Below, piece after piece: positions 1-62,878 of a DNA stretch of 62,878 nucleotides; position 1 is the first letter of the stretch, and each line of letters begins with the position of its first letter. Under the pieces are notes generated by a model. That model had not been told where the DNA came from, made no database searches, and worked only from the letters and a program-made list of their open reading frames with translations. Both the position numbers and the translations under genes were made by a program. The DNA comes from Firmicutes bacterium ZCTH02-B6 (GTDB taxonomy: Bacteria; Bacillota; Limnochordia; Limnochordales; ZCTH02-B6): positions 1 to 62,878 of the forward strand of contig LZRQ01000119.1 of the NCBI GenBank assembly GCA_002159155.1. The letters run 5' to 3'.

Positions 1-2
1 GG

Positions 3-506
3 GTGGTCATGCGGAAAAGCCCCCTGATGATCAATCCGGTCATCGTGCCCGCCGTTTCCCGTGTCCTGTTTTACATGGTGCTCGTCTTCTCTTTGTACTT
101 GTTCTTCCGCGGGCACAACCATCCGGGCGGCGGTTTCGCGGCCGGCGTCATGGCGGCGTCAGCCGTCGTCATCTGGGCGCTAGCGTACGAGCGGACGGCG
201 GCTCTCGCAATGGTGCCGGTGCACCCGCGGTTTCTCATCGGCACCGGACTCGCCATCATGGCCGCGGTGGGCCTGGCGGGGGTGGTCGCTGGCCAGCCTT
301 TCCTGACACACGCGTTTGTTCATTGGCATGTACCGGGCGTCGGCGAGGTGGAATTGGCGTCGGCCTCTCTGTTTGATCTCGGCGTCGCCTTCGCTGTCTT
401 TGGCGCCATCCACTGGCTGGTGGCCGCCATGTCCGACGGCATCCCGCTGGAACAGGAACACATCAGGTGGCTCAGCGGCGCTCGCCAGGCACGGGAGGGA
501 AGGTGA
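3..506 (+). CDS. mrpB: Mrp/Mnh Na+/H+ antiporter subunit B. Probably complete, with a likely start at ATG 9; mrpA would lie upstream of the window.
   Basis: ORF 3..506. MnhB-domain motif FRGHNHPGGGFAAG and hydrophobic helices. Followed by mrpC-G in canonical order. Confidence 0.8.
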   Translation: MVMRKSPLMINPVIVPAVSRVLFYMVLVFSLYLFFRGHNHPGGGFAAGVMAASAVVIWALAYERTAALAMVPVHPRFLIGTGLAIMAAVGLAGVVAGQPFLTHAFVHWHVPGVGEVELASASLFDLGVAFAVFGAIHWLVAAMSDGIPLEQEHIRWLSGARQAREGR

Positions 507-513
507 CCGGTCC

Positions 514-861
514 ATGGAACTGCTCGTTGCCATCACGGTCGGGGTCGTCGTGGCCAGCTCCGTGTATTTGCTCTTGGCGCGGGAAACGTTGCGGGTCATC
601 GTTGGCTCCGTCCTGCTGGGGTATGGGATTAATCTCGCCTTGTTCATTTCGGGCGGAATCGCGACCATGGCTCCGCCGATCCTTCTGGACGATGGGAGCC
701 TGCCGGGGCCGGTGATGGATCCGATCCCACAGGCGCTCATCTTGACGGCTATCGTGATCGGCCTTGGGGTTTTTGCACTGCTCTTGGCCTTGGGTTACCG
801 CACGTACGAGGAGCACGGCACGACGGACGTGTCGTCGTTGGCGGGGGTGGAGCATGAATAA
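514..861 (+). CDS. mrpC: Mrp/Mnh antiporter subunit C (NuoK-like)
   Basis: Internal ATG at 514 of ORF 316..861 gives MELLVAITVGVVVASSVYLLLARETLRVIVG..., a typical ~115-aa MnhC. The upstream part of the ORF is an Arg/Trp-rich alternate-frame extension. Confidence 0.85.
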   Translation: MELLVAITVGVVVASSVYLLLARETLRVIVGSVLLGYGINLALFISGGIATMAPPILLDDGSLPGPVMDPIPQALILTAIVIGLGVFALLLALGYRTYEEHGTTDVSSLAGVEHE

Positions 862-2365
862 CTTGGTCGCGGCACCAATCGTGCTGCCCTTGGCGACGGG
901 CGCACTGCTGATCCTCACCCGCCGGCTGCCGGTCCAGCGTTCACTGAGCCTCTTGTCCGTCGGTCTTGGCCTGATCTTGAGCCTACGGCTCGCCGGCCAG
1001 GTGTGGACGGAAGGGGTCCAGACGCTAGGCCTGGGCAACTGGCCTGCTCCTTTTGGCATCGTGCTGGTGGCCGATTTGACCAGCGCCGCGTTTGTGGCCG
1101 CGACGTATGCCGCCGCGGTGGCGGTCGTGCTCTTCTCCTTTTACAGCCTCGAGCGCGCACAGGAGGAGCACTTTTACTATCCGGCTTTCCAGTATCTTCT
1201 GGTGGGCGTTAACGGATCGTTTTTGACGGGCGACATCTTCAACCTGTTTGTTTTCTTTGAGCTCATGCTGATGTCCAGTTACGTGCTGGCCGCTTTGGGC
1301 GGACGCCGGGCACAGCTGAGGGAAACCCTCAAATACGTGCTCATCAACAACGTCGTGTCCGGCTTTTTCCTCTTGGGAATCGGGGGCTTGTTCCGGACGT
1401 ACGGGACGTTGAACATGGCCGATCTGGCCGTGCGCATCCAGATGTCGGACTCCGGCGGATGGCTGTCGGTCATTGCCGTAGTGTTTCTCGTAGTTTTTGG
1501 GCTTAAGGCCGCCATGGTGCCGCTGCACGTCTGGTTGCCCGAGACGTACACGGCCGCACCGACGGCCGTCGTGGCGTTTTTCGCGGGCGTGTTGTCCAAG
1601 GTGGGGGTGTACGCCCTGCTGCGGACGTACACGCTCCTGTTTGTGGCGGACGTGGGCTTCACCCACCAGCAACTGCTGCTTCCACTGGCGCTGGTGACCA
1701 TGGTGGTGGGCATCATGGGCGCCGTGGCGCAGGTCGACTTTAAACGGATACTTTCCTACGACATCGTCAGCCAAATCGGCTACATGCTCTTGGGCATCGC
1801 CATTTTGACCCCCATGTCCATCGCGGGCACTGTAGTCTTTGTGCTGCACCAGATGGTGGTTAAGACGGTGCTCTTCTTATGCGCAGGAGCGGCCGAGCGG
1901 GTGACCGGCACCACCCACTTGCAGCGTACCGGAGGACTCTTGACCACGCACGCGCCGCTGGCGGTGTTGTATCTCATGGCGGGACTGGCCCTTGTGGGCG
2001 TTCCGCCCATGTCGGGCTTCTTTGGCAAGCTGGCGCTGCTGCGGGCGGCCCTTGAGGCGGAACGTTTCTTAAGCGGAACGATCGCGCTGGTGGTAAGTCT
2101 CGGGACGCTCTACGCGGTGATCAAGATCTTCCGCCTCGGCTTTTGGGGTGAGGTGCTGGGAGACCGGCGTCTCAACAAGGATAGCCGCGAGTTTCGTGGC
2201 ATGATGGCCGTCATTGGCGGACTTGTAGCGCTATCCGCAGTGATGGGCTTGGGGGCGCAGTTCGTGTTCGAGTACGCAGCCGCGGCGGCGGGGCAGCTGC
2301 TGGACGGTCAAGCTTACATCCGCGCGGTGCTGGGCACGTTTGACCCGGCCTCGTACGGGCTGTAA
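854..2365 (+). CDS. mrpD: Mrp/Mnh antiporter subunit D (NuoN/ND2-like proton-pumping subunit)
   Basis: ATG 854 (MNNLVAAPIVLPL...) overlaps the mrpC stop. Polytopic protein of ~500 aa with NADH-quinone oxidoreductase chain-like motifs (LKAAMVPLHVWLPETYTAAP). Confidence 0.9.
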   Translation: MNNLVAAPIVLPLATGALLILTRRLPVQRSLSLLSVGLGLILSLRLAGQVWTEGVQTLGLGNWPAPFGIVLVADLTSAAFVAATYAAAVAVVLFSFYSLERAQEEHFYYPAFQYLLVGVNGSFLTGDIFNLFVFFELMLMSSYVLAALGGRRAQLRETLKYVLINNVVSGFFLLGIGGLFRTYGTLNMADLAVRIQMSDSGGWLSVIAVVFLVVFGLKAAMVPLHVWLPETYTAAPTAVVAFFAGVLSKVGVYALLRTYTLLFVADVGFTHQQLLLPLALVTMVVGIMGAVAQVDFKRILSYDIVSQIGYMLLGIAILTPMSIAGTVVFVLHQMVVKTVLFLCAGAAERVTGTTHLQRTGGLLTTHAPLAVLYLMAGLALVGVPPMSGFFGKLALLRAALEAERFLSGTIALVVSLGTLYAVIKIFRLGFWGEVLGDRRLNKDSREFRGMMAVIGGLVALSAVMGLGAQFVFEYAAAAAGQLLDGQAYIRAVLGTFDPASYGL

Positions 2366-2379
2366 GGGGGGAGCGCGGC

Positions 2380-2853
2380 GTGTGGCACCAGCTACCGATT
2401 CACATGCTGCTCACGTTGGGCTGGATGGCCTTGTGGGGTTCGCAGGCGTGGTGGCACGAGGCGGCCGGCGCGATCGTGGGCGGGGCCATTCTCTACGCCT
2501 TGACCAAGGGTACCGGGCAGCCCTTCTATCTCAAGCGGGTGGCCGCCCTCGTCAAATTTGCCTTCGTGTTCTTGGGGGAGCTGGTTATGGCGGCCAGGTT
2601 CGTGGTGCGCATCTCCATGGCGCCGAGGCCGCGGCACCAACCGGGTGTGGTGGCTTTGCCGCTGCGGCTCAAGACCGACGCCAGCATCACCGCCTTGACG
2701 CACCTGCTGAGCTTGACTCCTGGAGCCGTGCCGATCGACATCAGCCCGGACCGCACCGAGATCTATATCCACTGCCTTGATCTCAACGAACTCGAGGCGG
2801 TGCGGGCGTCCAAGGAGCGGTTTGAAGAGTTGCTCCTGGAGGTGACCCAGTAA
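2380..2853 (+). CDS. mrpE: Mrp/Mnh antiporter subunit E
   Basis: 157-aa ORF at the expected position in the operon. Two N-terminal TM helices and MnhE-like length. Confidence 0.75.
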   Translation: MWHQLPIHMLLTLGWMALWGSQAWWHEAAGAIVGGAILYALTKGTGQPFYLKRVAALVKFAFVFLGELVMAARFVVRISMAPRPRHQPGVVALPLRLKTDASITALTHLLSLTPGAVPIDISPDRTEIYIHCLDLNELEAVRASKERFEELLLEVTQ

Positions 2854-3134
2854 TGGTGGCATGGGCTGCTGTCGTCGCCCAGGCGATGATCGGCCTGTCG
2901 CTTTTGCTCAGCGCCTTCCGGGTTGTGCGCGGGCCGACGGTACTGGACCGGACGGCCGCGTTTGACACGTTGTCCGCGAACCTGGTGGCGCTCATCGCCG
3001 TGGAGGCGATCCGAGACTTGACCACGGTGCATTTTGACCTGGCGCTGATGATCTCGCTGGTGCCCTTTGTGTTCAGCGTCGTCGTGGCCAAGTTCATCGT
3101 GAAGGGTGACATCATTGAGCGAGACACTAACTAG
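2853..3134 (+). CDS. mrpF: Mrp/Mnh antiporter subunit F
   Basis: 93-aa three-helix membrane protein, start-overlapped with the mrpE stop. Position and size fit MnhF. Confidence 0.75.
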   Translation: MVAWAAVVAQAMIGLSLLLSAFRVVRGPTVLDRTAAFDTLSANLVALIAVEAIRDLTTVHFDLALMISLVPFVFSVVVAKFIVKGDIIERDTN

Positions 3135-3498
3135 CCTCTCGGTGAGCGAGATTGTCACCAGCTTTCTCATGCTTGCAGGCGCCTTTCTCATCTTGGCCGG
3201 GGCGATCGGCGTCGCCCGCTTTGGCGACTTTTTCAGCCGCGTACATGCGGCGGGCGTCCCGAGCACCGTCGGTGTCGCGACGGTCCTGGCCGCGAGCGCG
3301 GTGTACTTGTCCGCCCACATGGACCAGGTATTTTGGAAGCCGCTCTTGGCTATTGTGGGGCTGTTTCTCACAGTGCCCCTCGGTACGGAGATGTTGGCCC
3401 GCGCCGCGTACATCACCAATGTGAAGCCGGCCGAGACCTACGCCCGGGACGACGCGGAGGATCGCCACGCAGTCGAACACAAGGAAGCCGTGGAGTGA
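3106..3498 (+). CDS. mrpG: Mrp/Mnh antiporter subunit G. The true start is more likely GTG 3142, just after the mrpF stop.
   Basis: ORF 3106..3498. From 3142 it reads MSEIVTSFLMLAGAFLILAGAIGVARFGDFFSRVHAAG, the typical MnhG N-terminus. Confidence 0.75.
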   Translation: MTSLSETLTSLSVSEIVTSFLMLAGAFLILAGAIGVARFGDFFSRVHAAGVPSTVGVATVLAASAVYLSAHMDQVFWKPLLAIVGLFLTVPLGTEMLARAAYITNVKPAETYARDDAEDRHAVEHKEAVE

Positions 3499-3530
3499 GG
3501 GGTATTGTGGCCTGCGGGCACCCGTTCGCG

Positions 3531-3565
3531 CACCGGGGGCCTACCAGCTAGGTAGGCCCCCGGTG
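3531..3565. terminator. Bidirectional stem-loop between convergent mrpG and fadE
   Basis: Perfect 15-bp inverted repeat CACCGGGGGCCTACC / GGTAGGCCCCCGGTG with a 5-nt loop, in the 128-nt convergent intergenic gap. There is no clear U-run. Confidence 0.6.
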
Positions 3566-3626
3566 TCGGCCAGCAGCATGCCCGTGCCGGGCGACGGCGG
3601 GAGCCGCCACCCGGTGCAGGCGCGTG

Positions 3627-5402
3627 TCACACGGGATAGCCGTTGGCCTCCAGCACCTTGGCGGCGATGGCCCGGCCTAGGTTGATGGTATTGACCGGCT
3701 CGCGACGCGTGAGGCGCCGGGCGACGCCAAGTTGCACCCGTAGGGTGTCGCCTTCCTCGAGGGCTGCCAAGGCGCGCCGGGCGACGGTATCGGCGGTATC
3801 GATGGCTTCGTGGATGAAGAGCTTGGTCATGTCCACCAAAAGCTGGGGGCAGCCGGCCTTTTCGGTGCGCAGCAAGGCGCTCTCCGAGGCATAGAGGGCG
3901 ATTCCGAGGTCCGCCGCGGCCGCGAGCAGCTCCTGCTCGTGTTCGATTTTGTCCAGGTGCTTTTGCACGCCGAGGCCGGCCACCATCAACGTGAGTTTGC
4001 GCAGACCGTCCACTAGCCGTCGCTCCTCTGCCAGCGGGTCGTCGCTGGTCGCTGCGGCTTCGCCAAAGCTCGGTGTGAAGGAGCTAAGCTCCTTTTGCAG
4101 CTCTTGCAGGGCTTCCATGAGCGGCAACTCGCCTTTCATCGTGCGCCGCAGCAAGGTGCCCGGGATGAGCAGCCGGTTGATCTCGTTGGTACCTTCGAAG
4201 ATGCGATTAATACGGGCATCGCGGTAAGCGCGCTCAACGGCGTACTCCTTCATGTACCCGTACCCGCCGTGGATTTGGACGCCCTCGTCTACCACGAAGT
4301 CCAGCACTTCCGAGCCGAACACCTTGTTGATGGACGCCTCGACGGCGTACTCGCCGATGGCCGCCGCCGCTTGCTTGCCCACGTCTTTGGCCAGGTCCAG
4401 CGTGTGGATGGACCGATCGAGCTGTCCGGCCGTGCGATAGACCATGCTCTCCAGTACGAAGATGCGGGTGGCCATGGCCGCGAGCTTTTGCTGGATGAGA
4501 GGGAAGGCCGCCAAGGGCTTGCCAAACTGATGGCGCTCTTGGGCGTACGCGGCCGACACTTGCAACACCGATTTGCAGCCGCCCAAGGCGCCGGCGGCCA
4601 GCTTCCAGCGGCCGATGTTGAGGATGTTAAACGCGATGATGTGGCCTCGGCCGACCTCTCCCAGGACGTCCTCCACGGGGACGTGGACGCCGTCAAAGAA
4701 GACCGCACAGGTGGAGGAGCCCTTGATGCCCATCTTGTTGACCTCGGGCCCCACCGACAAGCCCGGCGACGATCGCGGCACGATAAACGCGGTCATGCGG
4801 CCGTCGACCTTCGCGTAGACGATGAACACGTCGGCGAAGGACGCATTGGTGATCCACTGTTTCTGGCCACGCAGAACGTAGTGCCTGCCGTCCTCGGATA
4901 ATGTGGCCGTCGTTTTGGCGCCCATCGCGTCGGATCCCGCATCGGGCTCGGTGAGAGCGTAGGCCGCGATCCACTCGCCGCTGGCCAGCCTGGGAAGATA
5001 GCGGCGCTTTTGATCTTCGTTGCCGAAGAAGACGATGGGCAGCGTCCCGATGCCCGTATGGGCCCCGAAGGTGACGCCAAACGCGCCCGTGATGCCGATG
5101 CTTTCCGTGATCAGGGTGGAGGTGGTGAGGGGTAGGGCAAGACCGCCAAACTCCTCCGGGATATCGGCGCTCAGGAGCCCCAGCTCGCCTGCCCGTTTGA
5201 GCAACGCGACCGAGTGCTCGTGCTGCTGGTTTTCCAGCTCCTCCAGCTTGGGCAATACTTCATCCCGGGCGAAGGCCAAGGCGGTCTCGCCGATGAGCCG
5301 CTGCTCGCTGTCCAGGTCCTCAGGGGCAAAGACCGACGCGGCCGGCGGGGAGCCCAGCAAGAACCCGCCGCCTTTTTGCACGACCTTTTCATCCCACGTC
5401 AT
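3627..5402 (-). CDS. fadE: Long-type acyl-CoA dehydrogenase (about 590 aa, FadE/YusJ-like)
   Basis: 591-aa ORF with ACAD motifs (YALTEPDAGSDA, QIHGGYGY, EGTNEINRLL) and a C-terminal extension. Last gene of a fadN-fadA-fadE arrangement as in Bacillus. Confidence 0.9.
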   Translation of the reverse strand: MTWDEKVVQKGGGFLLGSPPAASVFAPEDLDSEQRLIGETALAFARDEVLPKLEELENQQHEHSVALLKRAGELGLLSADIPEEFGGLALPLTTSTLITESIGITGAFGVTFGAHTGIGTLPIVFFGNEDQKRRYLPRLASGEWIAAYALTEPDAGSDAMGAKTTATLSEDGRHYVLRGQKQWITNASFADVFIVYAKVDGRMTAFIVPRSSPGLSVGPEVNKMGIKGSSTCAVFFDGVHVPVEDVLGEVGRGHIIAFNILNIGRWKLAAGALGGCKSVLQVSAAYAQERHQFGKPLAAFPLIQQKLAAMATRIFVLESMVYRTAGQLDRSIHTLDLAKDVGKQAAAAIGEYAVEASINKVFGSEVLDFVVDEGVQIHGGYGYMKEYAVERAYRDARINRIFEGTNEINRLLIPGTLLRRTMKGELPLMEALQELQKELSSFTPSFGEAAATSDDPLAEERRLVDGLRKLTLMVAGLGVQKHLDKIEHEQELLAAAADLGIALYASESALLRTEKAGCPQLLVDMTKLFIHEAIDTADTVARRALAALEEGDTLRVQLGVARRLTRREPVNTINLGRAIAAKVLEANGYPV

Positions 5403-5450
5403 CGTTGACCCGTCCTTCCATAGAGGTTGAGATGCAAGAGGCCGTCGCTG

Positions 5451-6656
5451 TCAAGCGGTGATCGCCTGGCCCGCGGCCGGCAGGAATTCGAACACGCCTG
5501 CGGCGCCCATGCCGCCACCGATGCACATGGTCACCAGGCCGTACTTGGCCCCGCGGCGCGCCGCCTCGTACATGAGCGTCACCGTCTGGCGGGCGCCGGT
5601 GCACCCCAAGGGGTGGCCTAGGGCGATAGCGCCCCCGTTGACGTTGACCTTGGCCGGGTCCATGCCCAGTTGGTCCATGACGGGCAAGGACTGGGCCGCA
5701 AACGCCTCGTTGAGTTCAATCAGGTCCATGTCGTCCAGGATCAAACCCGCCAGCTTGAGCGCCTTCGGCACTGCCGCAACAGGGCCAATACCCATGATCT
5801 CGGGCTCGACGCCCGCGACCGCAAAGGAACGGAATACCGCTCGCGGCGCCAAGCCCAGCTCCTGCGCCTTGTCTGCCGCCATGACCACCACGCACGCGGC
5901 ACCGTCGCTAGTTTGGGACGCGTTGCCCGCGGTGACGGTGCCGCCTTGCTTGAAGGCAGGTTTCAACTGCGCCAGGGCCTCTAGGGAGGTGTCCCGGCGA
6001 ATCCCTTCGTCTTGTTCCAGGGTCACGGTTTCCTTGAGGGCGCGGCGACCGTCAAAGCGGACCCGCTCCACAACAACGGGCACGATCTCCTCCTGGAACT
6101 TGCCCGAGTCGGTCGCTGCCGCCGCGCGACGGTGGCTTTCGAGGGCGAAGGCGTCCTGTCGCTCGCGACTGATGTTATACCGGGCGGCCACCTCTTCGGC
6201 CGTGAGGCCCATTCCCATGTACACCTCAGGCGAGGAGCGCACGAGTGCAGGGTTGGGGGACAGCCGGAACCCGGTCATGGGAACGCGGCTCATGCTCTCC
6301 ACGCCGCCGGCGAGGATCACATCCGCATGTCCGAGCATGATGCGCTCGGCGGCCAAGGCGATGGCCTGGAGCCCGGATGAGCAGAAGCGGTTGATGGTGA
6401 AACCGGGCACTGTCGGCGGCAGCCCGGCACGGATGGCCGCAATGCGGGCGATGTTGAGGCCCTGTTCGCCTTCAGGCATAGCACAGCCGAGGATGACGTC
6501 GTCGATCATTTCCGCCGCCAGTCCCGGGGCGCGGCGCATCGCTTCACGGATGACGATGGCCGCCAAGTCATCGGCCCGCACGTCTTTGAGGGTTCCTTTG
6601 TGGGCTTTGCCGATGGGCGTGCGCACGCCCGCCACGATCACGGCATCGCGCAACAC
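5451..6656 (-). CDS. fadA: Acetyl-CoA C-acyltransferase (3-ketoacyl-CoA thiolase)
   Basis: 401 aa with thiolase signatures [11 protein letters not shown] (active-site Cys) and [19 protein letters not shown]. Confidence 0.95.
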
Positions 6657-6672
6657 GGATCACTCCTTCGCG

Positions 6673-9075
6673 CTAGTTGCGCAACGGTTTGCCGGTGGCC
6701 AGGATGTGCTGCATCCGGGCCTGGCTCTTGGGATGGCCGCAGAGGCTCAAAAACGCCTCTCGTTCTAGGTCGAGCAGGTACTCTTCGGTCACCCGGGTGC
6801 CGGCGGGCAAGTCGCCACCACTGAGCACATAGGCCAACTTCTTGGCGATGTAGACGTCGTGCTCGGTGGCGTAGCCGGACCAGAACAGCTGTTGGGCCGC
6901 AAGCTCCAATACCGCCCGCCCGTCGGGGCCGACCACCGGGATCTGCGTCCGTGCCGGCGGTCGGTAGCCCGCCGCGTCTAGGGCGAGCACCGCTTGCTTG
7001 GCCTCGTGCCAGAGGTGGCCCCGGTTGGGGACGATGGTATCGGTCGAGCGCAGGTAGCGCAGCAGTTGGGCTTCAGGGCCGCTAGTCGACACCCGGGCCA
7101 TGCCGATCAGCTCAAAAGCACGGTTGACCAGTGGCTGCAGGTCGATGGGCGCCTGCATGGCCGCGCCGCCCGGGTCCGGCTCGAGTACCCCCGGGGCGCC
7201 TTCGAGGAAACGGATAAGCATTTCCTTGCAGCCGCCGCCGCCGGGGATGACGCCCGCACCGACCTCCACCAAGCCCATGTACGTCTCCGCGGCAGCCACT
7301 ACGTGGTCGGCCGCAAAGGTCAGCTCCGCACCGCCGCCCAGCGTCATCCCGTAAGGCGCTACGACCACCGGTCTGTCGAAGTACTTGAGGGCCATATTGA
7401 CGCCCTGGAACTGCCGGATGGCCAAGTCGATCTCATCCCACTCGCCGTCCTGGGCGCCCATAAGGATCAAAACCAGATTCGCGCCGACACAGAAGTTGGG
7501 CGAGACGTGGCTGCTGACCACGAGGCCCCTAAAGTCCTTGCGCACCCTGTCCATGGCCAGGTGGAGCATTTGCATCAGGTCAGTGCCGATGGCCTGCTTG
7601 GGCGAGTGGAAGTCGACAAGCGCCACGTCGTCGCCGATGTCGTACAATGTCGCGCCGGGTGTGGCGTGGATGACCCGGTTTCGGGCTTTGAGATCGGCTA
7701 CGGTGATAGTACGGGGCCGCGGTTTGAGCGGCACATGCCCGCCGTCCGGGGATGCCTGCATGAGCTCGCCGTCGATGACCGGGTAAAAGGCGGGCCGGTC
7801 GCTGGCCGCCAGCGCCTGGACCCAAGCGGGGATCTCCTCGCCTTCCTTTTGCATACGGGTGACGGATTCCCGCAGGCCGATGGCGTCCCAAGCCTCAAAC
7901 GGCCCCAATTCCCAGCCAAAGCCCCAACGCATGGCCCTATCGATGCTGACGATGTCGTCGGCTATCTCCGTCACCTTACGGGCGGCGTAGAGCAGCGTCT
8001 TCTTGAGCACCCGCCAGGCATAGCGGCCTGCGGGGTCATCCGCCTGCACCAATTGCCTGATGCGCTGGCCCACGTCCTCGATGCCTCGCACCGCCGCCAG
8101 GGACGGAGCGTTGAAGCGCCGGCGCGGAACGTACTCAAAGGAGTCGGTGTCCAGCACCAGGATCTCGCTTTGCCCGTTCTGCTTGATCCGCTTAAAGAAG
8201 CCCTGGCCGGTCTTCTCACCCAGCCATTTCCGCTCCAGCAGTTGCTCGAGTAGGGGCGGGAGAACGAAGGCGTCCCGTTCCCATGGCTCGGCGGCGGTGT
8301 GCTGCAAGTTGCCGGCCACAAAAGCTACCACGTCTAGCCCGACCAGATCCAGGGTGCGGAAGGTGGCGCTCTTGGGCCGGCCCATGGCGGGGCCCGTGAT
8401 CGCGTCCACATCGTCGGGCCGCAGGCCCATTTCGAGCATGGCGCGTATGCTTTCCATGAGCCCGTAGGTGCCGATGCGGTTGCCGATGAAGTTGGGGGTA
8501 TCTTTTGCGATCACGACCCCTTTGCCCAGCACCCGCTCGCCAAACTCCGTGATGGCCGCTACGACATCGGGGTCCGTCTCCGGGGTGGGGATAACTTCCA
8601 ATAGATACAGGTACCGCGGCGGGTTGAAGAAGTGGGTGCCGAGAAATCGGCGGCGAAATTGCTCCGGCAGCCCGGCGGCGATCTTGTGAACCGGGATCCC
8701 GGACGTGTTGGTGCTGGCGATGGCGTGCGGGGCCAGCAGCGGCGCGACCCGTTGCCAGAGCTGGCGCTTGATGTCCAGGTTTTCCACGACCGCCTCGATC
8801 ACCCAGTCCGCTTCCCGAATCCGAGGCAGGTCGTCGTCGAAGTTGCCCGGGGTGATGAGGGACAGCTGGTCAGGGCTATAGATGGGCGACGGCTTGATCT
8901 TGGGCAGCCGCTCCAGGGCCTGGCGCGCCAGCCTGGTGCGGTCGCCCTCGCTGGCATCGGGTGGGACGATATCTAACAGCAGACATGGTATCCCTTGGTT
9001 GGCCAGGTGGGCCGCGATCTGGGCACCCATAGTGCCGGCGCCCAGCACCGCGGCCGTGCGGATGTTGCGGGGCAT
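6673..9075 (-). CDS. fadN: Bifunctional 3-hydroxyacyl-CoA dehydrogenase / enoyl-CoA hydratase (FadN/YusL-like, 800 aa)
   Basis: N-terminal Rossmann motif AAVLGAGTMGAQIAAHLA, a 3HCDH middle region and a C-terminal crotonase-like region (GGGAELTFAAD). Confidence 0.9.
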   Translation of the reverse strand: MPRNIRTAAVLGAGTMGAQIAAHLANQGIPCLLLDIVPPDASEGDRTRLARQALERLPKIKPSPIYSPDQLSLITPGNFDDDLPRIREADWVIEAVVENLDIKRQLWQRVAPLLAPHAIASTNTSGIPVHKIAAGLPEQFRRRFLGTHFFNPPRYLYLLEVIPTPETDPDVVAAITEFGERVLGKGVVIAKDTPNFIGNRIGTYGLMESIRAMLEMGLRPDDVDAITGPAMGRPKSATFRTLDLVGLDVVAFVAGNLQHTAAEPWERDAFVLPPLLEQLLERKWLGEKTGQGFFKRIKQNGQSEILVLDTDSFEYVPRRRFNAPSLAAVRGIEDVGQRIRQLVQADDPAGRYAWRVLKKTLLYAARKVTEIADDIVSIDRAMRWGFGWELGPFEAWDAIGLRESVTRMQKEGEEIPAWVQALAASDRPAFYPVIDGELMQASPDGGHVPLKPRPRTITVADLKARNRVIHATPGATLYDIGDDVALVDFHSPKQAIGTDLMQMLHLAMDRVRKDFRGLVVSSHVSPNFCVGANLVLILMGAQDGEWDEIDLAIRQFQGVNMALKYFDRPVVVAPYGMTLGGGAELTFAADHVVAAAETYMGLVEVGAGVIPGGGGCKEMLIRFLEGAPGVLEPDPGGAAMQAPIDLQPLVNRAFELIGMARVSTSGPEAQLLRYLRSTDTIVPNRGHLWHEAKQAVLALDAAGYRPPARTQIPVVGPDGRAVLELAAQQLFWSGYATEHDVYIAKKLAYVLSGGDLPAGTRVTEEYLLDLEREAFLSLCGHPKSQARMQHILATGKPLRN

Positions 9076-9132
9076 CGCGTTTCCTCCTCAAAAGTAGCCT
9101 GTGGCGTCCGGGACGGTGGAGGGCCGCGCTGT

Positions 9133-10833
9133 CTAGCCGGCATGCTGCCGCTGTTGGTCCGCTTGCTTCTTGAGTTCCTCCTCCAGCAGCACGCGGCGCA
9201 GCACCTTGCCCACCAGGGACTTGGGCAGTTCGTCCCGGAATTCTACCAGCTTGGGGACCTTGTAGGCGGCCAGATGATGACGGCAATGGGCGATGATCTC
9301 GTCCGCCGTCACGTGGGCGCCTTCCTTGAGCACGATGTACGCCTTGACGGTTTCGCCACGGTATGGGTCGGGCACGCCCACCACCGTGGCTTCCTTGACG
9401 GCTGGATGGGTGTAGATGACCTCCTCCACTTCTCGCGGGTAGATGTTGAATCCGCCGGCGATAATAAGATCCTTTTTACGGTCGATGATGTAGAAGTACC
9501 CGTCCTCGTCCATGCGGGCAATGTCACCCGTCCACAGCCACCCGTCGCGCAACGTCTGGGCGGTCTCCTCCGGCTTGTTCCAGTAGCCCTTCATGACCTG
9601 TGGGCCCCGGACAAGGAGCTCACCGGGCTCGCCCACCGGCACGTCCTCGCCGGTTTCCGGGTTGACGATGCGACAGTCGGTGTCCGGCCACGGCAGGCCG
9701 ATGCTGCCCACCTTGCGGTGGCCCCAGACGGGGTTCGCATGGGTGACGGGCGAAGCCTCGGTCAGGCCGTACCCCTCCACCAGGCGTCCGCCAGTCAACT
9801 CCTCAAAGGCGGTTTGCACCTCCACGGGCAGCGGCGCCGCACCGCTGACGCACGCCTGGATGGAGCTCATGTCGATCTCCCGCGCTCTTGGGTGGTTAAC
9901 CACCGCCACGTACATCGTCGGTGCCCCGGGGAAGATGTGCGGCCGGTGTCGCCGGATGACGCCGAGCACCTGGTTGATGTCAAACCGCGGGATGAGGATC
10001 ATCGTCCCGCCGCCGAAGACGGTGTAGTTGAGCACCGTGGTCAGACCGTAAACATGGAAGAAGGGCAACGCCGCCAGCACCCGGAAGTGGTCTTCCTTGA
10101 ACTCGCTGAGCCAGGCGCCGATCTGCACGCAGTTGGCGTAGAGGTTGAAGTGGGTGAGCATGGCGCCCTTGGGCGTCCCCGTGGTGCCGCCCGTGTACTG
10201 CAACGCCGCGAGATCTTCCCGGGCGTTGACAGGGACGGGTTCGGACAGCGGAGCCTGTCGCAGCAGCTCGGACCAACGGGTGACGTGAGGAGCGCTTGGG
10301 ACCCGCACCAACTGTCCCTGGCGGCGCAGCTGCAGCGGGAAGACGAGGCTGAGGGGGAACGGCAAGTACTCGGCCAGCCCTGTCACGACGACCCGCTCGA
10401 GGGCGGTGTCGCGCCGCACCTCGGCCACCTTGGGGTACATGATGTCCAGAACGATGATGTGGCGGGCACCGCTGTCGGACAGCTGGGTCTTGAGCTCGCG
10501 GGGGGTGTACAGAGGGTTGACCATCACGACCACCGCGCCCAGCCACAGTGCCGCGTAATAGGCGATGACGCACTGGGGCGAGTTGGGCAACATGATGGCC
10601 ACCCGGTCGCCCTTGCGCACGCCCATCTCCGCCAATGCTCCCGCAGCGCGCTGCACCTGGTCCAACAGCTCGCGGTAGGTGGTCCGCTTGCCGAAAAACA
10701 GCATCGCAGGCCGGTCGGGGTGAGCTGTTGCGGCGCGGATCAGGGGCTGTACTAAGGACTCCTCCGGGTAGGTCAAGGTGGCCGGTACTCCCGGCGGGTA
10801 GTGGCGGAGCCAAGGGCGCTGCTGCAGTGTCAT
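9133..10833 (-). CDS. lcfA: Long-chain fatty acid-CoA ligase
   Basis: 566 aa with AMP-binding motifs LQYTGGTTGTPKGAMLTH and GWLWTGDIARMDEDGYFYIIDRKKDLII. Confidence 0.9.
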   Translation of the reverse strand: MTLQQRPWLRHYPPGVPATLTYPEESLVQPLIRAATAHPDRPAMLFFGKRTTYRELLDQVQRAAGALAEMGVRKGDRVAIMLPNSPQCVIAYYAALWLGAVVVMVNPLYTPRELKTQLSDSGARHIIVLDIMYPKVAEVRRDTALERVVVTGLAEYLPFPLSLVFPLQLRRQGQLVRVPSAPHVTRWSELLRQAPLSEPVPVNAREDLAALQYTGGTTGTPKGAMLTHFNLYANCVQIGAWLSEFKEDHFRVLAALPFFHVYGLTTVLNYTVFGGGTMILIPRFDINQVLGVIRRHRPHIFPGAPTMYVAVVNHPRAREIDMSSIQACVSGAAPLPVEVQTAFEELTGGRLVEGYGLTEASPVTHANPVWGHRKVGSIGLPWPDTDCRIVNPETGEDVPVGEPGELLVRGPQVMKGYWNKPEETAQTLRDGWLWTGDIARMDEDGYFYIIDRKKDLIIAGGFNIYPREVEEVIYTHPAVKEATVVGVPDPYRGETVKAYIVLKEGAHVTADEIIAHCRHHLAAYKVPKLVEFRDELPKSLVGKVLRRVLLEEELKKQADQQRQHAG

Positions 10834-10889
10834 TGGGCCATCACCTCAGCACACAGGGCTCGGGCGGTGCCCGGCGCACATCGCCCTCG

Positions 10890-12767
10890 TCAACGTGCGG
10901 CCACGGTCGCAGACGGCTCTGCCGTTCCGGCCTGTCCGTTGGGCGCCGGGGACTCGTCGTACAGCTGCGCCACGATGTCGGCAAACTTTTCCATGATCGC
11001 CTTGCGCTTGACCTTCAGCGTCGGTGTGACCTCGCCGTCTTCCTGATACAGCCGCTTGGGCAGGATGGCAAACTTCTTGATCCGCTCGGGACTGGAGAGG
11101 GTGCGGTTGACCGCTTCCACTTCTTTTTGGATAAGCTCGTAAACGGCCGGGTTTTGCGACAGGTCCGTGTAGGTCGTGTAGGGGATCTTGTTATCTTGGG
11201 CCCACTTGCTCACGTTTTCCTCGTCGATGACGATGAGCGCCGTGATGTAGCGCCGGCCGTCGCCGATGACGACGGCGTCGTTGATGTACGGGCTGAACTT
11301 GAGCTTGTTTTCGATGTACTGAGGCGCGATGTTCTTCCCGCCTGCGGTGATGAACAGGTCCTTCTTCCGGTCGGTGATGCGGAGGAAGCCTTCTTCGTCC
11401 AGCTCGCCCACGTCGCCCGAGTGGAGCCAGCCGTCCACCAAGGCGCTGCGGGTCGACTCCTCGTCCTTGAAGTAGCCCGGGAACACGTTGGGACCCTTGA
11501 CCAGGATCTCGCCGTCCTCCGCGATGCGCACTTCGACGCCGGGCAAGGGGCGGCCGACGGTGCCGAGCTTGATGCGGTCGTAGTGGTGGATGGTGGTCGG
11601 ACCGGAGCCTTCCGTTTGCCCGTACACTTCCCGGATGGGTACCCCGAGGCTATGGAAGTAGAGCAGCACGTCGGGGCTGATGGGCGCCGCACCCGACAAG
11701 ACGAAGCGCGCTCTATCCAGGCCGAGCCGACGGGTGAGGGGGTGGAGCACGGTGACCCGGGCCAGCCAGTACAAGACGCTGAGGCCAAAGGATACCCGCC
11801 CTTCCAACAGCCGGGCGCGCGCGTGGCGCTGTCCGATGGCGATGGCTAGCCGGTACGCTCCCCGTTTAAACCAGTCCGCGTCCTTGATGCGCAGCTCGAC
11901 GCTGGAGTGGAGTTTCTCCCAGATGCGAGGTACGGCAAATATGAGCGTCGGCGAGATTTCCTGCATGTTCTCCAGCACCGTGTCGGTGTTCTCGCAGAAG
12001 TTAACGGTAAACCCCCAGTAGATGGGAAGGTACACCGACACCATACGCTGGGCGATGTGGGAAAGGGGTAGAAATGAAAGGGTTTCGTCGGCTTCGCTGA
12101 TCGGGTTGGCTTTGCCCAAGGAATCCGCGGTCCACAACAGGTTGCGGTGGGTCAACATGGCGCCCTTGGGCGGGCCGGTGGTGCCGGACGTGTAAATCAG
12201 CAACGCGACGTCGTCCGGTCTCCCCATTCGCAGCCGCTCGTCCAGGGCCCCGGGGTGCTGGGCGGCGTAGGCCTCGCCCAGGCGCTCCAGCTCCTCGAGG
12301 GTCATCACCCGCTCGTCCTTGAAGTCACGCAGGCCCTCGTCATCGATGAGGACGACCTTTTCAAGCCGGGGCAACTGGTCCCGGATTTCAAGGTACTTGT
12401 CAAGTTGTTCCTCGTTTTCCACAAACCAGAAGCGCGCCTCGGAGTGGGAGAGGATGTAGGCACACTGTTCGGGGCTGTTGGTGGCGTAGATGGCAGCCGT
12501 CATGCCCCCCGCGGCCTGGATGGCCAGGTCTGCGAAGAGCCACTCCGGACGGTTTTCGCCGATGAGACCGACCCGGTCCCCGTACTGCAGCCCTAGGCCC
12601 ATCAGACCGTTGGCGATGGCTCGCACGCGGCGCGCGTACTCACCCCATGTGATGGGCTGCCACAAGCCATAAACCTTGTGGCGCATAGCCACCCAGTCCC
12701 GTCGCCGTTGGGCTTCTTCAAAAAATAGGCGGGGCCCGGTGGTTTCCCAGCGCGGCGCAGGCTGCAC
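10890..12767 (-). CDS. AMP-dependent long-chain acyl-CoA synthetase (625 aa, second paralogue)
   Basis: Motifs LIYTSGTTGPPKGAMLTH and GWLHSGDVGELDEEGFLRITDRKKDLFITAGGKNIAPQ. First gene of the minus-strand fad unit. Confidence 0.9.
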   Translation of the reverse strand: MQPAPRWETTGPRLFFEEAQRRRDWVAMRHKVYGLWQPITWGEYARRVRAIANGLMGLGLQYGDRVGLIGENRPEWLFADLAIQAAGGMTAAIYATNSPEQCAYILSHSEARFWFVENEEQLDKYLEIRDQLPRLEKVVLIDDEGLRDFKDERVMTLEELERLGEAYAAQHPGALDERLRMGRPDDVALLIYTSGTTGPPKGAMLTHRNLLWTADSLGKANPISEADETLSFLPLSHIAQRMVSVYLPIYWGFTVNFCENTDTVLENMQEISPTLIFAVPRIWEKLHSSVELRIKDADWFKRGAYRLAIAIGQRHARARLLEGRVSFGLSVLYWLARVTVLHPLTRRLGLDRARFVLSGAAPISPDVLLYFHSLGVPIREVYGQTEGSGPTTIHHYDRIKLGTVGRPLPGVEVRIAEDGEILVKGPNVFPGYFKDEESTRSALVDGWLHSGDVGELDEEGFLRITDRKKDLFITAGGKNIAPQYIENKLKFSPYINDAVVIGDGRRYITALIVIDEENVSKWAQDNKIPYTTYTDLSQNPAVYELIQKEVEAVNRTLSSPERIKKFAILPKRLYQEDGEVTPTLKVKRKAIMEKFADIVAQLYDESPAPNGQAGTAEPSATVAAR

Positions 12768-12859
12768 GTCGGCACCACCCCTCCCAGCGGCGGCGATCAG
12801 CGCCCAGGCCGTGTAACGATTTTTAGGCCACTGTTAAAACTTATACTTCGTGCCTGCGG

Positions 12860-12888
12860 TTGACAATCCTTTCGACTTCTCATAAACT
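12860..12888 (+). promoter_or_regulatory. Sigma-A-type promoter candidate for fadR-etfBA
   Basis: TTGACA (12860-12865), 17-nt spacer, TAAACT (12883-12888), located 80 nt upstream of the fadR start. Confidence 0.5.
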
Positions 12889-12901
12889 GAACGCGCACCT
12901 A

Positions 12902-12931
12902 CCAATCGGTCGGTAGAATGTCGCCGATTGG
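12902..12931. promoter_or_regulatory. Candidate TetR/FadR operator (inverted repeat)
   Basis: CCAATCGG (12902-12909) and CCGATTGG (12924-12931) are exact reverse complements 14 nt apart, immediately downstream of the -10. The first arm sits within the imperfect palindrome TACCAATCGGTCGGTA. Confidence 0.35.
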
Positions 12932-12967
12932 CGCAGGCGCGCCGCGTCGCCCGGGGGAGGGTTGACG

Positions 12968-13678
12968 ATGCGCCGGCCTGGCCGGTACGAGGAGCTTTTG
13001 GAGACGGCCCTGCGTCTGTTTCGGGAAAAGGGGTACCGCGCCACGTCCATGCAGGACATCGCGGATGAGATGGGCCTGCGGAAAGCCAGCCTTTACCACT
13101 ACGTCAAATCCAAGCAAGATCTGCTTGTCCCGGCTTACCAATACACAATTGCCAATCACGCCCGTCGCCTTGAGGAGATCGCCTCCAGCCCCGGCAGTGC
13201 CCGGGAGCGGCTGGCGAGGGCGATTGCCACGCACCTGCAGTCGATCATCGACCACGCTGACATGTTTGCACTGTACTTGCGCGAGGTGGAATCGCTGCCG
13301 GAGTACTTGCGGCAGGCGGTGCGGGCCGCGAACCGGGCGTACCGGATACGCTTTGAAGCCATCGTGCGCCAGGGGGTGGAGTCCGGCGAGTTCAAGCCGG
13401 TAGACCCGGCCGTCGCCGCGCGGCTCATCCTTGGTGCCTGCAACTGGCTTTCCCAGTGGTACTCACCCGGCGGCCGGATGACACCGCAGGAGATAAACGA
13501 GCTATTTCTCGAAGTATTGTTGAAGGGGCTGCTCAATGAAGGAGGACGGAAGGATGCACATCGCAGTCTGCATCAAGCAGATCTTGGACCCCGAGATCTC
13601 GCCGCGGGCGTTCAAGATCGACCCGGTGCGCAAGGCCGCGGATCCGGGAACGGCGTCGCTGGTGATCGGCCCGTTTGA
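12968..13678 (+). CDS. fadR: TetR-family transcriptional regulator, FadR(YsiA)-like by context
   Basis: HTH ATSMQDIADEMGLRKASLYHYVKSKQDLL. ATG 12968 lies 7 nt after GGGGGAGGG. The conserved fold ends near aa 190 and the remaining ~45 codons overlap etfB in another frame. Confidence 0.8.
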   Translation: MRRPGRYEELLETALRLFREKGYRATSMQDIADEMGLRKASLYHYVKSKQDLLVPAYQYTIANHARRLEEIASSPGSARERLARAIATHLQSIIDHADMFALYLREVESLPEYLRQAVRAANRAYRIRFEAIVRQGVESGEFKPVDPAVAARLILGACNWLSQWYSPGGRMTPQEINELFLEVLLKGLLNEGGRKDAHRSLHQADLGPRDLAAGVQDRPGAQGRGSGNGVAGDRPV

Positions 13679-14354
13679 CCTCAACGCCCTTGAAGTAGCT
13701 ATCCAGCTCAAGGAGCGTCACGGCGGCCAGGTGACGGCGCTGACCCTCGGGTCCGACAAGGCCAAGGAGGCCCTCCGGAGGGCTCTGGCCATGGGCGCCG
13801 ATCAGGCGGTGCTGATCGATGAGACCCAGGTTTCCGCCAAGGAGCCGTCGGTTACGGCGCGGGTTTTGGCCGCGGCCATCCGGAAGCTGGACCCCGTGGA
13901 TCTCGTCCTCACGGGGCGGCAGTCAGGCGAGTGGGACTTTGGCCAAGTCGGCGCCCTCCTGGCGGAGGAGCTGGGTATGCCTTTCGTTCCCTTCGTGCCG
14001 CGGCTGGACGTGGCCGGAAACGGGCTGCGCCTAGAGCGAGAGGCTGATGGAGGCGTCGTGGTGGTCGAGGCGCCGCGGCCGTGCGTGGCCAGCGTCACCA
14101 ACGCCAACGACAACGTTCCGCGTCTGCCCAAGGTTAAGGACATCATGATGGCCAACCGGAAGCCCATCACGGTCTATGGGCCGGGGGAACTCGGCCTCGG
14201 CGCTGCGGAGGTGGGCGATGAGGCCAACCGGCTCGAGGTTCTGGACCTGTTCATCCCCGAAGTCAAGTCTGAGTGCGAGTTCATCGAAGGAGAAGACGGA
14301 GCCGAGAAGGGCGCGAACTTGGCCCGGAAGCTTGTGGAGCGGAAGGTGATCTGA
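13554..14354 (+). CDS. etfB: Electron transfer flavoprotein beta subunit
   Basis: MHIAVCIKQILDPE... from ATG 13554, preceded by GGAGGA. Length and sequence pattern are typical of EtfB. Confidence 0.92.
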   Translation: MHIAVCIKQILDPEISPRAFKIDPVRKAADPGTASLVIGPFDLNALEVAIQLKERHGGQVTALTLGSDKAKEALRRALAMGADQAVLIDETQVSAKEPSVTARVLAAAIRKLDPVDLVLTGRQSGEWDFGQVGALLAEELGMPFVPFVPRLDVAGNGLRLEREADGGVVVVEAPRPCVASVTNANDNVPRLPKVKDIMMANRKPITVYGPGELGLGAAEVGDEANRLEVLDLFIPEVKSECEFIEGEDGAEKGANLARKLVERKVI

Positions 14355-14355
14355 G

Positions 14356-15333
14356 GTGAACATCGTCGTCATTGGCTGGGGAGGCGATGGGCACGCGCCG
14401 TCGGCAGCGGTGCGAGAGTTGCTGGGGGGGGCGCGCCGGCTGGCGCAACAGAGCGGGGGACAGGTGATCGGTGCCGCCCTGGGTGGAGCGGCTAAGGCCG
14501 CGACTGGAATGATTGAGTACGGTGCGGACCGAGTGCTCATTGTGGACCATCCCGCGCTGGCCGAGCTGGACGCCGAGGCGTACGCGGCAGCGGCGCACGT
14601 GGTCTGCGATCAGGCGGGCGACGCGCTCGTGCTTGTGCCCGGCGACCGCCTGGGCTGGGAGGTCGCGCCCCGGCTGGCCCACCGGCTGGCGGCCGGACTC
14701 GTGACTGACTGCCTGGCGGTGGACTGGGAAGGCGGCCGGTTTGTGATGACCAAGCCTGTCTACGGCGGCAAGGCCATGGCCAAGCTGGCGGCCCGGACGG
14801 CGACGCAAGTGGCCCTGGTTCGGGCGCGGGCGATGGAACCCCTCGAACCGCAAACTGGTCGCGCCGGGGATGTCGAGGCGCTGAACGTGAACCTGAGCCC
14901 AGGCCGGGTAAAGCTGTTGGAGCGTAAGCAGGAGGAGACCCAAGGCCAGGTGCGTCTGGAGGATGCGCCCGTGGTGGTCTCCGGCGGCCGCGGTCTTGGG
15001 GGGCCGGAGCCTTTCCGGATGCTCGAGGAGATCGCGCAACTTGTGGGCGGTGCGGTCGGGGCATCCCTCGCCGCCGTGGATGCCGGCTGGATTTCCCCTC
15101 AGCACCAAGTGGGCCAGACCGGCAAGTCGGTGGCGCCCGACCTGTACATTGCCGTAGGGATCTCGGGCGCCAGCCAACACGTGGCGGGCATGTCCAATTC
15201 TAAGACCATCGTGGCCATCAACAAGGATCCGGAAGCACCTATCTTTCGCGTCGCGCACATCGGCGTCGTCGGCGACTACAAGGAAGTGCTGCCGGCGTTC
15301 GTCGCGGAGCTGCGCAAGATCAAAGGCGCTTAA
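14356..15333 (+). CDS. etfA: Electron transfer flavoprotein alpha subunit
   Basis: 325 aa with the C-terminal FAD-binding signature [16 protein letters not shown]. Starts 2 nt after the etfB stop. Confidence 0.92.
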
Positions 15334-15462
15334 GGGCCCGCACCGGCGGGTGCCCGCGGGCGCGGGTGCGCCCCCGGCCAGTGAGCCGCCCGGGACCGTT
15401 TACCGGCCCGGGCGGCGCCAGCACAGGCCTGGTGCAGTTGCCCTGGGGGAGAGGAGCGGACC

Positions 15463-17541
15463 ATGCACGAGACACCCACCCGCGAGATCTTTTGGAATAT
15501 CCGCCACATCTGGCTGACGTACGCGCTGCTGGTGCCGATGGTTGTCGCGTTTGCCTTGGGCGTCTGGAACCACGTGCGCCGGTGGCGCGCAGGCAAGCCC
15601 ATCGAGCGCACCGACAACTGGCAAGAGCGTCTGCGGGGCTTCTTTGTGGATGCGGTCGGCCAGGATCAGCTGCGCAGCGGGGATCAGCAGGCGGGGCTGT
15701 TTCACATCCTCCTTTCCTGGGGCTTTGTGATCCTCTTCATCGGCACCACGGTCGTCTTCATCCAGGCCGACTTGAGGATCCCCATCATGCACGGCTGGTT
15801 CTACCTGATATTCCAGTCGCTCATTTTGGATGTCTTTGGCCTGGGAGCCATCGTCGGCCTTGCCGTTGCCCTGTATCGTCGCTACGTCGCCAAGGTTCCG
15901 CGCCTCACCCACGGCTTGTGGCAGGACGGGTTCTTGCTGGCGTCCATGCTGATTATCCTGATCACCGGTTTCCTGGTGGAGGGGTTGCGCATAGTCGCCA
16001 CCAGCGACCCGTGGGGTTCGTGGAGCCCCGTCGGTTTGGCGACCGGACGGGCTTTGGCGGCGCTGGGGATCCGCGAATACGGGACGCAGCTGGCGGTCCA
16101 CCGCTTTCTGTGGTGGTTTCACATGCTGGTCTCCTATGTGTTCGTGGGCTACATCCCCTTCAGCAAGATGATGCACCTTTTCACCTCGCCCGCCAGCATC
16201 TTCACCCGTAACCTCCAGCCCAAAGGGCGGCTTGAGCCATTGGACGTGGAAAACACCGAGGTGCTGGGCGTCAAGACGTTGAGGGACTTTGACTGGAAAG
16301 ACCTGCTGGACCTGGACGCCTGCACCGAATGCGGACGTTGTCAGGCGGTGTGCCCGGCCTACGCGGTGGGCAAGCCGCTGAACCCCAAGATGCTTATCCT
16401 CGACATGCGGCGGCAGCTGACTGAGGAAATCGGCGGCGTGCCTTGGGCCAAGAGGGAGCTCGAGCCTCGCCCCATTATCGGCACTTCCATCGAGCCGGAA
16501 ACCTTGTGGTCGTGCACTACGTGCCATGCGTGTGTGACCGCGTGCCCCGTTGAGATCGAGCACGTGGCCAAGATCGTGGACTTGCGGCGTTTTCAGGTCA
16601 TGGAGGAAGCGGAGTTGCCGGAAACCGCCCAAGCCGCGGTCCAAGGCATCGAGGACCGGGGTCATCCGTTCCGGGGCGCGCAAGCGTCGCGGCGAGACTG
16701 GTACGCGGACTTGCCCTACGTGCGGGAGTTGGCCCAGGTGGGCCAGGCCGAATACCTGTTCTGGGTCGGGTGCGCCGTAGCCTTCAATGAGCGGGCCCAG
16801 AAGATCGCCCGCGCCATGGCCAAGATCATGCACACCGCGCACCTGGACTTCGCGGTACTGGGCGACGAGGAGACGTGTACGGGCGACCCGGCGCGGCGCA
16901 TTGGCAACGAGTACCTGTATGAAATGATGGCCCGGCAAAACATTGAAACCTTAAACAATTACGGCGTCAAGAAGATCGTGACCACCTGTCCCCACTGTTT
17001 CAACACCATCAAGAACGAGTACCCGGACTTTGGCGGCAACTATAAGGTGATCCACCACAGCCAGCTGATCCGCGACCTGTTGGCAGAGGGACGACTTCCC
17101 CTGGAACCCGGGAAGCTCCAGGAGCTGGAAAAGGTCACCTACCACGACCCGTGCTACTTGGGTCGTTACAACGACGAGTACGACGCACCCAGGGCCGTCG
17201 TCGACGCGCTGGGGGTTGAACGGGTGGAGATGGCCCGCTCACGTCAGAAAGGGTTTTGCTGCGGTGCCGGCGGCGGCCGCTACTGGATGGACGACGAGCC
17301 GGGCAAGCGCATCAACGTGGAGCGAGCCCGGGAGGTGGCCACATCGGGGGCCCAAGCAGTGTGCACCGCGTGCCCGTTCTGCATGCTGATGATGGAGGAT
17401 GGGCTGAGAACGGTGGCCACGGAGCAGGGGACGACCGAGAGGCCGGTGGCCACCCGGGATCTCGCGGAGCTGGTGGCGGAAGCGCTGGCGGAAGCGGCGG
17501 GCGCGCGGGAAGGGGAAGCTGGCGCGGCCCTTGGGGCGTGA
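15463..17541 (+). CDS. fadF: Membrane-anchored Fe-S oxidoreductase (FadF/YwjF-like; candidate ETF:menaquinone oxidoreductase)
   Basis: 692 aa. The N-terminal ~250 aa are polytopic. Two ferredoxin motifs (CTECGRCQAVCP, CTTCHACVTACP) and two Cys-rich CCG-type regions (TTCPHCFNTIK, GFCCGAGGG, CTACPFC). Confidence 0.85.
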   Translation: MHETPTREIFWNIRHIWLTYALLVPMVVAFALGVWNHVRRWRAGKPIERTDNWQERLRGFFVDAVGQDQLRSGDQQAGLFHILLSWGFVILFIGTTVVFIQADLRIPIMHGWFYLIFQSLILDVFGLGAIVGLAVALYRRYVAKVPRLTHGLWQDGFLLASMLIILITGFLVEGLRIVATSDPWGSWSPVGLATGRALAALGIREYGTQLAVHRFLWWFHMLVSYVFVGYIPFSKMMHLFTSPASIFTRNLQPKGRLEPLDVENTEVLGVKTLRDFDWKDLLDLDACTECGRCQAVCPAYAVGKPLNPKMLILDMRRQLTEEIGGVPWAKRELEPRPIIGTSIEPETLWSCTTCHACVTACPVEIEHVAKIVDLRRFQVMEEAELPETAQAAVQGIEDRGHPFRGAQASRRDWYADLPYVRELAQVGQAEYLFWVGCAVAFNERAQKIARAMAKIMHTAHLDFAVLGDEETCTGDPARRIGNEYLYEMMARQNIETLNNYGVKKIVTTCPHCFNTIKNEYPDFGGNYKVIHHSQLIRDLLAEGRLPLEPGKLQELEKVTYHDPCYLGRYNDEYDAPRAVVDALGVERVEMARSRQKGFCCGAGGGRYWMDDEPGKRINVERAREVATSGAQAVCTACPFCMLMMEDGLRTVATEQGTTERPVATRDLAELVAEALAEAAGAREGEAGAALGA

Positions 17542-17620
17542 GACGTCGCCGGCCGGTTAAGGCGCAGGCCCCGGGCCGTCGGCACCGGGTTGAGCGGAGC
17601 AGCGGAGGAGGGATCCGCGG

Positions 17621-18793
17621 GTGGATTTCTTGCTCAACGACGAACAGCGGCAGATTGTGGCCATGGTGCGCGAATTGGCCAAGACCAAGATCGCGCCTAA
17701 TGCCGCACGGTGGGACGTGGAAGAGAAGTTTCCGGAAGAGCTAGTGGAGATCTTCGCCGAGGCTGGCCTGTTTGGACTGCCGGTGCCGGAGGAGTACGGC
17801 GGTCTCGGGGCGGACGCGCTGACGCGCGTCCTGGTGGTCGAGGAGCTGTCCAAAGTCGATGCCAGTGCGGCGCTGCTCTTGGCCGTGCACGACTTGGGCC
17901 TGACGCCGATCGTGGTAGGTGCCAGCGAAGAGCAGAAGCAGCGCTGGCTGCCCAACTTTGCCACGGGGAAGTGGCTGGCCGCGTTTGCGCTGACTGAGCC
18001 AGGCGCGGGATCCGACCCGGGCGGGATGGTCATGCGGGCGCGGCGCGAGGGCGACGAGTACGTGCTCAACGGCAGCAAGATCTTCATCAGCAACGGCTCT
18101 ATCGCCCACGGCGTGACGGTGTTTGCCCGTACCGATCCCAACAGCAAGGGCCCCCGGGGCATCTCCGCCTTTTTGGTCGAGAAGGGCACGCCCGGCTTTA
18201 CGGCGGTGCCCATGAAGGGCAAGTTAGGCCTGCACGCGTCGGACACGGCACAACTCTTCTTTGAGGAGTGCCGCGTCCCCGTGTCCAACCGCCTGGGAGA
18301 GGAAGGCGAAGGTTTCCAGATCGCGATGAAAACGCTGGATCGCTCCCGGGCCAACATCGCCGCACAGGCGCTCGGGGTAGCGGAAGGCGCTTTTGAGTAC
18401 GCCCTCAACTACGTGCAGGAGCGGCAGCAGTTCGGCCAGCAGGTTGCTTCCTTCCAAGGTGTGCAGTTTATGCTGGCAGACATGGCCACCGCCATCGAGG
18501 CAGCCCGGGGCCTGACGTATCAAGCGGCCATCCGCATCGAGAGGGAGGGCAAGGGCGGCGCTCGCCTGGTGACGGCTAACCGGTACTCGGCGATGGCCAA
18601 GATGTTCGCGACCGACGTGGCCATGCGGGTCACCACCGACGCCGTTCAGCTCTTGGGCGGCTACGGCGTCATTCGCGACTACCCGGTGGAACGCATGATG
18701 CGGGATGCAAAGATCTTCCAGATCTACGAGGGAACCAACCAGATCCAGCGGATCGTCATCGCGCGCAGCTACCTAGGAGGCACGAGGGGTTGA
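17621..18793 (+). CDS. acdA: Short/medium-chain acyl-CoA dehydrogenase
   Basis: 390 aa with ACAD motifs ALTEPGAGSDP, QLLGGYGV and YEGTNQIQRIVIAR. GGAGGAGGG lies upstream of the GTG start. Confidence 0.92.
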   Translation: MDFLLNDEQRQIVAMVRELAKTKIAPNAARWDVEEKFPEELVEIFAEAGLFGLPVPEEYGGLGADALTRVLVVEELSKVDASAALLLAVHDLGLTPIVVGASEEQKQRWLPNFATGKWLAAFALTEPGAGSDPGGMVMRARREGDEYVLNGSKIFISNGSIAHGVTVFARTDPNSKGPRGISAFLVEKGTPGFTAVPMKGKLGLHASDTAQLFFEECRVPVSNRLGEEGEGFQIAMKTLDRSRANIAAQALGVAEGAFEYALNYVQERQQFGQQVASFQGVQFMLADMATAIEAARGLTYQAAIRIEREGKGGARLVTANRYSAMAKMFATDVAMRVTTDAVQLLGGYGVIRDYPVERMMRDAKIFQIYEGTNQIQRIVIARSYLGGTRG

Positions 18794-19890
18794 CCCGACC
18801 GGTGCTGGCTTCGACTGAGCCGCCGGGCGAGGGGGTGTCGCAGGAGCCGCGCCTGCCTGGCCACATCGCGCGTTTGGAGCTGCCGACGCCGTATCCAGTG
18901 GGGCCGGTCAACGCGTACGTCGTCTTTGGCCGGTGCCTAACCCTTATCGACACAGGGCCCAACACTGATGAAGGAGAGGCCGCACTGCTGGACGGATTGC
19001 AGGCTTTGGGCGTCGCCCCTGAGAAGGTCCAGCAGGTGGTCATTACGCATCCCCACGTCGATCACCACGGGGGGCTCGACCGCTTCCTCCGGCACAACCC
19101 GCGGGCGCGCGTCCTGGCACACATGGGGGCCGCACCGTTTTTCGGCGGCAGCCCGGAACCCCGTCTCGGTTTCTACCGGCAATGGCTCAGAGAAGCCGGC
19201 CTGCCGGCGCCCCTCATCCCGGCTGTCCTCGAGGGCCTGCGCCGCCTGGGGGAGCTGGAGCCGAAGGCGAAACCGCAGCGGTGGCTGCAGGACGGGGACC
19301 TCATTGTCATGGGTGATGGCACGTGGCGGGTGCTGCATACGCCGGGGCATTCCGGTTCGCAGATCTGTCTCTACCACGAGTCGAGCCGCGTCATGTTCAC
19401 CGCCGATCACATCCTGCCGCAGGTGTCGTCCAACGCGATTGTCGAGCCGGCGCCGGGGCCCGGGGCGGGCCGGCCCCGCACCCTAGTGCAGTACCTGGAC
19501 GCCTTGCGGCGAGTGGCCGCTCTGCCTATAGAATTGGCGCTACCCGGCCACGGGCCGCCGTTCGCCGACGTCCAGGCGCTGGTACACGAGCGGCTCGCGA
19601 TGCACGCCCAACGGCTCGAGCAGTTGCTGGGGAGGCTGGCAACGGGTCCGGCCACCGTCTTTGAGCTGGCGCGGGTCCTGTTTCCCCACGCGGACCACGG
19701 CCAGCAGTTAGTGCTCGCGCTGTCGGAGGTGCAGGGACACCTGGATGTCCTGGAGGCCGCGGAGCAGGTGCGGCCGGACTCGGACGCTCTAGCTGGCACG
19801 GGCGCGGGCGATCCGGCTGCAGGGGCACTCGTCTACCGCGCTGTCGACGCGGCGAGGCGGGCGCATGGGATGAGCGGCGGAGGCGGATGA
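18790..19890 (+). CDS. MBL-fold metallo-hydrolase with a C-terminal helical extension
   Basis: 366 aa with the HxHxDH motif VITHPHVDHHGG and a later HTPGHS. Its start overlaps the acdA stop (GTTGA), implying translational coupling. Confidence 0.8.
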   Translation: MTRPVLASTEPPGEGVSQEPRLPGHIARLELPTPYPVGPVNAYVVFGRCLTLIDTGPNTDEGEAALLDGLQALGVAPEKVQQVVITHPHVDHHGGLDRFLRHNPRARVLAHMGAAPFFGGSPEPRLGFYRQWLREAGLPAPLIPAVLEGLRRLGELEPKAKPQRWLQDGDLIVMGDGTWRVLHTPGHSGSQICLYHESSRVMFTADHILPQVSSNAIVEPAPGPGAGRPRTLVQYLDALRRVAALPIELALPGHGPPFADVQALVHERLAMHAQRLEQLLGRLATGPATVFELARVLFPHADHGQQLVLALSEVQGHLDVLEAAEQVRPDSDALAGTGAGDPAAGALVYRAVDAARRAHGMSGGGG

Positions 19891-19929
19891 CGGGGATGAA
19901 GATGGCGGAATAAGTGAAGGAGTTCACTA

Positions 19930-19958
19930 TTGACTTCTTCCGGCACCGCTTCTATAAT
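19930..19958 (+). promoter_or_regulatory. Near-consensus sigma-A promoter of the met operon
   Basis: TTGACT (19930-19935), 17-nt spacer, TATAAT (19953-19958), about 60 nt upstream of the riboswitch P1. Confidence 0.7.
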
Positions 19959-20019
19959 TGCCCTAGCGTTACAACTCAAAACCAACGCATCGACTCCCTG
20001 TCGGTGCGCGACAGTGCAA

Positions 20020-20147
20020 CTCTTATCGAGAGCGGCGGAGGGACTGGCCCGATGAAGCCCGGCAACCGGCGTCCGCTTTAGGGCGGGCGCAAGGTGCCAA
20101 TTCCTGCCGAATGCCGGGGAGAGGCCCGGCGTTTGGGGAGATGAGAG
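20020..20147 (+). promoter_or_regulatory. SAM-I (S-box) riboswitch aptamer
   Basis: CTCTTATCGAGAGCGGCGGAGGGACTGGCCCGATGAAGCCCGGCAACC ... AAGGTGCCAATTCCTGCC ... GGAGATGAGAG matches the conserved S-box core. The P1 arms are CTCTTATC and GATGAGAG. It is upstream of metNIQ, the classic regulon. Confidence 0.9.
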
Positions 20148-20170
20148 GAGGCACATCTGCGACAGATGTA

Positions 20171-20198
20171 CCTCTTCTCGTGCGGGAAGGGGTTTTTT
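20171..20198 (+). terminator. Intrinsic terminator (expression platform of the SAM riboswitch)
   Basis: Stem CCTCTTC / GAAGGGG with an 8-nt loop, followed by TTTTTT. The 5' arm can alternatively pair with the 3' P1 strand region (GAGATGAGAGG). Confidence 0.75.
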
Positions 20199-20256
20199 GT
20201 TGCATATCCACAACGGTTTCCTCAATGGCAAAGCAAGCGGCACCGCAACCGTTCCC

Positions 20257-21003
20257 ATGCTCCGTCTTGAAAACGTGCAGAAGACGTACGGACGGGGCGC
20301 CAATCAGGTGCAGGCGCTGCGCGGTGTGTCCATCGACGTGATGCCGGGAGAGATTTTCGGCATCATCGGGTTGAGCGGAGCGGGCAAGAGTACCCTCATC
20401 CGCTGCATCAACTTGCTGGAAAGGCCGCAAGCCGGCCGGGTGTACATCGACGGTGTCGATGTCACCGATTACAAGGGCGCGGTACTGCGCAGCATGCGCA
20501 GGCAGATCGGGATGGTGTTCCAGCACTTCAACCTGCTGACCAACCGGACTGCCCTGGGTAACGTTACGTTTCCGATGGAGATCGCCGGGCTGTCCCGGCG
20601 CGAGCGGGACCAGCGGGCGTTGGAATTGCTTGAATTTGTCGGATTACGCGCCAAAGCTCACCGCTATCCGTCTGAGCTCAGCGGCGGCGAGAAGCAGCGG
20701 GTGGGCATCGCCCGGGCGCTAGCGTCCGAGCCCCGGCTGTTGCTGTGCGACGAGCCCACGTCGGCGCTGGACCCGGAAACGACCGCGTCGTTCCTCAACC
20801 TCCTTAAGGATATCAACCGGCGCCTGGGCCTGACCATCGTGATGGTCACCCACCAGATGCACGTGGTGCGCGCCGTCTGCGGCCGCGTCGCCGTGTTGGA
20901 CCAGGGGCGGGTCGCCGAGTTAGGTACCGTCGCGGAAGTGTTTGCAGCGCCCAAGACCGAGGCGGCGCGGCGGCTTGTAAAGGAGGCGGCCATCGGTGCT
21001 TAA
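20257..21003 (+). CDS. metN: Methionine ABC transporter ATP-binding protein, short form without the C-terminal NIL/C2 domain
   Basis: MLRLENVQKTY..., Walker A GLSGAGKST, signature LSGGEKQRVGIARAL, Walker B LLLCDEPTSALD. Ends ~248 aa after ATG 20257 and overlaps the metI start. Confidence 0.88.
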   Translation: MLRLENVQKTYGRGANQVQALRGVSIDVMPGEIFGIIGLSGAGKSTLIRCINLLERPQAGRVYIDGVDVTDYKGAVLRSMRRQIGMVFQHFNLLTNRTALGNVTFPMEIAGLSRRERDQRALELLEFVGLRAKAHRYPSELSGGEKQRVGIARALASEPRLLLCDEPTSALDPETTASFLNLLKDINRRLGLTIVMVTHQMHVVRAVCGRVAVLDQGRVAELGTVAEVFAAPKTEAARRLVKEAAIGA

Positions 21004-21664
21004 CCAGCAGGTGCTCAACATGCTGTGGCCAGCCCTCTGGGAAACGCTCTACATGGTGGCGGGAGCCGTCTTTTTTGGTCACCTGTTTGGGGTGCCCCTG
21101 GGAATCCTCGTGGTCGTCACCAGCCCGGGGCACATCTTGCCCAATCGCCTGGTGCACCGCGTGCTTGGGATCATTATCAACGTCGGGCGCTCGATCCCGT
21201 TCATCATTTTGATGGTGGCCATCATCCCCTTCACCCGGTGGGTGGTGGGCACCTCCATCGGCACGACGGCGGCCATTGTGCCGCTCTCCGTGGCCGCAAC
21301 GCCGTACATCGCGCGGCTTGTGGAGACGGCCCTTCTCGAGGTTGACTTGGGCGTCATCGAGGCCGCTCAGAGCATGGGCGCGACTCCGTGGCAGGTCATC
21401 TACAAAGTGCTCTTGCCGGAGAGCTTGTCGTCCCTGGTACTGGGGGTGACCATCACGACCATTAGCCTCGTCGGCTATTCCGCCATGGCGGGTGCCATCG
21501 GCGCCGGGGGCCTCGGCGACCTGGCGATCCGATACGGCTACCAGCGATTCCGGGGCGATGTCATGCTCTACACCGTCGTCGTCCTGGTGGTGTTGGTGCA
21601 GCTGATTCAAATGGCGGGGAACTTCATCGCCCGGCGGGTGGATCATCGCCATCCGTCGCAGTAA
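20996..21664 (+). CDS. metI: Methionine ABC transporter permease
   Basis: 222-aa five-helix permease with a MetI-like N-terminus (LWPALWETLYMV). Operon context. Confidence 0.88.
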   Translation: MLNQQVLNMLWPALWETLYMVAGAVFFGHLFGVPLGILVVVTSPGHILPNRLVHRVLGIIINVGRSIPFIILMVAIIPFTRWVVGTSIGTTAAIVPLSVAATPYIARLVETALLEVDLGVIEAAQSMGATPWQVIYKVLLPESLSSLVLGVTITTISLVGYSAMAGAIGAGGLGDLAIRYGYQRFRGDVMLYTVVVLVVLVQLIQMAGNFIARRVDHRHPSQ

Positions 21665-21791
21665 GGCGGCAGAGCGGCAATTCAACTCGCCGTCACCGGG
21701 GCACACGCCCCGTACGGGGCGCCGTGAGGGCGTGGCCACGGGTCGGTGAGGAGACAATCTAAAGAGAGCTAATACTGGGAGGGTTAGAAAT

Positions 21792-22589
21792 ATGAAGCTG
21801 TCGTTGCTCCGTTCCGCAACAGTCGCGGCACTGGTCCTGGCGTTGGCTGCCGCCGCGGGCGCGCAAGGGACCTGGGTGATCACCGTCGGCGCCACCCCGG
21901 TGCCCCACGCGGAGATCCTGGAGTTCATCAAGCCCGCACTGCAGGCGGAAGGCATTGAGTTGCGGGTCGTAGAGTTCACCGACTACGTCCTGCCCAACTT
22001 GGCTTTGGCGGACGGTGAACTGGATGCTAACTACTTCCAGCACATCCCGTATCTAGAAACCTTCGCGGCCGATCACCGGCTCAACCTGTCGGTGCTGGTG
22101 GGCGTGCACATCGAGCCCATGGGATTGTACAGCCGGCGGCACACGAGCCTCGACCAGCTGCCGCAGGGCGCGACGATCGCCATCCCTAACGACGCCACCA
22201 ACGGGGGGCGGGCGCTGCTCTTGCTCCAGCAGGCGGGCTTGATTCGGCTGGCGGACGGCGTCGGCATTACGGGCACCGTGTTTGACATCGTAGACAATCC
22301 CAAGAACCTGCGTTTCCGCGAGCTCGAGGCGCCGTTGCTGCCCCGGGCCCTGGAGGACGTGGACGCTGCCGTCATCAACACCAACTACGCCCTCGAGGCG
22401 GGCCTGGTCCCGTTGCGGGACGCGCTGGTGATCGAGGGGGCGGAGTCGCCCTACGTCAACGTGGTGGCGGTGCGCACCGGCGACGAGACGAATCCGGCCC
22501 TGCGCAAGCTCGCGGAAGCTCTGCTTAAGCCCGAAGTGCGGGAGTTCATCCTGGAAACCTACGACGGCGCGGTCGTCCCGGTCTTCTAA
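21792..22589 (+). CDS. metQ: MetQ/NlpA-family methionine-binding protein (copy 1)
   Basis: 265 aa with a signal peptide and NlpA-family pattern (VGATPVPHAEILEFIKP, IAIPNDATNGGRAL, PYVNVVAVR). Confidence 0.88.
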   Translation: MKLSLLRSATVAALVLALAAAAGAQGTWVITVGATPVPHAEILEFIKPALQAEGIELRVVEFTDYVLPNLALADGELDANYFQHIPYLETFAADHRLNLSVLVGVHIEPMGLYSRRHTSLDQLPQGATIAIPNDATNGGRALLLLQQAGLIRLADGVGITGTVFDIVDNPKNLRFRELEAPLLPRALEDVDAAVINTNYALEAGLVPLRDALVIEGAESPYVNVVAVRTGDETNPALRKLAEALLKPEVREFILETYDGAVVPVF

Positions 22590-22622
22590 GGGGTGTCGCG
22601 GTCAGCGAAAGGAGAGAGGCCC

Positions 22623-23414
22623 ATGCGGCGCTTGCTAGCGCTTGTAACACTGGTGGCGGTGGTGGCCGTAGCCGGCGGATTGGCTGCCGCCCAGCCCACT
22701 GTGCTGCGGGTTGGCGCGAGCACCTTGCCCCACGCTCCGATTCTGGAGTTCATCAAGCCGATGCTGGCCGAGGAAGGCATCGAGCTGCAAATTATCGAGT
22801 TCAGCGACTATGTGCTGCCGAACTTGGCGTTGGCAGAAGGTGACGTGGACGCCAACTTCTTCCAGCACATCCCGTACCTGGAAGACTTTGCCACCAATCA
22901 CCGGCTTGACCTGACGTGGACGGTGAAGGTGTTCTTAGCCCCCATTGGTATGTACAGCTACAAGATTACCTCTATTGACCAGCTGCAGCGGGGCGCGACC
23001 ATCGCCATTCCTAACGATGTGACCAACGGTGGCCGCGCGCTGGCCCTCTTGGCCCAGGCCGGGTTGCTGGAGTTGCGCGAAGGGGTCGAAGGCAACGCGA
23101 CGGTGTTTGACATCGTCCGCAATCCCTTGAATCTGCGCATTATTGAACTGGAAGCGCCGCTCTTGCCCCGGGCATTGGATGATGTGGACGCGGCGTTCAT
23201 CAACCAGACGTACGCGCTGGAGGCGGGCTTCAGGCCGGCGCGAGACGCCATCCTGCTTGAGTCCGGCGAATCGCCTTACGCGAACGTCGTGGCGGTCCGG
23301 CGGCAGGACGCCGACAACCCGGCCATCCAGAAGCTGGGCGAAGTGCTGACCCGACCCGAGGTGCGGGACTTCATCCTGGAGTACTTTGAGGGCTCCTTGA
23401 TCCCGGTGTTTTGA
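22623..23414 (+). CDS. metQ: MetQ/NlpA-family methionine-binding protein (copy 2, tandem paralogue)
   Basis: ATG 22623 is preceded by AAAGGAGAGAGG. Roughly two-thirds identical by eye to copy 1 across the mature region. Confidence 0.88.
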   Translation: MRRLLALVTLVAVVAVAGGLAAAQPTVLRVGASTLPHAPILEFIKPMLAEEGIELQIIEFSDYVLPNLALAEGDVDANFFQHIPYLEDFATNHRLDLTWTVKVFLAPIGMYSYKITSIDQLQRGATIAIPNDVTNGGRALALLAQAGLLELREGVEGNATVFDIVRNPLNLRIIELEAPLLPRALDDVDAAFINQTYALEAGFRPARDAILLESGESPYANVVAVRRQDADNPAIQKLGEVLTRPEVRDFILEYFEGSLIPVF

Positions 23415-23470
23415 GTAGCATCCTGATGCTCGTGGCCGGACAAGGAGGCGTTTGGCCGGCGGAGAACAGG

Positions 23471-23517
23471 AAAAAGCGGGTGAGGGCGCGGGGGATCGCG
23501 CACCGAACCCGCTTTTT
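23471..23517. terminator. Terminator after metQ2 (A-tract / compound hairpin / T-tract)
   Basis: AAAAAGCGGGT ... ACCCGCTTTTT with an inner GCGCG/CGCGC stem. Confidence 0.65.
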
Positions 23518-23573
23518 CTGTAGGTACGACGCCTTGGGCCGGCTGGCCCGATGACGACACGGAGGTGGGAGGC

Positions 23574-24347
23574 ATGTCGTTGGTGGACGTCCAGCGGGAC
23601 GGCGCGGTGGCGGTCGTTACCCTCAACAAGCCGCCGGTCAACGCCCTGGACGGGGCTTTCCTGCGGGAGATAGACAACGCTGTGGCAGGGCTAGAGCACG
23701 ACGGCGCCGTCCGCGCCGTCGTGTTCCGGAGCGCCATCCCAGGCATTTTCATCGCCGGCGCCGATATCAAGGCGTTTCAAGATCCGGACGCGACCCGGGC
23801 GTCCATGGGCCGTTTTCACGAGTGCTTTAACCGCATCGAGCGACTGCCCAAGCCGACGATCGCGGCCATCAGCGGTCACGCCCTCGGCGGCGGGTGTGAG
23901 TTTACCCTAGTCTGTGACTTCCGGCTGATGATCGACGACGGGAAGAGCACCATCGGACTGCCCGAGGTGAGCCTGGGGATCTTCCCCGGCGCCGGTGGCA
24001 CCCAACGGTTGCCCAGGATTGTCGGCCGGGCGCGCGCGCTGGACATTATCCTCCACGGGCGTCGGCTTACAGCGCAGGAGGCAGCTGCGGCCGGTCTCGT
24101 GCACGCGGCGTGGCCGGCGGAAGGTTTTGAGGAGCGGGTATTGGAGTATGCCCGGCGCCTGGCACAAGGAGCCACCAAGGCGCTGGCGGCGGCCAAGGCC
24201 AACGTGCTCCGGGCGGAGAGTACTCCCTTGGACGTCGGGCTAAAGCTCGAGGTCAGCGACTTCCTCGAGGTTCTCCGTACCGCTGACGCCCAGGAGGGCG
24301 TGCGGGCGTTTCTCGAAAAGCGGGCGCCTACGTTCCGCGGGCAGTAG
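23574..24347 (+). CDS. Enoyl-CoA hydratase/isomerase (crotonase family)
   Basis: About 257 aa: VVTLNKPPVNAL, FIAGADIKAF, GHALGGGCEFTLVCD. ATG 23574 follows GGAGGTGGGAGG. Confidence 0.9.
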   Translation: MSLVDVQRDGAVAVVTLNKPPVNALDGAFLREIDNAVAGLEHDGAVRAVVFRSAIPGIFIAGADIKAFQDPDATRASMGRFHECFNRIERLPKPTIAAISGHALGGGCEFTLVCDFRLMIDDGKSTIGLPEVSLGIFPGAGGTQRLPRIVGRARALDIILHGRRLTAQEAAAAGLVHAAWPAEGFEERVLEYARRLAQGATKALAAAKANVLRAESTPLDVGLKLEVSDFLEVLRTADAQEGVRAFLEKRAPTFRGQ

Positions 24348-25029
24348 ATCCCGCGCGGGCGCGCCGCCAGAGAGCGTAGCCGGCCCAGCCCGCCAGCAGG
24401 ATACCGCCGCCGACGGCCAGCCAGCGGGTGTAGCGGGGGTCCTCCAGCACGGCGGTGCCGAGAAACGAGAAGAGGACGATGGCGGGAAGGTCGCCGAGCA
24501 CGGTCGCAGCCAGGAAGTGGAGCGGCGGGATGCGGGACAGGCCGGCGGCGTAACTCCACAGGTCGCTGGAGGTAAATGGGATCAGCCTGGCGATGAGCAG
24601 GACGGCGAAGCCGTTCTTGCGACTGAAGCTGTCCACCCGTTCCAGGACCTGGGCGGGGAGCAGCCGCCGGATGGCCCGGCGAGCCACCCAGCGGGCGACG
24701 GCGAAGGCGGCCATCGCCCCGACGGCGACGCCCGCGAGTGACACCAGGCTCCCTACCCACGGACCAAAGAGCATCCCGTTGGCGATCATGAGGAACCAGT
24801 TGGGGACTGGCGCCAGGAGCGCTTCGACGGTGAAGAGGGCAAGGATGACCACGACGGTCCAGCCGCCGAATCCTCTCAAGTATTCCACGCCTTCTTCCAG
24901 CTCCGCTTCCCGAAGGAAGCGGCGCATATCCCGCCACGTTTCCGGCGCCGCTCCCAGGGAAAAGACAAACACGGCCAGCGCGAGGCCAAGCAACAAGTAG
25001 GCCGCGGGCCGCCGGCGGCGGGAACCCAC
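24328..25029 (-). CDS. DedA / TVP38-TMEM64 (SNARE-associated) family membrane protein
   Basis: 233 aa with the pattern APVPNWFLMIANGMLFGPWVG ... LIARLIPFTSSDLWSYAAGLSRIP. Its 3' end overlaps the convergent hydratase gene by 20 nt. Confidence 0.85.
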   Translation of the reverse strand: MGSRRRRPAAYLLLGLALAVFVFSLGAAPETWRDMRRFLREAELEEGVEYLRGFGGWTVVVILALFTVEALLAPVPNWFLMIANGMLFGPWVGSLVSLAGVAVGAMAAFAVARWVARRAIRRLLPAQVLERVDSFSRKNGFAVLLIARLIPFTSSDLWSYAAGLSRIPPLHFLAATVLGDLPAIVLFSFLGTAVLEDPRYTRWLAVGGGILLAGWAGYALWRRARAGSTARGT

Positions 25030-25189
25030 CAGAGCACCACCCTTTCCGTCCCGGGATGGAAGCGACCAGCTCCATTCCGGCCGGATCTAGCTTGCCCGGA
25101 ACCGGCAGGCAGCACAAGACCGCCTCGGTACAAGTAGGGGGACGCCCACCTTGGCGGGCGGAGGGACAGTTGGAGGAGGGAAATAGCCG

Positions 25190-26398
25190 ATGCGGCAATG
25201 GCTTGAGCAGGCACAATCGATTCGCGAGTGGATCGTCGACATCCGGCGTGACTTGCACCAGTATCCAGAACTGGGCTACCAGGAATACCGGACAAGCCAG
25301 GTGATCCGGGATCATTTGGATGAGCTGGGCATCCCATACCGTCACCCGGTGGCGGAAACCGGCGTCGTCGCACAAGTGGGCACAGGCCGCCCGCCCTGCG
25401 TGGCGCTGCGGGCCGATATGGACGCGCTGCCGATTCAAGAGGAGACCGACGTGCCGTTCCGCAGCCGCCATGAGGGGAAGATGCACGCCTGTGGGCACGA
25501 CGCCCACGTGGCCATGCTTCTTGGGGCGGCCCGGCTGCTCAAGGCGCACGAGCGGGCTCTGCCCGGTACGGTGCGGCTGGTGTTCCAGCCCGCCGAGGAG
25601 GGGGGAGCCGGAGGTGACCGCATGTGCGCGGCGGGCGTGCTGGATGACGACCCGCCGGTACAGCGCATCTTCGGGCTGCACGTTTGGCCCTTCGCTCCGA
25701 CGGGCACCGTCGTCGGGCGAGCGGGGACGTTCATGGCCGCGGCGTGTGAGGTGGACATCCGGGTGCAGGGCCACGGGGGCCATGCGGCCATGCCTCACAT
25801 CACCGTCGACCCCGTCGTGACGGCGGCCAAGATCGTCACGGAGCTCCAGACCATCGTCAGCCGCGAGCTCGATCCTTTGGCCGGTGGTGTTGTCAGTATC
25901 ACGGGGATCCGGGCCGGCGAAGCTTTTAACGTCATCCCGCCGACGGCTCGGATGTGGGGCACGTTGCGCTCACTGACCGCCGAGGGGATGGACTTCCTCA
26001 AGTCCCGGGTCGAGTCCATGACCACGCTGGTAGGCGAAGCCAACCGCTGCCGGGTGCAGGTCAGCTATCCTGGTACGGGCTATCCGCCGACCGTCAACGA
26101 CCCGGACTGCTGGAGGTTGGCCCAGGAGGTCATAGGCGAACTGCTCGGAGAGGAGCGGGTGCTGGAGGTCGCACCCATCATGGGAGCGGAAGACTTCGCC
26201 TTCTACACCCGCCGGGTACCCGGCTGTTTTCTCGGCCTTGGGGTGCGCAATGAGGCACAGGGGGCCACGTATCCAGTGCACCACCCGCGCTTCACCTTGG
26301 ACGAAGACGCGTTGCCCATCGGGGCCGCGCTGCACGTGGCTTTGGCGCTCAAAGCTTTGGCCGAGCTGCGCGCCAAGGGCGCTGGGCTGGACGGTTGA
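25190..26398 (+). CDS. M20D-family amidohydrolase (N-acyl-L-amino acid amidohydrolase / hippurate hydrolase-like)
   Basis: 402 aa with the motif HACGHDAHVAMLLGAA and typical M20D length and dimerisation insert. Confidence 0.85.
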   Translation: MRQWLEQAQSIREWIVDIRRDLHQYPELGYQEYRTSQVIRDHLDELGIPYRHPVAETGVVAQVGTGRPPCVALRADMDALPIQEETDVPFRSRHEGKMHACGHDAHVAMLLGAARLLKAHERALPGTVRLVFQPAEEGGAGGDRMCAAGVLDDDPPVQRIFGLHVWPFAPTGTVVGRAGTFMAAACEVDIRVQGHGGHAAMPHITVDPVVTAAKIVTELQTIVSRELDPLAGGVVSITGIRAGEAFNVIPPTARMWGTLRSLTAEGMDFLKSRVESMTTLVGEANRCRVQVSYPGTGYPPTVNDPDCWRLAQEVIGELLGEERVLEVAPIMGAEDFAFYTRRVPGCFLGLGVRNEAQGATYPVHHPRFTLDEDALPIGAALHVALALKALAELRAKGAGLDG

Positions 26399-26415
26399 CG
26401 GTTTCGCAAGACGGG

Positions 26416-26880
26416 CTATGCGATGCCGCGCAGCTCCGGCTCGTCGCCGCGGACGAGTTCCGGCTGCAGGGCCAGGCGCGGGAAGGGCAGCCGCGACCTT
26501 AGTGCGGGGCCGCTTAGCGACGGATCGTCGTCCAACAGCTTGAGGATCCAGTCCGCGTGGGCAAAGATCCGGTCCACGTCGATGCCGAGGTAGTGGGGCC
26601 GATACGGGGGCAGCTTGCGCTGGACCTTAAGAAGTTGCAGGCGCACGCCGCGGGGATTGCCCCGCTGGGCGTGGACGAAGGCGCTGGCGTAAATGATGAG
26701 ACCTTGGTAAAAGTCGCTGCGGTTAGCCCGCCAAGGCTGCTCCAGCACCTCGTGGCTTTCCCAGTAGGCGCCCGCGTTGAAAAGGTCGATGAAGCGCACG
26801 AATGGTTCGGGCAGCGGAGTCGGCAAAGGCGATGTCATGCGCAGTACTCCCTTGGCCGCACCGAGACTGGCTAGCGGCAC
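26416..26880 (-). CDS. DUF309-domain protein (start may be ATG 26838)
   Basis: Motif FNAGAYWESHEVLEQPWR is characteristic of DUF309. Last gene of the minus-strand mutase operon. Confidence 0.7.
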   Translation of the reverse strand: MPLASLGAAKGVLRMTSPLPTPLPEPFVRFIDLFNAGAYWESHEVLEQPWRANRSDFYQGLIIYASAFVHAQRGNPRGVRLQLLKVQRKLPPYRPHYLGIDVDRIFAHADWILKLLDDDPSLSGPALRSRLPFPRLALQPELVRGDEPELRGIA

Positions 26881-26935
26881 GGCTCCCCACGGTTGAGGGG
26901 CGTTCTCGCTTCCGCCCAGTTATCCATGCTCCCGC

Positions 26936-27079
26936 TCACGCGCGGGGCAAGAGCGGGATCACATAGCGGGCGAGAAACCACAATATGGCCAGCACGATGA
27001 TGACGATGGCGCCCCACTTGATGGCCGCGGTGCCGGCCTCCTGACCTCCGCCTCCGCCGCGAGGCTCTTCCTGAGCCAT
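26936..27079 (-). CDS. 47-aa single-pass membrane peptide, hypothetical
   Basis: ATG 27079 lies 7 nt after GGGAGGTG. Product is MAQEEPRGGGGGQEAGTAAIKWGAIVIIVLAILWFLARYVIPLLPRA, with one clear TM helix. Lies between meaB and DUF309. Confidence 0.55.
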   Translation of the reverse strand: MAQEEPRGGGGGQEAGTAAIKWGAIVIIVLAILWFLARYVIPLLPRA

Positions 27080-27123
27080 GAGCGACACCTCCCGATTGGC
27101 AGTGTGCCCATGGCGCGGAGCCT

Positions 27124-28104
27124 TCACGCACGGGCGCGCAGCATGGCCAGCAGCGCGTCCGCCGCCTGGTAAGCGTCCAGCTTGCGAGCGGCGATGTCGC
27201 TAATCAGATGCTCCTTTTGGGACGCCACGGAGGAAGCTGCCAATACCTGCTCAAGGCGAACGAGCAATGCTTCCTCCAGTTCCGCTTCAGCCTGGGAGCG
27301 TACGATGTGTTCCCAGCGGCCGGACTGCAAGAGATAGGCGCGGTGGGCGTCAAGCGCGTCGGCCAGCTGGTCGACATTTTCGCCCTTCAAGGCGACGGTG
27401 CGCACAATCGGCGGGATCCAGCCTTCGTCGGGCTGCTGGCCGACAGCGAGCGCGGATTCGCGGCCTACTTCGATCATGGACGCCAGTTGGGCTGCGGTGC
27501 GGTCGGCGCCTTCCCGGTCCGCCTTGTTCACCACGTACACGTCCGCGATTTCCAGAATACCGGCTTTCAACATCTGTATGTCGTCGCCGAGCCCGGGAAC
27601 GGATACCACCACCGTCGTGTGCGCCAAGCTGCGCACCGCCACGTCCGACTGGCCTGCCCCAACGGTTTCGATCAGAACGACGTCCTTGCCGAACGAATCG
27701 AGCAGGTGCACGACGCCTCGCACCGAGCGGGACGTGCCCCCCAGCTGCCCGCGGGAGGCCATGCTGCGGAAAAAGACGCCGCTGGGGGCGTCTTGCGGCA
27801 TGCGCACTCGGTCACCCAGCACGGCACCCCCGGAAAAGGGGCTTGTCGGGTCGATGGCGACAATGCCTACCTGACGCCCGCGGCGGCGGTAGGCGGAGGC
27901 CAGCGCCCAAACCAGGGTGCTCTTGCCCGCGCCGGGCGGACCCGTGAGGCCGATGACGTGGGCCTTGCCCGTGTGGGGGTGGATCTCCCGCATGACGTCT
28001 GCGACGCCCGGGTCACCGTCGTCGACTAAGGTGATGAGCCGGGCCAAAGCACGGCGGTCGCCGGCCAGCATACGCCGGGCTAGATCGATCAGGGCGCCGG
28101 ACAA
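27124..28104 (-). CDS. meaB: Methylmalonyl-CoA mutase-associated G-protein chaperone (MeaB/ArgK)
   Basis: 326 aa with P-loop GLTGPPGAGKSTL and NKAD motif VVNKADR. Confidence 0.92.
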   Translation of the reverse strand: MSGALIDLARRMLAGDRRALARLITLVDDGDPGVADVMREIHPHTGKAHVIGLTGPPGAGKSTLVWALASAYRRRGRQVGIVAIDPTSPFSGGAVLGDRVRMPQDAPSGVFFRSMASRGQLGGTSRSVRGVVHLLDSFGKDVVLIETVGAGQSDVAVRSLAHTTVVVSVPGLGDDIQMLKAGILEIADVYVVNKADREGADRTAAQLASMIEVGRESALAVGQQPDEGWIPPIVRTVALKGENVDQLADALDAHRAYLLQSGRWEHIVRSQAEAELEEALLVRLEQVLAASSVASQKEHLISDIAARKLDAYQAADALLAMLRARA

Positions 28105-28107
28105 CGG

Positions 28108-28551
28108 TCACACCTCCCCGGGCACAAGCTGCACGAGACGATCGCCGCTGTTGACCGTGTCGCCCGCAGCCACGCCGACGGCCTGCACGAATCCCGCCAC
28201 CGGGGCCGGAATCTCGTTTTCCATCTTCATGGCCGTCAACACCAGCAGTATGTCGCCGCGCCGTACCCGGTCCCCCGGCTGTACCCGTACCTCGGTCACG
28301 GTGCCGGGCATGGGAGCCGTTAACCACCCGTTTCGCAGCCCGGACGAGCCCGGGCCGGAGGCCTCGTTTCCGGCGGAGTCAAGCGCGGGTGCCTCCTGCG
28401 GTGATGCGACGAGCGTCGCCTCAACCGACGGCGACGTTGACGGGGGACTAGCGGCCGGTTCTGCGTCCGGCAGTTCTTCGACGAGTACCTCGTGGCGCAC
28501 ACCGTCAACGGTAATCGCAAAACGTCTACGAAGGCCAGGGCCAGTTTGCAC
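28108..28551 (-). CDS. Biotin carboxyl carrier protein (1.3S-like)
   Basis: 147 aa. N-terminal RFAITVDGVRHEVLVEEL, a Pro/Ala/Ser linker and the biotinylation motif LTAMKMENEI. Confidence 0.88.
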   Translation of the reverse strand: MQTGPGLRRRFAITVDGVRHEVLVEELPDAEPAASPPSTSPSVEATLVASPQEAPALDSAGNEASGPGSSGLRNGWLTAPMPGTVTEVRVQPGDRVRRGDILLVLTAMKMENEIPAPVAGFVQAVGVAAGDTVNSGDRLVQLVPGEV

Positions 28552-30163
28552 GGAGATTCCTCCTGTCCATGGCGGGGTTGGCCATTCGGTGGCGCTGGGC
28601 CATCAGCTCAAGGCGCCCTGCGGCCCCCCACCGGAGTGGGGCCGACGGTGCCGGTTCGCGCGGCGGCGACGCCCGTGTGACGGAGACGATCCGGTGCGGC
28701 CTGTCCATCACCGCCGCGACCGCCGCCGCGATGACGGCCAGGCGGCGACGGTCGGACGAAGAGGGCTCAGGGGCATGCGGAGTGCTGGCGGGTACCGCCG
28801 CACGCAGCGAGTCCGCCGCGGCCTGGACGGCTCCCTCAGACACCGCCGTTTCAGCGAAATGCGTGTCGATCTGGCCGGTGGCGAAGCTTGGGTTGGCCAG
28901 CACTGCAAGGTGAAACGGAATTGTCGTCGGGACGCCTTCGATGTGGAACTCCCGCAACGCCCGCTGCATGCGGGCCAAGGCCGCAGCGCGGTCCGGTGCC
29001 CACACGATCAACTTGGCCATCATCGAGTCATAGAAGGGCGGGATAAGCCAACCGGCCCGGGCGGCCCCGTCGACGCGGACGCCGGGCCCCGCGGGCGCGA
29101 CGTAGGCGGTGATCAGGCCAGGTGCCGGTGCGAAGGACCGCAGGGGGTCCTCGGCGTTGATGCGGCATTCGAGGGCCCAGCCCCTGGGAACGAGCTCGTC
29201 CTGGCCAAATGGCAGTGGTTCGCCCGCCGCCACCCGGATCTGGGCCGCGATCAAGTCGACGCCGTAACGGACCTCGGTGACCGGGTGTTCCACCTGGATG
29301 CGGGTGTTGACTTCGAGAAAATAAAACCGTCCGTCTCGATCCAACAAGAACTCCACAGTGCCGGCGTTGATGTAACCTAGTGCCTGCAGGAGCCGCACGG
29401 CGGCTTCGCCCATCTGTGCCCGGATCTCCGGGGTAACCGCCGGGGAAGGGGATTCTTCGATCAGCTTTTGGTGGCGCCGCTGCACGGTGCAGTCACGCTC
29501 GCCCAGGTGCACCACGTGCCCGTGGGCGTCGGCCAGCACCTGGATTTCCACGTGGCGCGCGCCCTCCAGGTACTTCTCTAAATAGACCCAAGGCGACTTG
29601 AAGGCAGCCTCCGCTTCCGACATGGCCCGGGGGAGAAGCCGCACCAGCTCTTCCTCATTGCGGGCCAGCCGCATCCCCCGACCGCCGCCGCCCGCCACCG
29701 CCTTGATGAGGACCGGGTATCCGATCTCGGCCGCCCGACGCGCCGCTTCACCTACATCGGTGACCGGCTCACTGCCGGGAAGGCATGGAATCCCAAGGGC
29801 GATGGCCGAGGCGCGGGCCCGGTCCTTCTCCCCAAGGTGTTCCATAACCTCAGGCGTCGGCCCGATAAAGGTCAGCCCTGCTTCCCGGCACAGGCGGGCG
29901 AAGGAGGCGTTTTCCGCGAGGAACCCATAGCCGGGGTGGACCGCCTCCGCTCCCGCGTCCAGCGCGGCCTGTACAACGCGGGGCGCGTCCAGATAGCACC
30001 AGGGATCGCCGAGGTTGATCGCTTCATCTGCCAATTCCACCGGCAACGAGCCAGCGTCGGCGTCGCTGTGGACCACCACGGCCTCGACGCCCAACTCCCG
30101 GCACGTACGAATGATGCGCAGGGCGATCTCGCCCCGGTTGGGGATGAGGAGACGCCGAAACAT
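28526..30163 (-). CDS. Biotin carboxylase subunit of an acyl-CoA (propionyl-CoA) carboxylase, with a ~95-aa C-terminal extension
   Basis: From ATG 30163: [25 protein letters not shown], an ATP-grasp region (GGGGRGMRL), then the BC C-terminal domain. The upstream 19 codons of the ORF are probably not translated. Confidence 0.9.
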
Positions 30164-30241
30164 CACCGAACACGTCCTTGCTCTCAGCCCACCGCACAAG
30201 GTGGCGCGCTGCAAAGCCACGCGCGGCGCTGCGGCCGCACA

Positions 30242-31777
30242 TCAGAGCGGGATGTTACCGTGCTTTTTGGGTGGCCGGTCCTCGCGTTTGTTCGCCAGGG
30301 CTGCCAGCGCATGGATAATTCTCGGGCGCGTTTCGCGCGGGTCAATGACGTCATCCACCATGCCCCGGGCGCATGCCACATAAGGGTTTGCATACCGATC
30401 GCGGTACTCGCGCGTGCGCTCGGCCAGCAGAGCCTGCGGATCCTCGGCATGGGCCAGCCCGTTGCGGTAAAGAATCTGCGCCGCCCCTTCCGGGCCCATC
30501 ACGGCGACCTCGGCCGTCGGCCACGCCAAGGCCAGATCGGCGCCGATACCTCTGCTGCTCATGGCCACATACGCCCCGCCGTACGCCTTACGCAGGATGA
30601 CGGCGATCTTGGGCACCGTCGCCTCGGCGTAGGCGTAGAGGATTTTCGCCCCATGGCGGATGATGCCCCGGTGCTCCTGCGCTACCCCCGGCAGAAAGCC
30701 GGGCACGTCCACGAAAGTCACCAGCGGGATGTTGAACGCGTCGCAAAAGCGCACGAAGCGGGCGATCTTGTCGGAAGCGTCGATGTCGAGGCAGCCGGCC
30801 AACACCCGCGGCTGGTTGGCGATGACGCCCACGACTTGGCCGGCCATGCGGCCGAACCCCGCTACCGCGTTAAGGGCAAACTCCTGGTGCACTTCGAGCA
30901 GCCGCCCGCCGTCCAACACCCGCCACAGCACCTGGCGCACGTCGTAAGCTTTATTGGGCGAGGTGGGGACGACATCGAGGAGTTCGTCAGGGTGGCCCGG
31001 CGGTTCCGATGGTTCCGTGACCGGCGGCGTCTCGAGGTTGTTGGAGGGGAGGTAACTCAAGAGGTCCCGCACCATCGCCAGGCACTCCTCCTCGGATGGT
31101 GCGCGGAAGTGGGCCACGCCGCTTTTGCTGGCGTGGGTCTCGGCCCCGCCCAATTCCTCAAAGGTGACGTCCTCGCCCGTGGCGGCCTTTGTCACCTGAG
31201 GGCCGGTGATGAACATCTTGCTCACGCGGTCGGCCACGAAGGTGAAGTCCGTTAGGGCCGGGGAATAGACGGCCCCGCCGGCGCACGGACCAAGGATAAC
31301 CGAGATCTGCGGGACGACTCCCGACAGGCGGGCGTTGCGGGCAAAGATCTCCCCGTACGCGCCGAGGGCGTCGACTCCCTCCTGGATGCGGGCGCCGCCC
31401 GAGTCATTGATCCCCACGATGGGAGCGCCTGCCCGGTAAGCCAGGTCCATGATTTTGCAGATTTTGCGGGAATGCAGCTCACCGACGGAACCGCCATAGA
31501 TCGTGAAATCCTGGGAAAAGCAGAAGACGGGGCGGCCGTGGATGCGTCCCCAGCCGGTGACGACGCCTTCGCCGATGGGGTCATCGGGTACCCCGTTGCC
31601 GGTGTGTTGGCGAACAAAGGAATCGATTTCCTGGAAACTGCCCGGATCGAGCAGGGACGCCAGCCGTTGCCGGGCAGTGCCCTTGCCCGACGCCCGCTGC
31701 TGGGTGACCCGCTGCTCGCCGCCGCCAGCGGCGCTCTTGGTCCGCCACGCCGCAAGCTGCTCCAGCTTCTGCTGCAT
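30242..31777 (-). CDS. Acyl-CoA carboxylase carboxyltransferase (propionyl-CoA carboxylase beta / methylmalonyl-CoA carboxyltransferase 12S-like)
   Basis: Start is probably MQQKLEQL at 31777 (the ORF extends to 31837). Typical pattern GKGTARQRLASLLDPGSF ... GGARIQEG ... FVDVPGFLPG. Confidence 0.9.
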   Translation of the reverse strand: MQQKLEQLAAWRTKSAAGGGEQRVTQQRASGKGTARQRLASLLDPGSFQEIDSFVRQHTGNGVPDDPIGEGVVTGWGRIHGRPVFCFSQDFTIYGGSVGELHSRKICKIMDLAYRAGAPIVGINDSGGARIQEGVDALGAYGEIFARNARLSGVVPQISVILGPCAGGAVYSPALTDFTFVADRVSKMFITGPQVTKAATGEDVTFEELGGAETHASKSGVAHFRAPSEEECLAMVRDLLSYLPSNNLETPPVTEPSEPPGHPDELLDVVPTSPNKAYDVRQVLWRVLDGGRLLEVHQEFALNAVAGFGRMAGQVVGVIANQPRVLAGCLDIDASDKIARFVRFCDAFNIPLVTFVDVPGFLPGVAQEHRGIIRHGAKILYAYAEATVPKIAVILRKAYGGAYVAMSSRGIGADLALAWPTAEVAVMGPEGAAQILYRNGLAHAEDPQALLAERTREYRDRYANPYVACARGMVDDVIDPRETRPRIIHALAALANKREDRPPKKHGNIPL

Positions 31778-31842
31778 CGAAGCGTTCAACGGTCCAGGCC
31801 TCCTCATCGTGGTCAAGCTCGGGGGGCGTGGCCGCACGGCCG

Positions 31843-33498
31843 TTAGGCCGCGTCGCCCTCCCTGTGCTCGCCAAACACTTCCCGCAGCACGCCGCAGATT
31901 TCTCCAACGGAGGCGTACGCTTCCACAGCCCGGATCAAGTAGGGCATGAGATTGTCATCGCCCTGTGCCGCCTCCCGCACCGCGGCCAGCGCCGCTTGGA
32001 CGGCCCGTTGGTCCCGCTCCCGCCGCACGCGCTGGAGCCGCTCGATCTGGGCCCGCTCCTGAGCCTCATCGACCTGCAGCAGTTCCGGCTCATGGTGCTC
32101 TTCCATCCGGTACCGGTTGACGCCGACCACGACCCGCTGGCCCGATTCCACCTGCTGCTGCCAGCGGTAGGAGCTCTCCTCAATTTCCCGTTGCATGAAG
32201 CGGGTTTCGATCGCGCGCACCGCGCCGCCGATGTCGTCGATACGCCGGATGTAATCTTTGGCCCGTTCGTAGATGGCCTCGGTCAGGTGCTCGACCAAGT
32301 AGGACCCGCCCAGGGGATCGATGACGTCGGTCACTCCTGTCTCATGGGCGAGAATCTGCTGGGTGCGGACGGCGATGCGGCTCGCGGTCTCGCTTGGCAA
32401 AGCCAGCGCCTCATCGAAGGCGTTGGTGTGCAACGATTGCGTCCCGCCCAACACCGCCGCGAGCGCCTGGTAGGCGACGCGAACGATGTTGATCTCGGGC
32501 TGCTGGGCCGTCAGGGTGCAGCCGGCCGTCTGTGTGTGAAACCGGAGGGCCCACGCGCGCGGGTCCGTCGCGCCGAAGCGCTCCCGCATAATCTCCGCCC
32601 ACAGCCGGCGGGCGGCGCGGAATTTGGCCACCTCTTCGAAGAGGTGCATGTGGGCGTTGAAGAAGAACGACAGGCGCGGGGCAAACCGGTTTACGTCGAG
32701 CCCGCGCTTCATGGCTTCGGAGACGTATGCGATCGCGTTGGCAAGGGTAAAGGCGACCTCCTGGACGGCGTCGGCGCCTGCCTCGCGTATGTGGTAGCCG
32801 CTGATGCTGATGACGTTCCACTTGGGCACGTGCTCCTGGCAGTAGGCAAACAGATCCACGACCAGTCGCAAGGAAGGCCGGGGCGGGAAGATGTAGGTGC
32901 CGCGGGCCAGGTACTCTTTCAAAATGTCGTTCTGCACCGTGCCCGCAAGCTGCGCCGGGTCGAGCCCCTGGCGCTTGGCGACAGCGATGTACATGGCCAA
33001 CAAAATGGCCGCCGGGGCGTTGATGGTCATGGACGTGCTGACTTGGTCCAAGGGGATCCCTTGAAAAAGCGCCTCCATGTCGGCCAGCGTGTCGACCGCG
33101 ACGCCGACACGTCCGACTTCGCCGCTGGCCAGCGGGTGATCGGAGTCGTAGCCTAACTGCGTGGGCAGGTCGAAGGCTACCGACAACCCTGTCGTCCCCT
33201 GTGAGAGCAGGTAATGGAAACGCCGGTTCGTTTCCGCAGCGGTGCCGTAGCCCGCGTACTGGCGCATCGTCCAGGGCCGGCCGCGGTACATGGTCGGATA
33301 AGGCCCGCGGGTAAACGGGTACTCGCCCGGCCAGCCCAGGGCCCGTTCCCAATCGAGGCTGGCCAGATGGGCAGGGGTGTAGAGGGGCTCAAGCGGGATG
33401 CCGGAGCTGGTCTCCCTTGTGGCCAGCTCTTGGGCGGCACCGGCTCGCCAACGTTCCAGCGCGCGGTTGATCCGCTCGAGGGCGCTCGATTCCCACAC
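31843..33498 (-). CDS. Methylmalonyl-CoA mutase catalytic (N-terminal, TIM-barrel) subunit, with no B12-binding domain
   Basis: 551 aa with [42 protein letters not shown] and [12 protein letters not shown]. Ends before the cobalamin-binding domain. Confidence 0.9.
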
Positions 33499-33678
33499 TG
33501 CCTAGCTCACCCCTCCGGGCTCCAGCGCGCGGTGCGCGGACGCCTTCTCCGTTCCTCGATTGTACTATACACAAAATTGATTTCTCTTGCCGCCGCGAAC
33601 ATCCTTGCAGGCGCGGGCCGCCGCCGTACCTGCCGCCGGGTGAGGCTACCGCGTTGGGGCGCCGACTCCGGCAGGTCA

Positions 33679-33707
33679 TCGACGCGGGCACGAGAAATGG
33701 ATAAAAT
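33679..33707 (+). promoter_or_regulatory. Weak promoter candidate for the Rdx/SelW-like gene
   Basis: TCGACG, 17-nt spacer, TAAAAT (33702-33707), 44 nt upstream of ATG 33751. Confidence 0.3.
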
Positions 33708-33750
33708 GACCACAAAGGCAGGAAACCCATTGGGCAAAGGAGGCGTTGCC

Positions 33751-34005
33751 ATGACGGCCAAGCCCGAGATCCGCATCGAGTTTTGCACTTCTTGAGGGTA
33801 CGCCCCGAAAGCCGCCAGGTTGGCGGAAGAGCTGGCGTCAACGTTTGCCGGCCGGCTGGGGGCCATCGTACTGGTACCTTCCAGCGGCGGCGTCTTTGAG
33901 GTGACCGCGGGGGAGCGGGTGCTGTTCTCCAAGCGGGCTGCCGGGCGTTTCCCGCAGCCAGGGGAGGTCACGCGCGCGATCCAGGAAAGCGGAATGCTCT
34001 CCTGA
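33751..34005 (+). CDS. Rdx-family (SelW/SelT/SelH-like) selenoprotein candidate. In-frame TGA at 33793-33795 read as selenocysteine (CxxU).
   Basis: ATG 33751 follows AAAGGAGG. MTAKPEIRIEFCTS-TGA-GYAPKAARLAEELASTFAGRLGAIVLVPSSGGVFEVTAGERVLFSKRAAGRFPQPGEVTRAIQESGMLS. Both ORF-track fragments are in the same frame. The sequence pattern is typical of bacterial SelW-like proteins. Confidence 0.75.
33800..33838 (+). promoter_or_regulatory. Candidate bacterial SECIS stem-loop
   Basis: Lower stem ACGCC/GGCGT, upper stem CCGCC(A)/(T)GGCGG, apical loop containing GGU. Begins 5 nt after the UGA. Confidence 0.45.
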
Positions 34006-34035
34006 ACCCGCGGGGCGACAACGGGAGGGAGCGTT

Positions 34036-34815
34036 TTGGTAACCATCGACCTTTCCGGCCACACCGGCCTCGTGGTCGGTGTGGCCGACAAACACAGCAT
34101 CGCATGGGGGATCGCGCAGATCTTGTCCGAGGCCGGCATGCGCCTGGCCCTTACGTACCAGAACGAGCGATTGGAGAGGAACGTACGGGAGCTGGCCTCA
34201 ACGCTGCCTGACCCGCTGGTGCTGCCGTTGGATGTGACCGACGACCGGCAGATCGACGCCGTCTTTGAGGCGATCGGCAACCAGTTTGGGCGGCTCGACT
34301 GCCTGATCCATGCCGTGGCGTTCGCACCCCGGGAAGACTTGATGAAAGACTACGTGGAAACGTCCAGGGACGGTTACCGGATTGCTCTGGACGTGAGCGC
34401 GTATTCGCTGGCGGCCTTGGCGCGCGGGGCGCGCCCGCTTATGAAAGAATCCGGCGGCGGCAGTATCGTGACGCTGACGTACTACGGCTCGGAGAAGGTC
34501 GTCGCCGGGTACAACGTCATGGGCGTGGCCAAGGCGGCCTTGGAGGCGTCGGTACGATACTTGGCCAACGACCTCGGGCCCGACAACATCAGGGTCAACG
34601 CGATTTCCGCCGGGCCCATGAAGACGCTGGCCGCCCGCGGGATTCCGGGCTTCATGAACATGCTCAAGTACCACGAGGAAAAGGCCCCGCTGCGCCGCCG
34701 GGTGGACATGCGGGAGCTGGCCGGCACGGCCCTCTTTTTGTGCAGCCCGCTCGGGTCAGGGATCACCGGTGAAGTCATCCATGTGGACTGCGGGTACAAC
34801 ATCCTAGGGCTTTAG
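34036..34815 (+). CDS. fabI: Enoyl-[acyl-carrier-protein] reductase (NADH), FabI
   Basis: 259-aa SDR with FabI patterns GVADKHSIAWGIA and YNVMGVAKAALEASVRYLA. TTG start lies 5 nt after GGGAGGGAG. Confidence 0.9.
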   Translation: MVTIDLSGHTGLVVGVADKHSIAWGIAQILSEAGMRLALTYQNERLERNVRELASTLPDPLVLPLDVTDDRQIDAVFEAIGNQFGRLDCLIHAVAFAPREDLMKDYVETSRDGYRIALDVSAYSLAALARGARPLMKESGGGSIVTLTYYGSEKVVAGYNVMGVAKAALEASVRYLANDLGPDNIRVNAISAGPMKTLAARGIPGFMNMLKYHEEKAPLRRRVDMRELAGTALFLCSPLGSGITGEVIHVDCGYNILGL

Positions 34816-34837
34816 CCGCTTAGCCCGGGGTTTCGGC

Positions 34838-36055
34838 ATGAGACAAGGCTTGGATTCGGCCACCGGAGCCGGACACGCCGGTTCGGCGTCGATTGGGGGA
34901 GCCGCTCGCGAGGCATTGTCCGCGGAGCGGCTCCTCGCGTGGTTCTCTGTCCACCGTCGGGACCTTCCCTGGCGGAGAAACCGCGACCCGTACCGCGTCG
35001 TAGTGTCCGAAGTGATGCTCCAGCAGACCCGGGTCGAAACAGTGCTGGCCTACTACGAGCGTTTTCTGGAGCGGTTTCCCACGGTGCAGGCGCTGGCTGC
35101 TGCCCCGGAAGGCGACGTCCTTAAGGCGTGGGAAGGCCTCGGGTACTACTCCCGGGCCCGCAACTTGCACCGGGCGGTGCGGGAGGTGGCGGCGCGCTAC
35201 GGGGGAGAGTTTCCGCAAGACGCCAGTGAACTGGCACGGCTGCCGGGCATCGGCCCGTACACGGCCGCCGCGGTGGCGGCGATCGCGTTTAACCAGCCTG
35301 TGGCCGCGGTGGACGGCAACGTCTTGCGGGTCATGGCCCGAAGCTTAGGCATCGCCGACGAGGTGACGCGTCCGGCGGTACAGCGGCGCATCAGGGACGT
35401 GGTGCAGGCGTTGATCCCGCAAGGGCGCGCGAGTGAGTTCGCCGAAGCCTTGATGGAGCTGGGGGCGCTGGTGTGCACGCCCCGCCGTCCGTCCTGCAGC
35501 GCCTGCCCGTGGCGAGAAGGGTGCGCCGCCCACGCAGCCGGGCAGGCGGAGGCGCTGCCGGTGCGGCGGTCTAAGGCCCGGCCGCGACCTGTGTTTGGCG
35601 CCGTGGCCATCATTGCGCAAGGCGGTCGGGTACTTGTTGTGCGCCGGCCTGACGATGGGCTCTTGGCCGGTATGTGGGAGTTTCCGTGGGCCGAGGGGGC
35701 AGGGCGGGAACATACCGGGCCGGACCTGGCCCAGTCTGTGGCCGCCCGCCTTGGTTTGCCGGTACGGGTGGAGCGGGAGTTCGACCCTGTGCGGCACGTG
35801 TTCAGCCACGTGGAGTGGCGCTTGCGGGTGTACTTGTGTACCCCTTGCGGGGGGAGGAGTGAACACTCGCCGACGGGTACGCAGGCGCGCTGGGTGTCCG
35901 CGGCCGAGTTGTCCCAACTTACGTTTGGACGGGCGCACCGGCGTATTGGCCAGCAGTGGCTGGAGCGCCTGGACGCCGCGAACGCTGGCCGGGGGGAAGC
36001 CTGGCGATGGCCGGAACGGGGCGAGCCGGGGAGTGGACGCGTTGATTCCGGATGA
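34838..36055 (+). CDS. mutY: A/G-specific adenine DNA glycosylase MutY (start uncertain)
   Basis: HhH-GPD region (VSEVMLQQTRVETV, LPGIGPYTAAAV), Fe-S loop CTPRRPSCSACPWREGC and a C-terminal NUDIX-like domain. Confidence 0.88.
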   Translation: MRQGLDSATGAGHAGSASIGGAAREALSAERLLAWFSVHRRDLPWRRNRDPYRVVVSEVMLQQTRVETVLAYYERFLERFPTVQALAAAPEGDVLKAWEGLGYYSRARNLHRAVREVAARYGGEFPQDASELARLPGIGPYTAAAVAAIAFNQPVAAVDGNVLRVMARSLGIADEVTRPAVQRRIRDVVQALIPQGRASEFAEALMELGALVCTPRRPSCSACPWREGCAAHAAGQAEALPVRRSKARPRPVFGAVAIIAQGGRVLVVRRPDDGLLAGMWEFPWAEGAGREHTGPDLAQSVAARLGLPVRVEREFDPVRHVFSHVEWRLRVYLCTPCGGRSEHSPTGTQARWVSAAELSQLTFGRAHRRIGQQWLERLDAANAGRGEAWRWPERGEPGSGRVDSG

Positions 36056-37187
36056 GCCGCTGCATATCGAGCAGGTCGTGGTCCATCACGTGCGCTTGCC
36101 CATGAGGGCGCCGTTTGTGACCGCATGGGGTGCCCAACGGCAGCGGGACGTCATTCTCGTAGAAGCCGTCGCAGCGGGCGCCGGCGAGGGGCTGGCCGGC
36201 TGGGGCGAGGCGCCGGTGCTGGCCCAGCCGGCATACAACGAGGAAACCGTGGCCACTGCCTGGCACATTCTCAACGACTTTCTCGTCCCCCTCGTCCTGC
36301 GCACGGCCATTGCCGACCCGCGCGACATCCATGGCCGCCTGGCGGCGTTTCACGGGCACAGCATGGCCAAAGCGGCCGTGGAGGGGGCGGTGTGGGACCT
36401 GTGGGCCAAACGGTCCGGACGGCCTTTGCGAGAGCTGCTGGGTGGCACTTCCGTGCGGGTGCCTGCCGGGGCGGTCGTCGGCGTTCAGGATGACACGGCG
36501 GCACTCTTGCGCCAGGTGGAGGCCAAACTGGCCCAGGGCTATCGCCGGGTCAAGCTCAAGGTGCACCCAGGGCGGGATGTGTCGGTCATCAAGGCGGTGC
36601 GGGATGAGTTCGGCGACATCCCGCTTGCGGCGGACGCCAATGGGGCGTATGGCGTCGAGGACTTGCCCGCCCTGCAGGCACTGGATGCCTTTGGCCTTGC
36701 GATGATCGAGCAGCCGCTGCCTTGGGACGATTTCCTCGGCCATGCGCACGTGCAGGAGCATCTCAAGACGCCCATCAGTCTGGACGAGACCATCGCAACC
36801 GTTGGCCACGCCCGCCAGGCCCTCGCCCTCGGCAGCGGCCGGATCGTAAATATCAAACCTGGCCGACTGGGCGGTCTCGCGCCGGCGCTGGCTGTCCACG
36901 ATGTGTGCCGTGCTGCCCGGGTGCCGGTCTGGTGCGGCGGGCTGTTGGAAACCGGCGTAGGGCGCGCCCACAACGTGGCGCTGGCGTCACTTCCCGGCTT
37001 TCTTTTGCCCGGCGATCTGGCGCCGCCGGGAGAGTATCTGGTTGAAGACATCGTTGAGCCCCCCCTCATCTTGGACCGGGACGGGTTTGTCCCGGTACCA
37101 GACGGACCCGGCATCGGCGTCGCGGTAAGGCGCGACCGCCTCGCGGCCTACACCGTCCGGCGGGCGGTGCATCGTGCTGGGAAGTAA
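36033..37187 (+). CDS. Enolase-superfamily o-succinylbenzoate synthase / N-acylamino acid racemase
   Basis: From GTG 36033: VDALIPDEPLHIEQVVVHHVRLPM... with metal and acid-base motifs (VKLKV, AADANGAY, MIEQP, SLDE). The upstream 146 codons of the ORF overlap mutY in another frame and are rejected. Confidence 0.8.
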   Translation: MDALIPDEPLHIEQVVVHHVRLPMRAPFVTAWGAQRQRDVILVEAVAAGAGEGLAGWGEAPVLAQPAYNEETVATAWHILNDFLVPLVLRTAIADPRDIHGRLAAFHGHSMAKAAVEGAVWDLWAKRSGRPLRELLGGTSVRVPAGAVVGVQDDTAALLRQVEAKLAQGYRRVKLKVHPGRDVSVIKAVRDEFGDIPLAADANGAYGVEDLPALQALDAFGLAMIEQPLPWDDFLGHAHVQEHLKTPISLDETIATVGHARQALALGSGRIVNIKPGRLGGLAPALAVHDVCRAARVPVWCGGLLETGVGRAHNVALASLPGFLLPGDLAPPGEYLVEDIVEPPLILDRDGFVPVPDGPGIGVAVRRDRLAAYTVRRAVHRAGK

Positions 37188-37358
37188 CCCCTGGCAGATC
37201 CCTCCGTCCGTGGCAGAAGTTCTCCGGTCGCCCGGGGGAGGAAGCGGGGTCCAGAGAGAGAAAACGGGAGCAAGAAAGCGAACACACCCCACGGATGGCA
37301 ACGCTGGCCAGCAAACTCGACACACTCATTCGTCGCAGCAAGAAACGGGGGATTCGCG

Positions 37359-38135
37359 TTGCTCCGGTCTACACCGCGCGCGCCGCGCCTTGAGTCCAAC
37401 GCCCTTGCCACGATCCTGCTACTCTTGATCATGTTCTTTTCCGGCATCTCTCCCGGTGTTCCTGACGGAGCGCCGCCGGGGGCTTCACCTGCACCCGCAG
37501 GGCCGGAGTCAACTTCTGAGCCGGTCGATCCGGGAGCAAATCCCGGAGCGCCCGTCCCGTCCGCAGGACCGGCAGGCGCGGCGGCTAAACCGCTCTCCGG
37601 ATACACCATCGTGCTTGATCCGGGCCACGGTGGCCGGGACCCCGGTGCCTTAGGCGTAAGTGGGCGCACGTGGGAAAAGTACAACGCGCTGTTTGTCGCC
37701 CTGGATGCCAAGGCGCTCTTGGAGCAGGCTGGGGCCACGGTGGTGCTGACGAGGACCAGCGATACGTACCCGACGCTGGCGGAACGGGTCCAGCTGGCTC
37801 ACAGCCACGGCGCGGACCTGTACATCAGTATCCACAACGACTGGAATCAGGACGCCAACATCCGCGGCGTTACGACCTACTACTGGCACGAACGCAGCCG
37901 GCGCCTAGCCGAAGTATTGCAGGCGGAACTGACAGTTCGCCTGGGGACCCGGAGCGTCGGGGTTCTACGTCAACCTTTCTACGTCATCCGCAATACCCAG
38001 ATGCCCGCTGTCCTGCTGGAGCTCGGGTTTTTGTCTAACCGGGAGGAGGAGGCGCGTCTTGCGGACCCGGCGTACCGCTGGCGGGCCGCGGAGGCCATCT
38101 ACGCCGGGGTGCTGCGCTACGTGACTGAGGCCTGA
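37359..38135 (+). CDS. N-acetylmuramoyl-L-alanine amidase (Amidase_3 family, CwlD-like) with an N-terminal TM segment and a Pro/Ala-rich linker
   Basis: Catalytic-domain pattern IVLDPGHGGRDPGA ... DLYISIHND ... PAVLLELGFLSN. Start uncertain. Confidence 0.85.
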   Translation: MLRSTPRAPRLESNALATILLLLIMFFSGISPGVPDGAPPGASPAPAGPESTSEPVDPGANPGAPVPSAGPAGAAAKPLSGYTIVLDPGHGGRDPGALGVSGRTWEKYNALFVALDAKALLEQAGATVVLTRTSDTYPTLAERVQLAHSHGADLYISIHNDWNQDANIRGVTTYYWHERSRRLAEVLQAELTVRLGTRSVGVLRQPFYVIRNTQMPAVLLELGFLSNREEEARLADPAYRWRAAEAIYAGVLRYVTEA

Positions 38136-38186
38136 AGGCAAGAGCCCGGCGCAGCGCCAGGCCGGGCAGCGAAGAGCGCCGGCGCG

Positions 38187-38222
38187 GTCCGGCCGGCACC
38201 CTGCGCAAGGGGCCGGCCGGAC
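38187..38222. terminator. GC-rich stem-loop between the convergent amidase gene and hemL
   Basis: GTCCGGCCGGC / GCCGGCCGGAC 11-bp stem with a ~14-nt loop, followed by GTTGCTTT. Confidence 0.5.
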
Positions 38223-38258
38223 GTTGCTTTGAGGCGCCAAACTGAGCTTGGTCCCCGG

Positions 38259-39560
38259 CTACGCCGTCGCCCGCGCCACGGCGGCGAAAGCGCGCTCCGC
38301 GGCGTTGAGGGTGTACTCGATGTCCTCAGCAGTGTGGGCCGCGGTGACGAACCACGCCTCGTAGATGCTGGGTGCGAGGTTGATGCCCGCCGCGATCATC
38401 TCACGGAAGAAGAGGGCAAACGCTTGCGCGTCGCTGCGCTCCACCGCGGTGAAATCCTTCACGGGCTCGTCCGTGAAATGTACCGACAAGGCGCCGCCTT
38501 TCTGGTTGACCACAACGGGCACCCCGTGGCGGGCAGCCGCCTGGCGCAGACCGTCGGCGAGAACGGTGCCCAGCCGGTTGAGTCGTTCATAGAGCCCGTG
38601 CTCCTGTAGCGCCTTAAGGCAGGCGAGGCCGGCGGCCAGTGACAGCGGGTTGCCGCAAAACGTGCCGTCTTGGTACACCGGTCCCAGCGGTGCCACGAGG
38701 TCCATGATGGCTGCGGGCCCGCCGTATGCGCCGATAGGGAGACCCCCACCGATGATCTTTCCCAGCACCGTAATGTCGGGTTTGTACCCTAGCTCGTCCT
38801 GGATGGCTCCGTAGCGAAACCGGAAAGCGGTGATCACTTCGTCATAGATGACGAGCGCGCCCGCTTTGGCCGCGGTCTCGTGCACGGCCTGCAAAAAGTG
38901 GGGTTCCGGCGGGACGATGCCGAAATTGCCTACAATGGGCTCCACTAGGACGGCGGCGACCTGTTGGCCCACGGCGTCCATCACCCGGGCGAGGGTGACC
39001 GCGTCGTTGTAGGGCAAGGTAATGACGTCGGCCGCGACACCATCCGGAATGCCGGCGCTGTCGGAGATCCCTAAGGTGGAGGCCCCGGAACCGGCACCGA
39101 GCAACACGGGATCCGAGTGGCCGTGGTAACACCCCGCGAACTTGACGAGCTTGCCGCGGCCGGTTGCGCCGCGGGCGAGCCGGATGGAGGTCATGACCGC
39201 CTCGGTGCCCGAGTTGACAAAGCGCACCTTCTCGATGCCGGGAATGGCTGCTTTGAGGTGCTCGGCAAAGCTGATTTCCAGCTCGTGGGGCGTACCGTAG
39301 ACGGTTCCCCGTTCCGCCGCCTTGGCCACGGCCTCTGCCACCGCGGGGTGGCCGTGACCGAGGATCAGGGCGCCATAGGCGCCGAGGTAGTCGATATAGC
39401 GGTTGCCGTCCGCGTCCCATAGGTAAGCCCCGTGGCCGCGCCGCATGTAGATCGGGTGCTCCATCTGCACCGGCGCGAACGAGCGGGAGGGGCTGTTGAC
39501 GCCGCCGGTGATATGCTGAACGGCCCGCCGAAACAGCTCCTGCGAACGCTGCAAGCGCAT
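38259..39560 (-). CDS. hemL: Glutamate-1-semialdehyde 2,1-aminomutase
   Basis: ATG 39560 lies 7 nt after AGGAGTG. MRLQRSQELFRRAVQHITGGVNSPSRSF, with the PLP lysine region LGKIIGGGLPIGAYGG. Confidence 0.93.
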   Translation of the reverse strand: MRLQRSQELFRRAVQHITGGVNSPSRSFAPVQMEHPIYMRRGHGAYLWDADGNRYIDYLGAYGALILGHGHPAVAEAVAKAAERGTVYGTPHELEISFAEHLKAAIPGIEKVRFVNSGTEAVMTSIRLARGATGRGKLVKFAGCYHGHSDPVLLGAGSGASTLGISDSAGIPDGVAADVITLPYNDAVTLARVMDAVGQQVAAVLVEPIVGNFGIVPPEPHFLQAVHETAAKAGALVIYDEVITAFRFRYGAIQDELGYKPDITVLGKIIGGGLPIGAYGGPAAIMDLVAPLGPVYQDGTFCGNPLSLAAGLACLKALQEHGLYERLNRLGTVLADGLRQAAARHGVPVVVNQKGGALSVHFTDEPVKDFTAVERSDAQAFALFFREMIAAGINLAPSIYEAWFVTAAHTAEDIEYTLNAAERAFAAVARATA

Positions 39561-39646
39561 GGACGTCACTCCTGTCGGCAGTCTCAAGGAAACCTAAGAG
39601 CGTTTCGCTGCGGGTGCCTGGTTTCCTCCGCCAAAGTGTGCGGCCC

Positions 39647-39675
39647 TTGACAGCCCCCTACCGCTCGGGCACAAT
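39647..39675 (+). promoter_or_regulatory. Promoter candidate for the suf operon
   Basis: TTGACA (39647-39652), 17-nt spacer, CACAAT (39670-39675). Confidence 0.4.
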
Positions 39676-39743
39676 GGAAGCGATGTAAGGGCGGCCTTTA
39701 TATTAATGAAGGCCGCTTGTCAATGGAAAGGAGTCGACACTTG

Positions 39744-40502
39744 ATGAGCAGACCTACCCTGGAAATCAGGGATTTGCGTGTCAGCATCGAGGGCAAGGAG
39801 ATCGTCAAGGGCCTGTCCCTGACCATCAAGGGCGGCGAGGTCCACGCCATCATGGGCCCAAACGGCTCGGGAAAAAGCACTCTCGCGTACACCTTGATGG
39901 GCCATCCCCGCTACGTCGTGGAGGACGGGGAAGTGCTGCTCGACGGTGACGACGTGCTGGAGATGGAGCCCGATGAGCGGGCGCGCCGGGGCTTGTTCCT
40001 CGCGTTCCAGTATCCCGTGGAGATCCCCGGCGTGACGGTGGCCAACTTCCTCCGTACCGCCTACAACGCCGTCCACGGCGACGGCAAGGAAGTCTCCGTG
40101 CTCGAGTTCCACAAGAAGCTGCGCGAGGAAATGGCTGCGCTCCAGATCGACGAGGAGTTTGCCGGACGCTACCTGAACGAAGGTTTTTCCGGCGGCGAGA
40201 AAAAGCGCCACGAAATTTTGCAGATGTCCTTGCTGCGGCCCCGCATCGCGATCATGGACGAAACCGACTCGGGGCTGGACATCGACGCGCTCAAGATCGT
40301 GGCTGAGGGCGTGAACCGGCTGCGCAGCGACGAGCTGGGCGTGCTGGTCATCACCCACTATCAGCGTATTCTCCGTTACCTGCAGCCCGACTACGTCCAT
40401 ATCATGATGGACGGGCAGATCGTCCGCTCCGGCGGGCGGGAGCTGGCCGAGGAGCTGGAGGAGAAGGGCTACGACTGGCTCAAGAGCGAGATCGGCGCGT
40501 GA
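39744..40502 (+). CDS. sufC: Fe-S cluster assembly ATPase SufC
   Basis: [23 protein letters not shown], Walker [24 protein letters not shown]-loop [10 protein letters not shown]. Confidence 0.93.
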
Positions 40503-40527
40503 GCTGGCCGGCAAGGAGGATACGTCG

Positions 40528-41829
40528 ATGACCACGCAGACCAAGCTGGATCAAGGATGGATCGCGGCCTTGTCCGACCGCACCGGCGAGCCCGCATGGC
40601 TGCGGGAGCGGCGGCTGGCCGCATGGGGCCGTTTTACGGAACTTCCCGTGCCCGCCTACGAGCGGACGCGGCTTAAGGAATCCCAGTTTGAAGACTTCGC
40701 CCCGGCGCAAGGCAGCGGCCCGGTCCGCAGTTGGGATGAGCTGCCCGCCGCCTTACGGGAGCAGGTGGGCGACCCGGCTGGACGTGCCTTGGTGGTGCTG
40801 GCCAACGGCAGGGCTGTCTATCGCCAGCTGCCCGAGGCGCTGCCTGAGGGCGTCGTCATCACAGACTTGGCTACGGCGGTGCGTGAGCACGCGGTCCTGG
40901 TCGAGCCGCGGCTTTTGGTGCGCGGCGAGCAAGGTCTGGACAACAAGGTGACGGCCTTGAGCGGCGCCCTGCACACGGGCGGATTGTTCGTATACGTGCC
41001 CAAGGGTGTCGCGGTGCCCGTGCCCGTTGAGTACATCCTCTGGATGGACGAGTCGGGGGTGGCCGTTGGCGATGTGGCCCTCATCGTCACCGAGGCCCGG
41101 GCCGAGGTCACGGTGTTGGAGACAGCCGTCAGCGCCCCGGGTGTGGAACGGTCGGCTCGATTTGGCTTGATCGATGTTTTCCCGGGCGAGGACGCACGGG
41201 TAGTGTGCGGCAATGTCCAGGCGTTTGGCCAGGGCGTGCAGAGCCTGGTCGTTCGCCGGGTGCTGCCGGCGCCGCGGTCCCACGTGGACTGGGTGGCGGC
41301 AGAGTTTGGGGCCGAGCTGTCCGTCAATGAGATGGACAGCCGGCTGGACGGGCGTGGCAGCGAGGTGCGGGCTCTCGGTGTCTTCTTTGCGGGGGACCGG
41401 CAGCACATCGACCTCGAGATGCGCATGATTCACACCGGCCGTGAGACGGCCAGCGACATCTTGGTCCGCGGCGTCGTCCGCGATCAGGGCCGGGCGGTGT
41501 ATGGGCCTTACACCCTCATCAAGCATGACGCCAAGGACAGCACCGGCTTCCAGCGGGGCAACACGCTGGTATTGGATCCTCAGGCCCGGGCCTACAGCAT
41601 CCCCCAGCTGCACGTGCAGGAGGATGAGGTGCAGGGGGCAGGCCACGCGGCCACGGTCGGCAAGGTGGATCCAGAGCAGCTTTTTTACCTGCAAAGCCGC
41701 GGCCTCACCCTGCAGCAGGCGAGGCGCCTCATTGTGGACGGGTTCTTCTATCCCGTCACCGACCACATCCCGGTGGAGGCGCTCAAGACCAGGGTCATGG
41801 CCATGGTAGAACGGAAGATGAGCGCATGA
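40528..41829 (+). CDS. SufB/SufD-family Fe-S assembly scaffold protein (the only such paralogue in this operon)
   Basis: 433 aa with the C-terminal beta-helix pattern GHAATVGKVDPEQLFYLQSRGLTLQQARRLIVDGFF. I cannot assign it to SufB or SufD by eye. Confidence 0.8.
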   Translation: MTTQTKLDQGWIAALSDRTGEPAWLRERRLAAWGRFTELPVPAYERTRLKESQFEDFAPAQGSGPVRSWDELPAALREQVGDPAGRALVVLANGRAVYRQLPEALPEGVVITDLATAVREHAVLVEPRLLVRGEQGLDNKVTALSGALHTGGLFVYVPKGVAVPVPVEYILWMDESGVAVGDVALIVTEARAEVTVLETAVSAPGVERSARFGLIDVFPGEDARVVCGNVQAFGQGVQSLVVRRVLPAPRSHVDWVAAEFGAELSVNEMDSRLDGRGSEVRALGVFFAGDRQHIDLEMRMIHTGRETASDILVRGVVRDQGRAVYGPYTLIKHDAKDSTGFQRGNTLVLDPQARAYSIPQLHVQEDEVQGAGHAATVGKVDPEQLFYLQSRGLTLQQARRLIVDGFFYPVTDHIPVEALKTRVMAMVERKMSA

Positions 41830-43049
41830 TCGACGCGCGGGCGCTACGCAAAGACTTCCCGGTCCTGGACCAGCGCGTGAACGGTCGGCCGCTGGTGTAC
41901 CTGGACAGCGCAGCTACCGCGCAGAAGCCGCGGCCGGTAATCGACGCCGTCCGCCGCTTTTTCGAAGAGGACAACGCCAACGTGCACAGGGCCATCCATG
42001 CTCTGGGCGAACGGGCGACGGCCAAGTACGAGGAAGCGCGCCGCAAGGTGGCGCGCTTCATCAATGCGCCGTCGGAGCGCACCATCATCTTTACCAAGAA
42101 CGCCACCGAGTCCATCAACCTGGTGGCCTACAGCTGGGCCAGGGCGAGGCTCAAGCCGGGCGACGAGATCCTCGTGAGTCCCATCGAGCACCACTCCAAC
42201 TTGGTGCCATGGCAGCTGGCGGCCCGGGCGACCGGCGCGACGCTGCGCTTTTTTGACGTCACCGAGGACGGGCAGCTGCGGCTGGACAACCTCGATTCGC
42301 TGATCAGTGAGCGGACGCGGCTGGTGGCGGTTACCCACGTTTCCAACGTGCTGGGCACCATCGTCCCCGTAGCGAGCATCGTGGCCGCGGCCCGGCGTGC
42401 CGGCGCGGTGGTGCTCGTGGACGGCGCCCAGAGCGTCCCGCACATGCCGGTGGACGTGCAGGCATTGGGCTGCGACTTCTTTGCCTTTTCCGGGCACAAG
42501 ATGGGAGCGCCGACCGGGATCGGGGTGTTGTACGGGCGCGAGGAGCTCTTGGAGGCGATGGATCCGTTCCTGGGCGGCGGCGATATGATCAGCTCCGTGC
42601 GCCTGTCGGGATCGGAGTGGGCGGAGCTGCCCTATAAGTTTGAGGCGGGCACGCCGCCCATCGCAGAGGCCATCGGCCTCGGTGCGGCCATCGATTACTT
42701 GACGGCCATCGGGATGGACCGGGTTCACGCCTACGAGCGCCGGCTCACGGCGTACGCCCGTGAGCGCCTTGAGCAGCTGCCTGGGATTACGATTTATGGT
42801 CCCAAGGAGCGCGGGGGACTGCTCACGTTCAACGTGGATGAGATCCATCCCCATGATCTGGCCACGGTCTTGGATCAGCACGGCATCGCGATCCGGGCTG
42901 GGCACCATTGCGCCCAGCCGGTCATGGAGTGGCTGGGCGTGCCAGCCACGGCGCGTGCCAGCTTCTGGGTGTACAACACGGAGGACGACGTCGAACGCCT
43001 GGTCGAAGGACTGCGGGCCGCAAAGGAGTTTTTCGGGTATGTCGCTTGA
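41826..43049 (+). CDS. sufS: Cysteine desulfurase SufS (class II)
   Basis: 407 aa with PLP-Lys region FSGHKMGAPTGIGVLYG and active-site loop RAGHHCAQP. Confidence 0.93.
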   Translation: MIDARALRKDFPVLDQRVNGRPLVYLDSAATAQKPRPVIDAVRRFFEEDNANVHRAIHALGERATAKYEEARRKVARFINAPSERTIIFTKNATESINLVAYSWARARLKPGDEILVSPIEHHSNLVPWQLAARATGATLRFFDVTEDGQLRLDNLDSLISERTRLVAVTHVSNVLGTIVPVASIVAAARRAGAVVLVDGAQSVPHMPVDVQALGCDFFAFSGHKMGAPTGIGVLYGREELLEAMDPFLGGGDMISSVRLSGSEWAELPYKFEAGTPPIAEAIGLGAAIDYLTAIGMDRVHAYERRLTAYARERLEQLPGITIYGPKERGGLLTFNVDEIHPHDLATVLDQHGIAIRAGHHCAQPVMEWLGVPATARASFWVYNTEDDVERLVEGLRAAKEFFGYVA

Positions 43050-43485
43050 GCACAGCCACCCGATTCAGCTCAACGAGCTGTACCGGGACGTGATCATGGA
43101 CCATTACCGCCGGCCCCGCAACAAGGGGACGCTGGAGGACCCGTCAGTCTCCATCGCCCTCAACAACCCGGTTTGCGGCGACGAGATCACGCTGCAGCTG
43201 TTGGTACGGGACGGTCGCATCGAGCGAGCCCGCTTCATGGGGCGCGGCTGCTCCATCAGCCAGGCGTCCGCGTCTATGATGGCGCAGCAAATCGAAGGCA
43301 AGACGTTGGCCGAGGCGGAGGACATGATCGCCCGCTTTAAGCGGATGATGCACGGCGACGAAAAGGCGGGCGAGCCCTTGGGGGATCTCATGGCGTTGCA
43401 CGGGGTGTCCAAGTTCCCAGTGCGCGTCAAGTGCGCGCTTCTTTCTTGGGAGGCATTGGAACGGAGTCTGGAGCAGCTGCGCTGA
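43039..43485 (+). CDS. sufU: SufU/IscU-like sulfur-transfer/scaffold protein
   Basis: ATG 43039 overlaps the sufS end. LYRDVIMDHYRRPRNKG, NPVCGDEITL, GCSISQASASMM, with the SufU-type insertion before the third Cys. Confidence 0.9.
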   Translation: MSLEHSHPIQLNELYRDVIMDHYRRPRNKGTLEDPSVSIALNNPVCGDEITLQLLVRDGRIERARFMGRGCSISQASASMMAQQIEGKTLAEAEDMIARFKRMMHGDEKAGEPLGDLMALHGVSKFPVRVKCALLSWEALERSLEQLR

Positions 43486-43509
43486 CGTACTCGTCGCCGC
43501 CAGCTGCTC

Positions 43510-45684
43510 CTAACCTACCGTCCCTTCAGACCGTTCCCTCTGCTCGGCGTCCCGCACAGCCGCCGCACGCTCATGGCTCAGGGCGCCGTCAGCCGGGGAC
43601 TCCCGGTTTGCCAAGAGCTGGTCCTTGTATTGAAGCTCGTAAAGGCGATAGTACAGCCCGCGCAGCTTGAGCAACTCTTGATGCGTCCCCATCTCACGGA
43701 TGCGTCCCTTGTGCAGCACAATGATTTTGTCGCAATGCTGGATGGTGGACAACCGGTGCGCGATGATAATGGTCGTGCGCCCTTGGATCAGGCGCGTGAG
43801 CGCCTGCTGAATGAGCTGCTCGGTTTCCGTGTCAATGTTGGCGGTAGCCTCATCAAGCACCAGGATGGCCGGGTCGTAGGCCAACGCCCGAGCAAAGGCC
43901 AACAGCTGCCGTTCTCCCGCCGACAAGCCCGCTCCCCGCTCGTGCACGGGCGCTTTGTAGCCCCCAGGCATGCGGCTGATGAACCGCTCCGCATTAACCA
44001 GCCGCGCCGCCTCGCGCACCTTGGCCGCGCTGATCTGCGGATTCCAGAGGGTGATGTTGCTCTCGATGTCGCCCGTAAACAGGAACACGTCTTGCAGTAC
44101 GATGCCGATGTGCCGCCGCAGGTCTTGTCGCTTGACCCGGCGGATGTCGACGCCGTCGATCAGGATTTGCCCCCGCTGAATGTCGTAGAAGCGGTTTAGC
44201 AGGTTGATGATGCTGGTCTTGCCAGCCCCCGTAGCGCCCACCAGAGCGACCGATTCCCCTGGCTTCACGTGAAAGCTAACGTCCTTGAGCACCCATTCTT
44301 CGCCGGTGTAGGCGAACCAGACGTTTTTGAACTCGATCTCGCCCCGCACTGGCGGGAGGGACGCCGGCTCGGACGGGTCTTCCTCGGGCGTGGTGTCAAG
44401 GATCATGAAGATCCGCTCGGCTGACGCCATGGCCGACTGCATGATGTTGTACTTCTCCGTCAGATCGTTGATGGGGCGGAAGAACGTCTGCATGTATTGG
44501 ATGAACAAGTATAGGACGCCGAAGTCCAGCGTGTTTTGGATGACCCGCCCGCCGCCGTACCAGATAAGGACCGCGAGACCCAGGGAGGAAAGAAACTCCA
44601 CCGCCGGCCGGAACGTGGCGAAAACCCGCACTTCCTGCATCATGGACTGGTAGTGGTCACGGTTGATCTCATCAAACTCCCGGAATTTCCGCTCCTCCTG
44701 GTTGAAGATCTGGATGATCCGCATGCCCGCCAAGTTTTCGGCCAGCGTCGCGTTGATCCGCGCGAGTTTGACCCGAACTTGCCGGTACGCATCCCGCGCT
44801 CGGACGCGAAACTGGATCGTCACCAGGGCAACCAGCGGCATGACGGCCAGGCTCACCAGGGCCAGCTGCCAGTGGACGCGGAACATGACAACGAGAATCC
44901 CCAAAAGAAGGAAGATGTCCTGGAACAGGTTGACCAGGACGCTGGTGAACATCTCGTTGAGATTGTCGGTGTCGTTGGTGGCCCTGGTCACCAGGCGCCC
45001 GACGGGGTTGCGGTCAAAGAACTGTACAGGCAACCGCTGCAGGTGGGAGAAAAGCTGCTCGCGGATGCTGTAGACGATGCGCTGGCCGGTGTAGTGCAAG
45101 ATGTAGACCTGGCCGTAGTTGAGAAAAAACGTCGCGGCCACGATGGCCAAATACAGCCACGCCAACTGGGCGACGGCACGGAGATCCGGCTGCCGCAGGT
45201 CCCGGATATCGTCGGAGTTTAGGCGCACCGCGGGAAACGCTTGGCCCGCGGCGACGATGGTGTGGCCGTCCGGCCGGGCGATGAGCTCACGGGTTTGCGT
45301 GCGCTGGTCGATCCGGCCGTCGATCAGGTAGTACTCGCTGGCCGTGCCCGTGTCGACCACGACGATCTGGTGCCAGCGCTCCACGGGCATACCTGACGGC
45401 ACATCCGATTCCTTGACCAACACGTACCCGTTCCACAATACGCCGGGAGCGGGCTCAGTCCCCGGCGCGAACGCGGCCAGCGGCTCCTCAAAGGCCAACA
45501 GGTGCTCGTCGATGGCGATGCGGACGATATACGGCCGGACAAGCTCGCTAGCGGTGATGAGCAGGATGAGGGCGAACGCCGCCACCATCCAGCCGGTAAA
45601 GGGGCGCGCATAGCGGAGAAGCCGGCGCATCAGGCGCGCGTCGTAGGCTTTCCCCAATACGTCTTCCTGATGGAAATCTTGCAC
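43510..45684 (-). CDS. ABC exporter half-transporter (TMD-NBD), consensus NBD, with a ~125-aa extracytoplasmic insertion between TM1 and TM2
   Basis: 724 aa. Walker A GATGAGKTS, Walker B ILVLDEAT, non-canonical signature LSAGERQ. Soluble-looking insert at roughly aa 58-185. Confidence 0.88.
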   Translation of the reverse strand: MQDFHQEDVLGKAYDARLMRRLLRYARPFTGWMVAAFALILLITASELVRPYIVRIAIDEHLLAFEEPLAAFAPGTEPAPGVLWNGYVLVKESDVPSGMPVERWHQIVVVDTGTASEYYLIDGRIDQRTQTRELIARPDGHTIVAAGQAFPAVRLNSDDIRDLRQPDLRAVAQLAWLYLAIVAATFFLNYGQVYILHYTGQRIVYSIREQLFSHLQRLPVQFFDRNPVGRLVTRATNDTDNLNEMFTSVLVNLFQDIFLLLGILVVMFRVHWQLALVSLAVMPLVALVTIQFRVRARDAYRQVRVKLARINATLAENLAGMRIIQIFNQEERKFREFDEINRDHYQSMMQEVRVFATFRPAVEFLSSLGLAVLIWYGGGRVIQNTLDFGVLYLFIQYMQTFFRPINDLTEKYNIMQSAMASAERIFMILDTTPEEDPSEPASLPPVRGEIEFKNVWFAYTGEEWVLKDVSFHVKPGESVALVGATGAGKTSIINLLNRFYDIQRGQILIDGVDIRRVKRQDLRRHIGIVLQDVFLFTGDIESNITLWNPQISAAKVREAARLVNAERFISRMPGGYKAPVHERGAGLSAGERQLLAFARALAYDPAILVLDEATANIDTETEQLIQQALTRLIQGRTTIIIAHRLSTIQHCDKIIVLHKGRIREMGTHQELLKLRGLYYRLYELQYKDQLLANRESPADGALSHERAAAVRDAEQRERSEGTVG

Positions 45685-45743
45685 GTGTCACACCTTCTAA
45701 AGGGCCCTGGACGGGGCGTCGCCAATGAATTCGTAGCCGGGCT

Positions 45744-47492
45744 CTAGACGGCTTGCTCGAGCTCTTGCTCCAGGAGCTGGCGCCGGTACGTCTCCGCGTA
45801 TACACCGTCCAGCGCGAGGAGCTGTTCATGGGTGCCTTGCTCGACGATGCGGCCTTCGTCGAGGACGATGATGTGGTCGGCGTCCTTCACCGTGGAAATG
45901 CGGTGAGCGATGATGATGCTGGTGCGGCCGTGCATAACGCGCCGCAACTCCTGCAGAATCGCTTCTTCGGTCTGGGTGTCCACGGCCGACAGGCAGTCGT
46001 CAAAGATCAGGATGCTAGGATTTTTGACCAGCGCGCGGGCGATGCCCGTGCGCTGCTTCTGGCCACCCGACAACGTGACGCCTCGTTCGCCGACCATGGT
46101 TTCATACCCGTGGGGGAACGATAGAATGTCGTCGTGCAGACGGGCCTGCTTTGCCGCAGCCTCGATGGCCTCCTGAGGGAACTCGCCTCCGAAGCCGATG
46201 TTTTTGGCCACGGTGGTCGAAAACAGGAAATTGTCCTGCGGTACGTAGCCGATCTGGCGTCGCAGCGTTCGCAAGGGGATCCGCAAGATATCGTGTCCAT
46301 CGATGAAAACGGTACCCGGCGGCGGGTCAAACACCCGGACCAACAAGTTGGCCAGCGTTGTCTTGCCGCTGCCGGTGCGGCCCACAATCGCGAGGGTTTG
46401 ACCCGGCTCCACCACCACGCTGATATCCGACAAGGCCGGTTCCGGGGCGCCCGGGTACGTGAAGGTGAGGCCAAGGATTTCGATACGGCCGGTGAGGGTA
46501 TCCAAGGGAACGGCGTCGGGCGCGTCGACGATCTCCGGCTGCTCGTTGAAGATGACCCGCAGCCGCTCGATGGAAGCGCGCCCGCGCTGCAGCATGTTGA
46601 TGACCCACCCGACGGCCATCATTGGCCATGTCAGCATGCCCAGGTACATGTTAAAGGCAATGAAGTCGCCAAGGCTGATACGCCCGTAAATCACCAGGGA
46701 ACCTCCGTAGCCCACCACGATCACGACGCTCAAGGCCGACAGCAACTGCACCAGCGGGTGGAACATGCCCCACACCCGCACGAGCCGCATGTTGACGTCC
46801 ACGTTGAGCTGGTTGACCTCGCGGAATCGCGCGATCTCGGAGTCCTCCTGGGTAAACGCTTTCACGACCCGGATCCCGGCTAGGTTTTCCTGCACCCGGT
46901 CGGTCAGATCGGAAAAGGCTTCCTGGACACGGCGAAACCGGCGGTTGATCAGGCGGCCGAAGTAGGTCACCGTCAGGGCCAGAAACGGCAACGGCGCCAG
47001 CGCTAAGGCGGTCAGGCGCGGGTCGGTGGTGCGCAGGAGGATGATCAGGATCGCCGTCGTCATAAAAATCGCGTCGGTGGCCATCACCAGCCCCGGGCCG
47101 AAGGCCATGCGCACCGCGTTGATGTCGTTGGTGGCGTGAGCCATCAAGTCCCCGATCTTGTGCTCGATGAAGTAGCGCGGGGAAAGTGTCTGCAAGTGCG
47201 CGTACAGCTTGTTGCGGAGGTGATATTCGAGCAGCCGCGCCGTGCCCATGATGTTGATGCGCCATAAATACCGCCCCACGGCGATGATGACCGCCAGCCC
47301 GACGATGACGCCGCCGTACAGCCAGACGGCGCCGGCGCTGAGGCGTCCCGTGGGCAGTTGGTCCACGAATCGCCGCACCACTTGGGGTGTCACCAGTTGG
47401 AGGGCGTTGATGGCCAGCAGGCTCAACAAACCTGCGATGTAGCGCCATTTGTAGCGGAGCAGGAATTCACGGACCAGTGGGAAAGAAGTCAA
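45744..47492 (-). CDS. ABC exporter half-transporter (TMD-NBD), degenerate NBD partner
   Basis: Likely TTG start at 47492 after GGGAGA (the ORF extends to 47528). Walker A GRTGSGKTT, canonical signature LSGGQKQ, Walker B ILIFDDC with Asp at the catalytic Glu position. Confidence 0.88.
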   Translation of the reverse strand: MTSFPLVREFLLRYKWRYIAGLLSLLAINALQLVTPQVVRRFVDQLPTGRLSAGAVWLYGGVIVGLAVIIAVGRYLWRINIMGTARLLEYHLRNKLYAHLQTLSPRYFIEHKIGDLMAHATNDINAVRMAFGPGLVMATDAIFMTTAILIILLRTTDPRLTALALAPLPFLALTVTYFGRLINRRFRRVQEAFSDLTDRVQENLAGIRVVKAFTQEDSEIARFREVNQLNVDVNMRLVRVWGMFHPLVQLLSALSVVIVVGYGGSLVIYGRISLGDFIAFNMYLGMLTWPMMAVGWVINMLQRGRASIERLRVIFNEQPEIVDAPDAVPLDTLTGRIEILGLTFTYPGAPEPALSDISVVVEPGQTLAIVGRTGSGKTTLANLLVRVFDPPPGTVFIDGHDILRIPLRTLRRQIGYVPQDNFLFSTTVAKNIGFGGEFPQEAIEAAAKQARLHDDILSFPHGYETMVGERGVTLSGGQKQRTGIARALVKNPSILIFDDCLSAVDTQTEEAILQELRRVMHGRTSIIIAHRISTVKDADHIIVLDEGRIVEQGTHEQLLALDGVYAETYRRQLLEQELEQAV

Positions 47493-47612
47493 TGGGCTGC
47501 ATCTCCCATCGCAGCAGGACCTGCGCACCGGGCTTCGGGGCGCGCGGCTTCAGAGAGTACATTAACGCAACCGGCGATTTTTCGCAAGCGAACGAGCCGC
47601 GAGGTGGAATCC

Positions 47613-48983
47613 ATGAAGCAGGTACGGATCGGTGCCGCGCAGGGATTCTACGGCGACATCATCGAACCGGCGCTCGACTTGGCTGAGAAATCGGATGTGC
47701 AATACTTGTGTTTCGATTGCTTGGCGGAGCTGACGCTGGCCATTTTGCAAAAGGACCGCCAGCGGGATCCGTCGCTGGGCTACACCAAAGACATCGCGAT
47801 TACCGCCCGCACGCTGTTGCCATATGTCAGGCGCAAGGGAATCAAGCTCATCACCAACGCGGGTGGTCTCAACCCGGAAGGCGCCCGGCGGGAGATGATC
47901 CGCATCGCGCAAGAGATGGGTATCAAGGGGCTGCGCATTGCCATCGCGACCGGCGACGACATCCTGGACCGCCTGGACGAGCTGCAGGCGGCGGGCGTGG
48001 ATCTCTCGGACCGGGAAACCGGCCGTCCGTTGGCGGCCATCCGGGACCGGCTTCTGTTTGCCAACGCGTACCTGGGTGCTCAGCCCATCGTCGAGTGTTT
48101 GCGCCAAGGGGCTGATGTGGTTATCACCGGCCGCACAACGGACACGGCGCAATTTCTGGCGCCCCTTATCTATGAGTTCGGCTGGTGGGCCGACGATTGG
48201 GATCGCCTCGCCCAGGGGTTAGTTTTGGGCCACCTGATGGAGTGTTCGGGACAGGTGACCGGAGGCAACTTCAGCGGCGACTGGTGGAACGTTCCTGACC
48301 TGGACCGCATTGGATATCCCCTGGCCGAAGTCAACGAGGATGGGTCCTTTGTCCTCACGAAAGCGCCCGGCACCGGCGGGCGGGTCAGTGTGGACACCGT
48401 GCGGGAGCAGTTCCTCTACGAGATACATGACCCGGCGACGTACATCACGCCCGACGCGGTGGCGGATCTGACGGCCGTGCGTATCGAACAGGCGGGGCCC
48501 GACCGGGTGCGGGTGAGCGGGGCGAAAGGGCGGCCGGCGCCGCCCACCCTTAAAGTCGTCATGGGTTATCGCAATGGGTTTATGGGGTCCGGCATGATCG
48601 GGTTTGCTTGGCCGAAGGCCTTAACCAAAGCCCGCAGGGCCGCGGGGATCATTCGGCGCCAGCTGGACCGGATGGGCGTCCGGTACGAGGAGTTTTGGGT
48701 GGACTACCTGGGCGTCAACGCCCTCCATGGACCAGCGGCGCCGATTCCCGACGAGGATAAGGTTAATGAAGTTTTCCTGCGGGTTTCCATCAGGACCCAA
48801 GACCGGGAGCAGGCGGCGCGCCTGGGGCGGCTCTTCCCGCCGTTGGTGCTCAACGGGCCGCCTGGGGTAGCCATGATGCCCTTTGCCGCCCACACACGGG
48901 AGCTCATCGGCTTGTGGACGGCTCTCATTCCTCGCGAGCTGGTGGAGGAGCGGGTGCGGGTTTCCGTGGAGGAGGTGGCGTAA
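47613..48983 (+). CDS. AtuA-family protein, N-terminal DUF1446 part (function unknown)
   Basis: ATG 47613. MKQVRIGAAQGFYGDIIEPALDLAEKSDVQYLCFDCLAELTLAILQKDRQRDPSLGY, recognised as the DUF1446/AtuA N-terminal pattern. 456 aa. The upstream 85 codons of the ORF are rejected. Confidence 0.75.
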   Translation: MKQVRIGAAQGFYGDIIEPALDLAEKSDVQYLCFDCLAELTLAILQKDRQRDPSLGYTKDIAITARTLLPYVRRKGIKLITNAGGLNPEGARREMIRIAQEMGIKGLRIAIATGDDILDRLDELQAAGVDLSDRETGRPLAAIRDRLLFANAYLGAQPIVECLRQGADVVITGRTTDTAQFLAPLIYEFGWWADDWDRLAQGLVLGHLMECSGQVTGGNFSGDWWNVPDLDRIGYPLAEVNEDGSFVLTKAPGTGGRVSVDTVREQFLYEIHDPATYITPDAVADLTAVRIEQAGPDRVRVSGAKGRPAPPTLKVVMGYRNGFMGSGMIGFAWPKALTKARRAAGIIRRQLDRMGVRYEEFWVDYLGVNALHGPAAPIPDEDKVNEVFLRVSIRTQDREQAARLGRLFPPLVLNGPPGVAMMPFAAHTRELIGLWTALIPRELVEERVRVSVEEVA

Positions 48984-48989
48984 GCCGCC

Positions 48990-49349
48990 ATGGCGAAAGT
49001 GCAACTCAAGGACGTGGTGCTGGCCCGTTCGGGCGACAAGGGCGACACGTGCGACATCAGCGTCTTCGCCCCCAACGAGGCCGTATACGAACATTTGAAA
49101 CGCGTGCTGACCCCCGAAGTCGTCAAGGCCCATTTCGGTCCTTGGGTGCAGGGCGAGGTCGAATGCTTCGAGGTGCCCAATGTCCTGGCGCTCAAGTTTT
49201 TGTGCCACGGAGCGCTGGGAGGAGGAGCCAGCTCGTCGCTGCGCCTGGACAACCTGGGCAAGTGTTTTGGCTCCAACCTCATGCGGCTGGAGATTGACCT
49301 GCCGGACCACCTGCTGAATCAACTGCATGCGGGAGGCGAGGACCGTTGA
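48990..49349 (+). CDS. Small protein resembling the C-terminal domain of AtuA (possibly DUF4387)
   Basis: 119 aa with LKDVVLARSGDKGDTCDISVFA ... LALKFLCHGALGGGASSSLRLDNLGK. Starts 7 nt after the DUF1446 gene. Together the two ORFs total 575 aa, near the size I recall for single-chain AtuA. Confidence 0.6.
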   Translation: MAKVQLKDVVLARSGDKGDTCDISVFAPNEAVYEHLKRVLTPEVVKAHFGPWVQGEVECFEVPNVLALKFLCHGALGGGASSSLRLDNLGKCFGSNLMRLEIDLPDHLLNQLHAGGEDR

Positions 49350-49558
49350 CGCCAGTGACGGCGCCCATGACGGGAATCGTGTACCAACTGCCGGCTGCTG
49401 TCGGAACGACTGTCTCGGAGGGAGACAGCATTGCGATCTTGGAATCGATGAAGATGCACGTCCCGGTGCCGGCGCCCAAGGCGGGGCGGGTCAAAGAAAT
49501 CCGCGTCCAAGAGGGCGAGTTTGTGGAGGAAGGCGCCATCTTGGCCTTGATAGAGTGA
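49346..49558 (+). CDS. Stand-alone 70-aa biotinyl (biotin carboxyl carrier) domain protein
   Basis: Biotin/lipoyl hairpin fold pattern with ILESMKMHVPVPAP. Start overlaps the preceding stop. Confidence 0.8.
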   Translation: MTPVTAPMTGIVYQLPAAVGTTVSEGDSIAILESMKMHVPVPAPKAGRVKEIRVQEGEFVEEGAILALIE

Positions 49559-49604
49559 GGGGCCGCGGGCCCACACTCAACGGGCGGAGAGGACGTTCCT
49601 AAGG

Positions 49605-51131
49605 ATGGGGCAGACCGAACGCCTTTGGGCGGAAGTTGAACGCATCTCGGCCGGCGGACCGAGGCAGTACCACGAGAAGCTGCGGCAGCAGGGGAAGATG
49701 TTTGTCCGCGAGCGGCTGGCCAAGCTGCTGGATCCAGGCAGCTTCGTGGAAGATGGCCTACTGGCCCGCTGCGAGGATCCCGGTCTGCCGGCTGACGCGG
49801 TGGTGACGGGCATCGGGCGCATAAACGGGCGCACCGTTTGCATTATGGCGTCGGACGCCACGGTCAAAGCCGGCACCTGGGGCGCCCGCACCGTCGAGAA
49901 GATCGTCCGCATCCAAGAGCAGGCATTGAAATTCAACGTTCCCCTTTTGTACCTGGTGGACAGCGCTGGCGGGCGCATCACGGACCAGGTGGAGATGTTC
50001 CCCGGCCGGCGCCACGCCGGGCGAATCTTCTATAACCAGGTCAAAATGTCCGGACGGGTGCCTCAGGTGTGCGTTTTATTTGGACCGTCGCCCGCCGGCG
50101 CGGCATACTTGCCTGCGCTTTCCGATGTCGTCATCATGGTGGACGGCAACGCCAGCGCCTACCTGGGTTCGCCGCGCATGGCCGAGATGGTTATCGGTGA
50201 GAAAGTGGATCACGAGACGATGGGCGGCGCCCGCATGCACTGCACCGTCAGTGGTCTGGGAGACTTTCTCGCCGCCTCGGAGGACGAGGCCATCGAGCTG
50301 ATGAAGCGATACCTCTCCTATATGCCCGACAATTGGATGGGCGTCCCCCCGGCCGAGCCGCCGCAAGAACCCGACGGCACGGTGCCGTTGTCCTCCGTCG
50401 TGCCGCCGGACCAAAACACCCCATTCAACATGTACCGCTTCATCGACGGCCTGGTGGACGGGGGCAGCTTCTTCGAGATCAAGAAGGAATACGCTCCGGA
50501 ACTGATCACAGGCTTTGCTCGGCTCAACGGGCGGGTGATCGGCATTGTGGCCAACCAGCCTGCGGTCAAGGGCGGAGTGCTCTTTGTCGACTCGGCCGAC
50601 AAGGGCGCCAGGTTCATTTGGCTCTGCAACGCGTACAACATTCCGCTCTTATTCCTCGCGGACGTGCCCGGCTTCATGATCGGTTCACGGGTGGAGCGGC
50701 AAGGTATCATCCGCCACGGCGCTAAGATGATTTGCGCGGTGTCGGAGGCGACGGTGCCCAAAATCTCGGTCATCGTCCGCAAGGCGTACGGGGCGGGGCT
50801 GTACGCCATGGCCGGACCAGCTTTTGAGCCCGATGCCTGCATCGCGCTGCCGAGGGCCCAAATTGCCATCATGGGACCTGAGGCTGCGGTCAACGCCGTC
50901 TACTACAACAAGATCCAAGAGCTGCCCCAAGACGAGCGGCCGTCCTTCGTCGCCGCGAAGCGAGCGGAGTACGCGGCGGACATCGACATCTTCCGCCTGG
51001 CCTCCGAGCTCATCGTGGACGCTGTGGTGGATCCGGACCAGTTGCGCGCAGAGCTCATCCGCCGCTTCGCGGCCGCTGCGGGCAAAGCCGTCACTTTTAC
51101 GGAGCGGCGCTGTCCGGTGTACCCGGTTTAG
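49605..51131 (+). CDS. Acyl-CoA carboxyltransferase (carboxylase beta-subunit family)
   Basis: 508 aa with GKMFVRERLAKLLDPGSF, DSAGGRI, LADVPGFMIG. Second paralogue in the window. Confidence 0.88.
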   Translation: MGQTERLWAEVERISAGGPRQYHEKLRQQGKMFVRERLAKLLDPGSFVEDGLLARCEDPGLPADAVVTGIGRINGRTVCIMASDATVKAGTWGARTVEKIVRIQEQALKFNVPLLYLVDSAGGRITDQVEMFPGRRHAGRIFYNQVKMSGRVPQVCVLFGPSPAGAAYLPALSDVVIMVDGNASAYLGSPRMAEMVIGEKVDHETMGGARMHCTVSGLGDFLAASEDEAIELMKRYLSYMPDNWMGVPPAEPPQEPDGTVPLSSVVPPDQNTPFNMYRFIDGLVDGGSFFEIKKEYAPELITGFARLNGRVIGIVANQPAVKGGVLFVDSADKGARFIWLCNAYNIPLLFLADVPGFMIGSRVERQGIIRHGAKMICAVSEATVPKISVIVRKAYGAGLYAMAGPAFEPDACIALPRAQIAIMGPEAAVNAVYYNKIQELPQDERPSFVAAKRAEYAADIDIFRLASELIVDAVVDPDQLRAELIRRFAAAAGKAVTFTERRCPVYPV

Positions 51132-51153
51132 CTTGGAGTGATACCAGACGGCG

Positions 51154-52047
51154 GTGCTGATCACGGGGGCAGCGGGGTTTGTGGGCCGGCATGTGGCGGT
51201 GGGACTGCGCCAGGCAGGCTACGTCGTCCGCTGTTTGGTCCGGCCGGGGAGCGTTCGGCGGCTGCCGCGGCTAGCGGGCCTTGAGATCGCGGCTGTCGAC
51301 CTGCGGGCACCACAGGCGGTGCTCGCGCCGGCCCTGGCGGGCGTGCGGGTTGTCGTCCACGCAGCCGGTTTGCGGGCCCAACGCCCCTGGCGGGGAGAGA
51401 CGTTCGCAGCCGTACACGTGGACGCGACCGCCCGTCTCGTGGAGGCGGCGGAAGCGGCGGGCGTAGAGCGGTTTGTCCTTTTGAGCTGTCTAGGGGCTGC
51501 GCCCGACAGCGACCTCGCGTATCTGCGCAGCAAGGCACAGGCCGAGTCCATAGTCCAACAGAGCCGGCTGGCGTGGACTGTCCTGCGCTGCGGGCTCATC
51601 TACGGCCCCGGCGACGGCCGCGTCACCCGGCTGGCCCGGTGGATGCGGTGGTTTGGGAGGACGCCCGTGGTCGGCGACGGATTGTTCTTGGTGCAGCCCA
51701 TCGCCGTGGGAGACGTAGTGGCCGGCTGCGTGGCGGCGGCCGCCGGGCGGCTGGAGCAGCGTACGTTGTCGGCGGGGGGCCCAGACGTCCTGGCTTTCCG
51801 GGACATGGTGGAACTGCTGGCCGCGGCCATCGACCGGCGCCTGCCGCTCCTAAGGATACCGGTGGGCCCCGCCCGTCTGCTCGCGGCGGCCTGCCGCCTT
51901 AGCGGCGTCATCCCTTGGACGGCGGATGAGTTGCAGGTCATGATGCGGGGGTACACGTGCGACCCGCGGGAGTACTACGAGGCGGCCGGACTCGTGCGCC
52001 CGTTGCCGTTCAGTGCTGCGGTGCGCGCGTACCTGGGACCAAGCTAA
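51154..52047 (+). CDS. NAD(P)-binding Rossmann protein (NmrA / NDUFA9 / epimerase-like SDR)
   Basis: LITGAAGFVGRHV glycine motif and YLRSK catalytic-type motif. 297 aa. Confidence 0.8.
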   Translation: MLITGAAGFVGRHVAVGLRQAGYVVRCLVRPGSVRRLPRLAGLEIAAVDLRAPQAVLAPALAGVRVVVHAAGLRAQRPWRGETFAAVHVDATARLVEAAEAAGVERFVLLSCLGAAPDSDLAYLRSKAQAESIVQQSRLAWTVLRCGLIYGPGDGRVTRLARWMRWFGRTPVVGDGLFLVQPIAVGDVVAGCVAAAAGRLEQRTLSAGGPDVLAFRDMVELLAAAIDRRLPLLRIPVGPARLLAAACRLSGVIPWTADELQVMMRGYTCDPREYYEAAGLVRPLPFSAAVRAYLGPS

Positions 52048-52072
52048 CATGCAACAAGGAGGCGGTGCAACG

Positions 52073-52765
52073 ATGCGGATTCGGTATTTGGGCCACTCGG
52101 CGTTTGTCCTCGAAGCCGGCGGCAAACGGGTCGTGGTGGATCCGTTTTTGAGCGGCAATCCCCGCTGCCCGGTGAAACCGGAGGAGTTGGACGTGGACGG
52201 CATCGTGCTCACCCACGGCCACGCGGACCATGTGGGCGACGCTGTCGCCATCGCCAAGCGGACGGGAGCCATCATCGTTGCTCCCGTGGAGTTGGCGGGC
52301 TACATGGCCGGACAGGGTGCGCCCAGCGTGCACGGTATGAATTTTGGCGGCAGCCGGCAGTTTGATTTTGGCCACGTCAAGATGGTGCCGGCCTGGCACA
52401 GCTCGTCGCTGGACGGTCCGACCGGTCCGATCTACTTGGGAAACCCGGCTGGTTTCCTGATCACCATGGAAGGCGTCACCGTCTACCACGCCGGCGACAC
52501 AAGTCTTTTCGGCGACATGGAGCTCATCGGGCGCCGCCATCGCATTGACGTCGCGCTGCTGCCCATCGGTGACAATTACACCATGGGTCCTGAGGATGCC
52601 GTGTACGCCGCGGAGTTGATCAAGCCGCGCTACGTCATCCCGATGCATTACGGCACGTTCCCAGTTATCGAACAGGATCCCAACGCCTTCGCCCGGCTGG
52701 CGGAGGCAGCCGGCGTGAAATGCCAGGTACTCGCGCCGGGCCAAGAGTGGGTGGTTCCTGCCTGA
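52073..52765 (+). CDS. UPF0173-family MBL-fold metal-dependent hydrolase
   Basis: MRIRYLGHSAFVLEAGGKRVVVDPF ... LTHGHADHVGD. 230 aa from ATG 52073. Confidence 0.85.
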   Translation: MRIRYLGHSAFVLEAGGKRVVVDPFLSGNPRCPVKPEELDVDGIVLTHGHADHVGDAVAIAKRTGAIIVAPVELAGYMAGQGAPSVHGMNFGGSRQFDFGHVKMVPAWHSSSLDGPTGPIYLGNPAGFLITMEGVTVYHAGDTSLFGDMELIGRRHRIDVALLPIGDNYTMGPEDAVYAAELIKPRYVIPMHYGTFPVIEQDPNAFARLAEAAGVKCQVLAPGQEWVVPA

Positions 52766-52786
52766 CGGGCACAGTGCCGTGCGAGG

Positions 52787-52814
52787 GGGGGATGCATCCC
52801 CGGGTGCATCCCCC
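52787..52814 (+). terminator. Stem-loop after the UPF0173 gene
   Basis: GGGGGATGCA / TGCATCCCCC 10-bp stem with an 8-nt loop, followed by GTTGCTTG (weak U-tract). Confidence 0.5.
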
Positions 52815-52876
52815 GTTGCTTGTGGAACCGGCTTCTTGGACAAGCTGATGTGCTCTCACGCTAGGAGGACGCTGTC

Positions 52877-53884
52877 ATGGCCCAGGCCGCGCACATCGCG
52901 CTCGCATGCATTCAGGCCAAGGTGAGCCTGGACGACTACTTGACGGTCGAAAGGTTCCAGAGCCTCGTGGACCGTCTGATGCGCCAGGCGGCGGCGGTGA
53001 TGCCCGACGATGTGCCTCGCCTAGTTGTCTTCCCAGAGGACTTTGCTTCCGGCTGCATCTTTGCGGGTGAGGCCGACGTCTTGCCCCAAGGAGGAGGCTT
53101 GCGCGCGGCCGTAGCGGCCCTGGTCAGGAGGCACTTTGCGGGGGTCATGACCCAGAGGCTTAAGCACCGGGTCGGGTGGGTGCGGGCGCTGGCTCTGCAC
53201 CGGGCTGCCACGGTGGCGGAGATCTACTTTGACACCTTTGCCGCAGCGGCGCGGCGTTACGGGACGTACGTGCTAGGCGGTACGGTGCTGTTGCCGAGGC
53301 TTGACGACAAGCGCCAGCCCAAGGGCAGCGACGTATACAACACGGCCTACCTGTTTGGGCCGGATGGGAAGGTCATCGGCGCGCAGCGCAAGGCGTTTCT
53401 TATAGAGTTGGAGGGGCCGGAAGGGCTAGATCTGGCGACGGGCTCGGTGGAAGAGCTGACCGCCTGGGACACCGAGCTCGGCCGCATCGCAGTTGCCGTC
53501 TGTTTCGACGCTTTCCAGGAACCTGTCATCGAGCGGCTCGCGGCCTTGAATCCGGACATTTTGCTGCAGCCCTCGGCCAATCCGCAGCCATGGAACGACT
53601 GGCAGCAGGAGGACTGGCTAAGGGGAAGCTGGCATGCCGTGTGCCAGCGAGGCATCGCTCGCTACGGCGTAAATCCCATGCTGGTCGGAAGCCTCCTGGA
53701 CATTTCCTTCGAAGGCCAGTCCGCCATCTTGGACCGAGAGCTCGCGCGCACGCAAGCCGAGCCTTTGCCCGCGCAAGCCCCGGGCTACGCGGCGCTGGCG
53801 CCGCGCCCGGGCTTCGTCCAGGTAGCGGGCAGCTGGACGGAGGAGGAGGTCCTGGTGGTGACGTTGCCGCACCCGGCGCGCTAA
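52877..53884 (+). CDS. Carbon-nitrogen hydrolase (nitrilase superfamily) protein
   Basis: 335 aa with candidate Glu-Lys-Cys triad contexts VVFPEDF, AQRKAFL and AVAVCFDAF. Confidence 0.8.
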   Translation: MAQAAHIALACIQAKVSLDDYLTVERFQSLVDRLMRQAAAVMPDDVPRLVVFPEDFASGCIFAGEADVLPQGGGLRAAVAALVRRHFAGVMTQRLKHRVGWVRALALHRAATVAEIYFDTFAAAARRYGTYVLGGTVLLPRLDDKRQPKGSDVYNTAYLFGPDGKVIGAQRKAFLIELEGPEGLDLATGSVEELTAWDTELGRIAVAVCFDAFQEPVIERLAALNPDILLQPSANPQPWNDWQQEDWLRGSWHAVCQRGIARYGVNPMLVGSLLDISFEGQSAILDRELARTQAEPLPAQAPGYAALAPRPGFVQVAGSWTEEEVLVVTLPHPAR

Positions 53885-54546
53885 ATGCCCCGCAGCACCC
53901 CCAGGGTCAGCAGTGACAGCAGTACCCCTAAGCCAAAGATAACGCTGAGGGTGACGATCAGGTCCACCGCCAGTACTGCGACGGCGCGCCCCGTGCCAAA
54001 GCCGTACGTTTCCCGGAGGGCAATCACGGTTAGTCCGAGGGACCACGCGAGCGCGACGACTAGGGCGAGCAGGTAGATGAGCGGGAGGTCCGCCAGGTGG
54101 GCGACGACGGCAAAGGGCGCGACGAGTAAGGTGGGCAGGGCGGCGAAACCCATGGCCTGAAGGAGCTGACGGTAGCTGTTTTGCCCGCCGAAAAGGCGCG
54201 CGATGATATGCATGGGCACCGCCGCTACGATCAGCCCGATGATGTTGAAGATAGAATCGCCGACCACGCTACCCACGGTGGGCGGCGCCGTCTCCCGCAG
54301 GCCGCCCAAGTCAGCTGTGAAGGGCAGCGATGGGGCAAGGTTCAATGGTACTTGGGAGAGGGTGTATACGGCAAGTCCGAGGAGTAGATAACGGCGTTGT
54401 GCCATATACCTGAAAGCGTCGGCGGGCTGCGCCAGCACATCCAGCACGAGGGACAGGCCCCCCCGTGGTCCGGTTCGCGTTTCGATCTGCACAACAGCTC
54501 CCCCCTTGTCACCGGCCGCAATCAATAGCGCAGGCGATATCCCCAT
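53881..54546 (-). CDS. Yip1-family integral membrane protein
   Basis: 221 aa with five hydrophobic helices after a ~45-aa N-terminal region, a Yip1-like topology. Assignment is by pattern only. Confidence 0.6.
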   Translation of the reverse strand: MGISPALLIAAGDKGGAVVQIETRTGPRGGLSLVLDVLAQPADAFRYMAQRRYLLLGLAVYTLSQVPLNLAPSLPFTADLGGLRETAPPTVGSVVGDSIFNIIGLIVAAVPMHIIARLFGGQNSYRQLLQAMGFAALPTLLVAPFAVVAHLADLPLIYLLALVVALAWSLGLTVIALRETYGFGTGRAVAVLAVDLIVTLSVIFGLGVLLSLLTLGVLRGI

Positions 54547-55472
54547 GGCGGCAGGTACGGTGCCAAAGCTCCCGCGGGGACGCCGTCACCGATGGATTCC
54601 GTACGCCCCAAACTGGCAGCTAGCATTATCCGGGCCAGCGCGGCCGCGGTGGTCCCCAGCAGCCGGTCATAAAAGGAGCGCTGCTTGCGCAACGGCACTA
54701 CCACCGGCCGTTCATCTAGCCCGGCCAACTCCGCAGCGAGATCGACCGCGTCGTCAAGGCCCCCGAGATGGTCCACCAGGCCAAGGGCCAGCGCCTGCCG
54801 GCCGGAGAAGACCCGGCCGTCGGCCAGCGCCCGCACCGCCTCCACGTCCATGCCGCGCCCCTCCGCCACATCTGTGACGAACTGGTCGAGCACGTCGTTG
54901 ACGAGCTGTTGGAAGTAGGCCCGCTCCTCGGCGGTGAGCGGCCGGTACGGGCTGCCTGCATCCTTGAACGGCCCGCTGACGATGGTTTCGGCTTCGACGC
55001 CGAAGCGCTCCATAAGATCCTCGACGACAAACACCTCCATGACTGCGCCGATGGAGCCCGTTAAGGTACTCGGATTGGCCACGACCCTGTCGGCCGCAGC
55101 GGCAATGTAGTAGGCGGCGGAGGCGGCCATGTCCCCCATGGATGCCACGACGGGCTTGTTGTGGGTGCGCACCTGCTGGATGGCCCGGTAAATCTCCTGC
55201 GCCGCGGCGGGGCTGCCGCCGCCGCTGTTGATCCGTACGATGACAGCCGCAAAGCGCGGGTCCTCCTGGGCGGTGCGCAGGTATTCGATGACATCCCGCG
55301 CGCCGGTCCCCGTGTCCGTCCAGACCGAGTCCGCAGCAGTGTCGGCAATGGTACCGGTGATCTCGATCAGGGCTACCCGGGGGCGAGCCGGACCGCGGTC
55401 TTGCCCAAGGGACAGAAGGACAGGCAAAACAAGGATGGACAATAGGAGAAGCGCAAAGAGCACACGCCGCAA
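54522..55472 (-). CDS. sppA: Signal peptide peptidase SppA (36K type)
   Basis: 316 aa with an N-terminal anchor, RINSGGGSPAAAQEI and SMGDMAASAAYYIA (catalytic Ser region). Confidence 0.88.
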   Translation of the reverse strand: MRRVLFALLLLSILVLPVLLSLGQDRGPARPRVALIEITGTIADTAADSVWTDTGTGARDVIEYLRTAQEDPRFAAVIVRINSGGGSPAAAQEIYRAIQQVRTHNKPVVASMGDMAASAAYYIAAAADRVVANPSTLTGSIGAVMEVFVVEDLMERFGVEAETIVSGPFKDAGSPYRPLTAEERAYFQQLVNDVLDQFVTDVAEGRGMDVEAVRALADGRVFSGRQALALGLVDHLGGLDDAVDLAAELAGLDERPVVVPLRKQRSFYDRLLGTTAAALARIMLAASLGRTESIGDGVPAGALAPYLPPWGYRLRY

Positions 55473-55675
55473 CGGACATCACCTCGATCCTTGTCGACCT
55501 AATTTTCCGCGAGCGCCGACCACTTCCTGCGCCCGCGGGCCACTTGAAAGGGGAGGGGAGGATTCGAGTGGCAGAAAAGCAAAAACTAATTAAGTGTAAT
55601 CAAGTGAGACCAGAAAGGAGGGAAACGGCGGCGCTTTCTTATCTCGCACAACGGTTGTGAGAGGAGGTCGGCAAC

Positions 55676-57190
55676 GTGAGGTTGGGGATTGCTGTTGCAA
55701 TTTTCCTCTTGTTCGCGTCGCTCTTGACCGCGTCCGCTCAGGCCGACAAGGACACCATCGTCGTCGGGATCACCTCGGACATCGTCAACCTCGACCCGCA
55801 CAACTTCCGCCATCGCGACACCGAGACGGTGCTGCGCAACATCTACGACGGGCTCGTTACCCGGGGACCGGACATGCAGCCCGTGCCCGAGCTCGCCGAG
55901 AGCATCACGCAGATCGATGACACCACATGGGAGTTCAAGCTGCGCCCCGGCGTCAAGTTTCACGATGGGACGGAGATGACCGCGCACGACGTGGCGTTCT
56001 CCATCAACCGCTACGTCCAGGAGGGCGCCATGGCGGGACAGACGTCGCCCAGAAAAGATCTGTTGGGACCGGTCACCCACGCGGAGGCCATCGACGACTA
56101 CACGGTCCGGGTATACATGTCCCAGCCGTGGTCGGTTTTCCTGCCGTATCTCGTCCATCACATGGTGGTGCCGGCGTCGGTGGGCGATGGCCTGGTGGAG
56201 GACCCGATCGGCACTGGCCCGTTCAAGTTTGTGGAATGGGTGCGGGGAAGCCACATCGTCCTTGAGCGGTTCGATGAATATTACGGCGGCGCGCCCGCCC
56301 TCGGACGCAGCGGTCCGGCGCCGGCCAAGCGCGTGGTTTTCCGGGTCATTCCCGAAAACGCGACCCGCCTGGCCGCCCTTATGGCGGGCGAGATCGACAT
56401 CATGGCCGCCGTCCCGGTGCACGCGATCCCTGACATCCAGCGTCATCCAGATCTCGAGTTGCGGCCTGTCATGGGTACGCGCAGCTACTTCACGGAGCTC
56501 AACGTCCGCCGGCCGCCTTTTGACGACCAGCGGGTGCGCCAGGCGATGAACTACGCGATCGACGTCAACCTCATCATCGACCAGCTGCTGGACGGTCTTG
56601 GCCAGCCGCTCTCCACGATCTTGTCGCCGCTGTCCTTTGGCCACAATGACGACCTGGAGCCGTACCCTTATGATCCGGACAAGGCGCGGCAACTGCTGGC
56701 CGAGGCAGGTTATCGCAACGGTTTCACCTTTGAGCTCAGCGTGGAAGATAAGCGGCGCGACGTGGCCGAGGCGTATGCGTTCATGCTGTCCCAGATCGGC
56801 GTCACCGCCCGTGTGCGGGTGTGGGGCGACTACAACAGCATGGTGGAGGCCATGCGCCGGGGTGAACTGGACGCGATGATGACCGACTGGGGCGACAGCA
56901 CCATGGACCCGACCGGCATCTTCGTGCCCAAGCTGCGCACCGGCGACCGGGGGAACTACGGTGGATACTCCAACCCGGAAGTGGACCGGCTGATCGCCTT
57001 GGCCGAAAGCACTTCTGACCCGGAGGAGCGCGCTGCGGCTTACCGGGCTGCCCAGGCTATCGTGTACCAAGACGCGCCCATGATCTTCGAGTACATCACC
57101 CAGGAGTTGTACGCCCAGAACAAAGCCCTCCGCGGCTGGGACCCGATTCCTGACAGCCGAATCAATCTTCACACGGCGGCCAAGCAGTGA
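55676..57190 (+). CDS. ABC transporter substrate-binding protein, family 5 (peptide/nickel, DppA/OppA-like)
   Basis: 504 aa with a signal peptide ending SAQA|DK, then the SBP_bac_5 pattern (VVGITSDIVNLDPH, WEFKLRPGVKFHDG). GAGAGGAGG lies before the GTG start. Confidence 0.88.
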   Translation: MRLGIAVAIFLLFASLLTASAQADKDTIVVGITSDIVNLDPHNFRHRDTETVLRNIYDGLVTRGPDMQPVPELAESITQIDDTTWEFKLRPGVKFHDGTEMTAHDVAFSINRYVQEGAMAGQTSPRKDLLGPVTHAEAIDDYTVRVYMSQPWSVFLPYLVHHMVVPASVGDGLVEDPIGTGPFKFVEWVRGSHIVLERFDEYYGGAPALGRSGPAPAKRVVFRVIPENATRLAALMAGEIDIMAAVPVHAIPDIQRHPDLELRPVMGTRSYFTELNVRRPPFDDQRVRQAMNYAIDVNLIIDQLLDGLGQPLSTILSPLSFGHNDDLEPYPYDPDKARQLLAEAGYRNGFTFELSVEDKRRDVAEAYAFMLSQIGVTARVRVWGDYNSMVEAMRRGELDAMMTDWGDSTMDPTGIFVPKLRTGDRGNYGGYSNPEVDRLIALAESTSDPEERAAAYRAAQAIVYQDAPMIFEYITQELYAQNKALRGWDPIPDSRINLHTAAKQ

Positions 57191-57319
57191 TCGCGGTCTG
57201 TCTCAAGCAGGGACCGGTACTACGGCAAATGCTGTCCCGGGGTTCGGGGGCGGCGGGGATAGCGTTCCCGCCGCTCCGGAGCACCCCGATACCCGCGCAT
57301 CACCGGGAGACGTCGGCCA

Positions 57320-58330
57320 ATGAGCGCAGCCTACATCATCAATCGCTTCCTACAGCTGATCCCGGTTGTCTTCGGCGTCACCTTGGTTGTCTTCGCCTTG
57401 ATGTACTTGACGCCCGGAGACCCGGTTGAGGTCATCTTTGCCGGCGAGTCGGGCGCGACGGCGGAAGACCTGGAGCGGTATCGCCGGGAGCTGGGGCTCG
57501 ATCAGCCGTTTCACATTCAGTACTTGCGCTTTGTCATCGGATTGCTTCAGGGTGACCTGGGCATATCCCTGGTGCAGCGGCAGCCCGTGCGGGATTTGCT
57601 CCTGTCGCGGCTTCCGGCCACCATCGAGTTGACGGCCGTCGCAGTGCTGGTTTCGCTCATCATCGCTATCCCGGTGGGCGTCGTGTCCGCAGTGCAGCGC
57701 TACTCAACCCTGGACAAGCTCGGCACGGCGGGGGCGCTCTTGGGCGTTTCCATGCCCGATTTTTGGCTTGGCCTTGTCTTAATGCTCCTGTTTGGCATCC
57801 ACTGGGGCGTCCTGCCGATTTCCGGGCGCATCCCATGGGGCATGGAGCCGCAGCACATCACGGGCTTGTACCTGGTGGATTCGGTGCTGACGGGGGACTG
57901 GCCCGCTTTCCGGGCTGCGGTGCGGCACTTAATCCTGCCGGCGGTGACACTGGGGACGTCGATGGCCGCGCTGACCATGCGGGTGACTCGTTCGAGCATG
58001 CTGGAGGTCGTCCACCAGGATTACATGACATTCGCTCGGGCCAAAGGGCTCTCGGGGACACAGGTGGTGGTGCGCCACGGCCTGCGCAACGCGCTGATCC
58101 CCACGGTCACGGTCGTCAGCCTCAACATCGGGGTGCTTCTGGGCGGCAACATGATCGTGGAGACGGTGTTTGCCTGGCCAGGCCTCGGCCGCCTAGTGGT
58201 GGACTCCATCTATAACCGGGACTACACCGTTGTGCAGGCCGCCGTGCTGGTGTACGCGGTCACGTACGTCACCATGAACTTCCTAGCGGATCTGGTCTAC
58301 ACCTTGCTCAACCCCAAAGTGCGGCTGTAG
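57320..58330 (+). CDS. Peptide ABC transporter permease (DppB/OppB-like)
   Basis: 336 aa with N-terminal IINRFLQLIPVVFGVTLVVFALMYLTPGDP and the EAA-type loop ARAKGLS. Confidence 0.9.
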   Translation: MSAAYIINRFLQLIPVVFGVTLVVFALMYLTPGDPVEVIFAGESGATAEDLERYRRELGLDQPFHIQYLRFVIGLLQGDLGISLVQRQPVRDLLLSRLPATIELTAVAVLVSLIIAIPVGVVSAVQRYSTLDKLGTAGALLGVSMPDFWLGLVLMLLFGIHWGVLPISGRIPWGMEPQHITGLYLVDSVLTGDWPAFRAAVRHLILPAVTLGTSMAALTMRVTRSSMLEVVHQDYMTFARAKGLSGTQVVVRHGLRNALIPTVTVVSLNIGVLLGGNMIVETVFAWPGLGRLVVDSIYNRDYTVVQAAVLVYAVTYVTMNFLADLVYTLLNPKVRL

Positions 58331-58335
58331 CGGAG

Positions 58336-59274
58336 GTGGCAGCAGGCGTGGCGGCGGCTATGCCGGTGAGACAGCAACCCGGTGTGACCGGTGGGCGGCG
58401 GGCATGGCGGCGGGGGTTGGCGTCGCTCCTAGACTTTTGGCGACGGTTTCGCAAAAACCGGCTGGCGGTGGTCGGCGGCGCGGTGGTGTTGCTGGTGATC
58501 GCCATGGGGGTTCTCGCCCCATGGATCGCGCCCCACGACCCGACACAGGCCGACTTCTTCCGGCGGTTCCGGCCGCCCGTATGGATGGAAGGCGGCAGCT
58601 GGGAGCATCCCCTTGGGACCGACCAGTTGGGGCGGGACATCCTAAGCCGCATCATCTGGGGAGCGCGGGCGTCCCTGACCGTGGGCGCCATCGTCATCCT
58701 CATCGCGACCACGGTGGGGGTTTCCATGGGGCTCATATCCGGCTACTACGGCGGGCGTGTCGACGCCTTTATCCAGCGGGTGGTGGACGTCCTGCTCTCC
58801 TTCCCGTATTTGGTGCTGGCCATCGGGCTCATGGCGGTGATGGGGCCAGGCTTCAGCAACATGGTGCTGGCCCTTGTCTACAAGGAGTGGGTGACACCCT
58901 GCCGCGTTGTGCGGGGCGAAGTGCTGGCAGCGAAAAGGCAGGAGTACGTGGAAGCCGCCCGGGCCGTGGGAGCCGGGGATGCCCACATCATGTGGCGGGA
59001 GATATTGCCCAATGTCCTGTCGTCCGTCATAGTTGTCGCTACCTTGCGCGTCGCCTGGGTGATCTTAATGGAGGCCTCCTTGAGCTTCCTCGGCCTCGGT
59101 GTGCAGCCGCCTACGCCGGCCTGGGGTTCCATGGTGGCCGCGGGGCGTGAGTACATCTTTCAGGCGTGGTGGCTGGGCACTTTCCCGGGGCTTGCGATCC
59201 TCGTGACAGTGCTGGGCATCAACCTCTTGGGGGAAGGCCTGCGGGACGCGCTGGACCCGCGGCTTGGGGAGTAG
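58336..59274 (+). CDS. Peptide ABC transporter permease (DppC/OppC-like); start uncertain
   Basis: 312 aa with [21 protein letters not shown] and EAARAVGAG. Confidence 0.88.
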
Positions 59275-59278
59275 TCGT

Positions 59279-60340
59279 ATGCTCCAGCCGGTCCTAGATG
59301 TCCGTGATCTGGCGACATACTTTTTCACCGAACGCGGCGTGGTCAGAGCCGTTGACGGGGTGAGCTTTCGCCTTTATCCCGGGGAAACGCTGGGCGTCGT
59401 CGGCGAATCGGGCTGCGGCAAGAGCATGACCGCGTTGTCCATCATGGGGCTCGTGCCGCGCCCAGGGCGCATTGTCGCCGGTGAGATCCGGCTGATGGGT
59501 GAGGATCTGGTTGGCAAGCCCGATCGGGAGCTGCGCCGCCTACGGGGCAGCAGAATGGCCATGATCTTTCAAGACCCGTTGACGACCCTCAACCCGGTGC
59601 TGCGGGTGGGGCAGCAGGTCACCGAATCCATCCGCATCCACTACGGCGACGGGACCTGGTCGGGCGGTAGCCGCCGCTGGAGCTGGCTTGCAGATCCGTT
59701 GGGTCTGCGGCGCCGGCGCATCGCATGGGAGCGGGCGGTGGAAATGCTGGACAAGGTCGGCATCCCGGCACCCAGCGAGCGCATGCGGGCGTATCCCCAT
59801 GAGATGAGCGGCGGCATGCGCCAGCGCATCATGATCGCCATCGCCCTGAGCTGCAGCCCGGCGCTCTTGTTGGCAGATGAACCGACGACGGCCCTGGATG
59901 TCACGATCCAGGCGCAAATCTTGGACCTGATGCGGCGGCTCCAGGAGGAGATGGGCACCAGCATCCTCCTCATTACCCACGATTTCGGCGTCGTCAGCGA
60001 GTTGTGCGACCGGGTGATGGTGATGTACGCGGGCAAGGTCGTGGAAACCGGGCCGCTGGACGCGATTTTGAACACGCCCCGGCATCCGTACACCCAAGGG
60101 CTCCTGGCGTCCATCCCCCGGCTGGGCGACCGCAGTTACCGGCTGAAACCTATCGAGGGGACCGTGCCGGAGTTGCATGCGTTGCCGCCCGGCTGCAGCT
60201 ACTGCACCCGCTGCCCGGTGGCCGACGAGTACTGCGCTGCCGTGGCGCCGCAGCTCAAAGAGATCTCGCCACACCACCACGTGGCGTGCCACAAGGTGGC
60301 AGCGGCACCGGCCATGGCCGGGGAGGGCGTGCCGTCATGA
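59279..60340 (+). CDS. Peptide ABC transporter ATP-binding protein (DppD/OppD-like)
   Basis: Walker [10 protein letters not shown], signature MSGGMRQR, Walker [13 protein letters not shown] and the C-terminal oligopeptide-type extension. Confidence 0.9.
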
Positions 60341-61365
60341 GGTGGACGCCGATGGCGGCTGCGGGAGCCCCGCCCGAACCTTTGGTGCAAGTGAGGGGTC
60401 TCAAACAGTATTTTCCCCTCGGGTCCACCTGGGTGGACCGGCTCCTGGGGAGAGGTAGCCGGTGGGTGCACGCGGTAGACGGGGTGGACCTGGACATCCA
60501 CCATCGCGAGACGCTGGGACTGGTGGGGGAATCCGGGTGCGGCAAGTCCACGCTGGCCCGCACCATCCTGCGGTTGTACGAGCCGACGGCCGGCTCCATC
60601 AAATTCGCCGGCCGAGAGCTGACGACGTTGTCCCAGATGGAAATGCGGCAAATGCGCCGGGAAATGCAGATGATCTTTCAGGATCCCTTTGCGTCCCTGA
60701 ACCCGCGCCGGACGGTGGAACAGATCGTGGGATTACCGCTGCTGATCCAGGGAGTTCCCCGGGCGGACATCCGGCGGCGCGTCGCAGAGCTTTTGGAAAA
60801 GGTGGGCCTTTCGCCCAGTCACATCGACCGCTATCCCCACCAGTTCAGCGGGGGGCAGCGGCAGCGGATCGGGATCGCGAGGGCGTTGGCGGTCAATCCC
60901 CGGTTTGTGGTGGCCGACGAGCCGGTGTCCGCGCTGGACGTCTCCATCCAGGCCCAGATACTCCGCCTGTTGCAGGACCTCCAGGCAGAGATGGGCCTTG
61001 CATACTTATTCATCTCCCACGATTTGGCTGTCATCAGCTACGTCAGCGACCGCATCGCCGTAATGTACCTAGGGCGCATCGTGGAGCTGGCACCGGCGGA
61101 AACTCTGTTCGCCGAACCGCTTCACCCTTATACCAGAGCCCTCATCTCCGCAGTTCCCCGCGTCGGCAGCCGGGGGCAGGTGCGGGAGCGGATTTTGCTC
61201 TCCGGCAGCCCGCCGACGCCCATCGATCCGCCCAAGGGTTGCCGGTTCTACAGCCGCTGCTTTCTAAAGGAGAAGAACGAGACTTGCCGGCTAGTCGCTC
61301 CGGATTTGAAGGAGGTGACCCCGGGCCACCGGGTTGCGTGTCATGCGGTGGCCGGTACATTATGA
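60337..61365 (+). CDS. Peptide ABC transporter ATP-binding protein (DppF/OppF-like)
   Basis: ATG 60337 overlaps the preceding stop (ATGA). [29 protein letters not shown]. Confidence 0.9.
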
Positions 61366-61370
61366 CGATA

Positions 61371-61400
61371 TTGCAGGAATTGGAGTGACAAATATATAAT
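61371..61400 (+). promoter_or_regulatory. Promoter candidate upstream of the c-di-AMP riboswitch
   Basis: TTGCAG (61371-61376), 18-nt spacer, TATAAT (61395-61400), in an unusually AT-rich patch. Confidence 0.5.
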
Positions 61401-61424
61401 AAAGCACTAAACATATAGCAGCAC

Positions 61425-61592
61425 GGGAGCGCTGAATCCTGCCGCCACCGGACTCAGGCGGTGGGAGCGGGGGACCCAGTCGGCGGTCCGCAGCGGCGGA
61501 CCAGGGGTGAATCCCGGCAATGCCGGGTAGGGTCAACTTCCGATCCGAACCCGCAAGCTAACCTCGCAAGCGTGGCGAAGGCGTGCGCTCAC
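61425..61592 (+). promoter_or_regulatory. ydaO/yuaA-type cyclic-di-AMP riboswitch
   Basis: Pseudo-twofold conserved blocks: GAGCGCTGAATCC-hairpin-GGGAGCGGGGGACCCA, and GGGGTGAATCCC-hairpin-GGGTAGGG ... CCGAACCCGCAAGCTAACCTCGCAAGCGT. Closing helix GAGCGC (61427-32) / GCGCTC (61585-90). Confidence 0.85.
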
Positions 61593-61675
61593 ATCACGCG
61601 GGGACGGCGGCCCGTCGGTGCTGTCCGGCACAAGACGGGGCGCCGGCGCTGCGCTTTGGGGTGAAGGGATCCTCC

Positions 61676-62458
61676 ATGTCTCGGGACCGCGCTCCTGTCA
61701 TCGGCATCACGCCTGCGTTCGACGACGGGACAGAGATCGATTCCGTGCGCCCACACTCAGCCGTCCATTTCCTGGACGCCGCCTACGGCCGCGCGGTGGA
61801 GCGGGCCGGGGCGGCGCCCGTGATCCTGCCCGTGACTGACTCGCCTGCTTCCATGGAACGCTACCTTGACATGATCGATGGCTTGCTCTTGTCCGGTGGC
61901 GGGGGTTACATCCGCCGCCGGCACAGGGAACGCCGCGTCTTGCCGGATCTTAAGACGCTGTCCCCGCGTCGGTACCGCTTTGAAGCGGCACTGCTGCGTA
62001 TGGCCTTAGAGCGAGACTTGCCCGTTCTCGGCATCTGCCGCGGCCACCAGATGATTGCCCGAGTCGGCGGCGGGCGCGTGTATGCTCAGATCTCGGCGCG
62101 GGTCCCTGGGGCAGGCGAGCACCATGTGGGCGGGCTGCCCGCGTCCCGCCGCTGTGTGCACGACATCTACGTTGAACCCGGGACGCTGCTGCATAGCATT
62201 CTCGGCATAACGGCCGTAGGTGTCAACAGCCTCCACCGGCAGGCCGTGGCCAGCGTCAAGCCGCCCTTCGTCATCAGCGCCCGGGCCGGCGATGGTGTGG
62301 TGGAGGCGCTGGAGAGCCGGGCCCATCGATTCGTGGTCGGGGTCCAGTTTCATCCTGAGTTGCTGCTGGACTCCGTGCCGGTGTGGCAGCGCCTGTTTGA
62401 CGCCTTTGTCGCCGCCTGCCGCGCGACCGACGGGCGGCGCCCCCGCATTGTCGCCTAA
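61676..62458 (+). CDS. Peptidase C26 / class-I glutamine amidotransferase-like gamma-glutamyl hydrolase (PuuD-like)
   Basis: From ATG 61676: MSRDRAPVIGITPAFDDG ..., nucleophile elbow LPVLGICRGHQM and His region VGVQFHPE. Confidence 0.85.
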   Translation: MSRDRAPVIGITPAFDDGTEIDSVRPHSAVHFLDAAYGRAVERAGAAPVILPVTDSPASMERYLDMIDGLLLSGGGGYIRRRHRERRVLPDLKTLSPRRYRFEAALLRMALERDLPVLGICRGHQMIARVGGGRVYAQISARVPGAGEHHVGGLPASRRCVHDIYVEPGTLLHSILGITAVGVNSLHRQAVASVKPPFVISARAGDGVVEALESRAHRFVVGVQFHPELLLDSVPVWQRLFDAFVAACRATDGRRPRIVA

Positions 62459-62550
62459 GCCGTCGGTCCGTAACCCGCCGCAGGGCCATGTTCCGCTGCG
62501 CATAGGCCTAGGCACCGCGCGTACAATAGCGCGGCGAGGAGGATCAAGAC

Positions 62551-62751
62551 TTGAACCGCAGCGAGGAGATCCAACAGATTCTCGAGTTCATCGCGGAGCA
62601 TCCAGAGTCGTACGCAAGTCTCGCCGTCTGCCGAAGGGCGCTAGACGTGGGGCTAGAGCGTGTGACGGCGCAAACCCTCAGCCTGCTGGAAGAATACCTG
62701 CACCAGGCGCCCGACGACGAGATTGACGCCTACTACACCATCGTCAGCTGA
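62551..62751 (+). CDS. Hypothetical small acidic protein (66 aa)
   Basis: TTG start lies 7 nt after GAGGAGGA. The product is helical-looking and has no recognisable family. Confidence 0.45.
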   Translation: MNRSEEIQQILEFIAEHPESYASLAVCRRALDVGLERVTAQTLSLLEEYLHQAPDDEIDAYYTIVS

Positions 62752-62800
62752 CCGCAGTCTCCACGGTTTAACAGTTGTCTGCGAGTAGCCCGCGTGGCCG

Positions 62801-62829
62801 TTGACAATGTCGGACAGGTGCAATAGTAT
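62801..62829 (+). promoter_or_regulatory. Sigma-A-type promoter reading out of the window
   Basis: TTGACA (62801-62806), 17-nt spacer, TAGTAT (62824-62829), followed by an AT-rich leader start and a GAGCG/CGCTC hairpin. Confidence 0.55.
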
Positions 62830-62878
62830 ATTATATAGCAGCTTGGAGCGAAAAGTAGATACACGCTCACCATAAGCA

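What the first reader, a model, noticed from the sequence alone, without database searches (positions are those of the whole stretch)
33751..34005. Hidden selenoprotein: an Rdx/SelW-like gene with in-frame UGA (CxxU) that ORF callers split or miss
Seen in the sequence: the tail of ORF 33214..33795 (MTAKPEIRIEFCTS, ATG 33751 preceded by AAAGGAGG) and ORF 33820..34005 are in the same reading frame. They are interrupted only by TGA at 33793-33795. Read-through gives an 84-codon product with C-T-S-U followed by LAEELASTF...LVPSSGGVFEV...GRFPQPGE. Established knowledge: this is the hallmark layout of the thioredoxin-like Rdx family (SelW/SelT/SelH). That family has a CxxC/CxxU redox motif right after the first beta-strand and has known bacterial Sec-containing members. 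A stem-loop with a GGU-containing apical loop (33800-33838) lies just 3' of the UGA, where a bacterial SECIS is expected. Inference: this is a genuine recoding event, the host carries the selABCD machinery, and standard annotation will either omit the gene or call only the C-terminal 61 aa.
Basis: partly seen in the sequence, partly recalled or inferred. Interest (0 to 1): 0.7.

Follow-up and report, generated by a model that had tools for sequence, protein, structure and literature searches.

The report
Missed SelW-like selenoprotein gene
A small redox-protein gene (SelW/Rdx family) whose in-frame UGA almost certainly encodes selenocysteine was skipped by automatic gene calling; the call is correct, but the family is long known, so the gene is a routine new member.

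Summary
ATG 33751 (Shine-Dalgarno AAAGGAGG) opens an 84-codon frame that ends at 34005 and is interrupted only by TGA 33793-33795, giving C-T-S-U.

With Cys at the TGA, the product matches Pfam Rdx end to end (80 bits; the 61-aa C-terminal ORF alone scores 49). It also matches TIGR02174 "CXXU_selWTH". The TGA aligns with the second Cys of the CxxC motif in solved Rdx structures.

Of 80 homologous loci from many phyla, 60 have TGA and 20 have TGC/TGT at that codon. The Sec-type genes share a 6-bp hairpin with a G-first triloop 22 nt after the UGA (window 33812-33826). It is 92.6% paired, five of six pairs show compensatory changes, and it meets the published bacterial SECIS criteria. Cys-type genes lack it.

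TGA is the commonest ordinary stop on this contig, so the recoding is specific to this site. The deposited annotation of the source contig (a Limnochordales-like metagenome contig) has no gene here, and relatives are called as 57-61-aa stubs.

No selA/B/D or tRNA-Sec lies in the ~80 kb I could reach, so the host machinery remains inferred.

Bacterial SelW-like CxxU selenoproteins have been known since 2004-2005. This is a new member of a known kind.

The parts
33679..33707 (+). Promoter-like site (TCGACG, 17-nt spacer, TAAAAT), about 44 nt upstream of the start codon
   Evidence: one site found against 0.1 expected in shuffles. This is a consensus match only. A weak, inferred part.
33736..33743 (+). 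Shine-Dalgarno sequence AAAGGAGG, 7 nt before the ATG
   Evidence: An equivalent purine-rich SD followed by ATG or GTG is present in every orthologue.
33751..34005 (+). Full SelW-like/Rdx selenoprotein coding sequence: 84 codons including Sec15, then stop TGA at 34003-34005
   Evidence: translation. PF10262 at 80.3 bits, profile positions 1-73 of 74. TIGR02174 at 59.8 bits against a cutoff of 34.2; six solved bacterial Rdx structures, best E-value 1e-15.
33784..33795 (+). Redox motif C12-T-S-U15 (TGC ACT TCT TGA)
   Evidence: aligned with CTQC of 2fa8; the CxxU/CxxC column is conserved in 80 loci.
33793..33795 (+). In-frame UGA read as selenocysteine (Sec15)
   Evidence: the same codon is TGA in 60 of 80 homologous loci and TGC/TGT in 20. 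TGA is otherwise the main stop codon here (26 of 50 genes, with no internal stops).
33812..33826 (+). Bacterial SECIS core: 6-bp stem CCGCCA/UGGCGG with apical loop GGU (33818-33820), 22 nt after the UGA
   Evidence: -8.6 kcal/mol for the hairpin alone and -17.8 in context; 92.6% of cells paired against 54.6% or less in slid controls, 5 of 6 pairs with compensatory changes, and 27 double-change cells against 5.4 expected (0 of 500 shuffles). RNAalifold predicts the same helix. It meets the bSECIS criteria quoted in PMC13188914.

Best explanation
Window 33751-34005 (+) is one gene for an 84-residue SelW-like (Rdx family, thioredoxin-like) selenoprotein of a Limnochordales-like Bacillota bacterium.

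Translation starts at ATG 33751. UGA 33793-33795 is decoded as selenocysteine because the mRNA hairpin 33812-33826 (6-bp stem, GGU triloop, 22 nt downstream) acts as a bacterial SECIS. That element would recruit SelB carrying GTP and Sec-tRNA(Sec) to the ribosome paused at the UGA (inferred from the standard bacterial mechanism). Translation then continues to the ordinary TGA stop at 34003-34005, which has no such hairpin.

The product carries a C12-x-x-U15 motif at the junction between the first beta-strand and the first helix. It most likely cycles between a selenol/thiol form and a selenenylsulfide form as a small thiol-dependent oxidoreductase (inferred from the family). Its physiological substrate is unknown, as it is for the whole family.

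Shown here: the gene structure, family membership, the Sec/Cys column, the conserved covarying hairpin, and the fact that annotation missed the gene. Inferred: SelB dependence, actual selenium insertion, and the redox chemistry.
For: Frame, start codon, SD and TGA.

Family membership: the full-length product with Cys at the TGA scores 80.3 bits on PF10262 over profile positions 1-73 of 74, against 48.8 bits for the 61-aa ORF alone. TIGR02174 CXXU_selWTH scores 59.8 bits against a cutoff of 34.2. In the PDB, 2fa8, 2oka, 3dex, 2obk, 2ojl and 2p0g match at E-values from 1e-15 to 3e-7 and mouse SelW (2npb) at 1e-4. The TGA aligns with the second Cys of CTQC.

Conservation of the TGA: all orthologues from independent samples keep the same in-frame TGA, an SD plus start codon, and K-P-E-I-R-I-E-F/Y-C-T-S upstream. 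Substitutions in the 11 upstream codons include many synonymous third-position changes. Across 80 genome loci from many phyla, 60 have TGA and 20 have TGC/TGT at that codon.

Hairpin: the Sec-type genes average 5.56 of 6 pairs (56 of 62 have 5 or more). The Cys-type genes average 2.62 of 6, and none reaches 5. Covariation: 92.6% of cells paired, 5 of 6 pairs with compensatory changes, 0 of 500 shuffles reaching the observed score, and slid controls at 54.6% or less. RNAalifold finds the same helix. The first loop base is G in at least 90% of sequences, while the codon holding it encodes S, R or G.

SECIS criteria from PMC13188914: loop of 3-9 nt, stem of 4-16 bp, G among the first two loop bases, spacing of 16-37 nt, and MFE of -7.5 kcal/mol or lower. 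All are met.

Site-specific recoding: TGA ends 26 of 50 called genes on the contig, and none has an internal stop.
Against: No selA, selB, selD or tRNA-Sec was found in the window or in the ~80 kb of the source contig that could be read. The rest of the genome is not available, so Sec-decoding capacity is not shown for this organism.

No other selenoprotein gene was detected in the window.

The hairpin's folding energy in the single sequence is not distinguishable from shuffles (z = -0.74), and no Rfam family matches it.

The Sec-type versus Cys-type comparison is not corrected for phylogeny.

There is no experimental evidence of selenium insertion. The 2026 review lists the bacterial family only as "predicted with high confidence" (PMC13188914).
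Confidence: 0.93

Rival explanations
1. The real gene is only the 61-aa ORF starting at TTG 33820, as gene callers report for relatives. The upstream 14 codons ending in TGA would be an unrelated short ORF or non-coding sequence.
For: Gene callers output exactly this 57-61-aa product for five to six relatives. On its own it still passes the Pfam Rdx threshold (48.8 bits).
Against: The truncated product lacks beta-strand 1 and the CxxU/CxxC motif that defines the family. The upstream 14 codons add 31 bits of profile score. They are conserved at the protein level with synonymous changes. The SD and start codon sit before 33751, not before 33820. TTG 33820 lies inside the conserved hairpin.
Confidence: 0.02
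2. The TGA is a nonsense mutation or an assembly or sequencing error in what should be a CxxC gene, making this a pseudogene or an artefact.
For: Cys-type homologues with TGC/TGT at this codon exist (20 of 80 loci), and TGA is one substitution away from them.
Against: The identical TGA is present in independent assemblies from JGI, ENA, Logan and GenBank MAGs, across 41-90% protein identity and many phyla. It always comes with an intact frame on both sides and a covarying hairpin that Cys-type genes lack.
Confidence: 0.01
3. The UGA is read through, but not as selenocysteine. For example, near-cognate Trp or Cys could be inserted with help from the hairpin. Or the lineage has lost the Sec machinery and the gene is a decaying relic.
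For: Sec machinery could not be found in the accessible ~80 kb, so Sec decoding is not shown for this genome.
Against: The hairpin meets every criterion of the SelB-dependent bSECIS model, including the G-first small loop (PMC13188914). The codon occupies a redox-active Cys position, the classical Sec/Cys pair. At least five Limnochordales or Bacillota species-level genomes keep the TGA, the hairpin and the intact frame (L020-L024), which argues against a relic. The same family is an accepted selenoprotein in Sec-decoding Bacillota relatives such as Symbiobacterium thermophilum (PMC1794560).
Confidence: 0.04

Closest known systems
Bacterial SelW-like (SELENOW-like) CxxU selenoproteins: Pfam PF10262 Rdx and NCBIfam TIGR02174 CXXU_selWTH. 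Described in prokaryotic selenoproteome surveys (PMC1088965, PMC1794560; listed in PMC13188914).
   Same: Same size (about 80-100 aa). Same CxxU motif directly after the first beta-strand. The in-frame UGA pairs with Cys in homologues. A small bacterial SECIS hairpin with a G in the apical loop lies just downstream of the UGA inside the coding region. The profile match is full length and above the curated cutoffs.
   Different: Nothing essential differs. This copy comes from a Limnochordales-like lineage, a group that none of the papers read here mention. It sits in a lineage-specific arrangement: divergent from a methylmalonyl-CoA mutase gene and 30 nt upstream of fabI and mutY. It falls just below the NF041051 (Campylobacter-type) equivalog cutoff, at 86.5 bits against 88.
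Solved Cys-containing bacterial Rdx proteins, such as Atu0228 of Agrobacterium (PDB 2fa8), 2oka, 3dex, 2obk, 2ojl and 2p0g
   Same: Alignable over residues 3-78 at E-values from 1e-15 to 3e-7. They share the C-T-x-C/U motif and the conserved L-x-P-S-x-G-G-x-F-E core.
   Different: Those proteins have Cys (CxxC) where this one has UGA/Sec. They are about 20 residues longer at the C-terminus. Cys-type genes lack the hairpin.
Mammalian selenoprotein W (PDB 2npb) and its relatives SelT, SelH and MIEN1
   Same: Same fold family and the same CxxU position (E = 1e-4 for 2npb).
   Different: Eukaryotic SelW uses a 3'-UTR SECIS of a different type, with SBP2 and eEFSec. Here the SECIS lies inside the coding region, as in bacteria. 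Sequence similarity is only distant.
E. coli fdhF-type bacterial SECIS (the SelB-binding hairpin)
   Same: A stem-loop immediately 3' of the UGA inside the ORF, with a small apical loop carrying G followed by G or U. Spacing is within the 16-37 nt range of the consensus model (PMC13188914).
   Different: The sequences are not similar, and no Rfam SECIS model matches. The supported element is only a 6-bp stem with a 3-nt loop (or 5 bp with a 5-nt loop). No conserved lower stem or bulge was found. SelB binding was not tested.

Membership tests
Rdx / SelW-SelT-SelH family (Pfam PF10262; NCBIfam TIGR02174) | Profile match above the curated cutoff over the whole domain | tested here: met
   PF10262 at 80.3 bits (cutoff 22.6), profile positions 1-73 of 74. 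TIGR02174 at 59.8 bits (cutoff 34.2).
Rdx / SelW-SelT-SelH family (Pfam PF10262; NCBIfam TIGR02174) | CxxC or CxxU redox motif immediately after the N-terminal beta-strand | tested here: met
   I-E-F-C-T-S-U-G-Y; aligned with Y-C-T-Q-C-N-W of 2fa8; the column is conserved in 80 loci.
Rdx / SelW-SelT-SelH family (Pfam PF10262; NCBIfam TIGR02174) | Thioredoxin-like alpha/beta fold | not tested
   No structure was predicted. The fold is supported only indirectly, by sequence matches to six solved bacterial Rdx structures over residues 3-78.
NF041051 SelTWH_Campy equivalog | Score at or above the equivalog cutoff (88 bits) | tested here: not met
   86.5 bits, below 88. This is a close relative but is not filed under this equivalog.
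Bacterial selenoprotein gene (Sec-UGA with in-ORF SECIS) | In-frame UGA with homology on both sides, aligned with Cys in homologues (a Sec/Cys pair) | tested here: met
   (homology and coding-type substitutions upstream); 60 loci with TGA and 20 with TGC/TGT at the same codon.
Bacterial selenoprotein gene (Sec-UGA with in-ORF SECIS) | Hairpin meeting the bSECIS consensus quoted in PMC13188914: loop of 3-9 nt, upper stem of 4-16 bp, G among the first two loop bases, 16-37 nt from the UGA, and MFE of -7.5 kcal/mol or lower | tested here: met
   3-nt GGU loop, 6-bp stem, 22-nt spacing, -8.6 kcal/mol for the hairpin alone and -17.8 in context.
Bacterial selenoprotein gene (Sec-UGA with in-ORF SECIS) | Hairpin conserved with compensatory changes in Sec-type genes and absent from Cys-type genes | tested here: met
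   92.6% of cells paired, 5 of 6 pairs compensatory, 0 of 500 shuffles.; 5.56 against 2.62 pairs of 6. The outer stem failed this test.
Bacterial selenoprotein gene (Sec-UGA with in-ORF SECIS) | The genome encodes selA, selB, selD and tRNA-Sec (selC) | not testable with these tools
   None was found in the window or in contig range 16476-96978.
Bacterial selenoprotein gene (Sec-UGA with in-ORF SECIS) | Selenium is actually incorporated at the UGA | not testable with these tools
   This needs 75Se labelling or mass spectrometry.
Rfam-curated SECIS families | Covariance-model match | tested here: not met
   no match at E-values up to 10 in 33700-34050. This hairpin type is not represented by any Rfam model.

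The most novel reading that the evidence does not exclude
The most novel reading still open concerns the SECIS rather than the protein. SelW-like Sec genes from at least seven phyla (Bacillota, Chloroflexota, Verrucomicrobiota, Gemmatimonadota, Actinomycetota, Armatimonadota and Thermodesulfobacteriota relatives) share one positionally fixed, minimal SECIS: a 6-bp stem with a G-first triloop exactly 22 nt after the UGA. The sequence is constrained at the RNA level (the loop G is kept while the codon encodes S, R or G), and no Rfam model covers it. If so, it is a single ancient SECIS class that has co-evolved with the protein, and it could be turned into a covariance model to recover thousands of missed genes. 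A second, weaker possibility is that the Limnochordales copy is functionally coupled to the co-directional fabI-mutY genes 30 nt downstream.
Probability: 0.35. Interest if true: 0.3.

Novelty: new member of a known kind. Interest (0 to 1): 0.15.

Why it matters
In practice this is an annotation fix. The gene is absent from the deposited gene calls of its own contig. In the 5.8-billion-protein collection, its clade appears only as 57-61-aa stubs that lack the active site. Protein catalogues therefore under-report this selenoprotein, and with it selenium dependence in Limnochordales-like Bacillota.

The gene also indicates that this uncultured lineage uses selenocysteine, which is useful when designing cultivation media.

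Scientifically it adds no new principle. The family, its CxxU motif, its Sec/Cys interchange and its in-ORF SECIS have been known since the first prokaryotic selenoproteome surveys. The cellular function of bacterial SelW-like proteins is still unknown, and this locus gives no new handle on that question.

Tried and rejected
- **Rfam scan.** A scan of 33700-34050 at E-values up to 10 gave no SECIS or other family.
- **Shuffle test on the single sequence.** The hairpin was not significant (z = -0.6 to -0.7), so the argument had to rest on comparative data.
- **Outer stem.** Stem 33800-04/33834-38 was tested and rejected: 33.4% paired, the same as slid controls.
- **Sec machinery.** No tRNA lies in the window. 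No SelA, SelB or SelD Pfam hits appear among the gene calls covering contig positions 16476-96978. Window 19076-24035 has no Pfam-annotated gene calls in any look-up.
- **Other in-frame TGA genes.** A GC3-based scan of the window found only junctions between adjacent genes that share a frame.
- **Conserved neighbours.** An all-against-all blastp of ORFs within 4 kb in 81 loci found only lineage-specific synteny. The analysis is crude and is disturbed by GC-rich antisense ORFs.
- I did not pursue either further.
- **Literature.** A search for Limnochordia plus selenocysteine found nothing relevant.
- **Not run.** Structure prediction was skipped, because sequence matches to solved Rdx structures already settle the family.

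Full report
**1. The observation**

- ATG 33751 is preceded by AAAGGAGG (33736-33743) with a 7-nt spacer.
- The frame reads MTAKPEIRIEFCTS, then TGA (33793-33795), then GYAPKAARLAEELASTFAGRLGAIVLVPSSGGVFEVTAGERVLFSKRAAGRFPQPGEVTRAIQESGMLS. It stops at TGA 34003-34005.
- The mechanical ORFs 33214..33795 and 33820..34005 are in the same frame.
It has an outer stem 33800-04/33834-38, an inner stem CCGCCA/UGGCGG (33812-17/33821-26) and a GGU loop, at -17.8 kcal/mol.
- In this 65% GC DNA that energy is ordinary (z = -0.74 against dinucleotide shuffles), and no Rfam model matches. A single sequence therefore cannot decide whether the hairpin means anything.

**2. Family membership**

With Cys in place of the TGA, the 84-residue product matches Pfam Rdx (PF10262) over profile positions 1-73 of 74, at 80.3 bits. 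With X it scores 73.2 bits. The 61-aa ORF alone scores 48.8 bits and covers only positions 19-73. The 14 codons upstream of the TGA therefore carry real family signal.

NCBIfam gives TIGR02174 "CXXU_selWTH" at 59.8 bits (cutoff 34.2). NF041051 "SelT/SelW/SelH family (seleno)protein" scores 86.5 bits, just under its equivalog cutoff of 88.

Against the PDB, the best matches are all Rdx proteins: 2fa8, 2oka, 3dex, 2obk, 2ojl and 2p0g (E-values 1e-15 to 3e-7), then mouse selenoprotein W 2npb (1e-4) and MIEN1 2ljk (3e-3). The TGA aligns with the second Cys of the C-T-Q-C motif.

**3. Origin of the window, and what annotation did with the gene**

The neighbouring fabI gene places the window on ENA assembly ERZ795023, contig NODE_27 (121 kb). 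In the deposited gene calls, nothing is called between the methylmalonyl-CoA mutase gene and fabI.

In the 5.8-billion-protein collection, the closest relatives are five 61-aa proteins, one 57-aa protein and one 79-aa protein. These are stubs that start inside the gene. JGI names the 57-aa one "selenoprotein W-related protein".

**4. Related loci**

DNA around those stubs was fetched and read in frame. Every intact copy has the same in-frame TGA. Upstream of it lies K-P-E/D-I-R-I-E-F/Y-C-T-S/A, preceded by an SD and an ATG or GTG. L011, an indel-ridden contig, has the same TGA in its DNA, but its upstream frame is broken. These come from independent JGI, ENA and Logan samples at 53-90% identity, which excludes a sequencing error.

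The 11 upstream codons differ from the window by 1-3 synonymous changes in each comparison (CCC to CCT, GAG to GAA, TTT to TTC, ACT to ACC or ACG). Non-synonymous changes number 0 to 7 and rise with divergence. That is the pattern of translated sequence.

A scan of one genome per GTDB species returned 80 loci.
- The nearest are Limnochordales and Bacillota MAGs (L020-L024, 61-90% identity). L020-L024 have the window's fabI-mutY arrangement downstream, and the mutase gene also lies upstream in the metagenome relatives.
- The rest come from Chloroflexota, Verrucomicrobiota, Gemmatimonadota, Actinomycetota, Armatimonadota, Thermodesulfobacteriota, Gammaproteobacteria, Clostridia, Bacillaceae and others.
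- At the codon aligned with 33793-33795, 60 loci have TGA (59 counted automatically, plus L099 corrected by hand), 16 have TGC and 4 have TGT.

This Sec/Cys interchange at a redox Cys position is the standard bioinformatic criterion for a selenoprotein family.

**5. The SECIS**

A gapless alignment of 54 nt starting at the TGA was made from 63 Sec-type genes (A2).
- **Inner hairpin (columns 20-25 paired with 29-34).** It forms standard pairs in 92.6% of cells. Sliding the 3' arm by 1-3 columns gives 26-55%. Five of six pairs show changes on both sides (CG to UA, AU or GC, and so on). There are 27 double-change cells against 5.4 expected, and 0 of 500 shuffles reach the observed covariation score.
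- **Independent prediction.** RNAalifold predicts the same helix.
- **Sec-type versus Cys-type.** Among 62 distinct Sec-type sequences, the mean is 5.56 of 6 pairs and 56 have at least 5. Among 21 Cys-type genes the mean is 2.62 and none reaches 5. This comparison is not corrected for phylogeny.
- **Loop base.** The first loop base is G in at least 90% of sequences, although the codon holding it encodes Ser, Arg or Gly (26, 18 and 16 sequences). That points to an RNA-level constraint. Loops are GUU, GUC, GGU, GUG or GGG in 55 of 62.
- **Exceptions.** The few Sec-type sequences that do not pair in this register (L055, L056, L074, L066, L069) fold into hairpins in a shifted register. In four of the five (all but L055) G is the second loop base.
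- **Published criteria.** The window's element meets all four constraints of the bacterial SECIS model quoted in PMC13188914. Its loop is 3 nt (allowed 3-9) and its upper stem 6 bp (4-16). G is the first loop base, followed by G. It lies 22 nt from the UGA (16-37). Its MFE is -8.6 kcal/mol alone and -17.8 in context (limit -7.5 or lower).
- **Outer stem.** It is 33.4% paired, equal to the slid controls and below the shuffle mean. The supported SECIS core is therefore 33812-33826.

**6. The recoding is local**

Of 50 deposited gene calls on this contig, 26 end in TGA, 15 in TAG and 9 in TAA, and none has an internal stop. The gene itself ends in TGA. TGA is therefore the normal and preferred stop, and its reading as a sense codon at 33793 must depend on local context.

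**7. Sec machinery**

This is the one part of the interpretation I could not test.
- There is no tRNA gene in the window.
- Pfam-annotated gene calls covering contig positions 16476-96978 show no SelA, SelB or SelD. That range is the whole window plus about 9 kb on each side, except for window 19076-24035, which has no Pfam-annotated calls. The calls are beta-oxidation genes, ETF, an Mrp antiporter, propionyl-CoA carboxylase and methylmalonyl-CoA mutase, SUF Fe-S assembly genes, and ABC transporters.
- No second selenoprotein gene turned up in a scan for in-frame TGA with coding signal on both sides.
- About 80 kb is only a few percent of a genome, so this absence says little.
- Indirect support: at least five species-level genomes of the clade retain the TGA, the hairpin and the intact frame (L020-L024). 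The same family is listed as a selenoprotein in Sec-decoding Bacillota-related organisms such as Symbiobacterium thermophilum, Alkaliphilus metalliredigens and Desulfotomaculum reducens (PMC1794560).

**8. Mechanism**

*Shown:* one 84-codon gene with its own SD and start codon; a promoter-like site at 33679-33707 (weak evidence); no terminator before fabI 30 nt downstream; a UGA at the CxxU position; and a conserved covarying hairpin 22 nt downstream.

*Inferred from established knowledge of bacterial Sec insertion:* the hairpin binds SelB carrying GTP and Sec-tRNA(Sec), which delivers Sec at the UGA in competition with release factor 2.

*Inferred from the Rdx/SelW family:* the C12-x-x-U15 pair, at the start of helix 1 of a thioredoxin-like fold, cycles through a selenenylsulfide and acts as a small thiol oxidoreductase. 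The substrate is unknown.

I found no gene neighbour conserved across phyla that would suggest a partner. The fabI-mutY linkage is specific to this lineage.

**9. Comparison with what is known, and novelty**

Bacterial SelW-like CxxU selenoproteins are well established.
- They were the most abundant selenoprotein family in the Sargasso Sea data (48 genes), with a bacterial-type SECIS and few Cys homologues (PMC1088965).
- They appear in comparative surveys of bacterial genomes (PMC1794560).
- They are listed as [quoted passage not shown] in a 2026 review (PMC13188914).
- NCBI has curated models for naming them.

This gene passes every family test that could be run. It is a new member of a known kind, from a lineage (Limnochordales) that none of the papers I read mention.

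Interest is low. What the finding offers is a corrected annotation and a hint of selenium use in this uncultured group.

Noticed in passing
window 20020-20147 (+): A SAM (S-box) riboswitch at 80.2 bits, followed by co-directional ORFs at 20197-21003, 20996-21664 and 21792-22589. This stretch (window 19076-24035) is the only part of the window for which no Pfam-annotated gene calls were obtained.
   Followed up: no
window 61420-61586 (+): A c-di-AMP (ydaO/yuaA) riboswitch at 70.4 bits, directly upstream of a Peptidase_C26/GATase-domain gene (about window 61676-62458; L102 11340-12122). I recall this riboswitch mainly upstream of transporter and cell-wall hydrolase genes, so this downstream gene looks unusual; I did not check that.
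   Followed up: no
L011 (ENA ERZ25039579 contig_137577), 8400-11100: In this contig the orthologous Rdx, fabI and methylmalonyl-CoA mutase genes are all broken into fragments by frameshifts. This looks like indel errors in a long-read assembly rather than biology. The Rdx gene was called there as a 79-aa chimera.
   Followed up: partly
L055, L056, L074, L066, L069 (54 nt after the TGA): These Sec-type SelW-like genes do not pair in the common register. L055, L056 and L074 come from low-GC Clostridia and Tissierellia, L069 from an Acidimicrobiaceae MAG and L066 from an unclassified MAG. All fold into a hairpin shifted by a few bases. Four have AGUUA, AGUU or CGUGA loops with G as the second loop base. 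L055 has an 8-nt loop (UUGGAAUU) without it.
   Followed up: partly
Alignment A2, column 26 (window 33818): The first base of the SECIS loop is G in at least 90% of Sec-type genes, although the codon containing it encodes Ser, Arg or Gly in different lineages. The protein sequence appears to be bent to fit the RNA element.
   Followed up: partly
window 33214-33750 (+) and 33507-34280 (-): These long mechanical ORFs over and opposite the gene are artefacts of the GC-rich sequence: the 193-aa ORF whose tail holds the true N-terminus, and a 257-aa antisense ORF. Neither has a counterpart in the deposited gene calls.
   Followed up: yes
window 34003-34036 (+): The selenoprotein's stop codon (TGA 34003) and the fabI start (TTG 34036) are 30 nt apart and in the same frame, with no terminator between them. 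Co-transcription with fabI and mutY is likely. The arrangement is conserved only within Limnochordales-like genomes.
   Followed up: partly

What the first reader, a model, noticed from the sequence alone, without database searches (positions are those of the whole stretch)
47613..52047. Uncharacterised operon: split AtuA (DUF1446 plus C-terminal-domain protein), stand-alone 70-aa biotin carrier and carboxyltransferase, with no biotin carboxylase
Seen in the sequence: five same-strand genes are packed with gaps of -4 to +46 nt and no terminator until 52787. They encode an AtuA-like DUF1446 protein (456 aa), a 119-aa protein resembling the AtuA C-terminal domain, a minimal biotinyl domain (ESMKM), an acyl-CoA carboxyltransferase and an NAD(P)-binding SDR-like protein. 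No ATP-grasp biotin carboxylase and no OadB-type membrane decarboxylase subunit is present. Established knowledge: AtuA is genetically required for acyclic terpene catabolism in Pseudomonas, where it sits beside the geranyl-CoA carboxylase genes atuC/atuF, but its biochemical role is unresolved. CT plus BCCP without BC is the architecture of transcarboxylases and biotin-dependent decarboxylases, in which a second partner handles carboxybiotin. Inference: the AtuA-carboxyltransferase linkage recurring in a distant high-GC Firmicute-like genome, here with a dedicated carrier and no BC, suggests AtuA acts directly on the carboxybiotin/BCCP cycle. It could be the second half-reaction enzyme of a transcarboxylase-like system. 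Alternatively the CT borrows the BC encoded at 28526-30163. A 12-bp palindrome TTCGCAAGCGAA (47581-47592) just upstream may be an operator.
Basis: partly seen in the sequence, partly recalled or inferred. Interest (0 to 1): 0.72.

Follow-up and report, generated by a model that had tools for sequence, protein, structure and literature searches.

The report
Branched acyl-CoA breakdown operon, AtuA-type lyase
This is a Gram-positive version of the known leucine/terpene breakdown gene set, where a two-part AtuA-type bond-cleaving enzyme sits where the usual HMG-CoA lyase would be, beside two parts of a biotin carboxylase; it is probably not a new kind of biotin enzyme.

Summary
Five packed + strand genes encode AtuA (456 aa), an AtuA ferredoxin-like protein (119 aa), a 70-aa biotin carrier, a 508-aa carboxyltransferase (CT) and an SDR-like protein. 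No biotin carboxylase (BC) lies in the operon. The "12-bp palindrome" is only a 5+2+5 inverted repeat, and the closest relative lacks it.

The main interpretation, that AtuA works on carboxybiotin, is not supported.
- Both AtuA parts model onto the two subunits of a solved citramalate lyase (PDB 9evf A and B) and onto nothing else.
- A second two-subunit AtuA-like enzyme, ThnQS, is reported as a C-C lyase acting at a tertiary alcohol.
- About 50 related AtuA pairs have no biotin gene nearby.
- The CT and carrier belong to the Bacillus YngE/YngHB family of leucine-type clusters. Near such CTs, AtuA (7 loci) and HMG-CoA lyase (25 loci) never co-occur.
- Relatives place an enoyl-CoA hydratase between these genes.
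- A missing BC is also common in the HMG-CoA-lyase clusters.

Most likely the carboxylase uses a BC encoded elsewhere. A hydratase then adds water and the AtuA-type lyase releases acetate. I rate it a new variant of a known kind, of modest interest.

The parts
47613..48983 (+). AtuA-type lyase, large subunit (456 aa)
   Evidence: PF07287, E 3e-151. The AF2 model (pLDDT 82.7) has one significant PDB match: 9evf_A, citramalate lyase subunit A, E 4e-26, TM 0.77. It is 45% identical to residues 7-322 of a fused 607-aa atuA.
48990..49349 (+). AtuA-type lyase, small subunit (119 aa). Ferredoxin-like, with the conserved motifs ARSGDKG and LRxDNLGK.
   Evidence: PF23544, E 6e-24. The AF2 model (pLDDT 88.8) has one significant PDB match: 9evf_B, E 7e-5, TM 0.57/0.63. 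It aligns to residues 485-593 of the fused atuA. A match to it lies next to the large-subunit gene in 79 of 80 genome loci; the exception is a 1.6-kb contig.
49346..49558 (+). Stand-alone single-domain biotin carrier (70 aa, biotinyl Lys36 in ESMKM), YngHB/BLAP type
   Evidence: Biotin_lipoyl, E 1e-19. It scores below the cut-offs of NF006079 and NF004547, the 70-71-aa carrier models. PDB 1z6h (B. subtilis BLAP), E 1e-12. It is 50% identical to the 71-aa carrier of the yng-type cluster in L087.
49605..51131 (+). Acyl-CoA carboxyltransferase (508 aa), YngE family, probably gamma-carboxylating (MCC-like)
   Evidence: Carboxyl_trans, E 7e-159. It is 65% identical to the CT of an ACAD-BC-BCCP-HMGL-ECH-CT cluster, L087. 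That CT nests inside the AtuA-linked clade, 50/50 bootstraps. CT508 keeps 58 of 60 residues that are invariant in the reference CTs. It shares the MCC-type segment FPxRxxxGRIFYNQ with its 3-residue insertion.
51154..52047 (+). NAD(P)-binding extended-SDR/NmrA-like protein (297 aa). Probably co-transcribed, but not a conserved part of the system.
   Evidence: Pfam Epimerase, NAD_binding_10 and NmrA. Found only in the window and its 89% relative L003. A different 359-aa ORF occupies this position in L093.
52073..52765 (+). MBL-fold protein, last gene before the terminator-like hairpin. Role in the system unknown.
   Evidence: Lactamase_B_3, E 2e-28. Called as 230 aa. It stays syntenic with the CT in L003 and L093, together with the CN-hydrolase gene at 52877-53884.
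52787..52814 (+). Terminator-like hairpin (12 pairs, 8 G-C) with a weak T tail
47529..47612 (+). Upstream intergenic region. It holds the 5+2+5 inverted repeat at 47581-47592 (not conserved) and a block at 47555-47571, GAGTACATTA[A/T]CGCAAC, that is conserved with L003.
   Evidence: No sigma-70-like promoter was found by the scan.
28526..30163 (-). Candidate BC supplied in trans (545 aa), the only BC in the window. It belongs to a separate operon: mutase, CT, BC, BCCP, MeaB.
   Evidence: It is 45% identical to the YngH-like BC of L087, whereas the BCs inside AtuA-type clusters are 53-64% identical to it. A partnership with the operon is inference only.

Best explanation
The operon encodes two enzymes of one catabolic route for a 3-methyl-branched acyl-CoA. 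The route is a Gram-positive variant of the leucine (Liu) and acyclic-terpene (Atu) pathways.

**Step 1, carboxylation.** The CT (49605-51131) and the 70-aa carrier (49346-49558) are the YngE- and YngHB-type parts of a three-component biotin carboxylase. A BC encoded elsewhere loads CO2 onto the carrier using ATP. It could be the BC at 28526-30163 or one outside the window. The CT then transfers the CO2 to the gamma-methyl group of a 3-methyl-2-enoyl-CoA. The substrate could be 3-methylcrotonyl-CoA or a longer homologue.

**Step 2, hydration.** An enoyl-CoA hydratase adds water. This gives a tertiary alcohol that carries a carboxymethyl group, a 3-hydroxy-3-alkylglutaryl-CoA. The hydratase is encoded inside the operon in relatives, but not here.

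**Step 3, cleavage.** The two-subunit AtuA-type lyase (47613-49349) cleaves that tertiary alcohol. The products are acetate and a 3-oxoacyl-CoA, which can enter beta-oxidation. Here the lyase occupies the slot that HMG-CoA lyase holds in the classical cluster.

**Shown:** the family memberships, the fold matches, the synteny and the mutual exclusion with HMG-CoA lyase.
**Inferred:** the substrate, the regiochemistry of cleavage and the identity of the BC.
For: 1. **The AtuA pair is a lyase homologue.** The only significant PDB fold matches are citramalate lyase CmlA and CmlB, entry 9evf 'Citramalate lyase - ADP - pyruvate complex'. The profile-to-sequence hit to 9erq_A has E 1e-4.
 - CmlAB cleaves citramalate directly to pyruvate and acetate (bioRxiv 10.64898/2026.01.16.699985).
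[quoted passage not shown] 2. **The CT and carrier are YngE/YngHB-type.** CT508 is 65% identical, and the carrier 50% identical, to those of the ACAD-BC-BCCP-HMGL-ECH-CT cluster of Bacillus sp. N5-665. That CT nests within the AtuA-linked clade. BLAP/YngHB is biotinylated by BirA, and its neighbours are thought to form a methylcrotonyl-CoA carboxylase (PMC4016012).

3. **The CT looks gamma-carboxylating.** It shares the MCC active-site segment with its 3-residue insertion, which the PCC type lacks (criterion from PMC4673880).

4. **Replacement pattern.** Among 80 metagenome loci carrying this CT family, 7 have AtuA, 25 have HMG-CoA lyase and none has both. HMG-CoA lyase is absent from all 80 AtuA genome loci.

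5. **Pathway neighbours.**
 - Of 20 Bacillota loci, 16 have the CT, 15 an ECH and 16 an ACAD.
 - L006 reads ECH, BCCP, AtuA-L, AtuA-S, ACAD, ACAD, CT, ligase, MaoC, ligase.
 - L093 reads BCCP, ECH, CT. L111 reads AtuA-S, ECH, AtuA-L, CT.
 - In Proteobacteria, L030 and L046 pair AtuA-L/S with a CT that carries the GCC signature of a 3-residue deletion plus Gly.

6. **BC in trans.** YngH-like BCs lie next to the carrier or CT in L020 and L043, and 3.7 kb beyond the CT in L007. L021 also has a BC beside AtuA-S, but it is no closer to YngH than other BCs (47%) and its two CTs are PCC-type. A BC is also absent from 19 of 25 HMG-CoA-lyase-type loci.
Against: - No hydratase of the cluster type is in the operon or the window. 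The window's 257-aa ECH at 23574-24347 is only 27-29% identical to the cluster ECHs.
- No enzyme here has been assayed. The ThnQS result is cited as unpublished, and I could not find the primary CmlAB paper in the library.
- The window protein is only a distant relative of CmlA: 17% identity in the fold alignment.
- The CT clade is separate from both the proteobacterial MCC/GCC lineage and the PCC lineage. It scores slightly higher against PCC-type PDB chains (366 bits) than against MCC (319 bits).
- AtuA-linked CTs differ from HMG-CoA-lyase-linked sister CTs at two active-site columns, so the substrate may not be methylcrotonyl-CoA.
- AtuA-type clusters often keep a carrier without a BC: 5 of 7 against 0 of 7 in metagenome loci. 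In HMG-CoA-lyase clusters carrier and BC almost always occur together (6 BC, 7 carriers in 25; the one carrier without a BC is on a 4-kb contig). The explanation does not predict this.
- The only BC in view has its own carrier and CT.
Confidence: 0.62

Rival explanations
1. AtuA-L/S handles carboxybiotin directly, so that CT, carrier and AtuA form a BC-independent transcarboxylase-like or decarboxylase-like machine.
For: - There is no BC in the operon.
- AtuA-type clusters often keep a dedicated carrier with no BC: a carrier in 5 of 7 and a BC in 0 of 7 metagenome loci, and a carrier in at least 10 of 20 against a BC in 4 of 20 Bacillota loci.
- The solved family member binds ADP (title of 9evf), so nucleotide chemistry in the family cannot be excluded.
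- AtuA-linked CTs differ from HMG-CoA-lyase-linked CTs at two active-site columns.
Against: - AtuA-L/S fold matches are to a C-C lyase only. Nothing resembles a 5S-type carboxyltransferase or a carboxybiotin decarboxylase.
- The 47 AtuA pairs scored in Pseudomonadota and Dormibacterota at 47-53% identity have no orthologous CT, and a carrier was found at only 3, each beside a biotin carboxylase match.
- No locus has a carrier without either a CT or a BC match beside it.
- AtuA coexists with a normal BC in L007, L020, L021 and L043, and with GCC-type carboxylases in L030 and L046.
- Missing a BC is equally common in HMG-CoA-lyase clusters of the same CT family.
Confidence: 0.04
2. Neighbours without a shared pathway. 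The CT and carrier form an ordinary methylcrotonyl-CoA (or other acyl-CoA) carboxylase. AtuA-L/S is a lyase for an unrelated tertiary-alcohol acid that already carries its carboxyl group, as with citramalate or the ThnQS substrate.
For: - AtuA-L/S pairs in Pseudomonadota and Dormibacterota work without any carboxylase nearby.
- CmlAB and ThnQS act on substrates that no carboxylase made.
- The window operon has no hydratase to link the two steps.
Against: - Co-localisation in 16 of 20 Bacillota loci, across several different gene orders, is hard to explain without shared function.
- A hydratase is interleaved with these genes in L093, L111 and the Bacillales clusters.
- AtuA and HMG-CoA lyase exclude each other next to the same CT family: 7, 25 and 0.
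- The canonical Atu cluster shows the same linkage, seen here in L030 and L046.
Confidence: 0.15
3. The CT and carrier act as a biotin-dependent decarboxylase, of the methylmalonyl- or glutaconyl-CoA type, or as an alpha-carboxylating PCC-like enzyme. They would then feed or drain a different AtuA-lyase substrate.
For: - The best NCBIfam hit is the mmdA subfamily, at 424 bits, far below its cut-off of 998.8.
- The top PDB sequence hits are PCC-beta, MmdA and 12S chains, at 344-366 bits.
- The protein is short at the N terminus, like PCC-beta.
Against: - No OAD_beta/GcdB-type membrane subunit lies within 10 kb.
- The active-site segment is MCC-like, not PCC-like.
- Sister CTs sit in isovaleryl-CoA dehydrogenase, HMG-CoA lyase and ECH clusters.
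- GcdA is a distant match, at 162-178 bits.
Confidence: 0.07

Closest known systems
Pseudomonas acyclic terpene utilisation cluster atuABCDEFGH (AtuA with geranyl-CoA carboxylase AtuC/AtuF and hydratase AtuE)
   Same: An AtuA-family protein is linked to a biotin-dependent acyl-CoA carboxylase. In relatives it is also linked to an ECH, an ACAD and acyl-CoA ligases. The pathway logic is the same: carboxylate the beta-methyl branch, hydrate, then cleave off acetate (PMC4847356). Proteobacterial loci L030 and L046 in my set show this canonical form, with a GCC-signature CT.
   Different: - AtuA is split here into 456-aa and 119-aa proteins, not fused at about 600 aa.
- The CT belongs to the YngE clade, not the MCC/GCC-beta lineage.
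- The carrier is a free 70-aa protein rather than the C terminus of a BC-BCCP alpha subunit.
- There is no BC, ECH or ACAD in the operon.
Bacillus subtilis yngJ-yngI-yngH-yngHB-yngG-yngF-yngE operon (putative leucine-type methylcrotonyl-CoA carboxylase pathway), represented here by L087 of Bacillus sp. N5-665
   Same: The CT family is the same (65% identity). Both have a single-domain carrier of about 70 aa (50% identity; BLAP PDB 1z6h, E 1e-12). Both use the three-separate-component carboxylase design (PMC4016012).
   Different: HMG-CoA lyase (YngG) is replaced by AtuA-L/S. The BC (YngH), hydratase (YngF) and dehydrogenase (YngJ) are not in the operon. AtuA-linked CTs mostly differ from HMG-CoA-lyase-linked CTs at two active-site columns. 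CT508 matches the lyase-linked state at one column (A138) and the AtuA-linked state at the other (A166).
Citramalate lyase CmlAB (PDB 9erq/9evf; Raoultella planticola enzyme used in bioRxiv 10.64898/2026.01.16.699985)
   Same: It has the same two-subunit architecture, with subunits of 456 aa and about 105 aa. It is the only significant fold match for both window proteins: TM 0.77 for the large subunit and 0.57/0.63 for the small one. It cleaves a tertiary alcohol and releases acetate.
   Different: It is very distant in sequence: 17-18% identity and profile E 1e-4. It acts on a free dicarboxylic acid in a glutamate/mesaconate context (PMC4682846), not next to acyl-CoA enzymes or a carboxylase.
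ThnQ/ThnS 'AtuA-like lyase' of anaerobic naphthalene degradation (PMC12016498)
   Same: It is a two-gene AtuA-like lyase embedded among ECH, ACAD, MaoC and thiolase genes. It cleaves a tertiary-alcohol acyl-CoA that carries a neighbouring carboxyl group and produces a 3-oxoacyl-CoA.
   Different: Its substrate gets its carboxyl group from ring chemistry, not from a biotin carboxylase. I could not compare sequences because they were not available to me. The activity is cited as unpublished.
Transcarboxylase (12S/5S/1.3S) and Na+-pumping biotin decarboxylases (Oad, Gcd, Mmd)
   Same: They also have a CT and a small biotin carrier without a BC.
   Different: The defining second partner is absent: there is no 5S-type TIM-barrel subunit and no OAD_beta-type membrane subunit. 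AtuA-L/S does not resemble either.

Membership tests
AtuA family (PF07287 plus PF23544) | AtuA domain above Pfam's gathering score | tested here: met
   504.4 bits against a cut-off of 22.8, covering profile positions 1-436 of 437.
AtuA family (PF07287 plus PF23544) | C-terminal ferredoxin-like domain, fused or as a separate subunit | tested here: met
   A separate 119-aa ORF scores 84.9 bits against a cut-off of 27. It aligns to residues 485-593 of a fused 607-aa atuA.
AtuA family (PF07287 plus PF23544) | Fold of the solved member (CmlA/CmlB) | tested here: met
   9evf_A: E 4e-26, TM 0.77. 9evf_B: E 7e-5, TM 0.57/0.63. Each is the only match at E <= 0.001.
AtuA family (PF07287 plus PF23544) | C-C lyase activity on a tertiary-alcohol carboxylate or acyl-CoA | not testable with these tools
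   This needs an enzyme assay. It is supported only by analogy to CmlAB and ThnQS.
YngE/YngHB/YngH-type three-component methylcrotonyl-CoA carboxylase cluster | CT groups with the CTs of ACAD-BC-BCCP-HMGL-ECH clusters | tested here: met
   65% identity to the L087 CT. The joint clade has 50/50 bootstraps. 25 of 80 metagenome loci carrying this CT family also carry HMG-CoA lyase.
YngE/YngHB/YngH-type three-component methylcrotonyl-CoA carboxylase cluster | Single-domain biotin carrier of about 70 aa with an (A/S)MKM motif | tested here: met
   70 aa, ESMKM with Lys36. 1z6h BLAP, E 1e-12. 50% identity to the L087 carrier.
YngE/YngHB/YngH-type three-component methylcrotonyl-CoA carboxylase cluster | Stand-alone BC of about 445 aa in the cluster | tested here: not met
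   There is no BC within 10 kb. The only BC in the window is the 545-aa one in the mutase operon, 17 kb away and 45% identical to the YngH-like BC.
YngE/YngHB/YngH-type three-component methylcrotonyl-CoA carboxylase cluster | HMG-CoA lyase and methylglutaconyl-CoA hydratase in the cluster | tested here: not met
   No HMG-CoA lyase match anywhere in the window. The only small ECH is 24 kb away and 27-29% identical to the cluster ECHs.
Proteobacterial MCC/GCC beta lineage (LiuB/AtuC) | Active-site segment with Phe plus a 3-residue insertion (MCC), or Gly with no insertion (GCC); extended N-terminal helix (PMC4673880) | tested here: inconclusive
   The insertion and the flanking motif are MCC-like, but the key residue is Ala138. 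The N terminus is about 22 residues shorter than in MCC-beta. The tree places the protein in a separate clade.
Transcarboxylase (12S/5S/1.3S) | 5S subunit: an HMGL-like TIM-barrel that carboxylates pyruvate | tested here: not met
   No such domain in the operon or within 10 kb. AtuA-L's only fold match is CmlA.
Na+-translocating biotin decarboxylases (Oad/Gcd/Mmd) | Integral-membrane carboxybiotin decarboxylase (OAD_beta/GcdB) | tested here: not met
   Not among the genes called within 10 kb. The nearby membrane proteins are ABC exporters and a Yip1-domain protein.

The most novel reading that the evidence does not exclude
The AtuA-linked CT and carrier pairs form a distinct biotin system that runs without a classical biotin carboxylase. 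Three observations leave this open. Their clusters rarely contain a BC even when a dedicated carrier is kept. They differ from their HMG-CoA-lyase-linked sister CTs at two active-site positions. Their partner belongs to a family whose solved member binds ADP. In this reading the nucleotide-binding AtuA-type enzyme would be coupled, directly or through its substrate, to loading or unloading the carboxyl group on biotin. That would be a soluble, ATP-grasp-free carboxyl-transfer cycle.
Probability: 0.05. Interest if true: 0.8.

Novelty: new variant of a known kind. Interest (0 to 1): 0.35.

Why it matters
If the main reading is right, many Bacillota and Chloroflexota remove beta-methyl branches from acyl-CoAs with a YngE-type carboxylase and an AtuA-type lyase, rather than with HMG-CoA lyase. 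That would have three consequences.
- It would give the large AtuA/DUF1446 family a concrete, testable role in Gram-positive bacteria.
- It would strengthen the long-standing but unproven assignment of Pseudomonas AtuA as the acetate-releasing lyase.
- It would improve annotation of thousands of genes now labelled 'DUF1446' or 'propionyl-CoA carboxylase beta'.

The cleavage would leave the CoA on the 3-oxoacyl product, so no acetoacetate activation would be needed.

The finding does not point to a new biotin mechanism. The two active-site differences between AtuA-linked and HMG-CoA-lyase-linked CTs suggest a distinct substrate that is worth identifying.

Tried and rejected
1. **Operator at the 'palindrome'.** It is a 5+2+5 repeat, the repeat finder did not recover it, and it is not conserved in L003. 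Rejected.
2. **Sigma-54 promoter.** Bacillales clusters carry a sigma-54 activator. By eye, the window's GGC...CGC spacing is one base short of the TGGCAC-N5-TTGC consensus, and no activator gene lies nearby. Not pursued.
3. **Sequence search of the small subunit against the PDB.** No hit, even with a profile. The relation to CmlB appeared only through fold comparison.
4. **Structure prediction with alignment A2.** Redone with database homologues.
5. **Assigning the CT to PCC or MCC from PDB scores.** Not decisive. Identity is 37-39% to both lineages. Context and the active-site segment had to be used instead.
6. **H6, labelled 'propionyl-CoA carboxylase subunit beta'.** It lies in a Liu cluster, so it was used as an MCC reference and not a PCC one.
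7. **The window's ECH (23574-24347) as the missing hydratase.** Only 27-29% identical to the cluster ECHs. No support.
8. **A BC in the 10 kb beyond the window's start.** None found. The look-up at the other end failed because the ORF start did not match a recorded gene.
9. **Rfam scan.** No regulatory RNA near the operon.
10. **Literature.** No paper describes AtuA next to a YngE-type CT. The primary CmlAB paper is not in the library.

Full report
**1. What is there**

The window comes from a 121-kb metagenome contig that NCBI names 'Firmicutes bacterium ZCTH02-B6'. Its closest relatives are Limnochordales MAGs. GC content is 62-68%.

Pfam confirms each assignment:

| Gene | Pfam family | E-value |
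|---|---|---|
| 47613-48983 | AtuA | 3e-151 |
| 48990-49349 | AtuA_ferredoxin | 6e-24 |
| 49346-49558 | Biotin_lipoyl | 1e-19 |
| 49605-51131 | Carboxyl_trans | 7e-159 |
| 51154-52047 | extended-SDR/NmrA-like families | 2e-23 (best) |

A sixth gene, an MBL-fold protein at 52073-52765, precedes the only strong terminator-like hairpin at 52787-52814.

No BC and no OAD_beta-type membrane subunit lies within 10 kb. The BC at 28526-30163 is real. It belongs to a complete operon of its own: methylmalonyl-CoA mutase, CT (515 aa), BC (545 aa), BCCP (147 aa) and MeaB.

The one error is the 'palindrome'. It is a 5+2+5 inverted repeat, and the 89%-identical relative does not have it.

**2. What the AtuA pair is**

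The split is genuine. The 456-aa protein aligns to the N-terminal 320 residues of a fused 607-aa atuA. The 119-aa protein aligns to its last 110 residues.

The split form is the norm in this clade. A match to the small gene lies next to the large one in 79 of the 80 genome loci, in Bacillota, Chloroflexota, Dormibacterota and Pseudomonadota; the exception is a 1.6-kb contig.

AlphaFold models of both proteins are confident (pLDDT 82.7 and 88.8). Each has exactly one significant match in the PDB: chains A and B of 9evf, 'Citramalate lyase - ADP - pyruvate complex'. The depositors call chain A an 'AtuA family protein / citramalate lyase subunit A (cmlA)'.

The literature supports a lyase function for the family.
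- A 2026 preprint uses this two-subunit enzyme to cleave citramalate directly to pyruvate and acetate.
- A 2025 review reports that ThnQ/ThnS, listed as 'AtuA-like lyase', cleaves a tertiary-alcohol acyl-CoA with an adjacent carboxyl group to a 3-oxoacyl-CoA.

All three reactions are the same chemistry. A C-C bond next to a tertiary alcohol is broken, giving a ketone and a carboxymethyl fragment.

**3. What the CT and carrier are**

Sequence scores alone do not place the CT. It scores 333-366 bits against PCC-type chains and 303-319 against MCC chains. It is 37-39% identical to both lineages.

Context resolves this. A 65%-identical CT in Bacillus sp. N5-665 lies in the cluster ACAD, BC (445 aa), BCCP (71 aa), HMG-CoA lyase, ECH, CT, acetoacetyl-CoA-synthetase-like ligase. 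This is the gene order of the B. subtilis yng operon. Its 73-aa carrier, BLAP/YngHB, is biotinylated by BirA, and its neighbours are thought to form a methylcrotonyl-CoA carboxylase.

In a neighbour-joining tree this CT nests inside the AtuA-linked CTs. The joint clade has 50/50 bootstraps. It is separate from proteobacterial MCC/GCC-beta and from PCC/MmdA types.

In the active-site segment that Jurado et al. use to separate the lineages, the family reads FPGRRHAGRIFYNQ. MCC reads FPDRDHFGRIFYNQ, including the same 3-residue insertion. PCC types have a deletion and a different motif. The CT keeps 58 of 60 residues that are invariant in the reference CTs. I therefore read it as an intact, MCC-like, gamma-carboxylating CT, with moderate confidence.

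**4. Why the two are linked**

In loci with at least 5 kb on both flanks:

| Group | Loci | Orthologous CT | ECH | ACAD | BC |
|---|---|---|---|---|---|
| Bacillota | 20 | 16 | 15 | 16 | 4 |
| Chloroflexota | 4 | 3 | 0 | 3 | 0 |
| Pseudomonadota | 21 | 0 | 7 | 9 | 3 |

Many of the Pseudomonadota loci still sit among ACAD, ECH, ligase and transporter genes.

A typical Bacillales cluster reads as follows: sigma-54 activator, ECH, BCCP, AtuA-L, AtuA-S, ACAD, ACAD, CT, ligase, MaoC, ligase. This is the Atu/Liu enzyme set with AtuA in the lyase slot.

HMG-CoA lyase is absent from all 80 AtuA loci.

Approaching from the other side, I took 80 metagenome loci carrying this CT family. Of these, 7 carry AtuA, 25 carry HMG-CoA lyase and none carries both.

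Relatives also interleave a hydratase. L093 reads BCCP, ECH, CT, followed by the same MBL and CN-hydrolase genes as in the window. L111 reads AtuA-S, ECH, AtuA-L, CT.

In Proteobacteria, L030 and L046 pair AtuA-L/S with a CT that carries the GCC signature. That is the classical Atu arrangement.

The simplest reading is that carboxylase, hydratase and lyase catalyse consecutive steps. The link is through the pathway, not through physical handling of carboxybiotin.

**5. The missing BC**

A BC is absent next to the CT in 19 of 25 HMG-CoA-lyase-type loci as well. Its absence is therefore a habit of this CT family and not a mark of AtuA.

Where AtuA-type clusters do have a BC, in L007, L020 and L043 it is YngH-like, 53-64% identical to the L087 BC. 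In L020 and L043 it lies beside the carrier or CT. L021 also has one, but it is only 47% identical and sits with PCC-type CTs.

A BC in trans is thus the most economical explanation. The window's 545-aa BC is only 45% identical to the YngH type and has its own partners, so the true partner may lie outside the window.

One pattern is not explained. AtuA-type clusters often keep a carrier with no BC, whereas in HMG-CoA-lyase clusters the two nearly always occur together (6 BC, 7 carriers in 25 loci).

**6. Substrate**

This is open. Two active-site columns separate HMG-CoA-lyase-linked CTs from AtuA-linked CTs:

| Column | HMG-CoA-lyase-linked | AtuA-linked | CT508 |
|---|---|---|---|
| Position of MCC Phe191 / GCC Gly162 | Ala in 25/25 | Gly 18, Ala 11, Ser 1 of 30 | Ala138 |
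| Second Gly of the MCC AGGAY motif | Gly in 25/25 | Ala/Ser/Thr in 24 of 30 | Ala166 |

The Bacillales clusters also carry two non-IVD-like ACADs, two or three medium-chain-type ligases and a MaoC hydratase. This leans towards a larger branched substrate than isovalerate. The evidence is indirect.

**7. Verdict**

The headline mechanism, AtuA as a carboxybiotin-handling partner, is not supported.

The system is a previously undescribed variant of the Liu/Atu design. It has a split AtuA-type lyase in the position HMG-CoA lyase holds in sister clusters, a YngE-type CT, a free carrier and an unlinked BC. I found no paper describing it.

It is useful for annotation and offers a testable route to AtuA's function. 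A specialist would not be greatly surprised by it.

Noticed in passing
window 27124-33498 (- strand): A complete propionate-type operon: methylmalonyl-CoA mutase (31843-33498), CT of 515 aa (30242-31789), BC of 545 aa (28526-30163), BCCP of 147 aa (28108-28551) and MeaB (27124-28104). The BC is about 100 aa longer than stand-alone AccC/YngH-type BCs, and the carrier is a separate gene. This looks like a PCC alpha subunit split after its linker domain.
   Followed up: partly
PDB 9evf (fold matches of window 47613-49349): The solved citramalate lyase of the AtuA family was crystallised with ADP and pyruvate. The small subunit family has an invariant glycine-rich ARSGDKG motif. Whether AtuA-type lyases need a nucleotide, for instance to activate the free carboxylate transiently, is unknown. 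It would bear on how a free-acid retro-aldol cleavage is achieved.
   Followed up: no
CT508 residues 138 and 166; loci L003-L171: Two active-site columns almost perfectly separate HMG-CoA-lyase-linked CTs (Ala and Gly, 25/25 each) from AtuA-linked CTs (mostly Gly, and Ala/Ser/Thr). The window's CT is mixed: Ala138 like the lyase-linked type and Ala166 like the AtuA-linked type.
   Followed up: partly
L111 144-4274; L093 6-5435: Variant gene orders occur in relatives. L111 has the small AtuA subunit first, then an ECH, then the large subunit, then the CT. L093 (77% CT identity) has an ECH between carrier and CT, a different 359-aa ORF where the window has the SDR gene, and the same MBL and CN-hydrolase genes downstream.
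   Followed up: partly
window 47555-47571: A 17-nt block, GAGTACATTA[A/T]CGCAAC, upstream of the operon is conserved with the 89% relative L003, while the flanking intergenic sequence has diverged. It may be a promoter or an operator.
   Followed up: no
window 1-19900: A fatty-acid beta-oxidation island. It holds two acyl-CoA ligases, an 800-aa FadB-like enzyme, a thiolase, ACADs of 591 and 390 aa, a TetR regulator, ETF alpha and beta and an Fe-S/CCG oxidoreductase. An Mrp-type cation/proton antiporter lies at the window's start.
   Followed up: no
window 20020-20147 and 61420-61586: A SAM riboswitch (80 bits) lies upstream of a MetNIQ-like ABC transporter. A c-di-AMP riboswitch (70 bits) lies upstream of the ORF that starts near 61583.
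   Followed up: no
L008 11713-12546 and 15902-17509; L019: In Symbiobacteriaceae loci, the AtuA/CT cluster includes a 277-aa protein with a weak squalene-hopene-cyclase C-terminal domain hit (E 3e-7), an unannotated 356-aa protein and a SelO adenylyltransferase.
   Followed up: no
L021 7147-16493: One Bacillota MAG combines AtuA-L/S with a BC and two tandem PCC-type CTs in place of the YngE-type CT. This is a different carboxylase partner for the same lyase.
   Followed up: no
L087 (NZ_CP093325.1): The PLSDB record 'Bacillus sp. N5-665 plasmid p1' is 5.5 Mb with only 25 annotated features. It is evidently a chromosome filed as a plasmid. It carries the yng-type cluster and gave no close AtuA hit in the plasmid search.
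   Followed up: partly
L086 4917-6518 (AP027334.1): A CT annotated 'propionyl-CoA carboxylase subunit beta' sits between isovaleryl-CoA dehydrogenase and '3-methylcrotonyl-CoA carboxylase subunit alpha'. It has the MCC Phe signature, so the label is probably wrong.
   Followed up: partly
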